DNA of 60,470 bases, the filler included, from Dimargaris cristalligena (Eukaryota): NCBI GenBank assembly GCA_003614675.1. It is 4 parts of 4 records of this genome, joined end to end, with 100 filler letters (N's around TTAATTAATTAA, not from the genome) between each part and the next. Parts side by side here need not be neighbours in the genome. Positions count along the whole stretch, not along the records: positions 1 to 15,066 come from ML002914.1; 3 more parts are not named here. One strand, given 5' to 3'. A model generated the notes under the pieces. It did not search any database. It was not told the origin of the DNA and saw only the letters and a list, made by a program, of their open reading frames with translations. Position numbers and translations under genes: made by a program. This document shows, piece by piece, positions 1-60,470 of this stretch; positions within the stretch are counted from its first letter, which is position 1, and each line of letters opens with the position of its first letter.

Positions 1-299
1 ATTAAGTATAGGAATAGTCCTTTAATAAGTAGTAGAAAGTAGCTTTAAAGTATTGAAAAATAGTAAAAAGTAGTTAAAGAAAGCTAATTTTTCACTAGTC
101 CAGTTACTAGACATCAATTTACATAGTACAGTTTTTTTTTTGGCTTTCCCGAGTCATTATTCATAGATTTATTATAGGTCTTATGATTGATCACAGGGTC
201 GGGGATCATTTTTCCCTCATTTTAAAAAAAAGTCCCATCGATCTACCTATTTCCCGTTTCGATAAAAAAATAGTCCCGCTACATCAATTGGAACTTTCA

Positions 300-976
300 T
301 TCAAATCATTATATAGCTTGATTGAACTTCTCCCATGTTTTACTTGTTTATCAATTGAATAAGTATTTGACACAGGTCTCTGTTTTGGCCTACTTTAACA
401 CTGCCAACCTATGCAGCAGTGCCACCCCTATTCAGCACAGTCATCATTCAGCCAAAACGTGGGCCAAACAGGAATTTCAAGCTGCATTAACCATTTGCCA
501 AGCCTGGGGCAATGCCTCATCAATCCTGCATAAACAGCACCTAAAGTTTTTGAATGCTCTAAGGGGCAGATAGCAACTTTTGGCTGAAGCCCAGGCTTGG
601 GTTAGACTAGGTGATCCTTTAAATTGGTCTACATACTAACATAAGGAATGTATCAATTTAATAATACCTCAAATGAGTTCACTATCCAAATAAGCTGGCA
701 AGGGTTGTCAAGAGCCCTATCTGCCTTATTTCAATAAATTGGCATGACATTACATATGTTTCCACCAGGCCATCTAATACAAGAATACCTGGGCCAGCAT
801 CATAAATCCATACACCCAGTCATCCAATTCTGGCAATTTCCCAGATAGTAGATTCTTAACTCAGAAATCTCACAACCCAACTCTCAAGATAAACCCAATG
901 ACAGTGGTAACTGGAACCCATCATCAATTGATGAATACAAATAGTCTTGTCAACCTACACAAATGATGGACAGGAC
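300..976. mobile_element. Degenerate, CpG-depleted repeat/transposon-derived DNA (family unresolved)
   Basis: No CG dinucleotide seen from ~460 to ~1685; only short broken ORFs; abuts an LTR-like element at a contig end. Confidence 0.45.
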
Positions 977-1557
977 TGTCACCTGGGTTAACTGCTCTTA
1001 GTCCATCAAGAGTCCCAAGGATAGGCTTCTGATGGTATGCAGGGCTTAGACTTGGCCAAGCAGGCTACTAATACCAGGTATAGGGCACAGTACTAACCAA
1101 TAAAGGCTTAGGTGGTGGGGTTATGCAAGGGACATGCAGTGGCACACTTACTAGTCAGTATAAGGGGGGTGAGTGTATATAGAGTTTATTGGTATAAACT
1201 AGGGGATAATGATAAGCTGCCCAATCTAACTGGTCCCAAGGGCCCAGTTATATATACATAAGGACAGCTCCAGAGGGAGGTCCCAAGGGGAGGTACTACT
1301 AGACTATAGTATAAATAAATAGACCAACCAAATGGGCTTTATATCTGAAAGACTCTCATGGAAACTGGAAGAGTCATTTGGATCAGCTGGTTGAGTGTTT
1401 TGTGCAAAGTGTTAGGGCCAGAAGGAGAGGGGTTATATAATAAATGATGATCCCATAGTACTAGGGGTGACTATGGGAGGGTTAGTATGGCACTATAAGG
1501 CCTAATAAGGATGGATGATCATTAAGTCTGGATTAAGTCAGATTAGGAGGGCCAACA
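977..1557 (-). mobile_element. LTR-like dispersed repeat, copy 1 (~581 bp)
   Basis: Homologous to 29852-30122 (same orientation) and 46323-46905 (inverted). Termini TGTCAC...CCAACA (TG...CA). On the minus strand TATATAA is followed ~60 nt later by AATAAA. No clear target-site duplication. Confidence 0.75.
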
Positions 1558-2881
1558 CACCAATTATTTTACCAGGTAAATGGTTTACTTAACTTGACTA
1601 GGTTCAGCTGGGGGTTAGTTTGCATAGGTCCAGGTAACAAAAAAGGCCTCCTTAAAGGGGCACATAATATGGGTAGGGTGGAAGGCCGATTATAGATTTT
1701 TCAGGGAAATAGAGCAGTTGCAATCGACGTCTCCATACCAACCAATAATATAGACATAAAGAGGCTTTGGTGGAAATCCTACATAAAAATAAATGGACAA
1801 TGAATTAATTAGCCATAATAGTCATAGTCACAGCAATTACTATCCAAGGAATAGTGACTATATATATATATATAAGAAGAAAATTGAGCATAGGATCTAC
1901 CAGGAAATGAACAGAATGGTTCAAATGGAAGAGTATGATTCTCGCCCGAATGGCCCCAAGGGTATAGATATAAATATAAATCATTTCATTGGGATAAATA
2001 CTCTAATTATTTGATTTGCATTATTTTTCTCTATTTACATTGCAAAGCTATGCTAGCCATCTACCTGACCAGAAGTGATAGGACAGTCTGTGAGATAACA
2101 GTGGATGTTGGAAGATTCCCCAGACCAACAGTGACCAAGTGACTGTGGTACAAGTACCCGTGAACAGGCATTATACCTGAGCCTTTGCATTATGCAGGTA
2201 TACCCACTGAGTTAGCCATGGGAAGGTGGAGGACTTTGTAGGTCGATGATGTGTATAGCAAATATGAAGTCCTGGTGATGATGAGTTAGGGTTGTGCCCC
2301 ACTCCCACTCCAGATGAGGTTAGTGGGAAAATCACTCAGATATAGTAACTGTGGAGCAATACCAGAGTACTCCTGGCAACTACTCTAGTCAAGGTTACTA
2401 ATAGCTTATTGTCAGGTGCTGGAGCATCTAAATACCTGACCTTATATAGTCAACCTAATTTACCCACAATGCACCGTAGAGCTAGATGGCACAGAATATA
2501 TATTTATACTTTATTTGTTTCGCCATGTCATAATGCTTAAAAATCAGCTGGATAAAGGTATTACTGAAGTCTACCCAAGACAATAACAAGTAACCCAAAA
2601 GCGGGCCAACGACCTCCACCATTGCTTCCTACCTGGGCAAAAAATTGCGCCTGGATGCGGAAGCAAGAGAAGTTGGGGGTCCGTTGGAGAAGGATTTACG
2701 AGCCACCCAAACGGTATACTACAGAAGCAACCATGAATAATTTAGACTTAAACTCAAGGACACGTAGCCAGGCATGTGATTTTTAATCCAAGTGGAGAAA
2801 TGAGAAACAGCGACCCCGGGAGTATCATTCATTAACCTAGCCTATATACTATAATAGGCACGGAAATATCTACCGATACAC

Positions 2882-3616
2882 TCAGGCGGATTTGCCAAAG
2901 GCCTTGATAAATTCGTGCAGCTCGATTTTGCCGTCCTTGTTGTGGTCGGCCTCCCGCATCATTTCGGTGATTTCGATGTCGGTTAAGTCTTCGCCGAGGG
3001 ACTCCATGACGATTTGCAGTTCGTCGCGGGTGATGTAACCATCGCCGTCCAAATCAAAGGACTTGAAGGTCTTGGTCAGCCGCTCCTCCTGGCTCAGTTC
3101 GGGGTCGTTAGTGGCCAGTTGTTCGCCGGTGGTCATCATGACGACAAACTCCTCAAAGTCGACGCGGCCGTCACCGTCGGCGTCGGCCTGCCTGATGGTT
3201 TCCTGGAGGTCCTTCAGGTTGGGGCTTTGGCCGGCGGCCTTCAGGGCGGCGTCGAGTTCAGCGATGGAGATGGAACCATCGTTGTCCTTGTCGAACAGGG
3301 TGAAGGTTTCCTTCAATTCAGCGAGCTTTTCCTTGGAGATGGAGTCGGTCTATGCATGGTGGAGGTGTTTGAGTTATTCGTTATAAGAAGGAAGAGGGAT
3401 GGGATGGAGCCGGACATGGCACAAGGGGGAACAGAGGGTGTGAGTGGATGAGTTGGGTGGGTATATGCAAGCGGGACTTTTTTTAGCAGCCCAGGGAGTT
3501 GGTCGGCGTTAAGGGGTAATAGAAGACCCGGAGCAGAGTGAGGGAAATTAGGGGAATATTAATGCCAAGACTACCATATTTGTACGTGATAATAAGATGG
3601 TTGGTGGACTTACCAT
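2882..3616 (-). CDS. Divergent calmodulin-like protein, four EF-hands, 156 aa
   Basis: Exon 1 is ATG only (3614-3616), followed by GTAAGT; intron 3350-3613 ends in CATAG; exon 2 is 2882-3349 (TDSISKEKLAELKETF...). EF loops DKDNDGSISIAE, DADGDGRVDFEE, DLDGDGYITRDE, DHNKDGKIELHE. Confidence 0.9.
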
Positions 3617-4189
3617 GATGAAATACGAGGGATGGTAATACAAATGGAATATCAGTAGCAGCAAATAGATAAATGTCAATAGAATGAGGAGTATAGAAGA
3701 AGTATCTTATCTAAGTACAGATTAAAGTGGCGGAGGAGAGTAAAAGCGAATAGGATAATAAAACCTGGAGGGGGCAGGGGTTTGACCCGAATAAATAGGT
3801 AATAGGCTGTGTCTCAGATGGCTGGTGTCGCATCGCCCCGAGCCAAAGACGGGCTACCCAGCCTGCCTATACAATATAGGATATTGGAGGAAGATTTCCA
3901 ACCAGTTTGTTAGATATGTTGAGAGTTCTACCGAACCTTCTTTGCTTGCGACTCCTGCACCCGAGGAGAGAGAGAGAGAGGAGGAATAGAGCGTGAGCGT
4001 TACGGAATCGACGAAAGGAACCTTTCCCCTCGCCTTCCACTCACTGAGTAAGGAAGAAAATTCTGAGGAGAAGCTCCCTCCCCGTCAGGTTTCGGCCAAT
4101 GGTTCCAGAAGAAGCTGCACATCCCCTTTAAGCCGTGGAAAGTAATTGAGCGAGGGATGGATTAACCTTATTCCCTCCCCACTTCACTC

Positions 4190-4190
<1 letters not shown>

Positions 4191-4217
<27 letters not shown>
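4191..4217 (+). repeat. (TAC)n microsatellite
   Basis: About 9 tandem TAC units. Confidence 0.9.
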
Positions 4218-4220
<3 letters not shown>

Positions 4221-5306
4221 ACGGCAATACCATTCTCCGCTCTTTGTGAAAAGCTGCTTCGGATTTTCCCTCTCACATTTATTATACACTCGAACAGAGA
4301 GAGAGTCGTTGTCTGCCCCACACACCACACCACCCCCTTCCTGCCTATCCTCTCCACTGAAAACCAACATGTCCTCTCCCATTGGAGCTGCCGTCGTCAT
4401 GGTGACCGTTCCATAGGCTGTCCGAATTGGTCGAGGGAGTCTGCAACATACCGCCACCCCAGGGCCAATAACCAACGCCAGCTCCTTAATTGAAGAAGCA
4501 ACCCACCACCCATCACCATCACCACCACATCAGCCGATAACTCCGCTACATAACCAGTGCATCAGGCTGACGCTGTTCTCTATCGGAAGGGGATCCAACC
4601 TCCCATCCGCTGACGCAAATAACCGCACCCTCAAATAGCACAGTGTGTAGTCCCATCGCTATTTTGACCCTGGGGCAATATAACCAAGATCGGGGGTGGT
4701 AAGTACTATTGAAGATGCCATTTTTAGAGATAATTGAAATTGGGGAGAACATCAATCATGCATCCTGGCATGACCATACATACACTGCCTCCTCCCCTTT
4801 CTATATAACCATGCATACACGAGTACCACCAGGTGTAGGAATCGAGGGAAACCAAGGCAATAGACGGAAGAGGGGACAATGGGCTAGTTATTGGGCATTC
4901 AAGGGTGGATACGGTATGGCTGGTGGGTCCCATCACTAGTCCCGGATCAACGTCGGGGTATTTATGGCACAGTAGTGGATCTCACAGTATTTATATAAAG
5001 GCCCGTCACTAAAAGAGGTGCGGCTTCCCAAACGGGTGGGCTCAAAGTGGCCAAACACGCCAAGTATAAGTATCCCTAGAGCAAGCGTGGAGAGGTATAG
5101 TAAGTCCCCAGCAAGCTAGAGAAGGGGGTCCTAGGCGAGAAGTAGGAAAGGCCAAAGTAGCGGGAAGGAGGTGTGCTGATGTATATATATATAAGTACGT
5201 ATATAATAGATAGGTAGGTTTATGGTGGGGGGAGGTATAACACGCCGCTAGTGTAAAGAGAAAAGGAACGGAGCCAGGCTGGGAGGGAGAGATACGAGGA
5301 ACTCTT

Positions 5307-5756
5307 CTACATGGAGGTCATCATTTTGACGAATTCCTCATAGTTGATTTGACCGTCGCCATCCACGTCGGCCTCCTTGATCATTTCGTCAACCTCACTC
5401 TCGGACAGCTTCTCGCCGAGACTGGTCATCACATGGCGCAGTTCCGCGGCGGAGATGAAGCCGTTGCCGTCCTTGTCGAAGACCTTGAAGGCCTCCCGGA
5501 TTTCTTCTTCGGAGTCGGTGTCCTTCATTTTGCGGGCCATCATGGTCAGGAATTCGGCAAAGTCAATGGTTCCGTTGCCGTCGGCGTCCACTTCATTGAC
5601 CATGTCCTGCAGTTCGGCCTCGGTGGGGTTCCGGCCCAGCGAGCGCATAACGGTGCCCAGCTCCTTGGTGGTGATGGTGCCATCGCCGTCCTTGTCAAAT
5701 AGGGAGAAGGCTTCCTTGAACTCGTCAATCTGGGCTTCGGTCAGGTTATCGGCCAT
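5307..5756 (-). CDS. CMD1: Calmodulin, 149 aa, uninterrupted CDS
   Basis: [41 protein letters not shown]...[45 protein letters not shown]...; near-canonical calmodulin. True ATG at 5756 (CACCATG). Confidence 0.97.
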
Positions 5757-7736
5757 GGTGAGTGAGTGAGCGGCTGGAAGAAAGTAAGTGGAGTGGAGTG
5801 GAGTAAATAAGGAAAGGCGGTGGCTAGTAACTAAAAGATAATAATAAGAAATATAAGCTGAAGGGGAGGGGGAAATGCGTAGCAGAGAGAGACAAGAAAT
5901 AGACTGACGCTGGGGGGGGGAGGATGGTGGAGGAGGAGAGAGGAGGCGGTGAGAGGCGAGGGGAGGGGGAAGCCAGAGCATGCAACCCAACCGTTGTTGG
6001 AAGTGAAGTGGGTAGGTGGGAAGCTGGAAAGGGGGTCAGGTGAAGGGAAATGAACTAATTACCGTCCTATAGAGCCCCTCCTCCTGCCCTATACGGACAA
6101 CTTCGAAACGGGCACCCCTGCTAAGGTCGCCAAGGTGGTACGAGCCTGCCTAATACACAACACAGCTAACAACCGCCCGTATCGGCTGGAACAGCCCACT
6201 GTGGAGTTACCCCAACCGTCGCCATAGAAGCAACGGCCAACCCTGACGGCGGTCGATACCCTGCGATGATACGAGACTACCCATGCCAATCCGTCGCCAA
6301 AATGATATAATAATCATAATCCCTATCATCCCACCTTCTACCATATCTGCTCATTCTCAGCTACTATGGAACTTTCTTCAGCTGCAAGGATCACCCCTCA
6401 CCCTGTTCTATAATGAAGACGCTCGTCATCTGCCGGATAATCACAACCATGTATCAGGCTGACTCCAGCAGGGTGCTGCTGGTATTACCCGCCCCGATTT
6501 TCTGTATAGCCCTGCGCCCACTCCAAACGGCCTCCAGCCAGACTGTGTGATATTCTGGTCCAGATCAAGCAGCACTGTATTCTTGTCCTCCGACCACGGG
6601 CAGGTCCATGTGTTCCCTCCTCCTCTTCCTCTTTAGTCCCCAGTGTTTGTTCACGCCCACCCGCTGCCTCCACCCCCTCCCCAATAGATCAACCACCCCG
6701 CCCTCCATCCCTTACCAGAAACCAGAAACAAGCGCCCAGGCCCACACCAGCACGTGTGGCCAGACAAGAAGATGTATTTCCGTAAATTTATTAACAGGTT
6801 GGATATATAAAATAGTACATGGGCGAGGGAAATGGCAAAAAATCCCCACATGTTGGCAAGCGGTGGTTGGAAGGGCGGCGCAGGTCATTCATAATAAAGG
6901 AGAGTCACCGAAGGATCCCCGCACGCATATCCACCAGAGTGCAGGCTGCCTCATGCCACATGGGTGAAATAAAGAAAGAATGGGTGAGGAAGATAAAAGC
7001 AGGAAAGAATAGGAGAGGCGGTGTAAGTAGTAGAGGGGGTATAATATGCGGAGGGTAGTAATAAATTAACGCGAAGGGGTGGGGGGGGTAGGAGGAGGAG
7101 TTGGGGTACGAGAGAACGAGGGGCAATGCAGCTGAAATCAGTGCGGGTAGTGAATGCCTAGTTTAGACGAGCTGGTACGAGGCAAATAGAAAGGTGTGTG
7201 TGTGTGTGTGTATGAGGATGTGGGATACAATGTCAGTATAATACTAAGATGGGGGATATAGCTACTAACTATGTGAAAAAATAGAGACGAAGTTGGGGAA
7301 AGCCGAACATAGCGGCATAGATGTACGCGAGTGGTCCGAAATCGTCAACCCCGAGTAATCGAGGGCGGATAAAAATATAGGTGGATCGGCGCGTACGAGG
7401 ATTCCTTTAAAAAAACCGATACGGATACATAGGGGGAGGGGTGATTCTCTAGAGAGTAAGTGTGCCGAGGGTGGGACACACCTTACAAAGAAGTTATTAT
7501 ATATAGATGACAGTAGAACAAGTGTGGTAAAAAAGTAAGGCTGAGAAGGTAGACGACACTGGACTACGTCCATGGGTGCTTGCGTGGGGTTTGTCCTAGG
7601 GGCCAACAACTGTGCGGCCCCTCCTCCCGATGATTTGAAACACCGGCTGCTTAATAAGCCCCGACATCTCTCCTCCTTGGAGGATGATCAAGCCGGGGGG
7701 TATACAGGTAAAAAAGGCCTAATGAGGAATCGTCGA

Positions 7737-9827
7737 CTAGCCGGTACAGCAGGCGCGGTTATTCATTTGGGTCTTATCGTGGTCGGCGTCTAATTGCACG
7801 GTGCCATTGGGGTTATTGCGCTTCCTCCTTTCGATTTCCTGGGCCTTTTCCAAGATTTTACGGGTCACATGGGTAAACATCTCGTCCACATCTGTCAGGA
7901 AAGTGAATAATAATTGTAATAATAAGGTATTCAATAAGAATCAGGCGATGCCGCGGAGGGGGGGTTAATGGAATTATTCGATCATGTGAAAAGGGAGGGC
8001 CTTCAATTTAGCCCTAAACAACTAAACTCGCCCTTGCCCTAACCACAACCCTAAACCACCCCCGCATGGGACTCTCATTACCATTATCATCACCATCACC
8101 AAGCAACCTACCTTCGTCATCCTTGGCCGAGACCTCGTAAAGCATATGATCGACGCCCAGCTGTTTCTTGCCATACGCATCAGCATCTTCCGCGTATACT
8201 TCGCGAAGGTGATCCAAATCCCGCTTGTTCCCCACGATTTGCAATACTGTTGAATCCAGGGAAATATGGGTATCCATAAACAATTGCTCAACGGAATTAG
8301 TCATCCGGGTGTGGGTGTCATGGATAATCCCCTAAGATTTAATAGAAATGAGGTGAATCGGGTTAGGCCTCTTCGTCAACCAAGTATCTGGATTGTAAGG
8401 TAACTTACCTATATCGTCTGATGTGGTCCGCCGTAGTTCTAGAGTAGGGGTATAATGGTAGCATAACCACCAAAAAATACAGGGTAAAAATACATTAGAC
8501 AATTGCAGCCAGTGTCAAAAATGAGGGATGTCGTGATATTGGCCCAGTATAGGGAGATTCCGTCAAATTTTGAATTGAATACCCCGCCCTACCTTTAATC
8601 CACGAGTCAATTTCGGCGAAGGACTTGCTTGAAGTAATATCGTAGACTAGAATGGCCGCGGTGGCCTATATTAGGGGGAATTCATAAAGCCGGGTAATGT
8701 AATTTAGATTCGGGATTAGTATATAGGCCATTTCCATCATAACAAAACGAACCGGATCGAAGAAGGGCACTGCCAACATCAATAATGCAGTCGGTATATC
8801 CACTTACGCCTCGGTAGTACATGGGAGCCTGTGGCATTGGGTAGATAGGACCGACCACGAGGGCACATTAGGGGGAAGCGGCAAATGTCGAATTAAGGGG
8901 GAATGGGAAAAATGGTCAGGGGATGCAAAAAAAAGGCGGATTAGAAGAGGATATTCAAGTCAGCAAGGAAGGGGAGATCCGGTAGAATGCAAACAATGGG
9001 TCAATATTTCGGGGCAGGGTAATTTCAAAGAGACCACGCGGCAGAACGGTACCCTCTCTTGGTAGACATCGATCCATTCAATGGTTATTCGTGCACTTAC
9101 CATGGGGCGGAAGCGGTCTTGGCCAGCGGTATCCCAAATCTGCAGGCGGATTTTGTAACCATCAACGACACTAAAAATAGGATATATATATAAAGCCACC
9201 ATCCATTTGGTGTAGATATTCGTGGGTTAGGAATGCGCGTGATATGAGAATATCAAATGACCCTGACATGTACAGGCGTGTATCGATAGCAGAGGAGGGA
9301 GATCATGATAGGCGTCATTAGAAGCGGGGGAACTTACAGTTTAGTAGCCATAAAGGATGCACCAATGGTGGATGGGCAATTGGGCGAAAACGTCTTTTGC
9401 ACGTAACGAATGACCAGCGAGGTCTTACCGACGCCTAAAGTAGAAGTAGGAATATGGCCGTATCAATAGATAGTGGAGGTAATATTGTTTAGTAGTCCGC
9501 TCGGGAGGGAATGGACTGGGCAGAGGGCTATGCCTCCGACAGGTTAGGTGGGAGGAGTAGAGGGAGGGCGTATATATATATATATATATATGTGTGTATT
9601 TGGGAGAGATACACCACGTTAAGGGTAGGAGGGGATCTGTCCTACGTCAGCGTGGATCCACCGAGTGATACAAGTGGAAGAGGGGCAATAAGCTTACGCC
9701 CGCCTGGTCGGAGTCGGGCCCATGTTAATGAGATGCTTATTACACACCGCCCAGCCTAAGCGAAAAGGGCACACTTACTTTGGCTGCCGAGGATAACCAC
9801 CTTGGCCTCCAGGAAATGGGCCGGCAT
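7737..9827 (-). CDS. Rab GTPase of the Rab5/Rab22/Rab31 group, 8 exons, 209 aa
   Basis: Exons 9779-9827, 9338-9434, 9101-9170, 8808-8828, 8593-8665, 8409-8438, 8112-8246, 7737-7891; all GT-AG, phases consistent, 630 nt total. Motifs GSQSVGKTS, TIGASF, WDTAGQDRF, APMYYRG, GNKRD, EVSAK and C-terminal CCTG prenylation signal. Confidence 0.93.
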
Positions 9828-10549
9828 GATGGGCGGAGGAGGACGGGGTTGGGGAGGTCGGTAGGGGAAGACGAACGGTTCCAGAGAACAACAGATGGGG
9901 CAGCGGAGTGGGTGGGGCCGATGAGGAAAGCCAAGGAACAAGCGGCGGAGGTTAAGTAGGAGGGGAGGAAGAAGTGTGGTAGAAGTGAGTGTGAAAGGGT
10001 AGAGAAGGAGACAGACACAGAGGCAGAGGAAGAAAGAGAGAAAGGAAAAGAGAGGTGGGGCAGCGGCAGAGAGGGAGAAAGAGAGAGAGTAGAGGAAGTG
10101 GGAGGGCCGGGCGCGGATAATAATAGTAAGGGGAAGAGGTAAGGAGAGGAGAAAGAAGAGAAGGGTAGAGTAGTAAGTATATAGTAGAGTAGGGTGGCCT
10201 ATGAGCCAGCTGAATAAGCCACGGGGACGTCGAACGAACTCAGCCCAACGAAGTCAAGTCGAGGATAATAGAATGGAGTGCTTTAGTAACAACGATATAT
10301 CCAGAGAAGCGAAGCTAACAATCAATAACAACAACTCCCAAATATTAATTGCTATAACGGATTGCCGGCGGATACTATTACTCCTCCTAGTATAATATCT
10401 CGCGCGGCCTATTCCTCCTGCCTTCATCGTTCGCTATTGTATTGTGTTGTGGTGGTGTTGACCACCAAAAAAGGAGGAGTTGGCTAGTCTGTACCACCTC
10501 GCAAGTCATGCTGGAAGCCGTGAGAAGGACGCTCTATCGAACCAGTTGG

Positions 10550-10602
10550 TCGGGGATATATGACCCTTGATATCGAACCCATCGGGATGCATATATCCCC
10601 GA
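10550..10602. repeat. Perfect 13-bp inverted repeat (hairpin)
   Basis: TCGGGGATATATG (10550-10562) / CATATATCCCCGA (10590-10602), 27-nt spacer with extra partial pairing. Confidence 0.85.
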
Positions 10603-10800
10603 TGAAGAAAGGTGAGAGAAAGAGACGGTCCCAAATTAACCGTGGCTAAACTATTCTTTCCATTGAGTGTTCCGGCATAATAATACCCTCAAAGTAGTAG
10701 TAGTGTGGTGAATAAAGCAGAGCAGCATATACTCCCCTCCCTCTTCTAGGGCTTACACTTGTTATTAAGCCTTACTAGTTCTAGCCTCAATAAACCTCTT

Positions 10801-10878
10801 TCCTACTCCTACTCCTACTCCTACTCCTACTCCTACTCCTACTCCTACTCCTACTCCTGCTCCTATTCCTATTCCTAA
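10801..10878 (+). repeat. (TCCTAC)n hexamer repeat
   Basis: 9 perfect units then 4 degenerate units (TCCTGC, TCCTAT x2, TCCTAA). Confidence 0.9.
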
Positions 10879-11066
10879 CCCTCATTTCCTATGGTCATCG
10901 TGTCCACCTACCTCTACTCGTAAAAACCCACGGACCTTCCTCTAGTTCCTGGCCTTTTCTAGCGCAATTCATTCTATTTCCCTTGCTCACCCTCTCTTAC
11001 TCGCTCACCTTGTTCATACCCTTTACCACTTCATTCCGCACCCACCCATATATAATATTTATAAAC

Positions 11067-11657
11067 ATGGACAAAAGCCTCTTCCAGCTCAAATTCACCG
11101 CCAAGTCCCTCCAACGGCAAGCCAAGCAATGCACCCGCGATGAGGCCCGGGAGAAAACCAAAGTGAAACAGGCCATCAAAATGGGCAACACCGAAGGGGC
11201 TCGCATCCACGCCGAAAATGCCATCCGCAAGAAGAACGAGGCCCTCAACCTGCTGCGCCTCAGTTCGCGCATCGATGGGGTGGCCAGTCGGGTCCAAACC
11301 GCCGTGACCATGCGCCAGGTCACCGGTTCCATGACCGCCGTGGTCGGGTCCATGGAAAAGGCTCTGAATGCCATGAACCTGGAGAAAATATCCCTCACCA
11401 TGGATAAATTCGAAACCCAATTCGAGAACCTCGACCTCCAGGCCCAGTACATGGAAGGCACCATGAGTGGTACCACCACGTTGACCACCCCCCAGGCCGA
11501 CGTCGATCAGCTGATGCAGCAGGTCGCCGAGGAACACGGTCTTGAACTCAACCATCAGTTGGGCGTGCCTACCAATGCCCTGCCCGAATCCCCCATCGCC
11601 GACCCTGTTCCTAAAGACGACCTTACCGAACGTCTGGCTCGGCTTCGGAATATGTAG
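11067..11657 (+). CDS. DID2: ESCRT-III-associated Did2/Vps46/CHMP1 (Snf7 family), 196 aa
   Basis: MDKSLFQLKFTAKSLQRQAKQC...GARIHAENAIRKKNEALNLLRLSSRIDGVASRVQTAVTM...; C-terminal MIM1-type DDLTERLARLR. Confidence 0.95.
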   Translation: MDKSLFQLKFTAKSLQRQAKQCTRDEAREKTKVKQAIKMGNTEGARIHAENAIRKKNEALNLLRLSSRIDGVASRVQTAVTMRQVTGSMTAVVGSMEKALNAMNLEKISLTMDKFETQFENLDLQAQYMEGTMSGTTTLTTPQADVDQLMQQVAEEHGLELNHQLGVPTNALPESPIADPVPKDDLTERLARLRNM

Positions 11658-13317
11658 TCGTCTTGCTCTCCCTGCACTCTCTCCCCCTCCCCTTACACCG
11701 GGCCCCTCCTCTCTTGTTGACAGCTACCTTATCTATCTATACCCAGCATGTCGCCCCTACTTGCCTAAGTTCGGTGCTGCTCGGGTATCTACCGACGATC
11801 GAGCCCTCCCCTGTACGCCTCTCCTCCTATTCTCGTTGTTTCCCGTTTATTGTACCATTCTCTGTTCGCCATACTTCCCTGATTTATTCCTACTTTATCC
11901 ATCTGTTTGGTTTGCTATGCCCTTCCTTGTGGGCCAAGAAGTACGATACCTACCTAATTTCAGTAAATGTGTCTGTATCGCCTCGAGTTACACCTTTGCC
12001 GTACATTGAATGATCATGGTGTATCTACGGTTACATTTATTAATTTACTTTTTATTTAGTTTTCAAAAAAGAGTTACCTCGTATTTAGAGGGGGGGGGTT
12101 CTTTTCCGTTGAAGCTACAGTATAGTTGGGCCATCATCGCTGAGGCTCATGTTATTGACCAATACACCCATAAATTAGGAGGAGGAAGAACACACCACCA
12201 ATGCCAAGAGTTTACCCTCTCTTTCTCAGTAGCCCTGCTCCACAATATATAAGCCTTGGCAACACCATCATGGCTGATGCCAAGCGGGTTTTGTGAGCCG
12301 AGCAGAGGAGTGCAGCTGCAGTCTCCAATCCGCGTGACCGAGTCTGGGCCAGAGGCAGGGCTGACCGGCCCTGGCATGTCAGCAAGGCCCCAGAACCCCG
12401 CTTGTTCCATCACACAGTGGGGCTGACCTTTTACCAAGTTGGTGAGCCACCCTCAATAAAATAATAGGCCTTCTCTCGACCACGTAGGCCCGAGCTGTCC
12501 CCTCTTGGCCTGAGCGACGGTGCTAAAGAGGGAGATTGATGGAATGCCGGGTGATTGCCTTCTATTTACCATATAAAAAGCCAAGGGATACTATATAATT
12601 CAAGGGAAATTCTACCTCCTAGAGAAGGCAGGTATGTGAGGTATTTCTTCAGCCATCTCCCTCCACTTAGCCACTATTACTACACAACCCGTTTTGCTTG
12701 GCCTCTTCCACCCACACTCCGTGGCGGCGAAATAATGTCTCACTTGGGGAAATAGTGGTGGTTGCCCACCAAATGATGGATGATGGGACCCCGCGCCCGA
12801 GGGACGTCACTGGCTGTGTGAAAGAGAGAGAGAGAGAATACCACTCAGCCGCTCATATAGCCTCCCTTCCGTTATTTTCCTTTACTCCCTCAGCCTTCCC
12901 TTCTTATACGCAATCTATCTAAACAGCCCTTTCCCTTATCAGCCTGACTCATATATACTTTTATTGACCTTTGGGTTCTCCTCCTCCTCCATCATTCCCT
13001 CAGCCCCAGCGGTGGTCTGTTCGTCAGTCGTTTTCCTTACCGGCTAAAAGTAAAAGGTCAGTTTTGCCCTAGTACCTACCACACCTTCCATGTAACCCTC
13101 TCACTCGCTAGCCTCTTCTTTGTACTCCCTTCGCATTCCCTAGAAGGATCATCTGGTTGTAGTCCCAACTACTCACTCATCCCGATCCTCTTCTAATATA
13201 ACCTGTGCTTTTTCCCCACTACCGCTTGCCTTTCGTCTTTGTCCCCCCCCCCCAACGCGTTCGGCCGGCCTCCCAACCCACAGAGCTACCCCAAGTTCTC
13301 GCCTTATCCCCACCGCA

Positions 13318-15018
13318 ATGCCCTCGGCAACTTTACCGAGTCCCGAGGACAAGGCGACCATCAAGCGGGCGCTGCCGTCCAATCAGAATGTAAGAATACC
13401 CTCTCTATTAGGCTATTTATTATTCAAGGAGTACACCCAACTGGCCGAACCTCCTTGGCTCAACTAAGTAAACCATACCTATGTTCTAGGGTGTAAATCC
13501 ACGACACTAGCCTCGACGACCCCTTGGGTCGCTTTGGCATTGCTCGCCGACTCAGCAGCCGTACGGCATATATCCGCCGTGGAATGGGCACTTGCGCATA
13601 CACCGCCCCCTCAGTAGCTTATTGAGGGGGAGGGAGGATATTCACCTATCCAATCTACGTTATTATTAACCCCCCCTAATCACTGCGGCCCTATTGTCTT
13701 GGCCTTTTGCCACCCCCTCCACTCTTCCGATTTTCTAGAAAATTCTGACGGCGACGGTAGCCCGCCTCTTCGCCGCCCGTCCCAACAGTCCCAACTGGGA
13801 GTACACCCATATTATGGGTGCCATTACATTTGTGCGCGACTACTCTCTCAACAGCACCTACTTTCTGCGGATGGTCGACCTCATGTCCAACCGAGGTGTG
13901 ATCTGGGAGCAGGAGCTGTACGACGGGTTTGACTACACCATGCGACAGCCGTTCTTCTACACATTTACGGGCGACGTAAGTGACTTAACAATACCACTTA
14001 ATGGCAATAGGTCATTCCTATCAGATACACGATACTTCCCTGGACCTTATGCATAGCGGTTTAGCCAATGTCCACACCCATTCAGATACCATATAACTCT
14101 AACCCATTTACTATTTCCCCCCTCCTACAACTAATCCTACTTGCATCCAAACCACCAGGAATACATTTTCGGCCTGGATTTCGTTGATGACGAGGAAGCC
14201 AAGACGTTTTTCAAGAAACTCAAGAACCGGGATAGCTCCAAGGGCGGCAAGGCCCCCTCCGCCCCTGCCCAGGCCCAAGCCCCGGAATCAACCGGGTCCT
14301 ACTTATCGAGCTTCTTCGGATCCCCGCGCACTAGCAGTACTCGCCGTCGAAACAAGATCGATAAGTCCCAGATTAGTGCGCCTTCGGACTTTAAACATGT
14401 CGGCCACGTCGGCTGGGATCCGGATAAGGGCTATGATATGGTCAATGTTGATAATCCCCAGTGGAAGCAACTGGTCGATCAGTTGGCCAAGTATGGCATC
14501 ACTAAAGAGCAGCTCCATGACAAGGAAACCGCCCAAATTGTTATGGGTTTCGTTGAGAAACACGGCGGGGTGGAACATGTGGTGGAGTCGTCCAAAACCG
14601 TCAAAAACAAGCCGGCCCCGGCCCCGCGGACTTCGGTTTCTGGTCCACCAAATGCGGCTCCCCCGCCGCCACCACCAAGTGCTCCACCGATGGCCCCACC
14701 ACCTCCTCCTCCTCCACCGCCGGCAAGTGCACCGGCCTCTGCGCGACCCCCGCCGCCTCCGCCCGCGGCCCGCAGCGAATCCCCGTCGGTCGGAAATCGG
14801 GCCGCGGGTGGTCGACGTGCCCCCCCTCCCCCTCCGTCTCGTGCCAATAAACCGAAACCCCCGCCTCCGGGCTCCAAGCCGCAAATTAACTTCGGTAACC
14901 GTTCGTCTCTCACCTCACCCCCTAAGTCTTTACCCCCGCGGGCCCCATCGACTCAACTACCGCCTCCACCGCCTCCGAACTTCAAGGCACCTTCTCCACC
15001 AGCTTCGGCCCCCCCTTC

Positions 15019-15066
<48 letters not shown>
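13318..15066 (+). CDS. LAS17: WASP/Las17-family actin nucleation-promoting factor (WH1-CRIB-polyproline), 3'-truncated at contig end
   Basis: Exons 13318-13389, 13739-13975, 14159-(15066). WH1 (KILTATVARLF...VIWEQELYDGFDY...PFFYTFTGD), CRIB ISAPSDFKHVGHVGWD, proline-rich region. WH2/acidic tail missing because the contig ends in poly-C. Confidence 0.92.
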
Positions 15067-15166
15067 NNNNNNNNNNNNNNNNNNNNNNNNNNNNNNNNNN
15101 NNNNNNNNNNTTAATTAATTAANNNNNNNNNNNNNNNNNNNNNNNNNNNNNNNNNNNNNNNNNNNN
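15067..15166. other. Artificial contig spacer 1
   Basis: 44 N + TTAATTAATTAA (stops in all six frames) + 44 N. Confidence 0.97.
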
Positions 15167-17291
15167 ACTCGTCAGGGGCATACTTCCGATAAGTGCGAAA
15201 AATAGATAAAAAATAAAAGTAGGTAAAAAATGTGGTAAGTTCACCACAGGGGTCATGTGGAATAGCAGATGAGGGAGGGTAGTTTTTATTACAAAGTGCA
15301 GGGAGGTCCACAGTACCAACCAGGTTGTGGTTAAAATAATTTGGTAGCAGGCACTGGTGCTGGCAATACAGGGAAGTGGGAAATTAATAGATTGAATGAT
15401 GACTGGGTGGCAAATAGGGTTGGCCATGACATTTATTCTTAGGGATGTGGGTGTCAAGTTCAAGGGTGTTATTAATGAGGCAGAAGCTGTCCACATTACT
15501 ACAAACCTTATTTGAGGGTAAAATAAACCCCATATGGGTTTTTACTATGGTGTGGAGTGGGCAGGTCAGAAAAAGGGCCCTAGTTTATGTGATAGCCAAA
15601 GACAAACGGGAACTAGCTATTGAATAAGTATTTCTTCCATCTTGCTGATTCTATATATTTGACCATCGTCCTATGCTCAGGACATCAATTTATCCTGACT
15701 ATTTGTTCTAACTCATAAAAACCAACTGCGGACATCCAGCTATGCCACTCATGGTTCTTCCTCTCTTCTACTGTTCTTTTAAATTACATTAGGAAGACTA
15801 TGCATTTACCCTTTAATTAATTATTACAACTCCTTTAACAATATCCAGTAATAATGGACATCAATGTTACTGATAAAGATAGGTGAAGGAGGGGTAGAAT
15901 TTGGCCCTATTTCAAGTTACCTAGAGAATTGGGACTAATGGGTTTTCCATTTCAATCAGTAATGAGTGGCTTGGTTTCGCTTATTCAGCATGGAAAATCA
16001 ACCAATATTAGATTTTCTAGGCCTAATTTTACCCCAGCTATGAATCGAAAAGACTTCATGATAAGCAGTGGAAATGTGCTGAAAACGATACCAACCAATC
16101 ATCTTAGCCTAATTTATTCCCTATATGGTCGATGGTCTTAAACAAAAAGCGAGTGAGAAACACGCTTGACTCTATTCCCAAACTCTTACTTACCTCAAGG
16201 TGAACGCGGGCTATGTGGTAAATACAAGAGGGAAGAAAATATGTAAGAAAGAAAAGGAAAAGGGCCGGCTAAGCCATTGGTAGATGTAGTGGTCCACCTG
16301 CGAAAAACGCAGCAGGTGCCTGATGGTTGAGGCGTTGTTTGGGGTATGTGCGGATTTATTCACTATCCCCTTCTTCCTTGTCTATACTGCTCGATTTCAT
16401 TAATCCGCTGGAGGTGAGGTGGGGGGGCGTAAAGACCCCCCCTCCTGCCAAACCACCGCCGTCCACTAGCTTTATTTCGACCTGATCGTCGGCCAATTGG
16501 CTCAAATCGAACCGTAGAACGTGGGTAAGCGCCAAGTTCCTGGGAGTTTTTCTCAGCCCGAAATTGGTTTAGCCTATGGCCGTCGATGGTTAAACCGATT
16601 GGTTAAATTGGCCATCTAGGAAAATTATACAAATCGTCGACTCGTTTGGTGTAGATTATGAAACGTGGCCCCCCGTATGTTCCAGAGATTGAGAGAGAAT
16701 AGCTAAGCTATTCTGCAATAACTAAGCGCGTAATATATCCCGTCGACTACCCTATTACAACTAATAGAAGCCGAGACCTCAAGAAGGCGCCTTTCGATGG
16801 CTAGTGGTCAAGCTTGGCCAGATTAAGTGTGGGCCGATTACGTGGTATGCGCCCGCGGGAACGAAGGAAGCCACATGCGGGAGTCGCAGTGTCCGCCAAC
16901 AGGCTAGAGAGCCCCATTCCAACCCGGTTACCCGCTTAGAAGGTTTTAGTCTGCCATTCTAGTGGTTGACGCAACAGTCGAAACGCATGCTCGTTAGCCC
17001 AACGAATTGGATCATTCGTCCGTTTTTGTTATCGCGCTGCTTTGATAGGTCAGGGGATCGGTATATAGATTGCCGCGCTTGGGCTGTCCTAGGTTCTGAC
17101 TAGCTTATTAAGATCCATTGGTCGCATATCGCGAGGCCACTGTCCTGATTGGTAGGGGGGCATCATTGCGAGAACCACTACGTCCTATTGAAGAATGTTT
17201 GTGCCATTTTGATATAGAGTATCGTTAGTGTATCTATCTATCTATAAATCTATACTAGATGGTTTAAACCACCTGTCGATCATTCAGAAAT

Positions 17292-17299
17292 TATAAATA
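17292..17299 (+). promoter_or_regulatory. Candidate TATA box
   Basis: TATAAATA ~250 nt upstream of the RlpA-like ATG, followed by a CT-rich leader. Confidence 0.4.
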
Positions 17300-17549
17300 G
17301 AGGTGGATTTTGCGCACCAAGGAACCGATTTTATTCCTTACCACACCTTATTCTACCCACACTCACTTGCTCACGACGAACTGACCGGATTATTTCTCTC
17401 GAGCAAATCTCTCCTCAACATCTATACCACAAATTCCTCTTCTCATCACCACCCCACACCGCCTCAATCAGAACACCTGTAGCAATCTGGTATTGCTCAA
17501 CAAACGTCTCCCTCAATCTTCTCCATTTCTCCTGCTCGTATCATTCAAC

Positions 17550-18059
17550 ATGGTTGCTTTCACCAAGGCCGCTCTTCTGCTCGCTGCCGCCGCCTCTGCT
17601 GGTTTAGTGACTGTCCAAGCTAGCCCCGCCGCCTATACGCGCGTGGTTTACGAAACGGTGACTAGCTACATTGAAACCACCACCGTCACCCCGGCCGCCC
17701 CCGCGCCCACCGCGGTGGAAAAGGACGCCTCCGTTGTTGATTCCGCGGATACCTATGCCGGGGAAGCTACTTACTACAACCCTTCCGTCGGGACCGGTTC
17801 CTGCGGCTGGCTCAACCAAGACACGGAACTGGTGGCGGCCTTGAACGCCCCCCAATTCGGCAATCCCGCTAACCCCAATAACAGCCCCTTCTGCGGTCAG
17901 CAAATTGTCGTGAAGGGACCCAAGGGTTCGGTGCAGGCCACCATTGTCGATAAATGTCCCGCCTGCAAGTCCGGCGATATTGACCTGAGTCCCGCCGCTT
18001 TCAACCAGATTGCCGACGAGGCCCAGGGTCGCGTGGGTATCACCTGGAGCTTTGTGTAA
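17550..18059 (+). CDS. Secreted RlpA-like double-psi beta-barrel (expansin/loosenin-like) protein, 169 aa
   Basis: Signal peptide MVAFTKAALLLAAAASAGLVTVQA; Thr-rich linker; DPBB motifs GEATYY...GTGSCG...VAALN...CG..I.V...IVDKCPAC..GDIDLSPAAF..IA....GRV.ITW. Confidence 0.92.
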   Translation: MVAFTKAALLLAAAASAGLVTVQASPAAYTRVVYETVTSYIETTTVTPAAPAPTAVEKDASVVDSADTYAGEATYYNPSVGTGSCGWLNQDTELVAALNAPQFGNPANPNNSPFCGQQIVVKGPKGSVQATIVDKCPACKSGDIDLSPAAFNQIADEAQGRVGITWSFV

Positions 18060-18903
18060 TTAAAAATAAAATAAAAACTGTAGCAGTCTCGGCAGTGGTT
18101 GGTAGGTAAATAATACCATTGAAAACTGTCGTGGCCCGTTTTACTTGTACATAGTTGGCCACGTGATGGTGTTCTCTAAGCCCACTGACTCCGAAGGGCT
18201 TTAATGATGTGCCCGAGCCTCATAAACAACCATTTTCTATAAAAATAAATAATGAAATATCTTGAAATATCTAATAATCAAATGGCGTTGTAATCCCGGT
18301 TAACGGCCACGCATGGTGGGGAGAAGAGGGGGATATCTTTGAAGAACAAAATAATAATAGAAAGCGAATGATTTATTAAGTAAAGGAAAGGCGGATTAGT
18401 TGCCGATATCGATAAATACTTAGTTGATTTACAATATGTGGCTGTGTTCATTGACTAGCTGGAACAAAACTAGGCCGAGAAGGGTAGAAAATCAAATATA
18501 AATACAATTTGCTGACTAATACTAATTCGCCGCTTGTCAAGTATGGGGTCTTTTTTAACCCGAATTTCACATGCATAAACATTTTTACCAAAATTTGAAT
18601 TTCCAGTATAATAATGTATTAAAAAGAGTATATTACAAACTGCCGAATTTCCACGATAACTGATAACAAATGACTAGAAGAAAGGAAAAATAAGAGATAA
18701 TCTGAATAAGTCTAATAGTTGACCAGCTGCCCTTCTATGGTCATTAGCGCCGTGGTATTTCAGAGATGGACAAATTCCTATGGACAAGAAACTGAATAAC
18801 TGAGACCCCTTGTTGATGATACCGCGAATAGGAGAAGAAGGTGAGTCGTGTCTCAATTCAAAGGCTGGGTAGAGGGAATGCCTGTTCAAATGCCTCACCT
18901 ACT

Positions 18904-20106
18904 CTAAAGCAAACCATCCACATCCAGCCGATCTTCCGGGGTCAAATGCATAAATTCCCGGGTACACGAAAAGCTGACCCGGTCTACGCTTCGGCGCGGA
19001 TTACAGGTACATTTTTCCGAGTTGATCACCGGATCACTAGGACAATTTTCGTACGAGGCATGGACGTAGCCGATGTCCTGAAACCAGTGGATTTGGTCAC
19101 GGCGTAGGAACATAGTGGCGGCTAGGGAATGCACGGGAGCATCGCCCCACCGTTCATAATAAAAGCCGCCGGCCCGGTCGAGATGGTTGAAATAGGAGAG
19201 GTACTGCTCGGAGCGGAAAAAGGCCAGACTGGCGATTTCGAAATTAGACCAAAAATGGCAGAGGTTGTAGGTACTGCGGCGGTTGGGGGCCGGATCGGTC
19301 GTCTTGCGGGGGGAGGAAGACAGGGACGAGGGAATATCCGGGTCCACGACCCAGGCCAGAGTATTGTCTATGGGCACCATGGCCCGATTCTGGCGCATAT
19401 AATCCAAAGTCGCGGGCCACAGACTCTCGACGGTTGCCGGGATTTCCTTGAGCGAAATGGTGAAGCCGTATTTGATGTCACGCTCGTGCATGAACACGAA
19501 GGGGTCGTAATCGATGGCACAGGTAAACTGCACGCCCGGTTCGACGCGCCAGTAGTAGTCGAATTCGGCCAGAAGGGGGTGGCGGAAGAAGAAGCCGGAC
19601 TCGAAGCGACACATGTGGCGGTACGACTCGCTCCCGCCGTACATGACGTTGGCCATGCGACGGCGCGCATCGGCGGCTTGGGTCTGATTAATCCAAGACG
19701 GATAGCCCCAATGTTCCTGGGGGATTACCCCGAATGTCGTATTGGCACCGCCCGTCAAGCCCCGCACGGACCGCTCCAATTCCGGGGCAAAGGGTTCATC
19801 GTTGAGGATAACGTACGGATAATGGTGGCGATGGTTGAATTGCTGCTCGAGTTGGCGGATACTGGTCTCTAGGCCAGCAAGTTCGCTGTTGCGGGTGAGG
19901 ATAACAAAGCAAGCCTTGACCCGCGGCTTCGAAGCGTGGCCGGGGGAGGTCGACCAGCCTAATGAGCCGCTGGGGTCGGTTGTGGTGAGAAGTGAGTCAT
20001 AATCGAGGTCACCTACCATCCAGGGCCGCATAAACAAAAGATGCAGGAATAGCACGATGAACCCGCCCAGAAGTAGGGTTTTAAATAAGCGAGACAGAGG
20101 CTGCAT
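18904..20106 (-). CDS. GT15 alpha-1,2-mannosyltransferase (KRE2/MNT1/KTR family), 400 aa
   Basis: N-terminal TM anchor; YGGSESYRHMCRFESGFFFRHPLL, YYWRVEPG, YNLCHFWSNFEIA, GGFYYERWGDAPVHS. Confidence 0.96.
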   Translation of the reverse strand: MQPLSRLFKTLLLGGFIVLFLHLLFMRPWMVGDLDYDSLLTTTDPSGSLGWSTSPGHASKPRVKACFVILTRNSELAGLETSIRQLEQQFNHRHHYPYVILNDEPFAPELERSVRGLTGGANTTFGVIPQEHWGYPSWINQTQAADARRRMANVMYGGSESYRHMCRFESGFFFRHPLLAEFDYYWRVEPGVQFTCAIDYDPFVFMHERDIKYGFTISLKEIPATVESLWPATLDYMRQNRAMVPIDNTLAWVVDPDIPSSLSSSPRKTTDPAPNRRSTYNLCHFWSNFEIASLAFFRSEQYLSYFNHLDRAGGFYYERWGDAPVHSLAATMFLRRDQIHWFQDIGYVHASYENCPSDPVINSEKCTCNPRRSVDRVSFSCTREFMHLTPEDRLDVDGLL

Positions 20107-20140
20107 GGTTCCTCAATGGTCGGATAAAGGCCGAGTTATA

Positions 20141-20188
<48 letters not shown>
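20141..20188 (+). repeat. (AAT)16 microsatellite
   Basis: 16 tandem AAT units, 35-82 nt upstream of the GT15 start codon. Confidence 0.95.
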
Positions 20189-20189
<1 letters not shown>

Positions 20190-23100
20190 GACAAGTAGGA
20201 AAGACGGCTGGCATTAAAGTAGCTGCTATAGTCGGACCTGGATAAAGCAGAGGCCAAAGACCGCCGGGCTTTGTGAATTAAAAGCAAAGAAGAGGGAGAG
20301 GGGCCACCGGTTCAAGGGTAACATCACCAGAATAATTCGGTATTTTTTTGTTGGCACAGGAGTGCAATAAAAATTGCGGTGCTAGGAGCAGCTAAGGGAC
20401 AATAAAAAATATCCAGACTGGTGGGTCGGCGAAGTCGTACTAGCTTGGCTCTAAGAAGGCAACACTGTGGCCCAAAAGGGAGCGCGGGTTACACGTTGTT
20501 TGCCTAATAAGGCTCCTGGAAAGCGACACGGAGTTGAGAGGTTCTTTGTGGTTTCTGGGACATGAGTGGGCGTCGCGGCTGGAGAGAAGCAGTGGGGGAG
20601 TCCTATCTAAATAAAGAGGAGCCGGCTAATTGAAAAAGGCAAGGCCCGAAAGTCCTTCTTGGCAAGGAAACCTACAAACCCACAGGGATGAAGAAAGAGC
20701 TGGCACCAAAAAACAAAAAGAGAGTAGTATAATAATATAGAAGTTAGCCTTCTAATGGAGAATGAGCGCCAATCTAACGGTTGAAATGCGGGAGCTTCTT
20801 GGCATGGAAAAGGAGAATCTGGTAGAATAATAAACTATAATAAAACTGATAAAGTTTGGTGGTTTTAAAAACTATATATATATATATATATGTAAAGGAA
20901 GAGGTGGTTTATTTCTCTCCCAATACCTATCTCTCTGCCCAGTGCAATATAGACGCCACAGTTCAGTATTATAAGCATAGCCACTTTAGCTATATGGGCG
21001 GGATAACAACACAGAGCCCACTGGCGCTGCTCAGTTTATCAGTATTTGGGTATCCAATGGGCCACTTTCCTTCATTCCAATGAGAGCGTGAGCAATGTAT
21101 TTCACAGCCGGGGCGGTGGTTTCAGCCCACCGCTACTAAGCAGGGAAGAAACCCCGAGGAAAGTAAAGTACACCCTTTCAATCCGCAAGCAAGTGTGATT
21201 GGGTGTGAACATAGCTGTGCTGCTGCTTAATACTGCACTAGAAAGGAGAACGAGAGGGAGAGGTTACGTAAACCAACTGGGGGGTTGTTATGGTCTAATG
21301 GAATATATATGGGCGGTTTGTTTACCATACCATCGGGGCCTATATTCATTACATCGGCCGAAACATCTGGGCAGAAGGGTGCTATTATTCCCAAAATATC
21401 AGTTAGGTACACCTACTTTCTTACCAATAAAAGAGCCGATATCTACTCATGAACCTGAAGTATACTTCGTAAGGTACTCTTGTCTCTATCGAATACAGTT
21501 CGGCGGCTCTCCCTGTGTATGCCGACTACTCTGCAATGAAAAAGGGACAACCACTATCGTATTTATAGGCTTCCAAGTATGATAATAGTCTCAGCCGCTA
21601 CTATACCGAAGCACTAGCCATTCTTCAAACAAGAGCTTGGTATACTTCATCTCTCCACAGTATTTCCCAGCCCGCTATTGATATATCCCATTGCGTGGTG
21701 GTGTATCTTGCCGGCCTGGTTGGAATATCCCCGGTGGCTAAAGCATGAGCAAGAGTTACGCCAAATGTAGATGGATTGGCAATTAATGGAATGCCGAAAC
21801 CACGGAGTTGGATATTACCACTTCCATCCAACGGTTGATATTGGAGCCTCTTGGCTCTTTTATTTGGTTCTGGTGAAACTCGACGACCCCTATAGGGTAC
21901 CACCGGCCCAAACGGGAGATGCATCCCCATCTGGTGGAAGGAACCTCCGATGCAAAAAGCATAGAGAGGCTGAGTAGGTAGGCAGGGCACTGAGGGAAAC
22001 ATAGGGACCGAACCTGTGCATAGCAAAACAAGCTCGCAGGGAGCATTTGGCAGCCCCGATTCACTCCACTCCCTTTAACCAAACATATCGCCACGACTCA
22101 ACAAAACTCTGCGATAGTTAAGACGAAAACATAAAATACTGAATGGTAAACAAATGTGATCCTAGCGGGGGGGCTGTGGTACAGGGTTAACCAGCGAAGC
22201 CCGCAACTCGTCTAATCATATTTACGCAGTGCGGCTGGACCAAAAATATAAACTTGATTTCGTAGCCTGTATTGGATGGACTACTCCACTCGATTCTAGT
22301 GTCCTAAAAATACCCCTCCCATTCGAGTAAGGCCAGATTTAAACCTTATTCACCCGGGATGCTCCTCCTATGGGGCACATCCTCTCGCTTAGACCACCAC
22401 CACTTTGCAGACGGCAGCTGCTGGGATAGGATTACGGCTATAGCACCTGTCCTACGAATAGTGAATATCCCCCCACCCGCCCCCCTTGTTGGTCTTTGGC
22501 CGCTTATTAGTGTTGTTGGTTCTGGTTTTTCTCCTATGCACGAATTCTATGCGACCCTTTTTGGGAGGGGTTTTTTTATATAAAAAGCGCACCAATCGGC
22601 CAAGAAGCAGCGGCACAGTTCTACCATCGGGTAGGACGGGTGTTCCATTAACCATGTGCCTGAGGCCTCGGGTGAGAGCTGGCCTTTCCGAATGCAGGCT
22701 ATTAACCGCATGTTAAGCCAGCTTTACCATGCGACGTGCCACTCGAGGGATGTCGTTGTGTAATCCTAAATATAAGAAACTGCCTCTAGTCATACAGCCA
22801 GTCGATTCCATTCGCTCACTCCCCCTTCTCCCCTTTTCTTACGGTGCGACTCCACATACCCTAACACAGCAACTGAATAATAAAGCCTACCACTACTTCA
22901 GCCATAGTGGAGAGGGGGAGGGAGGTGCCGTCGTCGTTGGGCGCAATATCCATTTTCACATATCGTAGTCAGTGTAATATTTCAGGGCTGTATAAAATAC
23001 CGTCCGGTCGCTGAGCTCGAACTATCTATCAATCACTTCTACCATCATTTCTCGCCAAAGCCCCTGTTTTTTTATCCCCGCGACTCAACTTGTTACACTT

Positions 23101-23222
23101 CGGATTATCCTCTCTTGCGTCTAGTTAGGTAGAGTGATCCACCACCACCACCACCACACGTTTCCTCTAGCCAACTTTTTACTTGTGGTTATTGCACTTG
23201 GTTAATTTTATTCTTTTCAAAA

Positions 23223-23894
23223 ATGCGTGGACAATTGTTCAATATCACTTTGGTTTGCACCCTTATGCTGCTCCCGAGCCTTGTATCGGGCTGTCGTATT
23301 CAATTCGAGCATCCAGACCCAAATGGGCATCAGCACACTGCGGCCTGCCGTCACCGCGCCCAAGGAGGCGGCCATAATCGGCATAGACACCGTAGGCCCA
23401 GCCCCGAGGAACTGGAGGCAAGTCAAATGATGCACATGTGGGACCCCAACAAGCCCTTCCCGGAGATTCCGTATCCCTACATTTATGACCCTTTGCCCCT
23501 GATGCTCGCCCACCAGCCGGCAGCGGAGCAAGGGCCGCCGTCCATGCTCAACCGCCATCCTATCATGACGACTACCCCCCATGGGAACAGTCCCTCCTCC
23601 AGTATCCCCCCTCCCCCGTTTCCCCCGGCTTCCTCCCTCTCCTCACCTTCCTCCTCAGCTACTTCCTTGAGCATGCCGAATACTCCGACATCTTTGCAGT
23701 ATCAGCCTCAAGTGGAGCTGCAAGATGTGGAACTCCAGGCCATCCCGAATACCTCCCCCATCAATGGACCGGGACAGGCGGAATCGTCCTCCGCTGGCCG
23801 CGCTAAGTTGGGTCTTCTACGCCATATCGCTATTCCCATCGACCATTCCAGTGACTCCAGCGAGTACCATGCATTGATCAACTTACAAGCATAG
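23223..23894 (+). CDS. Hypothetical secreted His/Pro/Ser-rich protein, 223 aa
   Basis: AAAATG start, hydrophobic signal-like N-terminus, TATAAAA at 22991, GC3-rich single exon; no recognised domain. Confidence 0.7.
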   Translation: MRGQLFNITLVCTLMLLPSLVSGCRIQFEHPDPNGHQHTAACRHRAQGGGHNRHRHRRPSPEELEASQMMHMWDPNKPFPEIPYPYIYDPLPLMLAHQPAAEQGPPSMLNRHPIMTTTPHGNSPSSSIPPPPFPPASSLSSPSSSATSLSMPNTPTSLQYQPQVELQDVELQAIPNTSPINGPGQAESSSAGRAKLGLLRHIAIPIDHSSDSSEYHALINLQA

Positions 23895-24956
23895 ATGTAA
23901 TTCTTAAAAGCACATCGGAGTCCCGGTTGTCGTGGCCGGACTCGTGCACGGAAAGTCTTATAGCTCTTAGTTAATCGGCTTTTTTTTTCTTCTATTTGTT
24001 TTAGGTAGAGATTTTCCAATATAATAAATTCGAATTCAGGTGTTTTAGGCCGTATAACATAAAGTAGGCGATGCTTTGTGGAGTTGGTAGGTTTTAGCTT
24101 AAGTAGAAGAATATAGGTCTAATGGGGGGGGGGGTTCGAGTAATAACTCGGGCCATTGGTATAATAAATCCAGCAAAAAGTCGAATACCATACGAGTGTG
24201 ATTTGGGCTGTAGGTGTGGTCCAGCTGTGGTTAAATCGGTCTAATTTCAGCTGATTATTGGGGGGCGGGTGCTGCTGGAATGTTCTCGTATAGAAAGGGG
24301 GGCGGCGCGAGAGGGTGTATGTGGAGTGAGGTGCCCGAGACCCAAAGGAGGGCCGCGCGATACAACCAAAGGGTCTTCTTTGAATGAGCGCGGATGGGGG
24401 AAAAATGGATCAACCATTCATTTGGGAACACCAGCGTGGCTTGAAGAAAAAGCCCTGAGTGGATTGGCCCTTGGCTCAGTCACGTGAACAGATATCTACC
24501 GCAGCGCGCCTCGTCAGCGTTTCGATTCCCCTGACGGGAGGGGGGGCTCTCGCGGTCCGTATCACCCAACCACCACCACCTGCATTAATAATCAAATTAC
24601 CCACCGCTACTAAGTCCATCTTTTAAAACTGCTCAAACACCATAGTCAATGGGACTATCATCAGCCAGCAGTATACGCATATATGTGTGTGACTCTCCTC
24701 CTCCCCTCTTCCGCCCCACAATTCCCTTCGATCTAGCAAGCCCATTCGCCTGCCTTTTTCTGCCCTATATCTCCGAACCTCACTATAGCCCTGTTTCCAA
24801 TTCCCTTGTTCTTTTCGAGTTTACTTTCAGTACGATCCCAATCATTTTTACCGTCTAATTGCCCTATAGCCAATATACCCCGCCTTCCCCCAAATTACGT
24901 TTATTATTATTATACCCTTCCCCACCCCCTCTCCCTCTTCACTCACATTACTCAAC

Positions 24957-25460
24957 ATGGCTCGTTCCCGTCGCGCTTCGTCCTCCGCTCCCCGTCGCTC
25001 TGCCGCCCCCGCCCCGGTCCGGCCCGCTCCTCCCCAGCAGCAGCGCGCCGTGGCCCCCGCTCCCACCCAGACCGCTGTGGCCCATCCCCCGGCGCCTAGC
25101 CAGGGTCCCGGCCTGATGGGCCAGATGGCCGCCACCGCCGGTGGAGTGGCCATTGGTTCCGCCGTGGGCCACACCATCGGTCACGGTATCACCAGTCTCT
25201 TCAGCGGTGGAAGCAGCAGTGCCGCCGAAACGCCCGCCCCCCAGCAACAGCAACAGCCGGCCTACGCTCAACCCGCTGCCTCCCCTTACGCCGCCCACCA
25301 GGACCCCTACCAGTCGGTCAACGCCTGCGATTTGGATGCCCGGGCCTTTGCCCAATGCATGACCAACAACAACCACGATGTTAACGTGTGCCAGCCTTTC
25401 CTGGATATCCTGAAGAATTGCCAGGCCAACAGCTCCTTCCAATCCGGCCCCAGTTACTAA
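24957..25460 (+). CDS. MIX17: Mitochondrial twin-CX9C protein Mix17/CHCHD2, 167 aa
   Basis: Arg/Ser-rich presequence, PGLMGQMAATAGGVAIGSAVGHTIGH, and C-terminal CX9C-X10-CX9C. Confidence 0.95.
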   Translation: MARSRRASSSAPRRSAAPAPVRPAPPQQQRAVAPAPTQTAVAHPPAPSQGPGLMGQMAATAGGVAIGSAVGHTIGHGITSLFSGGSSSAAETPAPQQQQQPAYAQPAASPYAAHQDPYQSVNACDLDARAFAQCMTNNNHDVNVCQPFLDILKNCQANSSFQSGPSY

Positions 25461-26594
25461 AAAAAAAAGGTCGCCTTTTTGAGTATATCAACCTCGTGGG
25501 CCTGATGTGTGGTCTCCCCTGGGCTTTGGGTTGCTGCCAAGGAAAGTAGGCGACAAAGAATGTCGGCAAATGAGAGAAATGGAAGGGATAAGAGTTAGTA
25601 GTATTGGACTGGAATGGTGGCTAAGCAGCCATGATAAACGCATGGGTTACGTTTCCACTTCTCCATTGGTCCAAATGGCCCCGATTCCTCTCCCACTTTC
25701 TCAATTCCTTTGTCTGCTAAGAAGATTTCTCAACCGCAGCCCCCTATATTCCCTTATTTCCGGCGCTTGCCTCACGTGTAGATGATGCGCAGTACTATCA
25801 ACAGGTCTTGCTATCACCTCCATTTCCACTGACATGCCTATATTACAATCATACAAACATAAATAAAAATACATTTCTAGGATGCCCCAGTCGATGGGAG
25901 ATTATGTATATATACTATAAGGAAATTGATGGCCCCAAATATATTTCTAATGTTCCTATTACCTTCAATAAATATCCGTACAACAACCAGGTCGCCTTTG
26001 CACTTGGTGATTGCAGTTCAATTATCGCTCACGATTCCCCTTGGTATATGTTAATAAACGACCAATGCCTCCATTTATAAATAGCTAAACTGGCCCGATA
26101 TTGATCCTAATGGTAATTAATTATTCCACAGACGACCTATTCCGCCCCCTGTTTAATTGCTCAATGGCCTATTCTTCGTTCTAATAATCCGTTCTTTGCC
26201 TCCCGTCCCATTGGCGTAATCTAACTATAGTAGTCTAATTCCCCGCCCCCAAGAGCTGCCCCGGCCATGGGGTCCATTGTAACCAAATTCAAAGGGGGGG
26301 GGGATGCAAATTGCGCTGAATTCAATGATATGCTAAAATATCGTATAATGCACTATTTCCCGTTCCTTATTACATATTTTATTTACAAAATTACAGATTG
26401 AAATGGAGTTTGATAGCTATCCTAAATATTAAAAGGCACCAGTAGATTAAACCATCTCCCTAATACTCAGAGAAAAAAAACGGTATGCTAACTAAAGGGT
26501 ATAGACCAACAAAGTAGAACAGCCGTGAATGAAAACCCGATGGGTCTACTGCCGGTAGTCGACACTGCGGGGTTCTATCATCGTAGCCGCCCCG

Positions 26595-27083
26595 CTAGAC
26601 AGTCTGTTCAGAACCCCGTTGGACATCATTGCGATAATACGAGGGCACTTCGGTAGGCTTCCGGTAGTGGTCCCAACGTAAGGCATAGGCGTTAGCTAAT
26701 TCGGCCAGGTAACCCTTTATTTTCGCCTGGTAGCCCCGCGTATACTTGTCATCAAATGCATTGACAATTTGGGTGGCTTCCGGGACTTTCATTAAAAAAT
26801 GACTCACGCACTTAAAAACCAGGAGATCGTTGGAGGAATCTTCGGCCCAATGGTTAATAGGGGGCACCCCGTTTTTGATACGATTATTCTCCAATAGGAT
26901 CTTCTTGGCGAATCGTTTGGGGTGGTTCTGGGCCTCCTTGGCATATTGCGAGTATTTGGTCTGACCGGCATCCGCTATGCAGCTCTCAAGAACGTAGCCG
27001 TTGGGGTCGGCACTATAAATATTAGCGGCGAATGCATGGGAAAGCGCGCCTGCTACGGCGACTACTAGGAAGGTTATTCTCAT
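26595..27083 (-). CDS. Hypothetical small secreted protein, 162 aa
   Basis: CACCATG at 27083; signal peptide MRITFLVVAVAGALSHAFA; two Cys; TATATATA upstream at ~27254-27261. Confidence 0.8.
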   Translation of the reverse strand: MRITFLVVAVAGALSHAFAANIYSADPNGYVLESCIADAGQTKYSQYAKEAQNHPKRFAKKILLENNRIKNGVPPINHWAEDSSNDLLVFKCVSHFLMKVPEATQIVNAFDDKYTRGYQAKIKGYLAELANAYALRWDHYRKPTEVPSYYRNDVQRGSEQTV

Positions 27084-29851
27084 GGTGGGGATTGGGATAC
27101 GCGATGGATGTGGAACAACGGATATTGGCAATGGTCAACTCTATATAGGACCAAAAGCTGGACTTGGTTACGATGGTTAGACCACAGAAAGTAAAAAATA
27201 AACAATTTCCCAAGGGAAACAGTTACTATGTAAAAATATGTAAAGTACTCAGTATATATAAATATACATCAATTAAGAGCTCGGTCAAATAAAAACCGGT
27301 CGCATAGAGAAAGACTGGGGGGAATATGTATGAGTACAGTTACAGGCCAAAAAATAATAATAAAGGAAATGTTGAGTACGGATATTAGGATAAACGAAGT
27401 TCCCTCGCGCTGTATTTATAAGGACAGGCCTTTCGCTAGCTGTTTGAGCCTCGAATATGAGAAACCAACCATCCCTCTTTCCAGTCTCCCCATATTCTGT
27501 ATGGGGAGTAGCTTTGGTTGCCATAGCTAGGAGGAGGGGGGGGGCGGTATAAGCCGTCATTTTTCAAAACCACCCCGCCTTAACGTTCGTGCAAGGCAGG
27601 GTACATATAAATAGGTTACACTCCTGCTATGGGTCGGCTAACAGCTGACGAATCCATACCCACTCAAAAAATTCGAAGTCGAATTCATTTAAGCCCGATT
27701 AGGCTATTTCGGAATTGACTTGTTAAAGCGACGTTTAGCCGAAGTAGTCGGCTGTCGCGAGTCGCGCATTAGGGTCGAGTAGGGATGGGGATAGTGGAAG
27801 GCCAATGGCCCTAGAGGAAAAAATTGGATAATAACTACCCAACGGTTGTGTTCTCTCCCTCCCACCTTGCTATGGTATTTTGGACTAATGGCCCTTAAAA
27901 AGAGTCGTCCTGCGCTCATTAATAGCGCGGGTTGGTCAATCGGTTTTTATATATACCTATTCATGTATCGAGGATATCCGGCAACAATTGGGGGCTAATT
28001 TGGGAAGCTAGTAGAGCGGAAGCTGTATCCTGAATCTGACGGAGAGGAGAGGAGAGGAGAGGAGGGGAAAGCGGAGGCCTTCTTAGTTAGTGAAATAGAC
28101 GATACTGACACTCGTCCAATTACATCCATCCATCTACGGATTTCTCCCGATGGTCCTCTTTCCAGAATTCATAATTCAAGACGGGGCTTTCATCTACTAT
28201 GCTGGGCAGTCATTTTTATATAAGAAAATGCAAAAATAGAGCACAAAACACCGTCGCTAGGGTAAGGCGGGAGGTGTATAGGCCCCAACGCTTCAGCTCT
28301 CACTGGCCCGACGCCCTGGGCCTTGGGCAAGCGGGACGCAGCAACTAGTGGTATTTTTATCGAATGTAAACCCCCCCCCCTCCTCGTCTTGAAGGGGTCG
28401 TTTACTACATTTCATCCCACTATTCAAAGGGCTAGGTCTGCAATATACCATCGAATCTATTCACCGATGGGTTCTGCTCATCTCCATATATTTACGCTAC
28501 CCATTGTTGTATTCGAAGATGGGATGTCTGGAGGAGCTATAGCTGCAGTATATATCCATCCACACTCTATTTAGAGGATAATGAAACCAGAGCAAGTAAA
28601 CCCAAATAGATATCAAAAAAATTAAATATACTTGAGACTGGAGTAGCCAGTAGTGTCTTATTATGGAACCCCATCTCTCCAATTAGTAATGGTAATTGTT
28701 GGACTGTCTTACGCAGACGCTATTCTGGTGTACCCTTGTATACTCCATTCGGCACAACTACTTGGCCGTGTTCCCCTGCGGCCAGTTGGGTGGACCCCCG
28801 CCATTCTATCAGTTAAACAGACAAGTTGTCTAGTTGGCCTCGACCAGTTAAACCCAAACCAGGCTGTGGTACATTGCCATAGTGCCTTCAATTGAAACTT
28901 ACGAACATCCACTGTAAGTTGACAATAGCCATGAATCTATCAGAATTTGACTGTGGTGGCTAGAAGAGGTGGTTTTTTATACAGGGGTAATAACCCACAC
29001 ACCGGTGCGCACTAGACTGGCTAGTACTGGGAGCAATATTGGTCATGGCCCAGAGTCACTTAACACAGCTCCTTGTGATAACTAACCTCTAACCATCCCA
29101 GCATGTGAATCTTCTTCATTTCAAAAAATAAAGGCGAAAAAAGGGGCGGAAGGGTGGCACTCCCCCCCTTCTACATTGCAATGTAAAGGGAAGAAGAGGT
29201 GGGGGTCAGCCCATTGAAAGTGCAGCTCTAAGTCATACAATCATCAATTGGACCAAAAATCCACAAACCAAAATCATTCATGAATAATGCAAGAAAGCCC
29301 ACCGAATGTGTAGGGAGGGGGCTATTTCCACTTATTTTGCCTTGGTGTAGCTAGACCTGCCCCTACTAATGTATACAGTGGGGACAGGGGTGCAAGACAA
29401 GGGTAGAAGCAACCCTAGTTGAATTGCAGCCACTTTTCTGGCTAAATCCATCTTGAAGATAGGATTATCCAACAATCCCCTTTCTTTGCCACCCTTACTC
29501 ATTGCTTATCCACTAGTTTGTCCTTTGGTTTTTGTCCTGCGTTGGAACCCAATGGTATCCAAATTGATACTAATAATAAGGTTGTGGTTAGTTGGAGGAT
29601 GGAAAGCACTTTGGTGGCTATACTTACATCAGCTGCAGGACATTCAATAGTATTGGACTTTATCACTATTCCACAGTAGTTGTGCAGGTCTCTGCTCTAT
29701 ATTTATCTGCAAATAATAAAGATTTAACTAAAAAACCACAGCTTAGGATGGTTAGAGGTTAACTATAGATATGGACACTCACATACTCTACAAAAAGCCA
29801 GAGTTTAAATTAGCTACCTAAACCTGTATTTTCATTCATCACCCTTCTGAA

Positions 29852-30122
29852 TGTTGCCTGGGTTGATCACTCTTAGTCCATCAAGAGTCCCAAGGATAGG
29901 CTTCTAATGGTAGGTGGGGCTTAGGCTTGGCTAAGTAGGCTACTAGCATTAGGATGGGTATAGTACTAACTAATAAAGGATAAGTGCAGACAAATGTAAG
30001 GGATGTGCAGCAGGCACACTTACTATTTAGTATGGAGGGGGTGAGCATATATAGAGTTTACTAAGGTAAACTATGTGATATGAAGAAACTAAGGAAACTA
30101 ACTGGTCTCAGTGGGGCCCAGT
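29852..30122 (-). mobile_element. LTR-like dispersed repeat, copy 2 (partial)
   Basis: TGTTGCCTGGGTTGATCACTCTTAGTCCATCAAGAGTCCCAAGGATAGGCTTCT... aligns with 977-~1248; similarity stops near 30122. Confidence 0.8.
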
Positions 30123-30210
30123 GTCACAGTATGGTGGTATCAAGCTACTAAAATGAACAACAAAAATATATCAAAAGGGCAGGGTGGCTTCTCCAGGTGA
30201 ACTGGTTTGT

Positions 30211-30310
30211 NNNNNNNNNNNNNNNNNNNNNNNNNNNNNNNNNNNNNNNNNNNNTTAATTAATTAANNNNNNNNNNNNNNNNNNNNNNNNNNNNNNNNNN
30301 NNNNNNNNNN
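30211..30310. other. Artificial contig spacer 2
   Basis: 44 N + TTAATTAATTAA + 44 N. Confidence 0.97.
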
Positions 30311-31190
30311 CCTTTCCCTTTTATTATCTATCTTTTCAAATAAAGTTCAGTTTTCAAGGATTTGAGTTCAGTTCTTTACACTGGGGATGCATTTAAATTA
30401 TTACAGTACTTAATAACTAAGGTAATCACTATTATCTCCTCAGTTGGGGCTTTAGTAGCTAACATCACTATATTCTCTTAATAGGGTGTGGGGATTGAAT
30501 TACCTCCCTTTGGTAGTTCACACTTATTTATTCCCCTATTCAGTATAACTATATTCACTATTCATTATTATATACTTTCATCATATTTATTAGTAGTATT
30601 TCCCAGAAAAATTATATTAGTTCTGGGTCTATGGCCTTAGTCTTCTCAGCATAAAAAGCTGTGCCAATGCCTATAGCTTGTGATGCAATTATATAGAGGT
30701 AACTGTCCTGAGTGCTGATAATATAATTCAATGTGGGAAATCAGCTGTTCATAATAATTGATGAATACACTAGATCAACAATATTTTATTTAGGAAAAAT
30801 AACTTGGAAACTTCAAATAATGATAAAACCATTATTTTTACAAATATCATTTCTAATGATCCCAGTATTGCCTAGTTTTAGCCATCATGTTGAATTGACA
30901 AACCAATGGGTGAGGTACACAAAGAGGTTAATACACCCTTTTCTATTCAACTTATTCATTTTATATAATGCTGTTATTTATGGAGTACCCTTCACACCCT
31001 TTTATTTCATAAAATTTTCTAATACTCACCCTGGACAAATATTCTAATATTTACTAATATTTTAGCCCATGCTGGGCATATTTGACTCCCTTTGGATGTG
31101 ATCCCCTCTAGCTTCTGGCACTATACAATTGTAAATTTAATAAGAAAGAAATTAAAATCTTATATATATATAATCCACTAGTTTACTAGT
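30311..31190 (+). mobile_element. Degenerate AT-rich transposon remnant, possibly a Ty1/copia integrase fragment
   Basis: CpG-free, AT-rich; the frame at 30733 reads GNQLFIIIDEYTRSTIFYL, resembling the first catalytic-Asp motif of rve integrases. Confidence 0.35.
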
Positions 31191-31258
31191 GAAAAAAACG
31201 AGTTAGAATGATAAACCACCACTAAATATTAACTATTCAAGTTCTTGAGTTATTGAAG

Positions 31259-32698
31259 CTAAAGCCCCAATTTCATACATACAGCCTCGACAAAATTTGG
31301 TTTAGAATATAGATTATTATGGTTGATTGAGGGTCTGTAAAGCACCCTTACAAGACTGGGTAATCGAATCTTCAAACAGGAGGGGTCCAATATATTATGA
31401 CAGGTCATAATACAGAGAAATGTCAATGTTTCACTATAAAGTCCATTTATCACAAGTCTCTCCAGCTCCTTGCTATCAGTGAAACTAAGCACCAGATTGC
31501 GCAAATTAGTACATTTGGACAGCCATTGGGTACACAAATCACCCATGGAAGGGCGACTTATAATGCGTAAGCAACGTAGATTGGGGGCATTTTTTGCCAG
31601 CAGGTCCGCCATTTGACCATCCAAGTAGATATGGCAGAGTGTTAGGGATTTCAACTGGGGCCAGCTCTGCCTGATGAACTGCCGGAAACCCTCGGACACT
31701 CCATCCATAACAACGGGGTGTTGTAGTTGACCCATTTTGGTAAGAGTGGTGCACAAGCACAGGCGCCTTAAATGGGGGTAGCTAGTGGGGTTGAGGACCC
31801 CCAAATTCACCTGTTGCCCCTTCTCAACCTTCAGCCCCAGATTGAGGGCCGTCAAGTTTCTAAAAACACCCTGCTGGGGGTCGAGTATAACTGGATTAGC
31901 CCAATAATCACTGTTCAGTCTTAGCGAAGTGAGACTGGACCAGTGTTGCTGGATCACCTGGGCAAAGTCATCATCAATCATCGGGATATTCAGTTATAGG
32001 CATTTCAAATTTTTAAATGGCGCAAAAAACCGGTATATCCAGGTCGAATCGATGGAGGTCCGACATATGAAGATAAGCCTGGTAACATGGCCTAGGAACT
32101 CGGGTACCTGGGGGGAATGGTGGTAGAGGTGACCCAGCCAGTCCAAGTTTTCGATTCTGCTCCCTTGTCCGTCGCCGTCGGGACAGTGGGTGGTCGTGTT
32201 GATGTACAGGGTGCGGGAATTTAACCGACAGGGCAGGATTTTAGCGAGCTTGCGCATGATCAGGGGCCAGCACGGAGCAAGGGACTTCATGCTAAAGGCG
32301 AGGTTCTTCCAATGGTTGACGTGATTCAGGATGTGGGTGTGGCGTTTGCACATTTCCTCCCACTCGAACTTGAATGCCTGTTCATCGGTAATATTAAAGC
32401 GCAGGGTCCGCAGGGTGTCGGGGTACTGGCGTATGAACGTTTGGTAAAGGACCGCCCTCTTATCGATTTCCGCCAAGGAAACCGATGGGGGGTGGCTATA
32501 GGGGCCCCCTTTCTTCGGCGCCACTAGCTTGTGCAGCGAGCGGCAAAGGATCCCTACATTAAATTTTTCCTGATAGTTGCAGTAGCCTAGAATTTTTTTA
32601 CCTATTTTGGCTTGATCCGGGTGGAATACATATTTGAGTAATTTCAACCCGGCCGATTGCGTGGGAGTTGTGTTGCTTAAGACTGGCGTATGGGGCAT
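31259..32698 (-). pseudogene. F-box-like/RNI-type leucine-rich-repeat gene interrupted by one in-frame TAA
   Basis: ORFs 31994-32698 and 31259-31981 share a frame: FKNLKCL-TAA-LNIPMIDDD. Repeated LxxLxL motifs (SSLTSLRL, RNLTALNL, PHLRRLCL, PQLKSLTL, PNLRCLRI, TNLRNLVL); F-box-like N-terminus (KKILGYCNYQEKFNVGILCRSLHKL); TATAAAA at 32946-32952 on the minus strand. Confidence 0.7.
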
Positions 32699-34785
32699 AA
32701 TTGGGGAGTAAATAGGACAATTTTTACCTCAAATGGATAAGGTGTAGTAGTGAAAAGAGTGATCGATAGGATTAGGTTTCAAAAAGTGGAATTTTAAAGG
32801 CGTACGAGATTGGGCAGTTGTTCGATCTTGCTTTGGATAGGTTAAACGGGAATAGCTAGAGAATGGTCGATTTACTGTCAACAAACTAGAAAGTGAGATG
32901 TACAAATGATGCGATATAGTTAGTACCAAAGACGAAGTGGTTCGCTTTTATATCTCCCCCGAGGGTATATCCAATATCCCAATTTATTATACAATCAGCT
33001 AGGTTTAAAGCAGTCCAGCCATTGGAAATTTAATCATGAATGGCAATCACCATGATTGCTATTATTCATGGAAAAGCCACCGTTTAATTAAGAATTGAAA
33101 TATCCTACAAAGTTCATAAATGAAAACACCCCACCTGGCCACCATCATACAATGGGGGTGTTATTGCCGAGGGCTCTATGACCAACGTTAATAGCATTTG
33201 AAGGATGTCTAGTGAAGCCCTCATTCAGGAGCACCTTGGAAATCAACTCACAATTCAATTGATGCCCAATAACTAAAGGCAAGCTCGCTCAGCTAGTATA
33301 GTACGCGCCAACTCAATACGGTAAATGCTTATACCTCGCTGATGGACAAGGACAGTGGTGAAGCCGCCAACCTACTTGATAGGAAATAAATACCAAGACT
33401 GTTCTCCTTTGAGAAAAGATTTCTCCGCCATTAGTAACCAGCGGTAACCATTCAATTCATTGCTGGCTGGCCTTGTAGACCGTTCTTTACCCGATATATA
33501 TTCTCATTCACCCGTACCACAGCAACCAGCTTATATGACCCTCCCCTGCATTATGCTTCAATACCAGTATAATAGTTTGCTGTGTTGGTAGTAATAGGTA
33601 GGTAGGTTATGTTTGGTTTCAAAGATTTCTAAGGATGGCTAGATTCTTTGAATCCACTAGCGCAACCTCCGCTCAACGCGTAAACATTAATTTAATTTTC
33701 ATCCGGAAAACCTTATATATAAGAGATATTGAATCAGATTGTATAACAAAAACTCCGCAGAATGTGGCAAAAACAGCAGGCTAAATATGAGCCTCATTCT
33801 ATCTTCCCATACATTTATCGTCCAAAACCTTTTACAATCTGGCCAAATTTCATACATTCGTATATATCCTACTCTCGAGGTGTGGGTTACAACACAAATG
33901 TATTGCTGCAAAGTGTAGGGCTGAGCGAAGTCTACCTTTATCGATTTTACCTTGTAAGATTATTTCTGGAATTGTTAATGTCGATATGACGGAGGGGTTG
34001 CTATTGCTTTAACAAAGCACTATTCCGACATCTCCGTCACCGTCGGTGGAGAGTAAAACAACCAACCTCGTTATTCAAAAAAATATTTATTGAAGCGTTT
34101 TGTAAATTAATGGAATATTCGATTTTTAAGTAAGATTACAGTCCCCTTTTTTAGGGAAGAAACTATGTGAAATGACCAGGTAGGTTTGATATGGTGTAAT
34201 AACAATTTTATTGAACAGAAACTGAAAACATGCCGGAGTTCGGGGGTTAGGTTGGGCCTAATCGATTGATGATCAAGGATGGTAAAAAAAATGACTCTAC
34301 GCATTGTAAATAAGGATGAGCAAGGTAATATAATTATGCTTAAATGCCGGTATGTAACGAAGTAAATGGGGTTTTGCAGGGGGAAACGCTCGACAAAGGG
34401 TTACCAAGGTTGGATGAGCCATTTGCGACAGTTTAGTTCAGGGTGAGAATATACTAATGAAAATTGAGGATAATGAATATCGAAATACACGTTGAGGGAT
34501 AATAATAAAGGCATAGTACAGAACCTAATGGTTTTTAACATAATTCAATGATGAGCTCAAATCATCAGGGATTGGTTGGTTTACGGGATACGAGCATGGC
34601 AAATGTATCAAAATCGATTGTTTTTTTGTCGTTGTTTAAAACAAATCCTTAAACACCAAAGGGTAATTTCATAGTCTTTTTTAACAATAATATAAAAATA
34701 TACTTATAATCCAATTCTAATAGACACTGGTAAATAGTCAGAGCTGACGATACTCGGCTAAAATACACAGTGGGTTGTCCTCCAT

Positions 34786-37700
34786 CTAACACGAATAAAT
34801 GCCTGGTAGATGACCACTACTGCTACCGGCCGTCCGCGGACCTAAGGGTGAAGCAGCGTGTTGCAACGGGAAATAAGAGGTTGATCCCTCCTCGTAATGA
34901 TGGGAGGATCCTCCCTCTTCTATGCCATTCGTGGTCGCATAAGGCGCCACTCGCGATGCGTCGTTGGTATAACCGGCGGAGGTCGGGGTAGGCTGGGACT
35001 CGGCACCAGCGGGTGACATGACATTACGAGGGTAGTTATTCTCGAATATCATGGCTCCCCGGGGGGTATCGCCCAGTGAGGAAGCCTCAATGGCTGAATC
35101 CATCAATTGAGCGGGGATATTCATGAACATGGCCTTGCGACCAGACTGGACCAACATCTCACTGGGAACCAAGTAAAGCACTAATTTACCAACTGACTCA
35201 AAGCCCTGATCGGTGGAAGGTGCGGTGTTGTTCGTTGAGGAGGAGGAGCGGCCCCTCCTCGGGACGATTGATTGGTATTGGGAAATATCCAAGGCAGAGT
35301 TCTTGGGTCCGGTCGTAGGCGTACGGCCCTTACGACGGCGCCCAAACAGGGTTGAGGAGCTCCGGGACAGAGCGGATGGCAGGGAGCTGAATGACTTGGA
35401 AGGCGACAGAGCAGCATCCGTATAAGTGGGATTGGCAGTGGTTGACTGCTGGGCGACTGGTACGTCGTCGACGGCAGCGGGAGTGGGCGGTGCCGATTGA
35501 TCCACCGGTGATTGATGGTAGAGATTATCCACCAAACTCAGAGCTTCGCGCCACGACGTGTTATTGTTGACCACTTCGAACCGGTCGTCCCAGATATACA
35601 TGAGGGTCATGGTTTTAAGTTGGGCCAATGACGCCACCCCGGCCTTACTGAATTTAGTAATCACCTTATCCCAAAGCACACTGAATACAGCAGTGCGTGG
35701 AATCGCAATGAGAATTCGGGTCTCGTGGTTCAATATAACCTTGAGATGGAGCGTATTGGCATTGATTAGGCGATTCTTGGTATTGTGGGCCGCGTTGGGA
35801 GCGTCGGTATGGGCATGGAGACGGTTAATGTAACGATGGCGCATCACAAAATTGGATTTGGAGAGCGTCGGGTGGCGACGCATGGCCGGAGGAGCCGAAG
35901 CGGTTGAATCAGTGGAACCAAGGGGAGTGGCGGGGGAAATGGGGGAGAGTGTATCCGCCAGCGATTCGGACTCAAATTTATAGGCCGACATCTCGAATGG
36001 AGTAGGGAGGGCGGGAGAGTCCATGACCTGAAGCCCCATTGTGGTCCGATTACCTTTAGTCTGCGAAGTAGGGTCCTCCTCGGCCATTTGGTTGAGAGCG
36101 GAAGGTCTCTTGGGGCGGACGAGACTGTGGGAGGTGGTCAACGACGAAGCATTGCCGTCGTCGTTGGAATTGACGGCGGTGTAGTTGTGGATAGATTCAT
36201 TACTGCTATGCAAGTAGTCGGAACCCCCACTGGCCGTGGAAGTAAAGTCGGAAAACTGCGGCAGATTGGAAGTAAGCGGGGCGACGGGGTTGGCTCCAGC
36301 TTCACTCGAGTGCTGCTGCTGAATCAACATCGCCTCGGCTTCCATTCGGCCGAAGGTAGGTGTGGCAACCCCAAGTTCCTGGGGAAAGGTGGACGGGGAT
36401 TGGGACAAAAGGTCCTTAATTTGAGGTGGGGAATTGAGGACCAGATGTTTAGGGTTAGGAGTGGCCCGCACGGTCGCTGTGGCTTTATTCATGGGAAGAC
36501 GCGGACCGCCCGTCCGGCGACCATTGGTCAAATCCCGGCGAGGTGGACGCTGAGGGGCATTTGTCGCTGCCGCCAGTCGGTCGTGACTGGGGGTGCGAGA
36601 CAGGTTGCCCAGTGGGGCATCAGTGGCTGCAGGAGACGGGGCTACGGGTCTAGCAGTGTTAAGATTAGCCGGACTTGATGGTCCGCTGGAAATAGGCATA
36701 GGAGGTAGCTGAGGGGAATTCAGCCCAGGTAGAAACTGGGTGGCATGATCCGAGGCCGCCGAGGGGCTTTGGGCTTCGCTGAGAGCGATTGCATCCTCCA
36801 AGCGGAAGTCAGCCTGATCAATAACATGGCAGGAGATTTGACGGGGGCCACTCTGGATAGCGCGGACGATCTCTTCCTCGGAACGAGCCACTGCCCGGCC
36901 TACGGGAGTATCATACACAAGTACGAAAGACTGGATCTGCTGTGAAGCTTGGGCCGCCTTGGGACCCCCTAGAGCGTGGAGATGGCGCAAGATAGAGGTA
37001 TAGATGCGGCTAAATTCCACGGAAGTGGAACGAGCGGCCTGGCGGGCCCGTGGGGAAGCGGGCTTGGTCAGTTCGGAGCGCAGCAGGGGAATAGTCACCA
37101 GAATGGTACCGTTAAGGTAAATCCTGGTCTGAACCGTATTGTTGGCCCGATCGTTCGAGGAGAGGGACCGGTTAAGCGTGGAGGTTGAATCGGTTGGAGA
37201 AGCCACCACACCATGTCGGCTATTGGCGCCAGTCATGCGACCCAACGTAGTGTGGTTCCGGCGCAGTTGACTAAAGGGCGGGGGTGGGGTGGGGGGAGCC
37301 GAGCGGTCAGAGGCGCCGCCATTGTCACTATCGCTGCCATCAGACCTGCCCAGTAGACCTAGTTTGATTCTCTGTAGCCGGGCCGCTTTAGCCCGGCCTT
37401 GGATTTTGCTGGTAGTGTTAGCACGCTGCATATTGGCCAGGCGACCATGGCGAATCACTGGGGCCGGAGATGGGGGTGGGGACTCGGGCACAGGCTCGGG
37501 TTCGGACACGGGTTCAACTAGCGGAGACGCGGTAGAAGGCACTTGAATACCATCCAGCTGTTGTTGAAGATCGTGCAGGTTGCCAAGCGATGACGAAAAA
37601 AGGACCGACGGGATCCTAGGGAGAGGAGCAGATTCCGAGGCAGACACAAGCGGAAGTTCTGTAGGTGAATTATCATAGTAGTCAACAGTTGAAGTTTCGG

Positions 37701-38793
37701 GCAGGGCCTTGGGTTCTGGGTGTGAGATACTCTCCGATCCCTGCGGGACATCAGTAGAGACATCCGGACTCGTTAAATGAAGGGGTACATTCGATGAGTT
37801 GGCAGCTGATTCATTCTTGATAACCGGCACGGATGGAGGGGGAGGGTTGCGGCTGTTGAAGGTCTGCGTAAGTTTCCGGGCGAGGGTCGTAGAGGCCAGT
37901 CGGCGCAGTCCACTGCTCAGAGACTTGGACGATTTCAGGGTGGTTGAGCCAGTAGGGACGGGTTTCTGGGGGGACTTGCTGGCAGGTGACAAGCCGGGTC
38001 GAGAGGGCATGGATCGACTACGCCGGGGGCTAGCAGCGGCCACTTGTTCAGCTCCGCCATTCGGTAGTTGGCGCAGATTATTGGAGGATCGATGAGGCCG
38101 AAGGATTGGGGCGGGAGCACCAGCGGCCGGGGCTTTACCGGATGATTTCAAATCGGGGTAGGATTTGGTGTGGTTTAGATAGGGAATGCTTTTGAGGGAA
38201 GACCGGGGACCATTGGCCTGGAGGGAGGACAGGGAACGCTCCTCCGTGCCGGCAGCGGGGTACTGGATCGTCGGGAGGCAACCATTAGGCGTAGGAATGT
38301 GAGAATAGTTACCCATATTATCCACATCGCAGTACCAGACGCCGAAAAACTCGGCAATTGTCTTGGATGTGCTAACTTGGGTGGGCCACTGGAGTAAACG
38401 TACAAAGAGTTGGTCAAGGAGCTCGGATTTACGCTGGGCATCCTTGTCCTTGCTGATAAGCATAGAGCGTCTATCAACCAGCCGCGGAAGACTCTGATGG
38501 ATATCCCGTCGATCAGCGAATTCTTCGCTGAATTGTTTGTAAAAGTGCAGAAAGTGGGTGAAAGTGCGCTGAATGCAGTAAACAGAGTCCAGCTGGGTCT
38601 CCACAGGTTGGTTAGGTTTCTTGGGGTCAATCCAAATGCGGGACCCCCGAGACGGGGTCTCCAGGGACGCAGTCGGGGTCACGGCAATGCGAAACCAGAT
38701 TTCTTGGCTCGGGAGCCGCTTCCAAAACGTGATGACCTTCAGGGAACTAATGGACGGGGCATAGCTGACGGTGGGGAAATACGACTCGGACAT
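34786..38793 (-). CDS. Large PX-domain scaffold protein with two PB1/ubiquitin-like segments, ~1335 aa
   Basis: 4 kb uninterrupted ORF; likely start CACCATG at 38793. PX-like region (YCIQRTFTHFLHFYKQFSEEF...LPRL...QRKSELLDQLFVRLL...IAEFF); PB1-like blocks at ~36820-37140 and ~35530-35750; otherwise S/P/T-rich low complexity. Confidence 0.85.
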   Translation of the reverse strand: MSESYFPTVSYAPSISSLKVITFWKRLPSQEIWFRIAVTPTASLETPSRGSRIWIDPKKPNQPVETQLDSVYCIQRTFTHFLHFYKQFSEEFADRRDIHQSLPRLVDRRSMLISKDKDAQRKSELLDQLFVRLLQWPTQVSTSKTIAEFFGVWYCDVDNMGNYSHIPTPNGCLPTIQYPAAGTEERSLSSLQANGPRSSLKSIPYLNHTKSYPDLKSSGKAPAAGAPAPILRPHRSSNNLRQLPNGGAEQVAAASPRRSRSMPSRPGLSPASKSPQKPVPTGSTTLKSSKSLSSGLRRLASTTLARKLTQTFNSRNPPPPSVPVIKNESAANSSNVPLHLTSPDVSTDVPQGSESISHPEPKALPETSTVDYYDNSPTELPLVSASESAPLPRIPSVLFSSSLGNLHDLQQQLDGIQVPSTASPLVEPVSEPEPVPESPPPSPAPVIRHGRLANMQRANTTSKIQGRAKAARLQRIKLGLLGRSDGSDSDNGGASDRSAPPTPPPPFSQLRRNHTTLGRMTGANSRHGVVASPTDSTSTLNRSLSSNDRANNTVQTRIYLNGTILVTIPLLRSELTKPASPRARQAARSTSVEFSRIYTSILRHLHALGGPKAAQASQQIQSFVLVYDTPVGRAVARSEEEIVRAIQSGPRQISCHVIDQADFRLEDAIALSEAQSPSAASDHATQFLPGLNSPQLPPMPISSGPSSPANLNTARPVAPSPAATDAPLGNLSRTPSHDRLAAATNAPQRPPRRDLTNGRRTGGPRLPMNKATATVRATPNPKHLVLNSPPQIKDLLSQSPSTFPQELGVATPTFGRMEAEAMLIQQQHSSEAGANPVAPLTSNLPQFSDFTSTASGGSDYLHSSNESIHNYTAVNSNDDGNASSLTTSHSLVRPKRPSALNQMAEEDPTSQTKGNRTTMGLQVMDSPALPTPFEMSAYKFESESLADTLSPISPATPLGSTDSTASAPPAMRRHPTLSKSNFVMRHRYINRLHAHTDAPNAAHNTKNRLINANTLHLKVILNHETRILIAIPRTAVFSVLWDKVITKFSKAGVASLAQLKTMTLMYIWDDRFEVVNNNTSWREALSLVDNLYHQSPVDQSAPPTPAAVDDVPVAQQSTTANPTYTDAALSPSKSFSSLPSALSRSSSTLFGRRRKGRTPTTGPKNSALDISQYQSIVPRRGRSSSSTNNTAPSTDQGFESVGKLVLYLVPSEMLVQSGRKAMFMNIPAQLMDSAIEASSLGDTPRGAMIFENNYPRNVMSPAGAESQPTPTSAGYTNDASRVAPYATTNGIEEGGSSHHYEEGSTSYFPLQHAASPLGPRTAGSSSGHLPGIYSC

Positions 38794-41700
38794 GGTGAGG
38801 GGGGAATTTATAAGGCAGGAGTAGGAGGGAGAGAGAGGGTACAGGTTTGGCTGGACTAGAACGTGAGGGGACACCAAAGTCAAGCCGCGTGAACAAAGAG
38901 AGAATTCAGCAGGGAACTGAAGAGGCGGCGCAGGAACCACCACTAATGAGACGAGGGTAACTCTAATTATTCCTGAGAAGTCGGGGACTGTGGTGATACC
39001 AGGAACAATAGCGAACCAGGCTAATAATAGAAAAAAGGTATAGAGAAACAAAGTACTAGGGGAGGAGGAAGGGGGCTAAACAGACCAGCTGTTTGGCAGG
39101 ACGAAGGAGAAGAGGATACTCAAGGGCGTGTAAACAAGCAGTTAGTTACAGCAAGGTACGGATAAGTTGGTAGCCTAGTGTATGACTGGAGCTGCTTCTA
39201 AAGAGACTGTTCTTTTGGTGGTACAATGCACAGCGTGGGGCTGAAGTGGAGATAATACGGAATGTGGTGAATGGATACGTCTAAGAGAAGGGCGCAGACA
39301 GTTGGCAGGGAAGCCAGTCAACTAAAGTCAATGACTGCAGTGGGTGGGTGTGTAAAATAATCAACTGGATAGAAGAAGGGCTATCAAAGGCAACTAGGAC
39401 AAGGAAAAAACAAACGGAGGGAGTGGTGTCTAAATGCAGTTAATGGGAGTGAAAGAGAAAGATAGTGACGGGGAAAAGTAAGGGACAAATTACGAAGGAG
39501 AGGGCGGACAATGAGGAGAATATAAAGGAAAGGAGGGGAACCAGCCAGTGGCAATGTAGTCAATGAGAACGGAAGGAGTGGTATTGGACCACAACTCGGA
39601 AGGAAAAGGTTCGGGTGTAACAACGAGGGGAGAGTATAGGAAGGGTATTTTATAGACCGCGGAGAACACACCGGCGAATACAGACGAAATAGGAATAGAG
39701 AGAGGAGAGGTGGGGAGGAGGGCAAGGGAATAAGGAAAAACGAGGAGAGAGAGAGAGAGAGACAAGAGAAAGAAGGGGCAAGCTTAGTCGTATTAGTAGT
39801 GGGAGAAACATGCACGCATATATTCTGTGAATCTACGGCCAGGGCAGGCATAAAAGCCGATTCTGAATGGGGGCAAGCATAAAAGCTGGAGAGGTTTGGG
39901 ATATATGCACTTCACTTACCTGGAGTAGAAAAGGTGTGGATTAAGGCCACCAATGCGCATACATGGGTTGCAGGGGGGGAGGACTTATGCAATGATTGGC
40001 CGAGATCAAGTGAAGCAGAATAACAACCCCCCGCATTCGTATATGCGCGCGCCAAGCCCGCCACGGCTAATAATCCAAGGAAGTGGGGAGGAATTGAAAG
40101 CAGTGGAGAAGAGAGACGACGCCATAGCCAACCAGCCACTTTGATGGGATTATTTATTTCACCATCTATAGTTTCTCTCTCTCTCTCTCTCTCTTTATAT
40201 GCATCCCACCGCATTGGCGTTGATAAATGCGCCGCCCACTGCTGCCACACCCCCCAGGCCCTTCTGGGACTACTATACTAGCCTTCTATCTAATTAATAC
40301 CACCACCACCATGTTATAATATATAAACCCTAGTAATTCTATGGTATTGGTCGCCCATTGTTGGGCGGTATGTCCAATCGGCTACTTAGGTCTTACTACC
40401 TAATGGGGTAATTCAATGCCACCACTCCTGCCGATGATGGCTTCTTCGCCTGTTAAAGCAAAGCCCGATAATGCGTTATACCCATCCCTCCTCCTCCTTG
40501 CCTTCCATCTTTTCTTTATCTTCTCTAAAAACGACCATGTCAGTAGTAGTACCGGGGTCTGGGCCCTGCTATAACTAACTCTCCTATTACCTGTATGGCT
40601 ATGTTACCGAAAAGAAATTTCAGCCTCAGCCGGGGGGTCCGCTTGCACCATGGAAAACGTGGGGGGGTCACTGTAAAAACTCTATATACGCTGGCCTCCG
40701 AATAGCTATAGTTATCCGATACTCTTCCCCCACGGTGTGTAAGCCAGGTATGTGAGCCACAGACCACTCGGCCACAGTTCTTCCACAACTACTAACTGAA
40801 AGAACCCCCAAAAATAGGACGCCTGGTCGACGACGATCTCTGGACGTATAGAACACGCATTACACTAGTATGCGTAACTTTAAGAGAGATTCACCCCCCG
40901 CTAATGTTATCACACCCGCCCCTCTAATAGGCCACTGAGTCACACCATAATAGCCCATTTTCTCCATACACCGGTACCATTGGTTCCCAGTGGGCTTCCC
41001 TTGGAGAAGAAACATGGCCCTAATGAAATTATAAATAAAAGCCTACGACAGTTACTGGGAAAATCGGGTGGGGGGAATTGTGCTATATTTTTCAATCTTA
41101 TGGCGATCAAACGGCTGAATATTCCAATAGAACGATGGCGCAGGTGCCTATTTCATTGGAGGTTGATTTACCGCTTCATGTTTAGATGGTTAGATAATAC
41201 CCGGACCATCTTACCTACACATCCATGAAAAAACGGGGTGCGCTTAGCAAACTATTTAGGAGGATGTGCGATTACAATGGGAAGGGGGGGGACTTCTATT
41301 GGTCTGTTGGGTGAATTACATTATTGTCGCTTTCAGTATTACCCTTGGTTGTAGGGAGCCAAAAACAGCAGTGGGGTAATATAACAGAAGCATGCCGCTT
41401 CCACTGCCTTCTATTTACCCTCTCCACAATGACTTGCGTACATCATGGGTGACCCATCCCTTTTATTTATTTATTTATTAGATAATCGTCAACTGGACAT
41501 CAAACATGACTTATCCGGCTTAAGGTGACCTTTCTGTTCGCAATGTCGCCGCCAGTCGGGACCACTCTATCCGCAACTGTAATCATAAAAATGAACCAGC
41601 GAAATGACTCGGTATAACAAAGACTCCGCCGGTGTTAATAATATTAGCACATGCTGGCCTCTCTCACATAGGGGGAGGGGCTATAGGGTACGTCATTTTA

Positions 41701-42348
41701 GTTTCCGACGTCGGTCCTTTTAGGGCACTTTGTGTATAGCGATGGTTGTACTCTGGTCTAACCAATGTGCCACCGTCGGAGTTACCGACCACTCCTCCCC
41801 CCTCTATATGGCTTGCTACAACTTAGGTACGAGATATGACCGTGTGCCACCACTATCGTGCCAGGCGGTCGGGATGCTGTATACCCCCCCTCTATTTTAT
41901 ATCCTTCAGGTGCACTCTTCGACATTGGAGGGTGGGTCACTTCGGCAATGTTTTCCACCAATTCTTTACGACCCTAGTCCGTAAAACAGCGGGTATACGA
42001 CTATATCTTTTTGAGCATCCCTTTCTGGATTTCTGGAGGAATTAACAACAACAATCAAACTAAAATAATTTTTTAATATATATATTTTTTATTCGCCAAG
42101 GCATTAGATAAACGGGGGTAGTTAGGCGTGGTTCTAATCATACACTATTAATTCGACTAAACTAAAACTCGATTAAACGCAAAGTACTTCGGGCCAGACG
42201 AAGTGCTAGGCGGTACAGGTATATATATATATATATATATTAAAAAAACAGCGACGGTATTTGGAACCGGACATCGCCTTTTCGGACGAGCGCAAGCACC
42301 TAGGACCGAAAGGGAAACGGCGGGTGGGGGCGAATTATTTTACTTGGC

Positions 42349-43294
42349 TTAGCAAGCTAGCTGTGGCTGTACTTCCAAATCCTTGATTTGGGCCATGACT
42401 AGGGACATGTTAGGTCCGTTGCCAGCGAATCCGATGGCATTTAACCGGGTATCTTCCATCGCCTTAAGATGAGCTAATGGACAGCATGGTAGGAAAGGCA
42501 GCGAGTGGTCCGGGACCGATGGACAAATGCATTAAATACATACTTATATTTAGTATAGCTGAAGCGAGAATTTCAATCCGTCTGAACTCGTATAAGGTGA
42601 CATTGACTTCATCATAGTTCACGCTCTTCAAACCCTTTAGCGCCAGAGCCACCTAAGCAATCCGCGGTTATATAGGCGCCTACACCAGTAATGGCAATAG
42701 GTTTTCACAGTATATCTATAGACACTTACCTGAACTTCCGATAAATTCATCGAGCGCTTGTTGTTCGTTTTGACCGTAATCCAGAATATTTTCGCTGGCC
42801 CAGCCCACGTTCGCTCCCGAATTAGTCAACCGCGACAACAGGGGAACGGGGTTGTCGTGGGTCTGTTTACCCACCTCGGCCATGCGGTTGGCAGTCGTTT
42901 GGGCCACCATGGTTAAACTGGATACGGACACGGCTGCTGGCAGACGCCGACTCGCCCGAAACTTGTTGAAGACCTGTAAAAATTTGCAGAGATGGACTTC
43001 ACTGAGTATGTTATCCCCATTAATCGCTGATGGTTTGGACTTTTTGAGGACAGGTAGTGATGATGGTGTCGAAGTTGGAGTAGAAACTGGGGCTGCGGCT
43101 GTGGTTCGACTAGAGGCGGATGGGCTTGTCTTTGGGACGGTGGCTATTTTTTTGACGGTAGGTACTTTTTTGGTAGCGACTACTTTTTTAACGACGACTA
43201 CTTCCTTGACAACGACGGTTTTAGTCGCAGACTGCTCAGCCCGAGTGCAACCAACACCCAGGGCAAGGACCATAAGGAGAACCCACCCACGCAT
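42349..43294 (-). CDS. Secreted CAP/SCP/PR-1 domain protein, 2 exons, 229 aa
   Basis: Exon 1 42730-43294 ends G|GTAAGT; exon 2 42349-42473 follows CATTAG and gives SSAHLKAMEDTRLNAIGFAG...AC*. Signal peptide; NKFRASRRLP...MAEVGKQTH...ASENI motifs. Confidence 0.85.
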
Positions 43295-45343
43295 AGTACC
43301 GTATTTGGGGTATTTTTTTTCTGGGGTAGAAACGACTTAACCACACCAATTTCAGTATCAATAGTACGGAGGAATGGAGGGGGGCGTTTAAGAGATGGCA
43401 CAGAGTGTGGAAACCTATAAAGTCACAAGGTGGACCTAACAATGACAGTCAAGAATAAATGGCAAGCAATGTAAGTTGTGCCGCAAATAGACCAAAGCCA
43501 GTGGTTTAGAAAGGTGGGCACTACTGCTGGTCAAATTAAAATAACGGAGCAGAGCCAATACAAATGTGTCGAATAACCAACGGCGGAATAAAAACTTGGT
43601 AACCCTCGATAATAAATTACAGTGCCGGTTTATAAAGAACGGGGATAATAATGTATAGTAAAAGTCGAGTAAAAAAATAGAACCGAAATCCATAAAGCTG
43701 AATTTAAATACCATTGAAAATATAAATGCCAGAGTTGAGTTGAGCAACGCGGGGAGGGGGGGCGATACACGGACTTTATAATAGACCGCGGGGTTTGGAA
43801 AAACGATAGCAGGGGCGGCTGTTTCATTTACTGAAGCATCTTAGGCAGAACAGGGTAGTACCCTCCGCTATTTTTACTGGACCCCCCTCCCCCTCCTTGG
43901 AAAATTACGTACCAAATGAAGTGGGAGTTCATATTTCCGACCCATGTTTAAACCAATATATGTTACGGTAATAATGGAAAAACAGCGCCCAACCCAAACC
44001 GGCCATAACAGAATATGACTATTCTGATAACGAATACCTCGGCGACTGAAGAGGAAGGAGGGCAACGGGGAGAAGGTATCGATGAATTCGGAGATGGAGG
44101 CGCAGGAAAAGAAAGGGGAGGGTGTGGTGAGGTATGCCCGAGGGGGCGGCGGTATCGGATAGTTTACGGGCAAAGAACTTTTAACATATATACGTGGCTT
44201 GGAGATAAGGGGCGGCCCTCGAGGTTGCGCCCATCTGGCCAAAACGGGAATGTGGAAGGGTCAGAGGACGGAAGAATAAGTTACAGAGCCCTCCTCCCTA
44301 TTTCCGTTCTTTGGCCCGCTATTACATCGCCTGTTCCTTGGCCTAACACGGCCAGGGCTCTATCATTTCCGGCCGTTCGGGTTGATGATCGTAGAATTCA
44401 CGTTGTAACGATTGCGGCCTCTACCGTTGGCCCAGTTGCCTTCGCGCCAATCGATCCGTGCTTTCCATTCTCCCCCGTTCGTCGTATGCCCCCTCCGTCC
44501 CTTGTTGGAGCTTGGGGTGATAAAAGAAGAGACGGAAAGGAGAGACCGGTGTAAAATTATCCCGGTCATTTTATATTTTTAATACTAGTGGCTTAACCAT
44601 ACTAATTAATAATCATAAAAGAAGTCGAGGAATAATGTACGCCCTTCCCTACCCCTAGAAAATTCTCTTGTGTCCACGTTACTTGAGCTTGCCACACTAC
44701 CTATTTGCGGCCCAATCTGGCCCTTTGTAAAACTTCGTTTTTCTTTACAGAGAAAGTGCTCTATTGCCCATGGTCCCCCAAGGGCAAGCGCGGTAGCCTA
44801 ACCCAAATGAAGGTTTCAGGCTCGGACCATATGACACTCACATGGAGTTTTCCAATTGGTCCCTTCCTCCCCCCTACACATAGACATATTTTTATCAGAT
44901 GGGTATCCTACAGCATGACCGAAATATATATTATTTTCTCTGGTTTAGGCTAGAACGCCAAGTCCACTAACCGGTATCTGGGAGCGGCCCGCTACGCACT
45001 CTTATTAAACCCGAATATATTATAAATCACAGAGCATTCCGAACCTATGGGCTATCCAATGGCAAAGGGTTATGTGGGTTTAACAGATACATATTACATT
45101 ATCATCCCCCTCCTTCCCCACCAGTGCGAAAGTACAAGCCTCCACAATTCCAGATAAAGGAAAGGTAACGCCGGTTAGATGGATACTCCGACAAACTACC
45201 TGTACCAAGAGGACCGAGCCCTTACATTAGAATGGCACACGACCCATGGCTTTTACAACATGGCCCGCCCGTTCATTATCTACCATGGAAAATCCCATAC
45301 CCTCCCCCGCGAATATATACAATCCATTCATGTAGTTGAGATT

Positions 45344-45443
45344 NNNNNNNNNNNNNNNNNNNNNNNNNNNNNNNNNNNNNNNNNNNNTTAATTAATTAAN
45401 NNNNNNNNNNNNNNNNNNNNNNNNNNNNNNNNNNNNNNNNNNN
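45344..45443. other. Artificial contig spacer 3
   Basis: 44 N + TTAATTAATTAA + 44 N. Confidence 0.97.
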
Positions 45444-45479
45444 CTGGTGTACGCTTACTTGGATATCCCTACCATACAC

Positions 45480-47670
45480 CCCCCAGTCACTGTTGGCAAA
45501 TGTGACTCATACACTAGTATTTAAAAGGACATAGACCAGGGTGGCTGTACTTTAGCAGTAACCAGGCAATGTGTTTTTAGTCATCTAGTCTATGGTTAAG
45601 AAAATCTGATGGGGATTAACAATACTATTACTGCTACATACTGCAATAGGTGACCTGCTATTATTCCACAGTTGTAGTGATGTAATCATTTCCAGACCAA
45701 ATCAAGTGCCCATTCCTAGGCTGAAAACTACTAAATAAATAAGAGTTAGTTTATCAAAATTAACTTATGATGAGTGGGCTTATCAGACTTGGGACCTACA
45801 AGCCATCACTAGCCAAAGATACTAACAAAGGCCCTATCCTGGGACAAGATAGTGCTAATACTATCCAAAAAGCTATTTGGGGGTCATCACAATTACCTGG
45901 AAGAATGGTAACTAGCCTTCCTTAATAATTTATAGTTTTTGTTAAGGTAATCTATATAGGTGACAAAAAATCAACATAAATGTGAAGGCTACAGCTAACC
46001 CATATGTGATTATTTATCAATAATGGAATATATTGACTTCCTCATAGACATATTGGATAAGCATGTAGTAGCAGCTAACCTTGGAAGTGGTGCCTACCCC
46101 CTAGTACAATAACCAGTTAATGTAGTCATTATAGTTTATTTTATTAATAGGGATTCTACCCCAGTTACTAAAAAAAATATATACAGGATAATAATTAAAT
46201 AGGACTTAATCAATATATTTTTTATTATTTGGATTCCACCTTTGTCATTCTCATCCACCAATACCACTACCTCCTTCACCCTTTCTCTTCATATATACTA
46301 CTATTCTTTCTCTTCTGACACCTGTTGGACCATCTAATCCACCTTAATCTGGACACTTAAGTGCCCATCCCTATTAGGCCTTATAGTGACATACTAACCT
46401 TCCCATGGTTAACCCCAGGACTATGGGATCATCCTATATTATATAATCATTCCCTATCTGGACTCCACCTCTTTGCACTAATTACTCAAGTACTGATCTA
46501 AAGACTCTTCTAGTTACCATTAGAGTCTTCCAGATACTAGTGGCTATCCAGTTGGCCTATTTACCTATAACCTAGTCTTAGTAATATTCTTCCCTCAGGA
46601 CCTCCCTCTGGAGCTGTCCCCGCATATATATAACTGGGCCCCATTGGGACTAGTTAGATTCCTTAGCTTATTCTTACCCCCTAGTTTACCCCCAATAAAC
46701 TCTATATATACTCATACCCCTTGTACTGACTAGTAAGTATGCCTGCTATGTCCCTTGCATATCCCTACTACTAAGTCTTTATTAGTTAGTACTATGCCCT
46801 GTACCTGATGCTAGTAGACTGCTTGGCTGAGCCTAAGCCCTGCCTACTGGTAGAAGCCTATCCTTAGCACTCATGATGAACTAAGAGTAGGTAGCCCAGG
46901 TGATATCTATTTACTCTTAAAGTGTACCAACTTTTTGTAATAATAACTAAGGAAATATGCCTATTATATATCAATGTGAAGAATTAGGTACTGAATATAA
47001 ATTTATTTGGGTTAATCAATAGCATAATAAATATTAGTAGCTGATAACTAAGTATTCAATGATGGATGTTACTAAATTTGTACAGTGAGCTTATTCAGTA
47101 TATAGCCTTTCAAAAAGGCATTTTTTGGTCTTTTTTACATTTGTAGCTGGCTGTTGTGCCATTGATAGTCATTAAATTAACTACTTTACTGATCACCATC
47201 TGAACATGCCCCCTGGTATAGTTAACTATTGTAAGACAGAGTGCACCTTACTACCCCCTCTGCATATCTATACAGCTCAAGTACATTTAGTAACCATCTT
47301 ATATTACTGAGCATTTAGAATTTTATCTATGAGCTACAAGGGTTATCAAATGATAAGTACTGTTGGAATACTAAGGACATAAGGAAAATAAAACTGGAAG
47401 AAAGGGAAGAAAGCAGCTAAAGGACAGTAGGCACCTCTAGGTGGTTAGTTTTATTGAACTATAATTTTGATGGGGTGAAACATAAATGGCTAACATAAAT
47501 GATCTCATAATAGCAGAATAAACTAATATAATTGGGTGAAACAGAATAGGATAAAGAACTCATAGGAGCAAATTCTTCAACAAGTATAACATACCAATTG
47601 CAAGGATAGAGTGGGGTTTCTTTATTATATTTTATTTTATTCAAATGTTAATTAAGTGAAACAATAGATA
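45480..47670. mobile_element. CpG-depleted, AT-rich degenerate repeat domain containing LTR copy 3
   Basis: About 2.2 kb with almost no CG (one seen at 46621) and no long ORF. Confidence 0.55.
46323..46905 (+). mobile_element. LTR-like dispersed repeat, copy 3 (~583 bp, full length)
   Basis: Reverse-complement homologue of 977-1557 over its whole length; starts TGTTGG, ends GGTGATA; TATATAA (~46626) then AATAAA (~46694). Confidence 0.8.
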
Positions 47671-49481
47671 GTATGCCACGTAAGAAAAAGTGTCATGAGT
47701 GTAATCTCATCTGGGAGGTGCCTTATTTCTCTCCCTTTGCTTTTCCATCTAGTTTGGTATGAATGAGGTATTTTCAGTGGCCCATCATCACAATCGACCT
47801 CTGTATTCCGGCATTTAATATCTTCACACACTACACACTTGCAACAGCAGTCTCTGAGGTAAGCCCATAATTTGCCACCAAAAAAATGAGTAAATAGGAT
47901 ACATACTTGGCAGGGCAGGGTCACAAGGGAATGTTATGGTGAGTATATGCTAAAGTGGCATATATGAAGGGAAAGACGAAGATATCAATTTTTTCAATAT
48001 ACAGTGGACTGGGTAGCGGGGCATGGTGGGCAGATTTAAGAGTGCAAGAGATTTGGACTGTCTGTGGCCCCAATATTGCAGGGGTTGATAATGTGGATCC
48101 CAAAATATCTTTTAAATGATTAGCTGCCTAGGCCAGATTATATGAAAACTCGCCAACTTGCACCCATTTCATGTAGAGCAACTGTGGGCAGTCATTGGAA
48201 TGGAAAAGTGGACCGAGGGAAGGTGTGCTAAACAATCAAAGGGAGGAAATCCAGTCTGTTGGTTTATAATCCCAGCAATGAGCCCAACGGGATGATCATT
48301 CTTTGTTCTTAGGTCTTTTTTAAAGCCTAGCCTTGTCCATAGTCAGTTGGATGGTTTTGCAGCCACTCGGCGAGGTCAATCACCCAGAGTCTGGATGATT
48401 ATCTGGCCCCTCTAGCAAAAATGTGCCATCATATGGGCAATGAGCAGTTCTCTGCTCAATTAACCTGTCAACTGATTCCAGGATGTAACCCGGGAATTGA
48501 CACTCACCACTGGGGAATCGGTATGTCTTACTGAAGTATCACTATGGGATATCTATTTTAAACTATCTCCCCAAGATAATGGCCGTAATGGCAACCTCCT
48601 TTGGCCTAAGCGTAAAAATGTTAATTTCCGGCTGTAATTGCATAAAAAAGCAGCCAACAACTATGATAGTCCAGTGAACCAACCCCCTCCCCTATTAGCC
48701 CTGTAGATAGGTGATAATGCATGAGTAATTGTACAGCAGGGGTCACTGGGGCAGTCTCATTCCAACTAGCTGCTCTTTTACTACCCTGGTTATTGTAGTT
48801 AGGTGAAGACTGCTCAAAGAAATGGGGCCAAGGTAGCAGGATTTCAAAAAGGCATGGCTCGGGATAACGGGCAAAGTAGCATTATGTTTTCATTGTAAGA
48901 TTCCCAACAGCGAATCATTGGACCCAGAGTCAATCACCATTGAACAAATTCCCAACAAAGGCCATACCATCACTAGAGTGTAATTCAAAGGGAACCAAGG
49001 TGAAGGTAATATACGTCCACCATATAGAAGGAGGGCTTAGAAATAATTAAAGGCTATATGTTAATGCAGATTAACTTGGCCTACTTATATTATGTATTCC
49101 CGACGAGGCGCAAAAGCGGAGGGGAATGACAATGTCAACAATGGCTGTAGATCGACGGCCTGGGACCCCGGTGCGCAATGCAGCCAAATGGTAGGCCAGC
49201 CCTTGACTAGCCATTGGTCTTTCACCTCATCCCGCCTATTTCAAACGCCGGCTTCTCACCTACACCACTGACCCTCCAGCATTCTACAATATGTGGTGGC
49301 CCTTGAAATTTTTCACATAAATACTGGTCCAGTGCCGCCCTTCCCTAGATATTAATCAGCTTCAAGTCACATATCCTTACTTCATCCGCATTGCCATTTC
49401 CCAATTCTTATCTGCTTTTGACCTTTACTAAAGACTCAAACACAAAACTTCTACCCCACTCTGACTACCTTATTAACCACC

Positions 49482-49823
49482 ATGCACTTTCCAACTATCA
49501 TACTTACCCTCGCCTTGATGACTGTGCCCGCTTATAGCCATGACACCACCCTGGCTACTACCAACTTATTCGGCCAATTGAGCCGCCGCTCACCCGCCGT
49601 TCGCACTGCTATTAAGAACGCTTTCAACAAAATCACTAGTCCATTTCGTCAAAAACCCAAAACCACAGACAATAGTTCCCAAAAACCAACGATTCATAAA
49701 CCTGAACATAAGGACTCAAATGATGCCAAGGTTAATCCGCAGCCAACTACCTTAAATTCCGCAAGAAAGGACCCAAACCACCAGGGCAGTCCGCATCGTA
49801 TCACTTTGCAAAAGATCTCTTAA
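49482..49823 (+). CDS. Hypothetical small secreted basic protein, 113 aa
   Basis: CACCATG; signal peptide MHFPTIILTLALMTVPAYS; dibasic SRR site; CATAAATA at ~49316. The 3' end could be extended by an unrecognised intron. Confidence 0.6.
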   Translation: MHFPTIILTLALMTVPAYSHDTTLATTNLFGQLSRRSPAVRTAIKNAFNKITSPFRQKPKTTDNSSQKPTIHKPEHKDSNDAKVNPQPTTLNSARKDPNHQGSPHRITLQKIS

Positions 49824-52494
49824 TCTTTAGCTTCGATATTAATAAAACAGTTCGCCAGTACCAGGAGTCCGGGTGTCCTTATCAAAAATGAAAGTCAGTC
49901 GCCACTACTTGTTCTGGTCCCGCTATATGAAAGTCTGCTAACCCCCCCCTTGCGCTCCATTCAAGCCAAAAAATACCGGGATTTCGACCGCTGAACCTGA
50001 AACCGGTTGCTTATACCCTTTCAAATCATTTTCTAGCTCGTTGCTTTTACACTTTCCAATAAAATCTACTACACTTAGTATTTGTCGTGGGGTATAGGTT
50101 TAGTAAGTGCTAGAACACTGACACCTAGGAAGAACATACTCAAAGTGTGATCATACTAAATGTACCTTATGGATTACAATAATAACAGATATCTACTATA
50201 AATGGAGTTGGCAAGTGCTGGATAAATCTAAAAATTGCATCGGACTTATATAGCTGATCAGGCTAAGGCTATATACGTAGAACCAAATGGGATGTTGTAA
50301 GGTTAGAAATCCATTTCCCGCATTCCATCGGTTTCATGTCTCTGATAATACCATCCCATACTCGGGACATCATTTCATCTTGATTAGTATTTTTATCTAG
50401 GTCAATAAAACCATCCGCGGGAAATCTAGCTTTACCGCTTGCAACCTTTTCTCTCCTCTATAATTATTTTCAATTGCATTACAGACCACTTGCGTTCCCT
50501 CCTTGATTTATCATTCCAACAATCTCTTGGTATATTAGACACCAAAGAATTGTTGGAAATTCATTTCCACCGTCCCACCGATTCTATCTCTATGATTGGC
50601 TCGTCCTACACTGGGGACTATATTCTAGCCTTTACTATATCATTCTATAGTTGGGACTTCGTCCTAATCTTTATTATTGCTATTATCTAACTTAATAGAA
50701 CTAACCGCGGGCATTTAGCTCTGCCCTTTGCGGTTCTTTCTCTTCTTCACAACATTTTAGTTGTATCCGAAAGCACCTGCGTTTACCATCAAACTTATAT
50801 TTCCAACAAGAATTACATATCCAATACCCGATTAAACATAATCTTGAGACTTTACTCAGAATGGACAAAATGGGTAGAATTAAGTAATCCTTTTGTGGTG
50901 GGCTGATCTCCGAATAGCACCTTCCTTGCCAAAGAGCAAGCGAATGTAATGGCTGAAAAATCCTAAAATATACTAGTTAAATCTATTCGGTTCCACCTGA
51001 CTTTATATGTGGTGCTAATGAGGCGATGTTTTCGGTCCAAATGGGATATTATTTGCTTATTACTGAGCAGCATATAGGCGGAATCCAGTCCGACGACGTA
51101 TTTTAGAATATAAAGCGAGTGGTACAGTTGGTGAGATTTTTTGGCATACCACTGGACTAAACCGACCCTGTATAACAAAGGACAAAGATCTGCCACCGAG
51201 TGAATTTCCATTGACGCATTTAGGTAACACTGGTCAGAAAAAAAGGACAACAGCTAAACAGGCTACAGTCGACAATATGTATCACATGGTGAGGAAGCTA
51301 GTAGGGGAAGTGGGCAGAGAGGTAGCCGTGTCAATTATTTTAGAGTCGATTTAGTATTAGAAAGACCTGTCCCGGGCTGCATTATTTACACGAAATCTGA
51401 AACCCAAAGCTTATTAATAAGAAACACTACAGGGGTATAAATAGAAAAATGGAGTAATGTCCTACTTAAATCAAGACCGAGTTGGCACATGGGCATTAGC
51501 CAAACGGGAAGTAGAAGCACAGTGGGGTTGGAAAACATAAAACTAACAATGCTAAGAGCATTGCTTTTGGATCGGTATATCAAGAAGTCGAATAGAGGAT
51601 ACTGGAAGATTGACGCATAGAGAATTTGCAGTTATGGGTACTAATTTAAAAAATACTACCCGAAAGTATAGCCAGCCTAAATAACCAAAGACACTGCCCC
51701 GACTAAATTACATAATCCAACGCCGTGTTTTATATGGTACTGTAGCCAATTCAGCCAGCTAATTCAATAATTTCCGTCAAAGTGAACAAAGACATTCGTC
51801 CACAGTCCCATTGTTATCCACATCGCCCCAGTAACATTATAATTTGTGTATGGAATAGTTCAATATATTTGTCATATTATTTTTATAATGAATGGATATA
51901 CGATAATGCAAAGCCTTAGTTATCAAAGTCAATTAAAGTAAAGAAAGCTGCAAGAGTTGCATGGAATACACTCCGCTACGTGTTTTATTATATGACTATT
52001 GACTGTAAAGAAAGTTGGGATATAATTCTCTCTGTGATAGGAGAATCTCCAAGAAAATAATTTGATAGAGGCGTGAGCTGCCTTTCTAACACTCTCAGCT
52101 TTTCCCTGTCACACTAGCTAACCGACCTTAATCTAGCTGGGTTAGCTACAATAATATTAGGTCCTATTGTACCACGGGATTGTTACGCGTCATATAGATC
52201 GAGTGGGTATAAGTATATAGCGGTTTATTGAATAGAACGAAGTAAAGAGGAAGGAGCCTCCTCGAGCAAGGGGGAGAGGCGGGGGCAATTAGTTTTGATA
52301 ACCAGTGACGGGACAAATCCTCACGTCCTGTTGGATGTCACTGGCCCTGCTATTGGCCGAGTGGGCCATTACAGTATAAACATGTGGCTTGAATAGGTTA
52401 ACTAACTCTTAGGAATTATACCCTGTATAGCTGGGTCGAACTTCTCCCAACGTCTTGGACCAACCATCAGCGGTGGAACCAACTATGGGGCGGC

Positions 52495-54103
52495 TTAGTT
52501 CTGGGCCAGTTTTTCCTAGTTGTAGGCAATGGGTAGGTCGAATGAGAATCATCGGTATATATAACAGGGTTAGTCCGTAGTTAAACCCGTATGGAAGGGC
52601 ACCTGTCATAGCTAGCATACTCCTAATAATAAAATGCGACCCCTTTTGGAATTTAAAATGTATCAATAATTTAAATCAGCTAATTTAAAGCCAGCTGAAC
52701 ATATAAATAGTGACGATGGAATAGTACTTACCAAAGCACGGACACCCTGTTCCTCCCATTCGGCCTTCGAAATCCAGGCTGATTCTTGATCTTTAAGCAC
52801 GTTAGCCAGGACAGCACCGCCCAAGAAGACCATATGCTTACGGTTGGGTGGGTCGTCAATCTGGAGCTTGAACTTGCCCAGTCGACTGGTATCGCCCTTG
52901 AGAACCTGGGTCAAATACAGCTGTTTCACTTCCTTCTCCAACCGACTGGGTAGACCGGGGTACATGGAAGACCCGCCGGACAGAACAATGTGCTTGTAGA
53001 GCTCGGAACGCATATCGACCGGGGCGCCCTGGACCATGTTCACCAGAAGTTCGGCCACACCGTCTGATTCAACGTCCACCAGTTCGGGCTGGAAGAGACA
53101 CTCGGGGGCCTGGAAACGCTCCGAACCAACCTTGATGACCCGGCCGTCGGGTAGGGTATAGGTCTCCACCAAAACGGTGGTTTCGGTGGCCAGTTTCCGG
53201 TCGAGCTCAAGGTCGTAGCTGACGTAGCAGACCTTCTCCTTGATCTGTCGCACCGTTTCGTAGTCGGCCGTGCGGTTAAAGTTGTACCCGCGGAGCTGGA
53301 GCAGTTTAATGAGATAACGGGTCACGTCCCGACCGGCCACATCGAGGCGCTTGGTCAGATGGGGCAGGGAGAAACCCTGGTATACGGGAATGATGTGGGT
53401 AACACCGTCACCGGAATCAATCACCACGCCGGTCAGCAAACCCTGGGCGTAGAGCGTCAGCACGGCCTGAATAGCCACGTAGACTCCCTGGAAGCCGTAT
53501 TCCTCGAACATGATCTCGCACATCTTTTCGCGGTTTTGTTTGGGGTTGAGCGGGGCCTCGGTTAACAGTACTTTGCAGTCCTTGGGGTCGACCTTGAGCT
53601 TTTCGTAGAAGGTATAGTTCCAGACGTGGCGCATATCCTCCCAGTTGCGAATGACCCCGTTTTCAATCGGGTAGCTCATCTGTAGGACGGCGCGAAGGGC
53701 GGCGGCTTCGTCACCCACGTTGATATCCTTGACCTTCTCATGCGAGAACATCTCCTCCGCCCGGAGCATAGGCCGTCCCACGACGGACGGGAACACATGC
53801 TCGGGGAAGTTGGAGCCGGCGTAGCCGACTTTGGCAAACTGAATGGTCGAAGAAATAGCATGGGAATAGCGATGGGTAGTGGGTGGGGTGGGTTAGTGCG
53901 TTAAACTGGATATCCCACAGCTGGGCCAATGGTTTCACAATGGTGGACAGTCTGCTAGGCCCCGTTTATACTAAACTGTAGGAGTGGAGGTTGTTCATAA
54001 TAAAGGCCCGTGAATTATAGAAACGGACGAATAGAGGGGGCTCTACTTAGGACAGGGCGCTTACCCCAGTACCGTTATCGACAACGAGGATTTTGGATGC
54101 CAT
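52495..54103 (-). CDS. ARP2: Actin-related protein 2, 3 exons, 388 aa
   Basis: Exons 54065-54103 ([13 protein letters not shown]), 52732-53838, 52495-52515 (EKLAQN*). Arp2 signatures [60 protein letters not shown]. Confidence 0.97.
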
Positions 54104-55564
54104 GGGGAGAACCAGATGACAAAAGAACAGGCTAAAATAGAACAATAAAGGAAATAGTGAATAGTAAGAAGGGTTGACAAAGGGATAATGAGACCAACTG
54201 CCGATTAAACAGCGGATGAGAGGACCGGCTTGGCTAAGCTTGGCCAGTTAGAGAATCAGCACATGCTGACGTCTTGGTAAAAGCAGTCGGTCTCGCTATA
54301 TTGGCGTAACTCCGCCCTAAATGGGCTATTGAGTTTTGTATGACCAACGGGCCATTCGGTCCATATCTGGCCAACGATTTCTATAACTCTGCCTTCCTAA
54401 ACCCTTACCCGCCTCTAGCTGAACCAGTTAGCCCACTTCGCAGTCACCTCTCTCCGTCACCCTGAATTAGTTTTGGCCAGCTCGCAGAAAGCTGTGACCC
54501 TAATCCCCTCTTTGTCCTGTTATATATTATGCATCACCAGCTAATCACTGTACTTAGGGAAACCTATTCCTATCGCCCTATACAGAGGGGTTCTATAGCC
54601 AGGTATTTGCTACGAAGTAATTCTATTGTAACGGGAAGCAGTGGATCCATTAATCCGCAGTGCAAAGGAAGTCTTGGGCTATGGACCTCAAGGGGTCAGA
54701 TAACACAGGCAGTATGGTCAAGTCGTGTGCGATCTAACCAACAAGGGGTTTTAAAGCCAGCAACAGGGCATAAATCTACTAATTCAGGCATATGGGAGAA
54801 GTTCATTCAGGCTGTCTAATGAAAAATCCATTGGACAAGGCCAGTACAGTACTAGTGGTTAAAAGCTATTCTCACATATGTTCACCCACTTATACACGTA
54901 TTATGTAAAACCTTATACAGCTGGTTTGAATTTCAACCATATCCAGCCGCCTTAAATACTGAAGTACCAGCAGCCACTAGGTTTAGGATTAATCAAGATC
55001 ACGTGCCTTGGGGTGGGACCTTAAGGGACTTGGGTGAACAGGCGGGGTGGTGTGTATAATAAATAGCGATCCAAGTTAAAGTTACACCAACCCAATTCAG
55101 CTGTTAGCCCTGAAAAACTAAACCCCATAGTATGTAAAGGGCCTATTTTTGTTAGGGTGGCCTGGCTCTTGGAAAGCACTGCCCACCTTAATTCACCTGC
55201 ATTCAGCGCGGCCAAGGTGACCGAGTGGTGAAGGAAGAAGCGAAAGTAGTGTATAGTCTCTCCTTTAGGACACTCGCCCGATATCCGCATTCTCTTTTTA
55301 TTTACTTCTTGGGTGATGGTGGCCAGTCCCCTCATTAACTTATTTTTCACTATTTCATAGGCTAATTAGAGACCCTTACCTTAATATCACGTAGCCCGCG
55401 GTCCAAGTCGCGTAACCGCCAGCCCTTTCATTCCCTTCCGCCGACCTTGACGGTTTCTGCCCAGCCCAACCATTCCAGAACTCCGTTCTGGTGCGCACGC
55501 CCATCCAAAAACGACCCCCTCCAGCGTCTAAGCCCCCTCCCCCAATACCCTCTGTAAATTTGCC

Positions 55565-57914
55565 ATGTCGGACTACGAGCTCAATCTCACCCGCGCGATT
55601 CTTGGCGACCACTTCGGGCCCGTGGTAGAGGTAAGTTCTATACTGTTTTCCCCCAGCCTTTGATGGCTTTTTGCTTAAGCGAAGAACCCTATATGGCCCA
55701 CAACCGAACCGACCACTCTGCCTAGGTTAATTTTTTTTCGCCTACGCCTTCCTACAACTAATCGCTCATTGAATCTGTCCCCTCTCCCCCTGCTTATGAC
55801 TATGTCTCAAACAGTCGGTGGGCCACCTCCTGGCCCGCAAAGGTCGCCTCCCGCTCCCCTTAATCGTGCGGGACTCGGGTCTGAAACTCAAGCAGGTCCG
55901 CGAAGCATTGGTTGTGATGATCCAGCATAATCTGGCCACCTGGGCCGAAGCCCCCATGGGCCCCCGCCTCATTGTTTTTTATCAGGCTTCCATCCGCGCC
56001 ATCTTGATGCGCCAGCGTATCGGCGACTCCCTGAAAACCATTGTCGATCTCCACGACGGAGACGGCCTCACGATCATGAACCACGTCCTGGTCCAGGGTA
56101 AAATCACCCCGGAAGCCCTGAAGGCCAAGCTAGACTGGAAAAAACTGACCGTGAATCGGAGACTCCTGTACACCGAGGTATTGCATGCCCTGATCCGGCT
56201 GCGGTTTATCGAGGCGGTCCAGCATTCAGATAGCGTGTCCGTGGACGATCGAGTCATGAAAGAGGATGCCGAGGCCAAGGATAAGCTCAGTGCTATGCCC
56301 AGTGCCGCCGAGATCACCAAGGCTAAGAAACTGCGTATGGAGAAGGCCGAGGCCGAGTATCAGCAGGGCAACCTTGTGGGCATGGTAAGTAACCCACCTG
56401 AGCCTTCTAGCCCCTATGCATCGTTAATTAACATTGGATGGCCGGTTCTCGTTCTTTCTATATCCGGTGCCATAGACGCCCTTGCGGACACACTATTGAT
56501 ACACCAGGAGTCTACCTCAAATAATTATTGTATCTCCCCTAATCCATACCATTTTACCCATGCCCCCTATTTTTTTCATTAGAAACGAAAAATCGCTGAT
56601 AGCTCGGACACCTCCGCCCTCAAGGTAAGCCGCAACATCTTACTAAAGCTAATTTATTTGGGCAATGTGGCAGTAAATTACTCATCTCCGAACAACATGC
56701 GATGTCTTACTCAACCACCCCGGAGTTAGAAAGATACCGGGCTGTAGAACCTCGCATCTAAGTTATAAGTGTTATTTTGTATTGTTTCATTGGGCTCTCT
56801 AGATCCGGGTTGGCTCCTTCGAAATGGTTGAAGAGGTCGACGAGACCATGCATTTCCGGGTCAACTTTGAACGCTTCAATCTTTACCTGCGTAATCATCA
56901 AATTGTCGATTTGGTCCAGGAACGCACCAACCGATCGGGTGGCGCCATTGTCCGGGCGATGCTCGGAGCCGTCGAGGAGAAGATGCGCTCCACTCACGAA
57001 GAAAATTCACGTATGTATCTATTATCCCAGAGATTGCATTGATTACTATTTTCTCCCTACCGTTAATAGACCCTGACTAGACTAGACTAGATCTAACCTC
57101 CCTCCCTTCTATCATGTTTTTTCTTTTGTTGATGAATCCCTCTATATATTATAACTTAGCCCCCGTGACCCTCGTCCAGATTACCCACCAACTCCCCAAA
57201 GACAACCGAATTACCGAAGATATCGAGCTCTCGACCGCGGGATTGGACCGGGGTGAAGTAGATATCCACGGCGGAGACAATCGGTCGCAGGATGTGGTTC
57301 GGCAGTTTTTGGAGGTATTACGCCACGACTCCGGCAACATCCTCTACCGCGACGAACTCCGGGGCGGCGGCCAATTCCGCATCAATTTCACCCGGGCCCG
57401 GCAGCAACTGACCGAACGCCTCCTCTTTTCGTACCTTGAGGAGAAATTTGGTATTCTCAGTTGCCGCATTATGCGGATTCTCAATGAAAAGGGTAAGATG
57501 GACGACAAACAGCTCGCCAAGTTTGCCCTACTGCCCGTCAAGGACGTCCGCAAGGTGGTGCACGAACTCATGGCCCATAACTTCGTCTCATTGCAGGAAA
57601 TCCCCAAAACCGCGGACCGAACCCCCATCACTTGCTTCTACCTGTTTTTCACATCCGTCTCCGTCAGCACGGACGCTTGCCTACAACTCCACTATAAGGA
57701 ACTGACCAACCTGTACTCCCGGATGTTCTACGAACGCACCCTGCGTTCCCGGCTGTTGGCCAAGACGCAGCGGGAGGATGTTCAACAGGACCAGTCTCTT
57801 CTGTCGCCTGCTGACAAACGGGCCCTCGAGGCCCTTGAGAATACCATGAACCTATTACAGGGAAGTATCCTGCGCCTAGACCGACAGGTTTTACTCCTAC
57901 GCGACATTGCCTGA
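55565..57914 (+). CDS. RPC82: RNA polymerase III subunit C82/RPC3, 5 exons, 546 aa
   Basis: Exons 55565-55630, 55815-56384, 56583-56624, 56803-57010, 57160-57914 (1641 nt). HFGPVVE.VG..L...GRL, VREALVVMIQHNL, FRVNFERF, EKFG...CRIMRIL..KGK, LQEIPKTADRTP. Confidence 0.92.
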
Positions 57915-58540
57915 TAGTAGGAATAGTACATATTTGGGGCTTCTGCGCCCTAATTCAACCCTGCTAATCCTAGGGTGGCCGCACTTTTCTTTTCCTTGGG
58001 CGCTATCGAGCCGTACCCAATTATATATATAAAATATATATCCGGGGCATATTTCACACTCTTCGATCCCCAGCTCCGTTTCTCTCGGCGCTGCTGACTA
58101 TATATAATAAAACTAAGTGGACCCCGAAAGTTCTGATACGTACTGCGATGTAATTATGGTGTACGTGTGTATGGGTGAGGCAGATTTCTCCCACCTTGGA
58201 TTTTTTCCCCCCATACTTTAAATACAGTCTATTATCTTTCGATTGGCTGGAAAAGCGGACACCCCTTTGACGTTGATTGACTAGTGAGATAACTCGGTTT
58301 TTTTAACCATGTTTTTTTATAGGTGCCATCAGCTAGTATTTTTGCTCAAATCACCACCCATTGGATTCCCTCGGCTGCTGAACTAGTGAACAACCTTCAA
58401 AAGAACCCGCTTATTCCGACTGCTCGGCACTTTTGTTTCGTTAATCAACCCGCCCGTCGCTCTCCTGCAAAACCCCTGCTTTACGCCTATTGAACTCTCT
58501 CCAACCTCCCACTTCTACTTTCCATAGCTATACTTATACC

Positions 58541-59317
58541 ATGAGTAACTCAACGAAGTCTCCCGTCGGTTCCGGGTCCGCCCAGAACACGGCGGCCCCC
58601 TCCAATGCCCGCGTCACCCCCCACATGGTGCCCGTGGCCCCGCGCATTCCCAAGTCCGCGCAGGAAAAAGAACAGACCCGGCGCCTGATTGTCGTGCTGG
58701 AACAAGCCACCCTGGAGATCCACAAGGTGGGCAAGGACAAGGAAGCCCGCTACCAGCTCCTCAACTGCGACGACCACAAGAACATCCTCCGCAAACTCAA
58801 CAAGGACGTGACCGATTACCGCCCGGACATTACCCACCAGTGTTTGTTGACCCTCTTGGACAGTCCGATTAACAAGGCCGGTTTACTCCAGGTGTTCATT
58901 CACACCCGCGACAATGTGCTCATTGAAATTAACCCCCAGGTGCGGATTCCCCGGACCTTCAAGCGTTTCGCCGGGCTCATGGTCCAGCTGCTGCACAAAC
59001 TGAGTATCCGTTCCGTCAACGGGTCCGAACGCCTGCTGCAGGTCATCAAGAACCCCATCACCGACCATATCCCCGCCAATTCTTACAAGATTGCCCTGTC
59101 GTACGACGCCCCCACCGTCCGTCTTTCCACGTATTTTAAGTCGCTGCCTCAGGATCGGTCGATTGTGGTCTCCGTCGGTGCCATGGCCCACGGTGACGAT
59201 GTGTTCGCCGACCATTACGTCAACGAGAAAATCGGGGTCAGCGAGTATCCCCTCTCGGCCTCCGTGGCCTGCGGTAAGGTCTGCTGTGCCCTCGAGGATC
59301 TATGGGATATCTTGTAA
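58541..59317 (+). CDS. EMG1: 18S rRNA pseudouridine N1-methyltransferase Emg1/Nep1, 258 aa
   Basis: [83 protein letters not shown]. Confidence 0.97.
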
Positions 59318-60470
59318 TCAACCCTTTTCCGCCGAAGCATCGCGCAATAATAAACACACAGTTAGGGGTGTCTAAGGAAATGGGTCTGGTGAAGTGACTG
59401 CTGTCCAGTGGAGGGCTTTCTATTCTAATTAAACGGCTCCAGGCCGGCCATTTCCAGGAGTTTTTGCAGTATGTCTCTTTTTTTCATTTTCATTTTCATT
59501 TTCAATTCAATTTCAAAGTTCGACTCTTTCCCGTGTGTATCTTGACTATGGACAAGCCTTTGTGTATTAGCTTTTTGTTTTTTTATTTTATTTTTTAAAA
59601 AATATATATTTCGGAAGAAAATATGAAACTCCACGTACCTAAATTTTCTCGCTCATCGATTTCTTTTCATCATTTTTTTCATTTTAGCATACTAGCCCAT
59701 CAACCTATAAAACCCCCGGATTAATTGTGATCACTTCCTTGTAAACAAATTGGTTTGATGAGAAGGGAGTAGCTAACTTGATAGTGGGAATGAGCCTTTG
59801 GGTAACCTGGGTAGGGTTTTACCAAATGGGAGATTTGTGCTGATTTCCATCCCCATTTCTCACAATAATTCGATTATTGCAACCAGACAATCTGTAGTTC
59901 CAATAGTTGACTGGGTTTTAGGATTCGTTTTTTGATTAAATAAACTGATCGCCATAAATTCACCCGATTCATCCCCACTCGCCGTGTTTACGATAATACA
60001 CATCGTCTTTCAGTTTTTCTTCTCGTCAGCAACAGCCTATTTCTAATCAAAAGGAGTAACCCCAAAAATTGCATTTAGAATAAAGAGTGTGAACCATGCA
60101 ATCATCATCTTAACGGCCAGAGCTAGTGCTGAGGGTATGACTATATACATACATATTAATAGCGAATGCCGTTACTACGTTGACTTACTAAACACTCCCG
60201 AGACCACTCATGCAAATTATTTATATATGACTGATTCGAAATCCAAGAACCTGCAAGCTTAGAGCACGCTTCGTCGCTCTGACCATGGTCACGTGGTGGT
60301 TATCAACTTTGGCCTAGATCAGGGCTACAAACCAACCGCTGTATTAGTACCACCTTCACTATTGTCATCAAAAACTACTGACAAAGATACCACCCTCCAA
60401 CCTCCCCCCCCATATATATGGGTAAAGTTCAACCCGACTATATAGGGTAAAATCCATATAAGGGGGCCAT

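Follow-up and report, generated by a model that had tools for sequence, protein, structure and literature searches.

How does a stretch of DNA come to lose every one of its CpG dinucleotides when the genes next to it keep theirs? The question is raised by positions 458-1687 of the sequence analysed here (the window, 60,470 bases in all), which comes from Dimargaris cristalligena, a mycoparasitic zygomycete of the Zoopagomycota (Kickxellomycotina; Dimargaritales). An earlier note had remarked that no CG is seen from about 460 to about 1685 in spite of CG-rich genes nearby, and had read this as hypermutation of CpG aimed at repeats, possibly by a RIP-like defence system. The remark itself was accurate: 458-1687 contains no CpG, and the observed/expected ratio (o/e) of the dinucleotide in the neighbouring genes is about 0.7-1.2. 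What has to be understood is the process that produced the void, and how far it extends.

It must be kept in mind that the window is made of four joined contigs and is not one locus, so that distances between repeat copies are meaningless. The pieces, each of about 15 kb, lie at 1-15066, 15171-30210, 30311-45343 and 45444-60470. Among the fungal genes that they carry are those of a GT15 alpha-1,2-mannosyltransferase, an actin-family protein, Snf7, EF-hand proteins, EMG1/NEP1 and RPC82. Over 92% of its length the GT15 ORF shares 95% identity with a protein of D. cristalligena; the matches that come next, with 50-63% identity, belong to other Dimargaritales and Kickxellomycotina. The features that matter for the argument are the following.

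977-1557, plus strand: copy 1 of the interspersed, high-copy repeat of 581 bp, bounded by TG...CA and containing 0 CpG (blastn, alignment)
29849-30122, plus strand: copy 2, the first ~274 bases of the repeat, after which it diverges; the contig ends at 30210; 0 CpG (blastn, alignment)
46323-46903, minus strand: copy 3, complete, with 79% identity to copy 1 and 1 CpG (blastn, alignment)
458-1687 (1229 bases), no strand: CpG-free run, with 55.1 CpG expected, 0 inside, and 52 GpC (dinucleotide counts)
1688-2500, no strand: CpG-poor shoulder between the island and the first gene, 7 CpG, o/e 0.23
15171-16000, no strand: CpG-poor block opening contig 2, o/e 0.19
28500-30210, no strand: CpG-poor block closing contig 2, containing copy 2
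30311-31500, no strand: CpG-poor block opening contig 3, o/e 0.10, with no copy of the 581-bp family
45444-49000, no strand: CpG-poor block opening contig 4, containing copy 3, with 1 CpG in 45452-47679
15067-15166, 30211-30310 and 45344-45443, no strand: artificial spacers at the contig joins, each N44 + 12-base all-frame stop-codon linker + N44

A high-copy repeat within a CpG-free island

The segment 977-1557 is a member of a high-copy interspersed family, the edges of which fall exactly at 977 and 1557, where the earlier note had placed them. Positions 300-3300 of the window occur in five public runs from two studies; contigs from four runs, belonging to both studies, were placed on 440-1700 at a likeness of at least 80%. 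With this threshold, between 1440 and 2340 contig pieces per run match 977-1557, and single variant letters of the repeat are carried by 60-110 contigs. Cover at 440-976 and 1601-1700 is that of a single contig per run, with a few additional short pieces at 698-783 and 913-955 in two of the runs (X3 and X5). Unmatched contig ends stack at precisely these two edges, with 45-52 contigs breaking off at 977 and 30-32 at 1557. Beyond these edges the agreement with the consensus is just 0.41, the flanks being AT-rich and unlike each other, which shows that the family occupies many different AT-rich insertion sites. The three copies in the window display pairwise identities of 75.9%, 79.3% and 77.9% (blastn).

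To which class does this element belong? It begins with TGT and ends with ACA at the edges of the family, that is, with the TG...CA termini that make it LTR-like. A target-site duplication of 4-6 bp was looked for at copies 1 and 3, and no matching flanks were found at either. Among 68 ORF fragments of at least 45 aa drawn from the CpG-poor blocks, none matched Pfam at E<=0.01, so that these fragments display no relics of transposon proteins. Decay could have removed both the target-site duplication and the internal features of a retrotransposon, and we therefore call the 581-bp repeat LTR-like with its class not fixed. A reading of the repeat as a SINE or a MITE was considered and is not supported: Rfam returned one sub-threshold match to it (25.7 bits, E 0.61; the gathering score is 51.5), it has 0 tRNAs, and it lacks any terminal inverted repeat of more than about 10 bases.

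Some further traits of the family may be recorded here. Runs X3 and X5 both yield a contig that links position 1557 of one copy to position 981 of another across 27 other letters, which implies that some copies elsewhere in the genome lie head to tail. When contig depth is summed, it changes by a factor of about 50 from one part of the repeat to another, between 999-1041 and 1472-1514 on the one hand and 1300-1385 on the other; some segments of the family have thus been conserved much better, or kept more often, than its middle. Finally, in the single-copy flank 440-1011, run X5, which comes from the second study, differs from the window by 6 substitutions and 1 gap in 572 bases, a strain divergence of about 1%.

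The void in CpG does not stop at the edges of the repeat. The run 458-1687 comprises copy 1 together with single-copy flanks at 458-976 (519 bases) and 1558-1687 (130 bases), and these flanks are as free of CpG as the repeat itself. This is where the qualification 'repeat-targeted' proposed for the process finds no support: the target is the repeat island, not sequence homology, and the erasure is regional. It might be that the flanks are older repeats that drifted below 80% likeness, instead of truly unique DNA. Further CpG-free runs extend over 29540-31199 (across a spacer), 45452-46621 and 46621-47679. In the CpG-poor blocks CpG o/e lies between 0.01 and 0.25, against 0.82-1.07 for GpC. The three repeat copies, pooled, retain 1 CpG in 1436 bases (o/e 0.01), whereas unique, CpG-normal, non-coding DNA matched for AT content (5470 bases, GC 0.386 against 0.435) has a CpG o/e of 0.83. 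The repeat is therefore far below unique DNA of like composition, as the earlier note had anticipated.

The fate of the lost CpGs

Comparison of the copies tells us what the missing dinucleotides became. If an ancestral CG is deaminated on the top strand in one copy and on the bottom strand in another, TG will stand opposite CA in their alignment. Such oppositions occur 8 times between copies 1 and 3 (576 aligned positions, 119 differences), 6 times between copies 1 and 2 (270 aligned, 64 differences) and 6 times between copies 2 and 3 (271 aligned, 62 differences); in every pair of copies CA/TG is the commonest adjacent double difference. Shuffling of the alignment columns gave means of 1.15, 0.77 and 0.95, and the observed 8, 6 and 6 were reached in 0 of 5000 shuffles. 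The mirror control, AC opposite GT, which would witness decay of GpC, gave 0, 0 and 0 where about 1 was expected. The four CA/TG pairs from which the idea had sprung are present in the alignment, at 980, 993, 1133 and 1174. The enrichment of transitions at ancestral CpG, proposed as a check on that idea, was found far above the shuffles, and with it the proposal that an ancestral CG was deaminated independently on opposite strands in each copy holds good.

The oppositions of TG and CA point to 15 ancestral CpG sites, one of which (1379) depends on a stretch of copy 2 that aligns poorly. The hits at these sites number 18 on the top strand and 18 on the bottom strand. Immediately 5' of the affected C stood A in 11 cases, C in 11, G in 8 and T in 6 (n=36). 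This even split between strands, together with the mixture of 5' bases, means that CpG is the target on either strand, whatever base precedes it. We rejected for this locus a hypermutation specific for TCG, of the type met in Pucciniomycotina: T precedes the hit C in 6 of the 36 cases, and 458-1687 keeps no CpG of any context. Since eight oppositions are found within 581 bases, we infer that each element had at least about 16 ancestral CpGs, and that the CpG content of the progenitor was about normal. The loss has been almost total, with about 1 CpG surviving of about 50 inferred.

A second account can be drawn up by arithmetic, taking AT-matched unique DNA as the baseline for the dinucleotides that are missing or gained. 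In the flanks of copy 1, 22.0 CpG are missing and the gain in TpG+CpA is 23.8. The corresponding figures are 18.6 and 20.3 at 1688-2500, 19.5 and 16.9 at 15171-16000, 35.5 and 33.2 at 28500-29848, and 47.4 and 50.8 at 46904-49000. In these five single-copy blocks the missing CpG thus about equal the gain in TpG+CpA, which is direct arithmetic evidence that CpG became TpG or CpA. Two blocks balance less well: 30311-31500, with 22.2 CpG missing, a gain of 12.6 in TpG+CpA and of 7.1 in TpA, and 45444-46322, where 22.0 CpG are missing against a gain of 9.2 in TpG+CpA, with some gain of TpA. Conversion of the DNA of these islands is, in short, CpG-specific, strand-symmetric, independent of copy, and region-wide.

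The repeat copies themselves behave otherwise. Their 54.9 missing CpG are not recovered as TpG or CpA, the balance of which is -8.8, and TpA is in excess by 60.7. TpA o/e is 1.50 in the copies (1.40-1.66), TpA/ApT is 1.46 and (CpA+TpG)/(ApC+GpT) is 1.02, giving a positive composite RIP index. In the single-copy flanks the corresponding values are 0.88, 0.83 and 1.59. Decay of CpG alone does not account for the TpA excess of the repeat, to which we return below.

Probable methylation and its rivals

We think it probable that what we see is a decayed, high-copy, LTR-like repeat lying in an island that was subject to CpG methylation and then to deamination of 5-methylcytosine (5mC). In this explanation 977-1557 would be one decayed copy of the 581-bp family inside a repeat island of D. 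cristalligena, and such islands would be, or would long have been, methylated at CpG on both strands. Symmetric maintenance would most likely be ensured by a DNMT1-type system, such as is listed for other Kickxellomycotina. 5-methylcytosine would deaminate spontaneously to T, turning CpG into TpG when the top strand was hit and into CpA when it was the bottom strand. Each copy, and the island DNA around it, would have lost nearly every CpG independently, over the long time span that is implied by a divergence of about 21-24% between copies. Genes and unique AT-rich DNA would have remained unmethylated, and so would have retained their CpGs. That the flanks are single-copy and yet CpG-free is what a mark spread over a chromatin domain would lead one to expect. 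The part played by 5mC as the cause, the nature of the enzyme responsible and whether the process still runs we infer from the mutational footprint.

Several facts bear on this explanation from outside the window. The usual picture of early-diverging fungi is one of little 5mC and abundant 6mA. Against the account in terms of 5mC one may count a review in which 5mC is scarce in Zoopagomycota (PMC11258239), and another in which it is near-undetectable in early-diverging fungi (PMC13297926). As to the enzymes, PMC10538959 lists DNMT1 and UHRF1 for Coemansia reversa and Linderina pennispora, and their absence for Smittium mucronatum; the DNMT table in its supplementary file 1 has no entry for Dimargaris. 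There is also the matter of rate. According to a rough estimate, near-total loss requires transitions to occur about 25-35x faster at CpG than elsewhere, a high figure for passive decay.

This very large excess in rate, as roughly estimated, and the almost total erasure of CpG in a high-copy family are what one would also expect from an active, homology-dependent mutator resembling RIP but specific for CpG, which would recognise duplicated DNA and act in bursts, for example premeiotic ones. RIP-like signatures at CpG or TCG have indeed been proposed for Pucciniomycotina (PMC3318451; PMC4352252). We nevertheless consider such a mutator unlikely in the present case. The single-copy flanks (519 and 130 bases) and the blocks without a second copy in the window are depleted just as much as the repeat, an argument that has to be weighed with the fact that RIP leaks into neighbouring DNA. 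There is no preference for TCG, with T located 5' in 6 of 36 cases, and a burst and a slow decay leave the same pattern in these data. A kingdom-wide screen, moreover, is reported to have found repeat-directed signatures in ascomycetes only, from scaffolds >50 kb, which are largely lacking in the Dimargaris assembly (PMC12543289). Among the suggestions of the earlier note, erasure linked to methylation therefore stands as the best-supported reading, regional instead of repeat-specific; its extension to a RIP-like system with CpG specificity is unsupported, as passive deamination of 5mC gives the same pattern and the depletion of the single-copy flanks speaks against such a system. Much further down the scale of probability comes the idea that nothing special took place, the pattern being due to the general AT-biased decay of junk DNA, to chance, or to an artefact of assembly or amplification. 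The blocks are AT-rich (GC 0.32-0.44) and do sit at contig ends, but GpC o/e is normal there (0.82-1.07), AT-matched unique DNA has a CpG o/e of 0.83, and CA/TG pairing exceeds the shuffles by far; as the same sequence recurs in runs from two studies, an assembly artefact is not at work. The contrast in CpG o/e, the shuffles and the recurrence in two studies led us to rule out this possibility. Hardly conceivable, finally, is an explanation that the LTR-like ends of the element might bring to mind, in which a cytidine deaminase edited the cDNA of a retroelement prior to its integration. Hits are shared equally by the two strands (18 and 18), C is affected at CpG and not in a TC or CC context, and the single-copy flanks are also affected; strand symmetry, context and flank depletion together exclude strand-specific editing of this kind.

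Methylation followed by deamination thus remains the explanation that we prefer for the loss of CpG, and the TpA excess of the repeat raises a separate question. Could two tiers of mutation be superimposed, regional decay of CpG through maintenance methylation, and a C-to-T process at CpA restricted to repeats, whether Dim2-like non-CG methylation or true RIP? The repeat copies lost about 55 CpG and gained about 61 TpA, and this excess is absent from the flanks. In the part of the alignment where the three copies can be compared, majority-rule parsimony assigns C>T to 17 of 27 sites at CpA, compared with 8 of 45 at CpC and 4 of 48 at CpT. Once CpG-type sites are removed, counts derived by hand for 977-1250 are 12/66 versus 12/279 site-copies (Fisher p 4e-4). 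Of the 52 alternatives that stand opposite a variable TA, 39 are CA or TG. The independent half of the repeat, 1251-1557, however, has no excess at YpA (odds ratio 0.98). Family-wide, 12 of the 27 transitions listed are in YpA context against a baseline of 34% (p 0.18), and since these come from the best 40 of 425 variant rows, apparently chosen by share, their context counts are weak. Furthermore, 20 of the 51 TA columns are common to all three copies, which means that the element was to some extent rich in TpA before its copies diverged, and only three copies are aligned, so that polarity leans on the assumption of a star tree. On balance we regard a second tier as doubtful. If it were true, Dimargaris would possess a two-tier mutational genome defence outside Dikarya, which would account for the confinement of the TpA excess to repeats.

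Dimargaris among known systems

The phenomenon, in itself, is already known; its occurrence in Dimargaritales seems to be unreported. We found no paper on methylation, methylome or CpG decay in Dimargaris in the literature, where supplementary species tables may hold some. The best reading is that of an ordinary footprint of cytosine methylation then deamination, with no new mechanism or defence system established.

In basidiomycetes, overrepresented CpG transitions in the transposons of Agaricomycotina were ascribed to deamination of 5mC (Horns et al. 2012, PMC3318451). As with the methylated transposons of these fungi and of vertebrates, C-to-T conversion at CpG affects both strands in Dimargaris, the gain of TpG and CpA matches the loss of CpG, silent DNA rich in repeats is alone affected, and genes are spared. 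The differences are that the host is an early-diverging zygomycete and that erasure is essentially complete. Nearer to our fungus, in the same subphylum, Linderina pennispora (Kickxellomycotina) has its 5mC almost exclusively in repeats (Mondo et al. 2017, cited in PMC11258239, PMC10538959), and this methylation of repeats and not of genes is the state that the footprint in Dimargaris predicts. Unlike the direct methylome of L. pennispora, and unlike the vertebrate and Agaricomycotina cases, the process is known here from its mutational footprint in the sequence alone.

A signature of C-to-T change restricted to CpG has also been described in transposons of Microbotryum, Melampsora and Puccinia, and linked to a Masc2-like Dnmt1 (Amselem et al. 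2015, PMC4352252). The likeness is that of a fungal repeat family with its transitions concentrated at CpG. Pucciniomycotina are also known for hypermutation at TpCpG (Horns et al. 2012, PMC3318451), from which Dimargaris departs by the want of a 5' T preference (6/36) and by the fact that its single-copy flanks are hit too.

In Ascomycota, RIP depends on RID and converts CpA to TpA in duplicated DNA. The repeat copies of Dimargaris resemble its products by their TpA/ApT of 1.46 and their positive composite index, and differ from them in that the saturated, main target is CpG, that the evidence for CpA is weak, that the effect is not limited to duplicated DNA, and that the host lies outside Dikarya.

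Why should this matter? Dimargaris cristalligena is hard to culture. Complete, island-wide erasure of CpG provides indirect evidence of strong and long-lasting methylation of repeats at CpG in the lineage of Dimargaritales. A CpG o/e near 0, associated with a gain in TpG and CpA, offers a cheap marker of silent chromatin in fragmented assemblies that can be read from sequence only. It also explains the breaks between contigs at CpG-poor blocks: of the eight contig ends, five are occupied by such blocks, which is what breakage of assemblies within repeat islands would produce.

The genes of the window, for their part, call for a few remarks. The EF-hand (calmodulin-like) genes at 3018-3311 and 5307-6035, both on the minus strand, form a paralogous pair with common 57-base repeat units. 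Between them, at 4173-4233, lies a (TAC)n run. A run of the hexanucleotide (TCCTAC)n, at 10789-10888, opens the ORF that contains the Snf7 domain. Lastly, an uninterrupted ORF of 1429 aa extends over 34786-39075 on the minus strand; its one match in Pfam is a borderline one to the PX domain, with 21.6 bits, a score equal to the cutoff.
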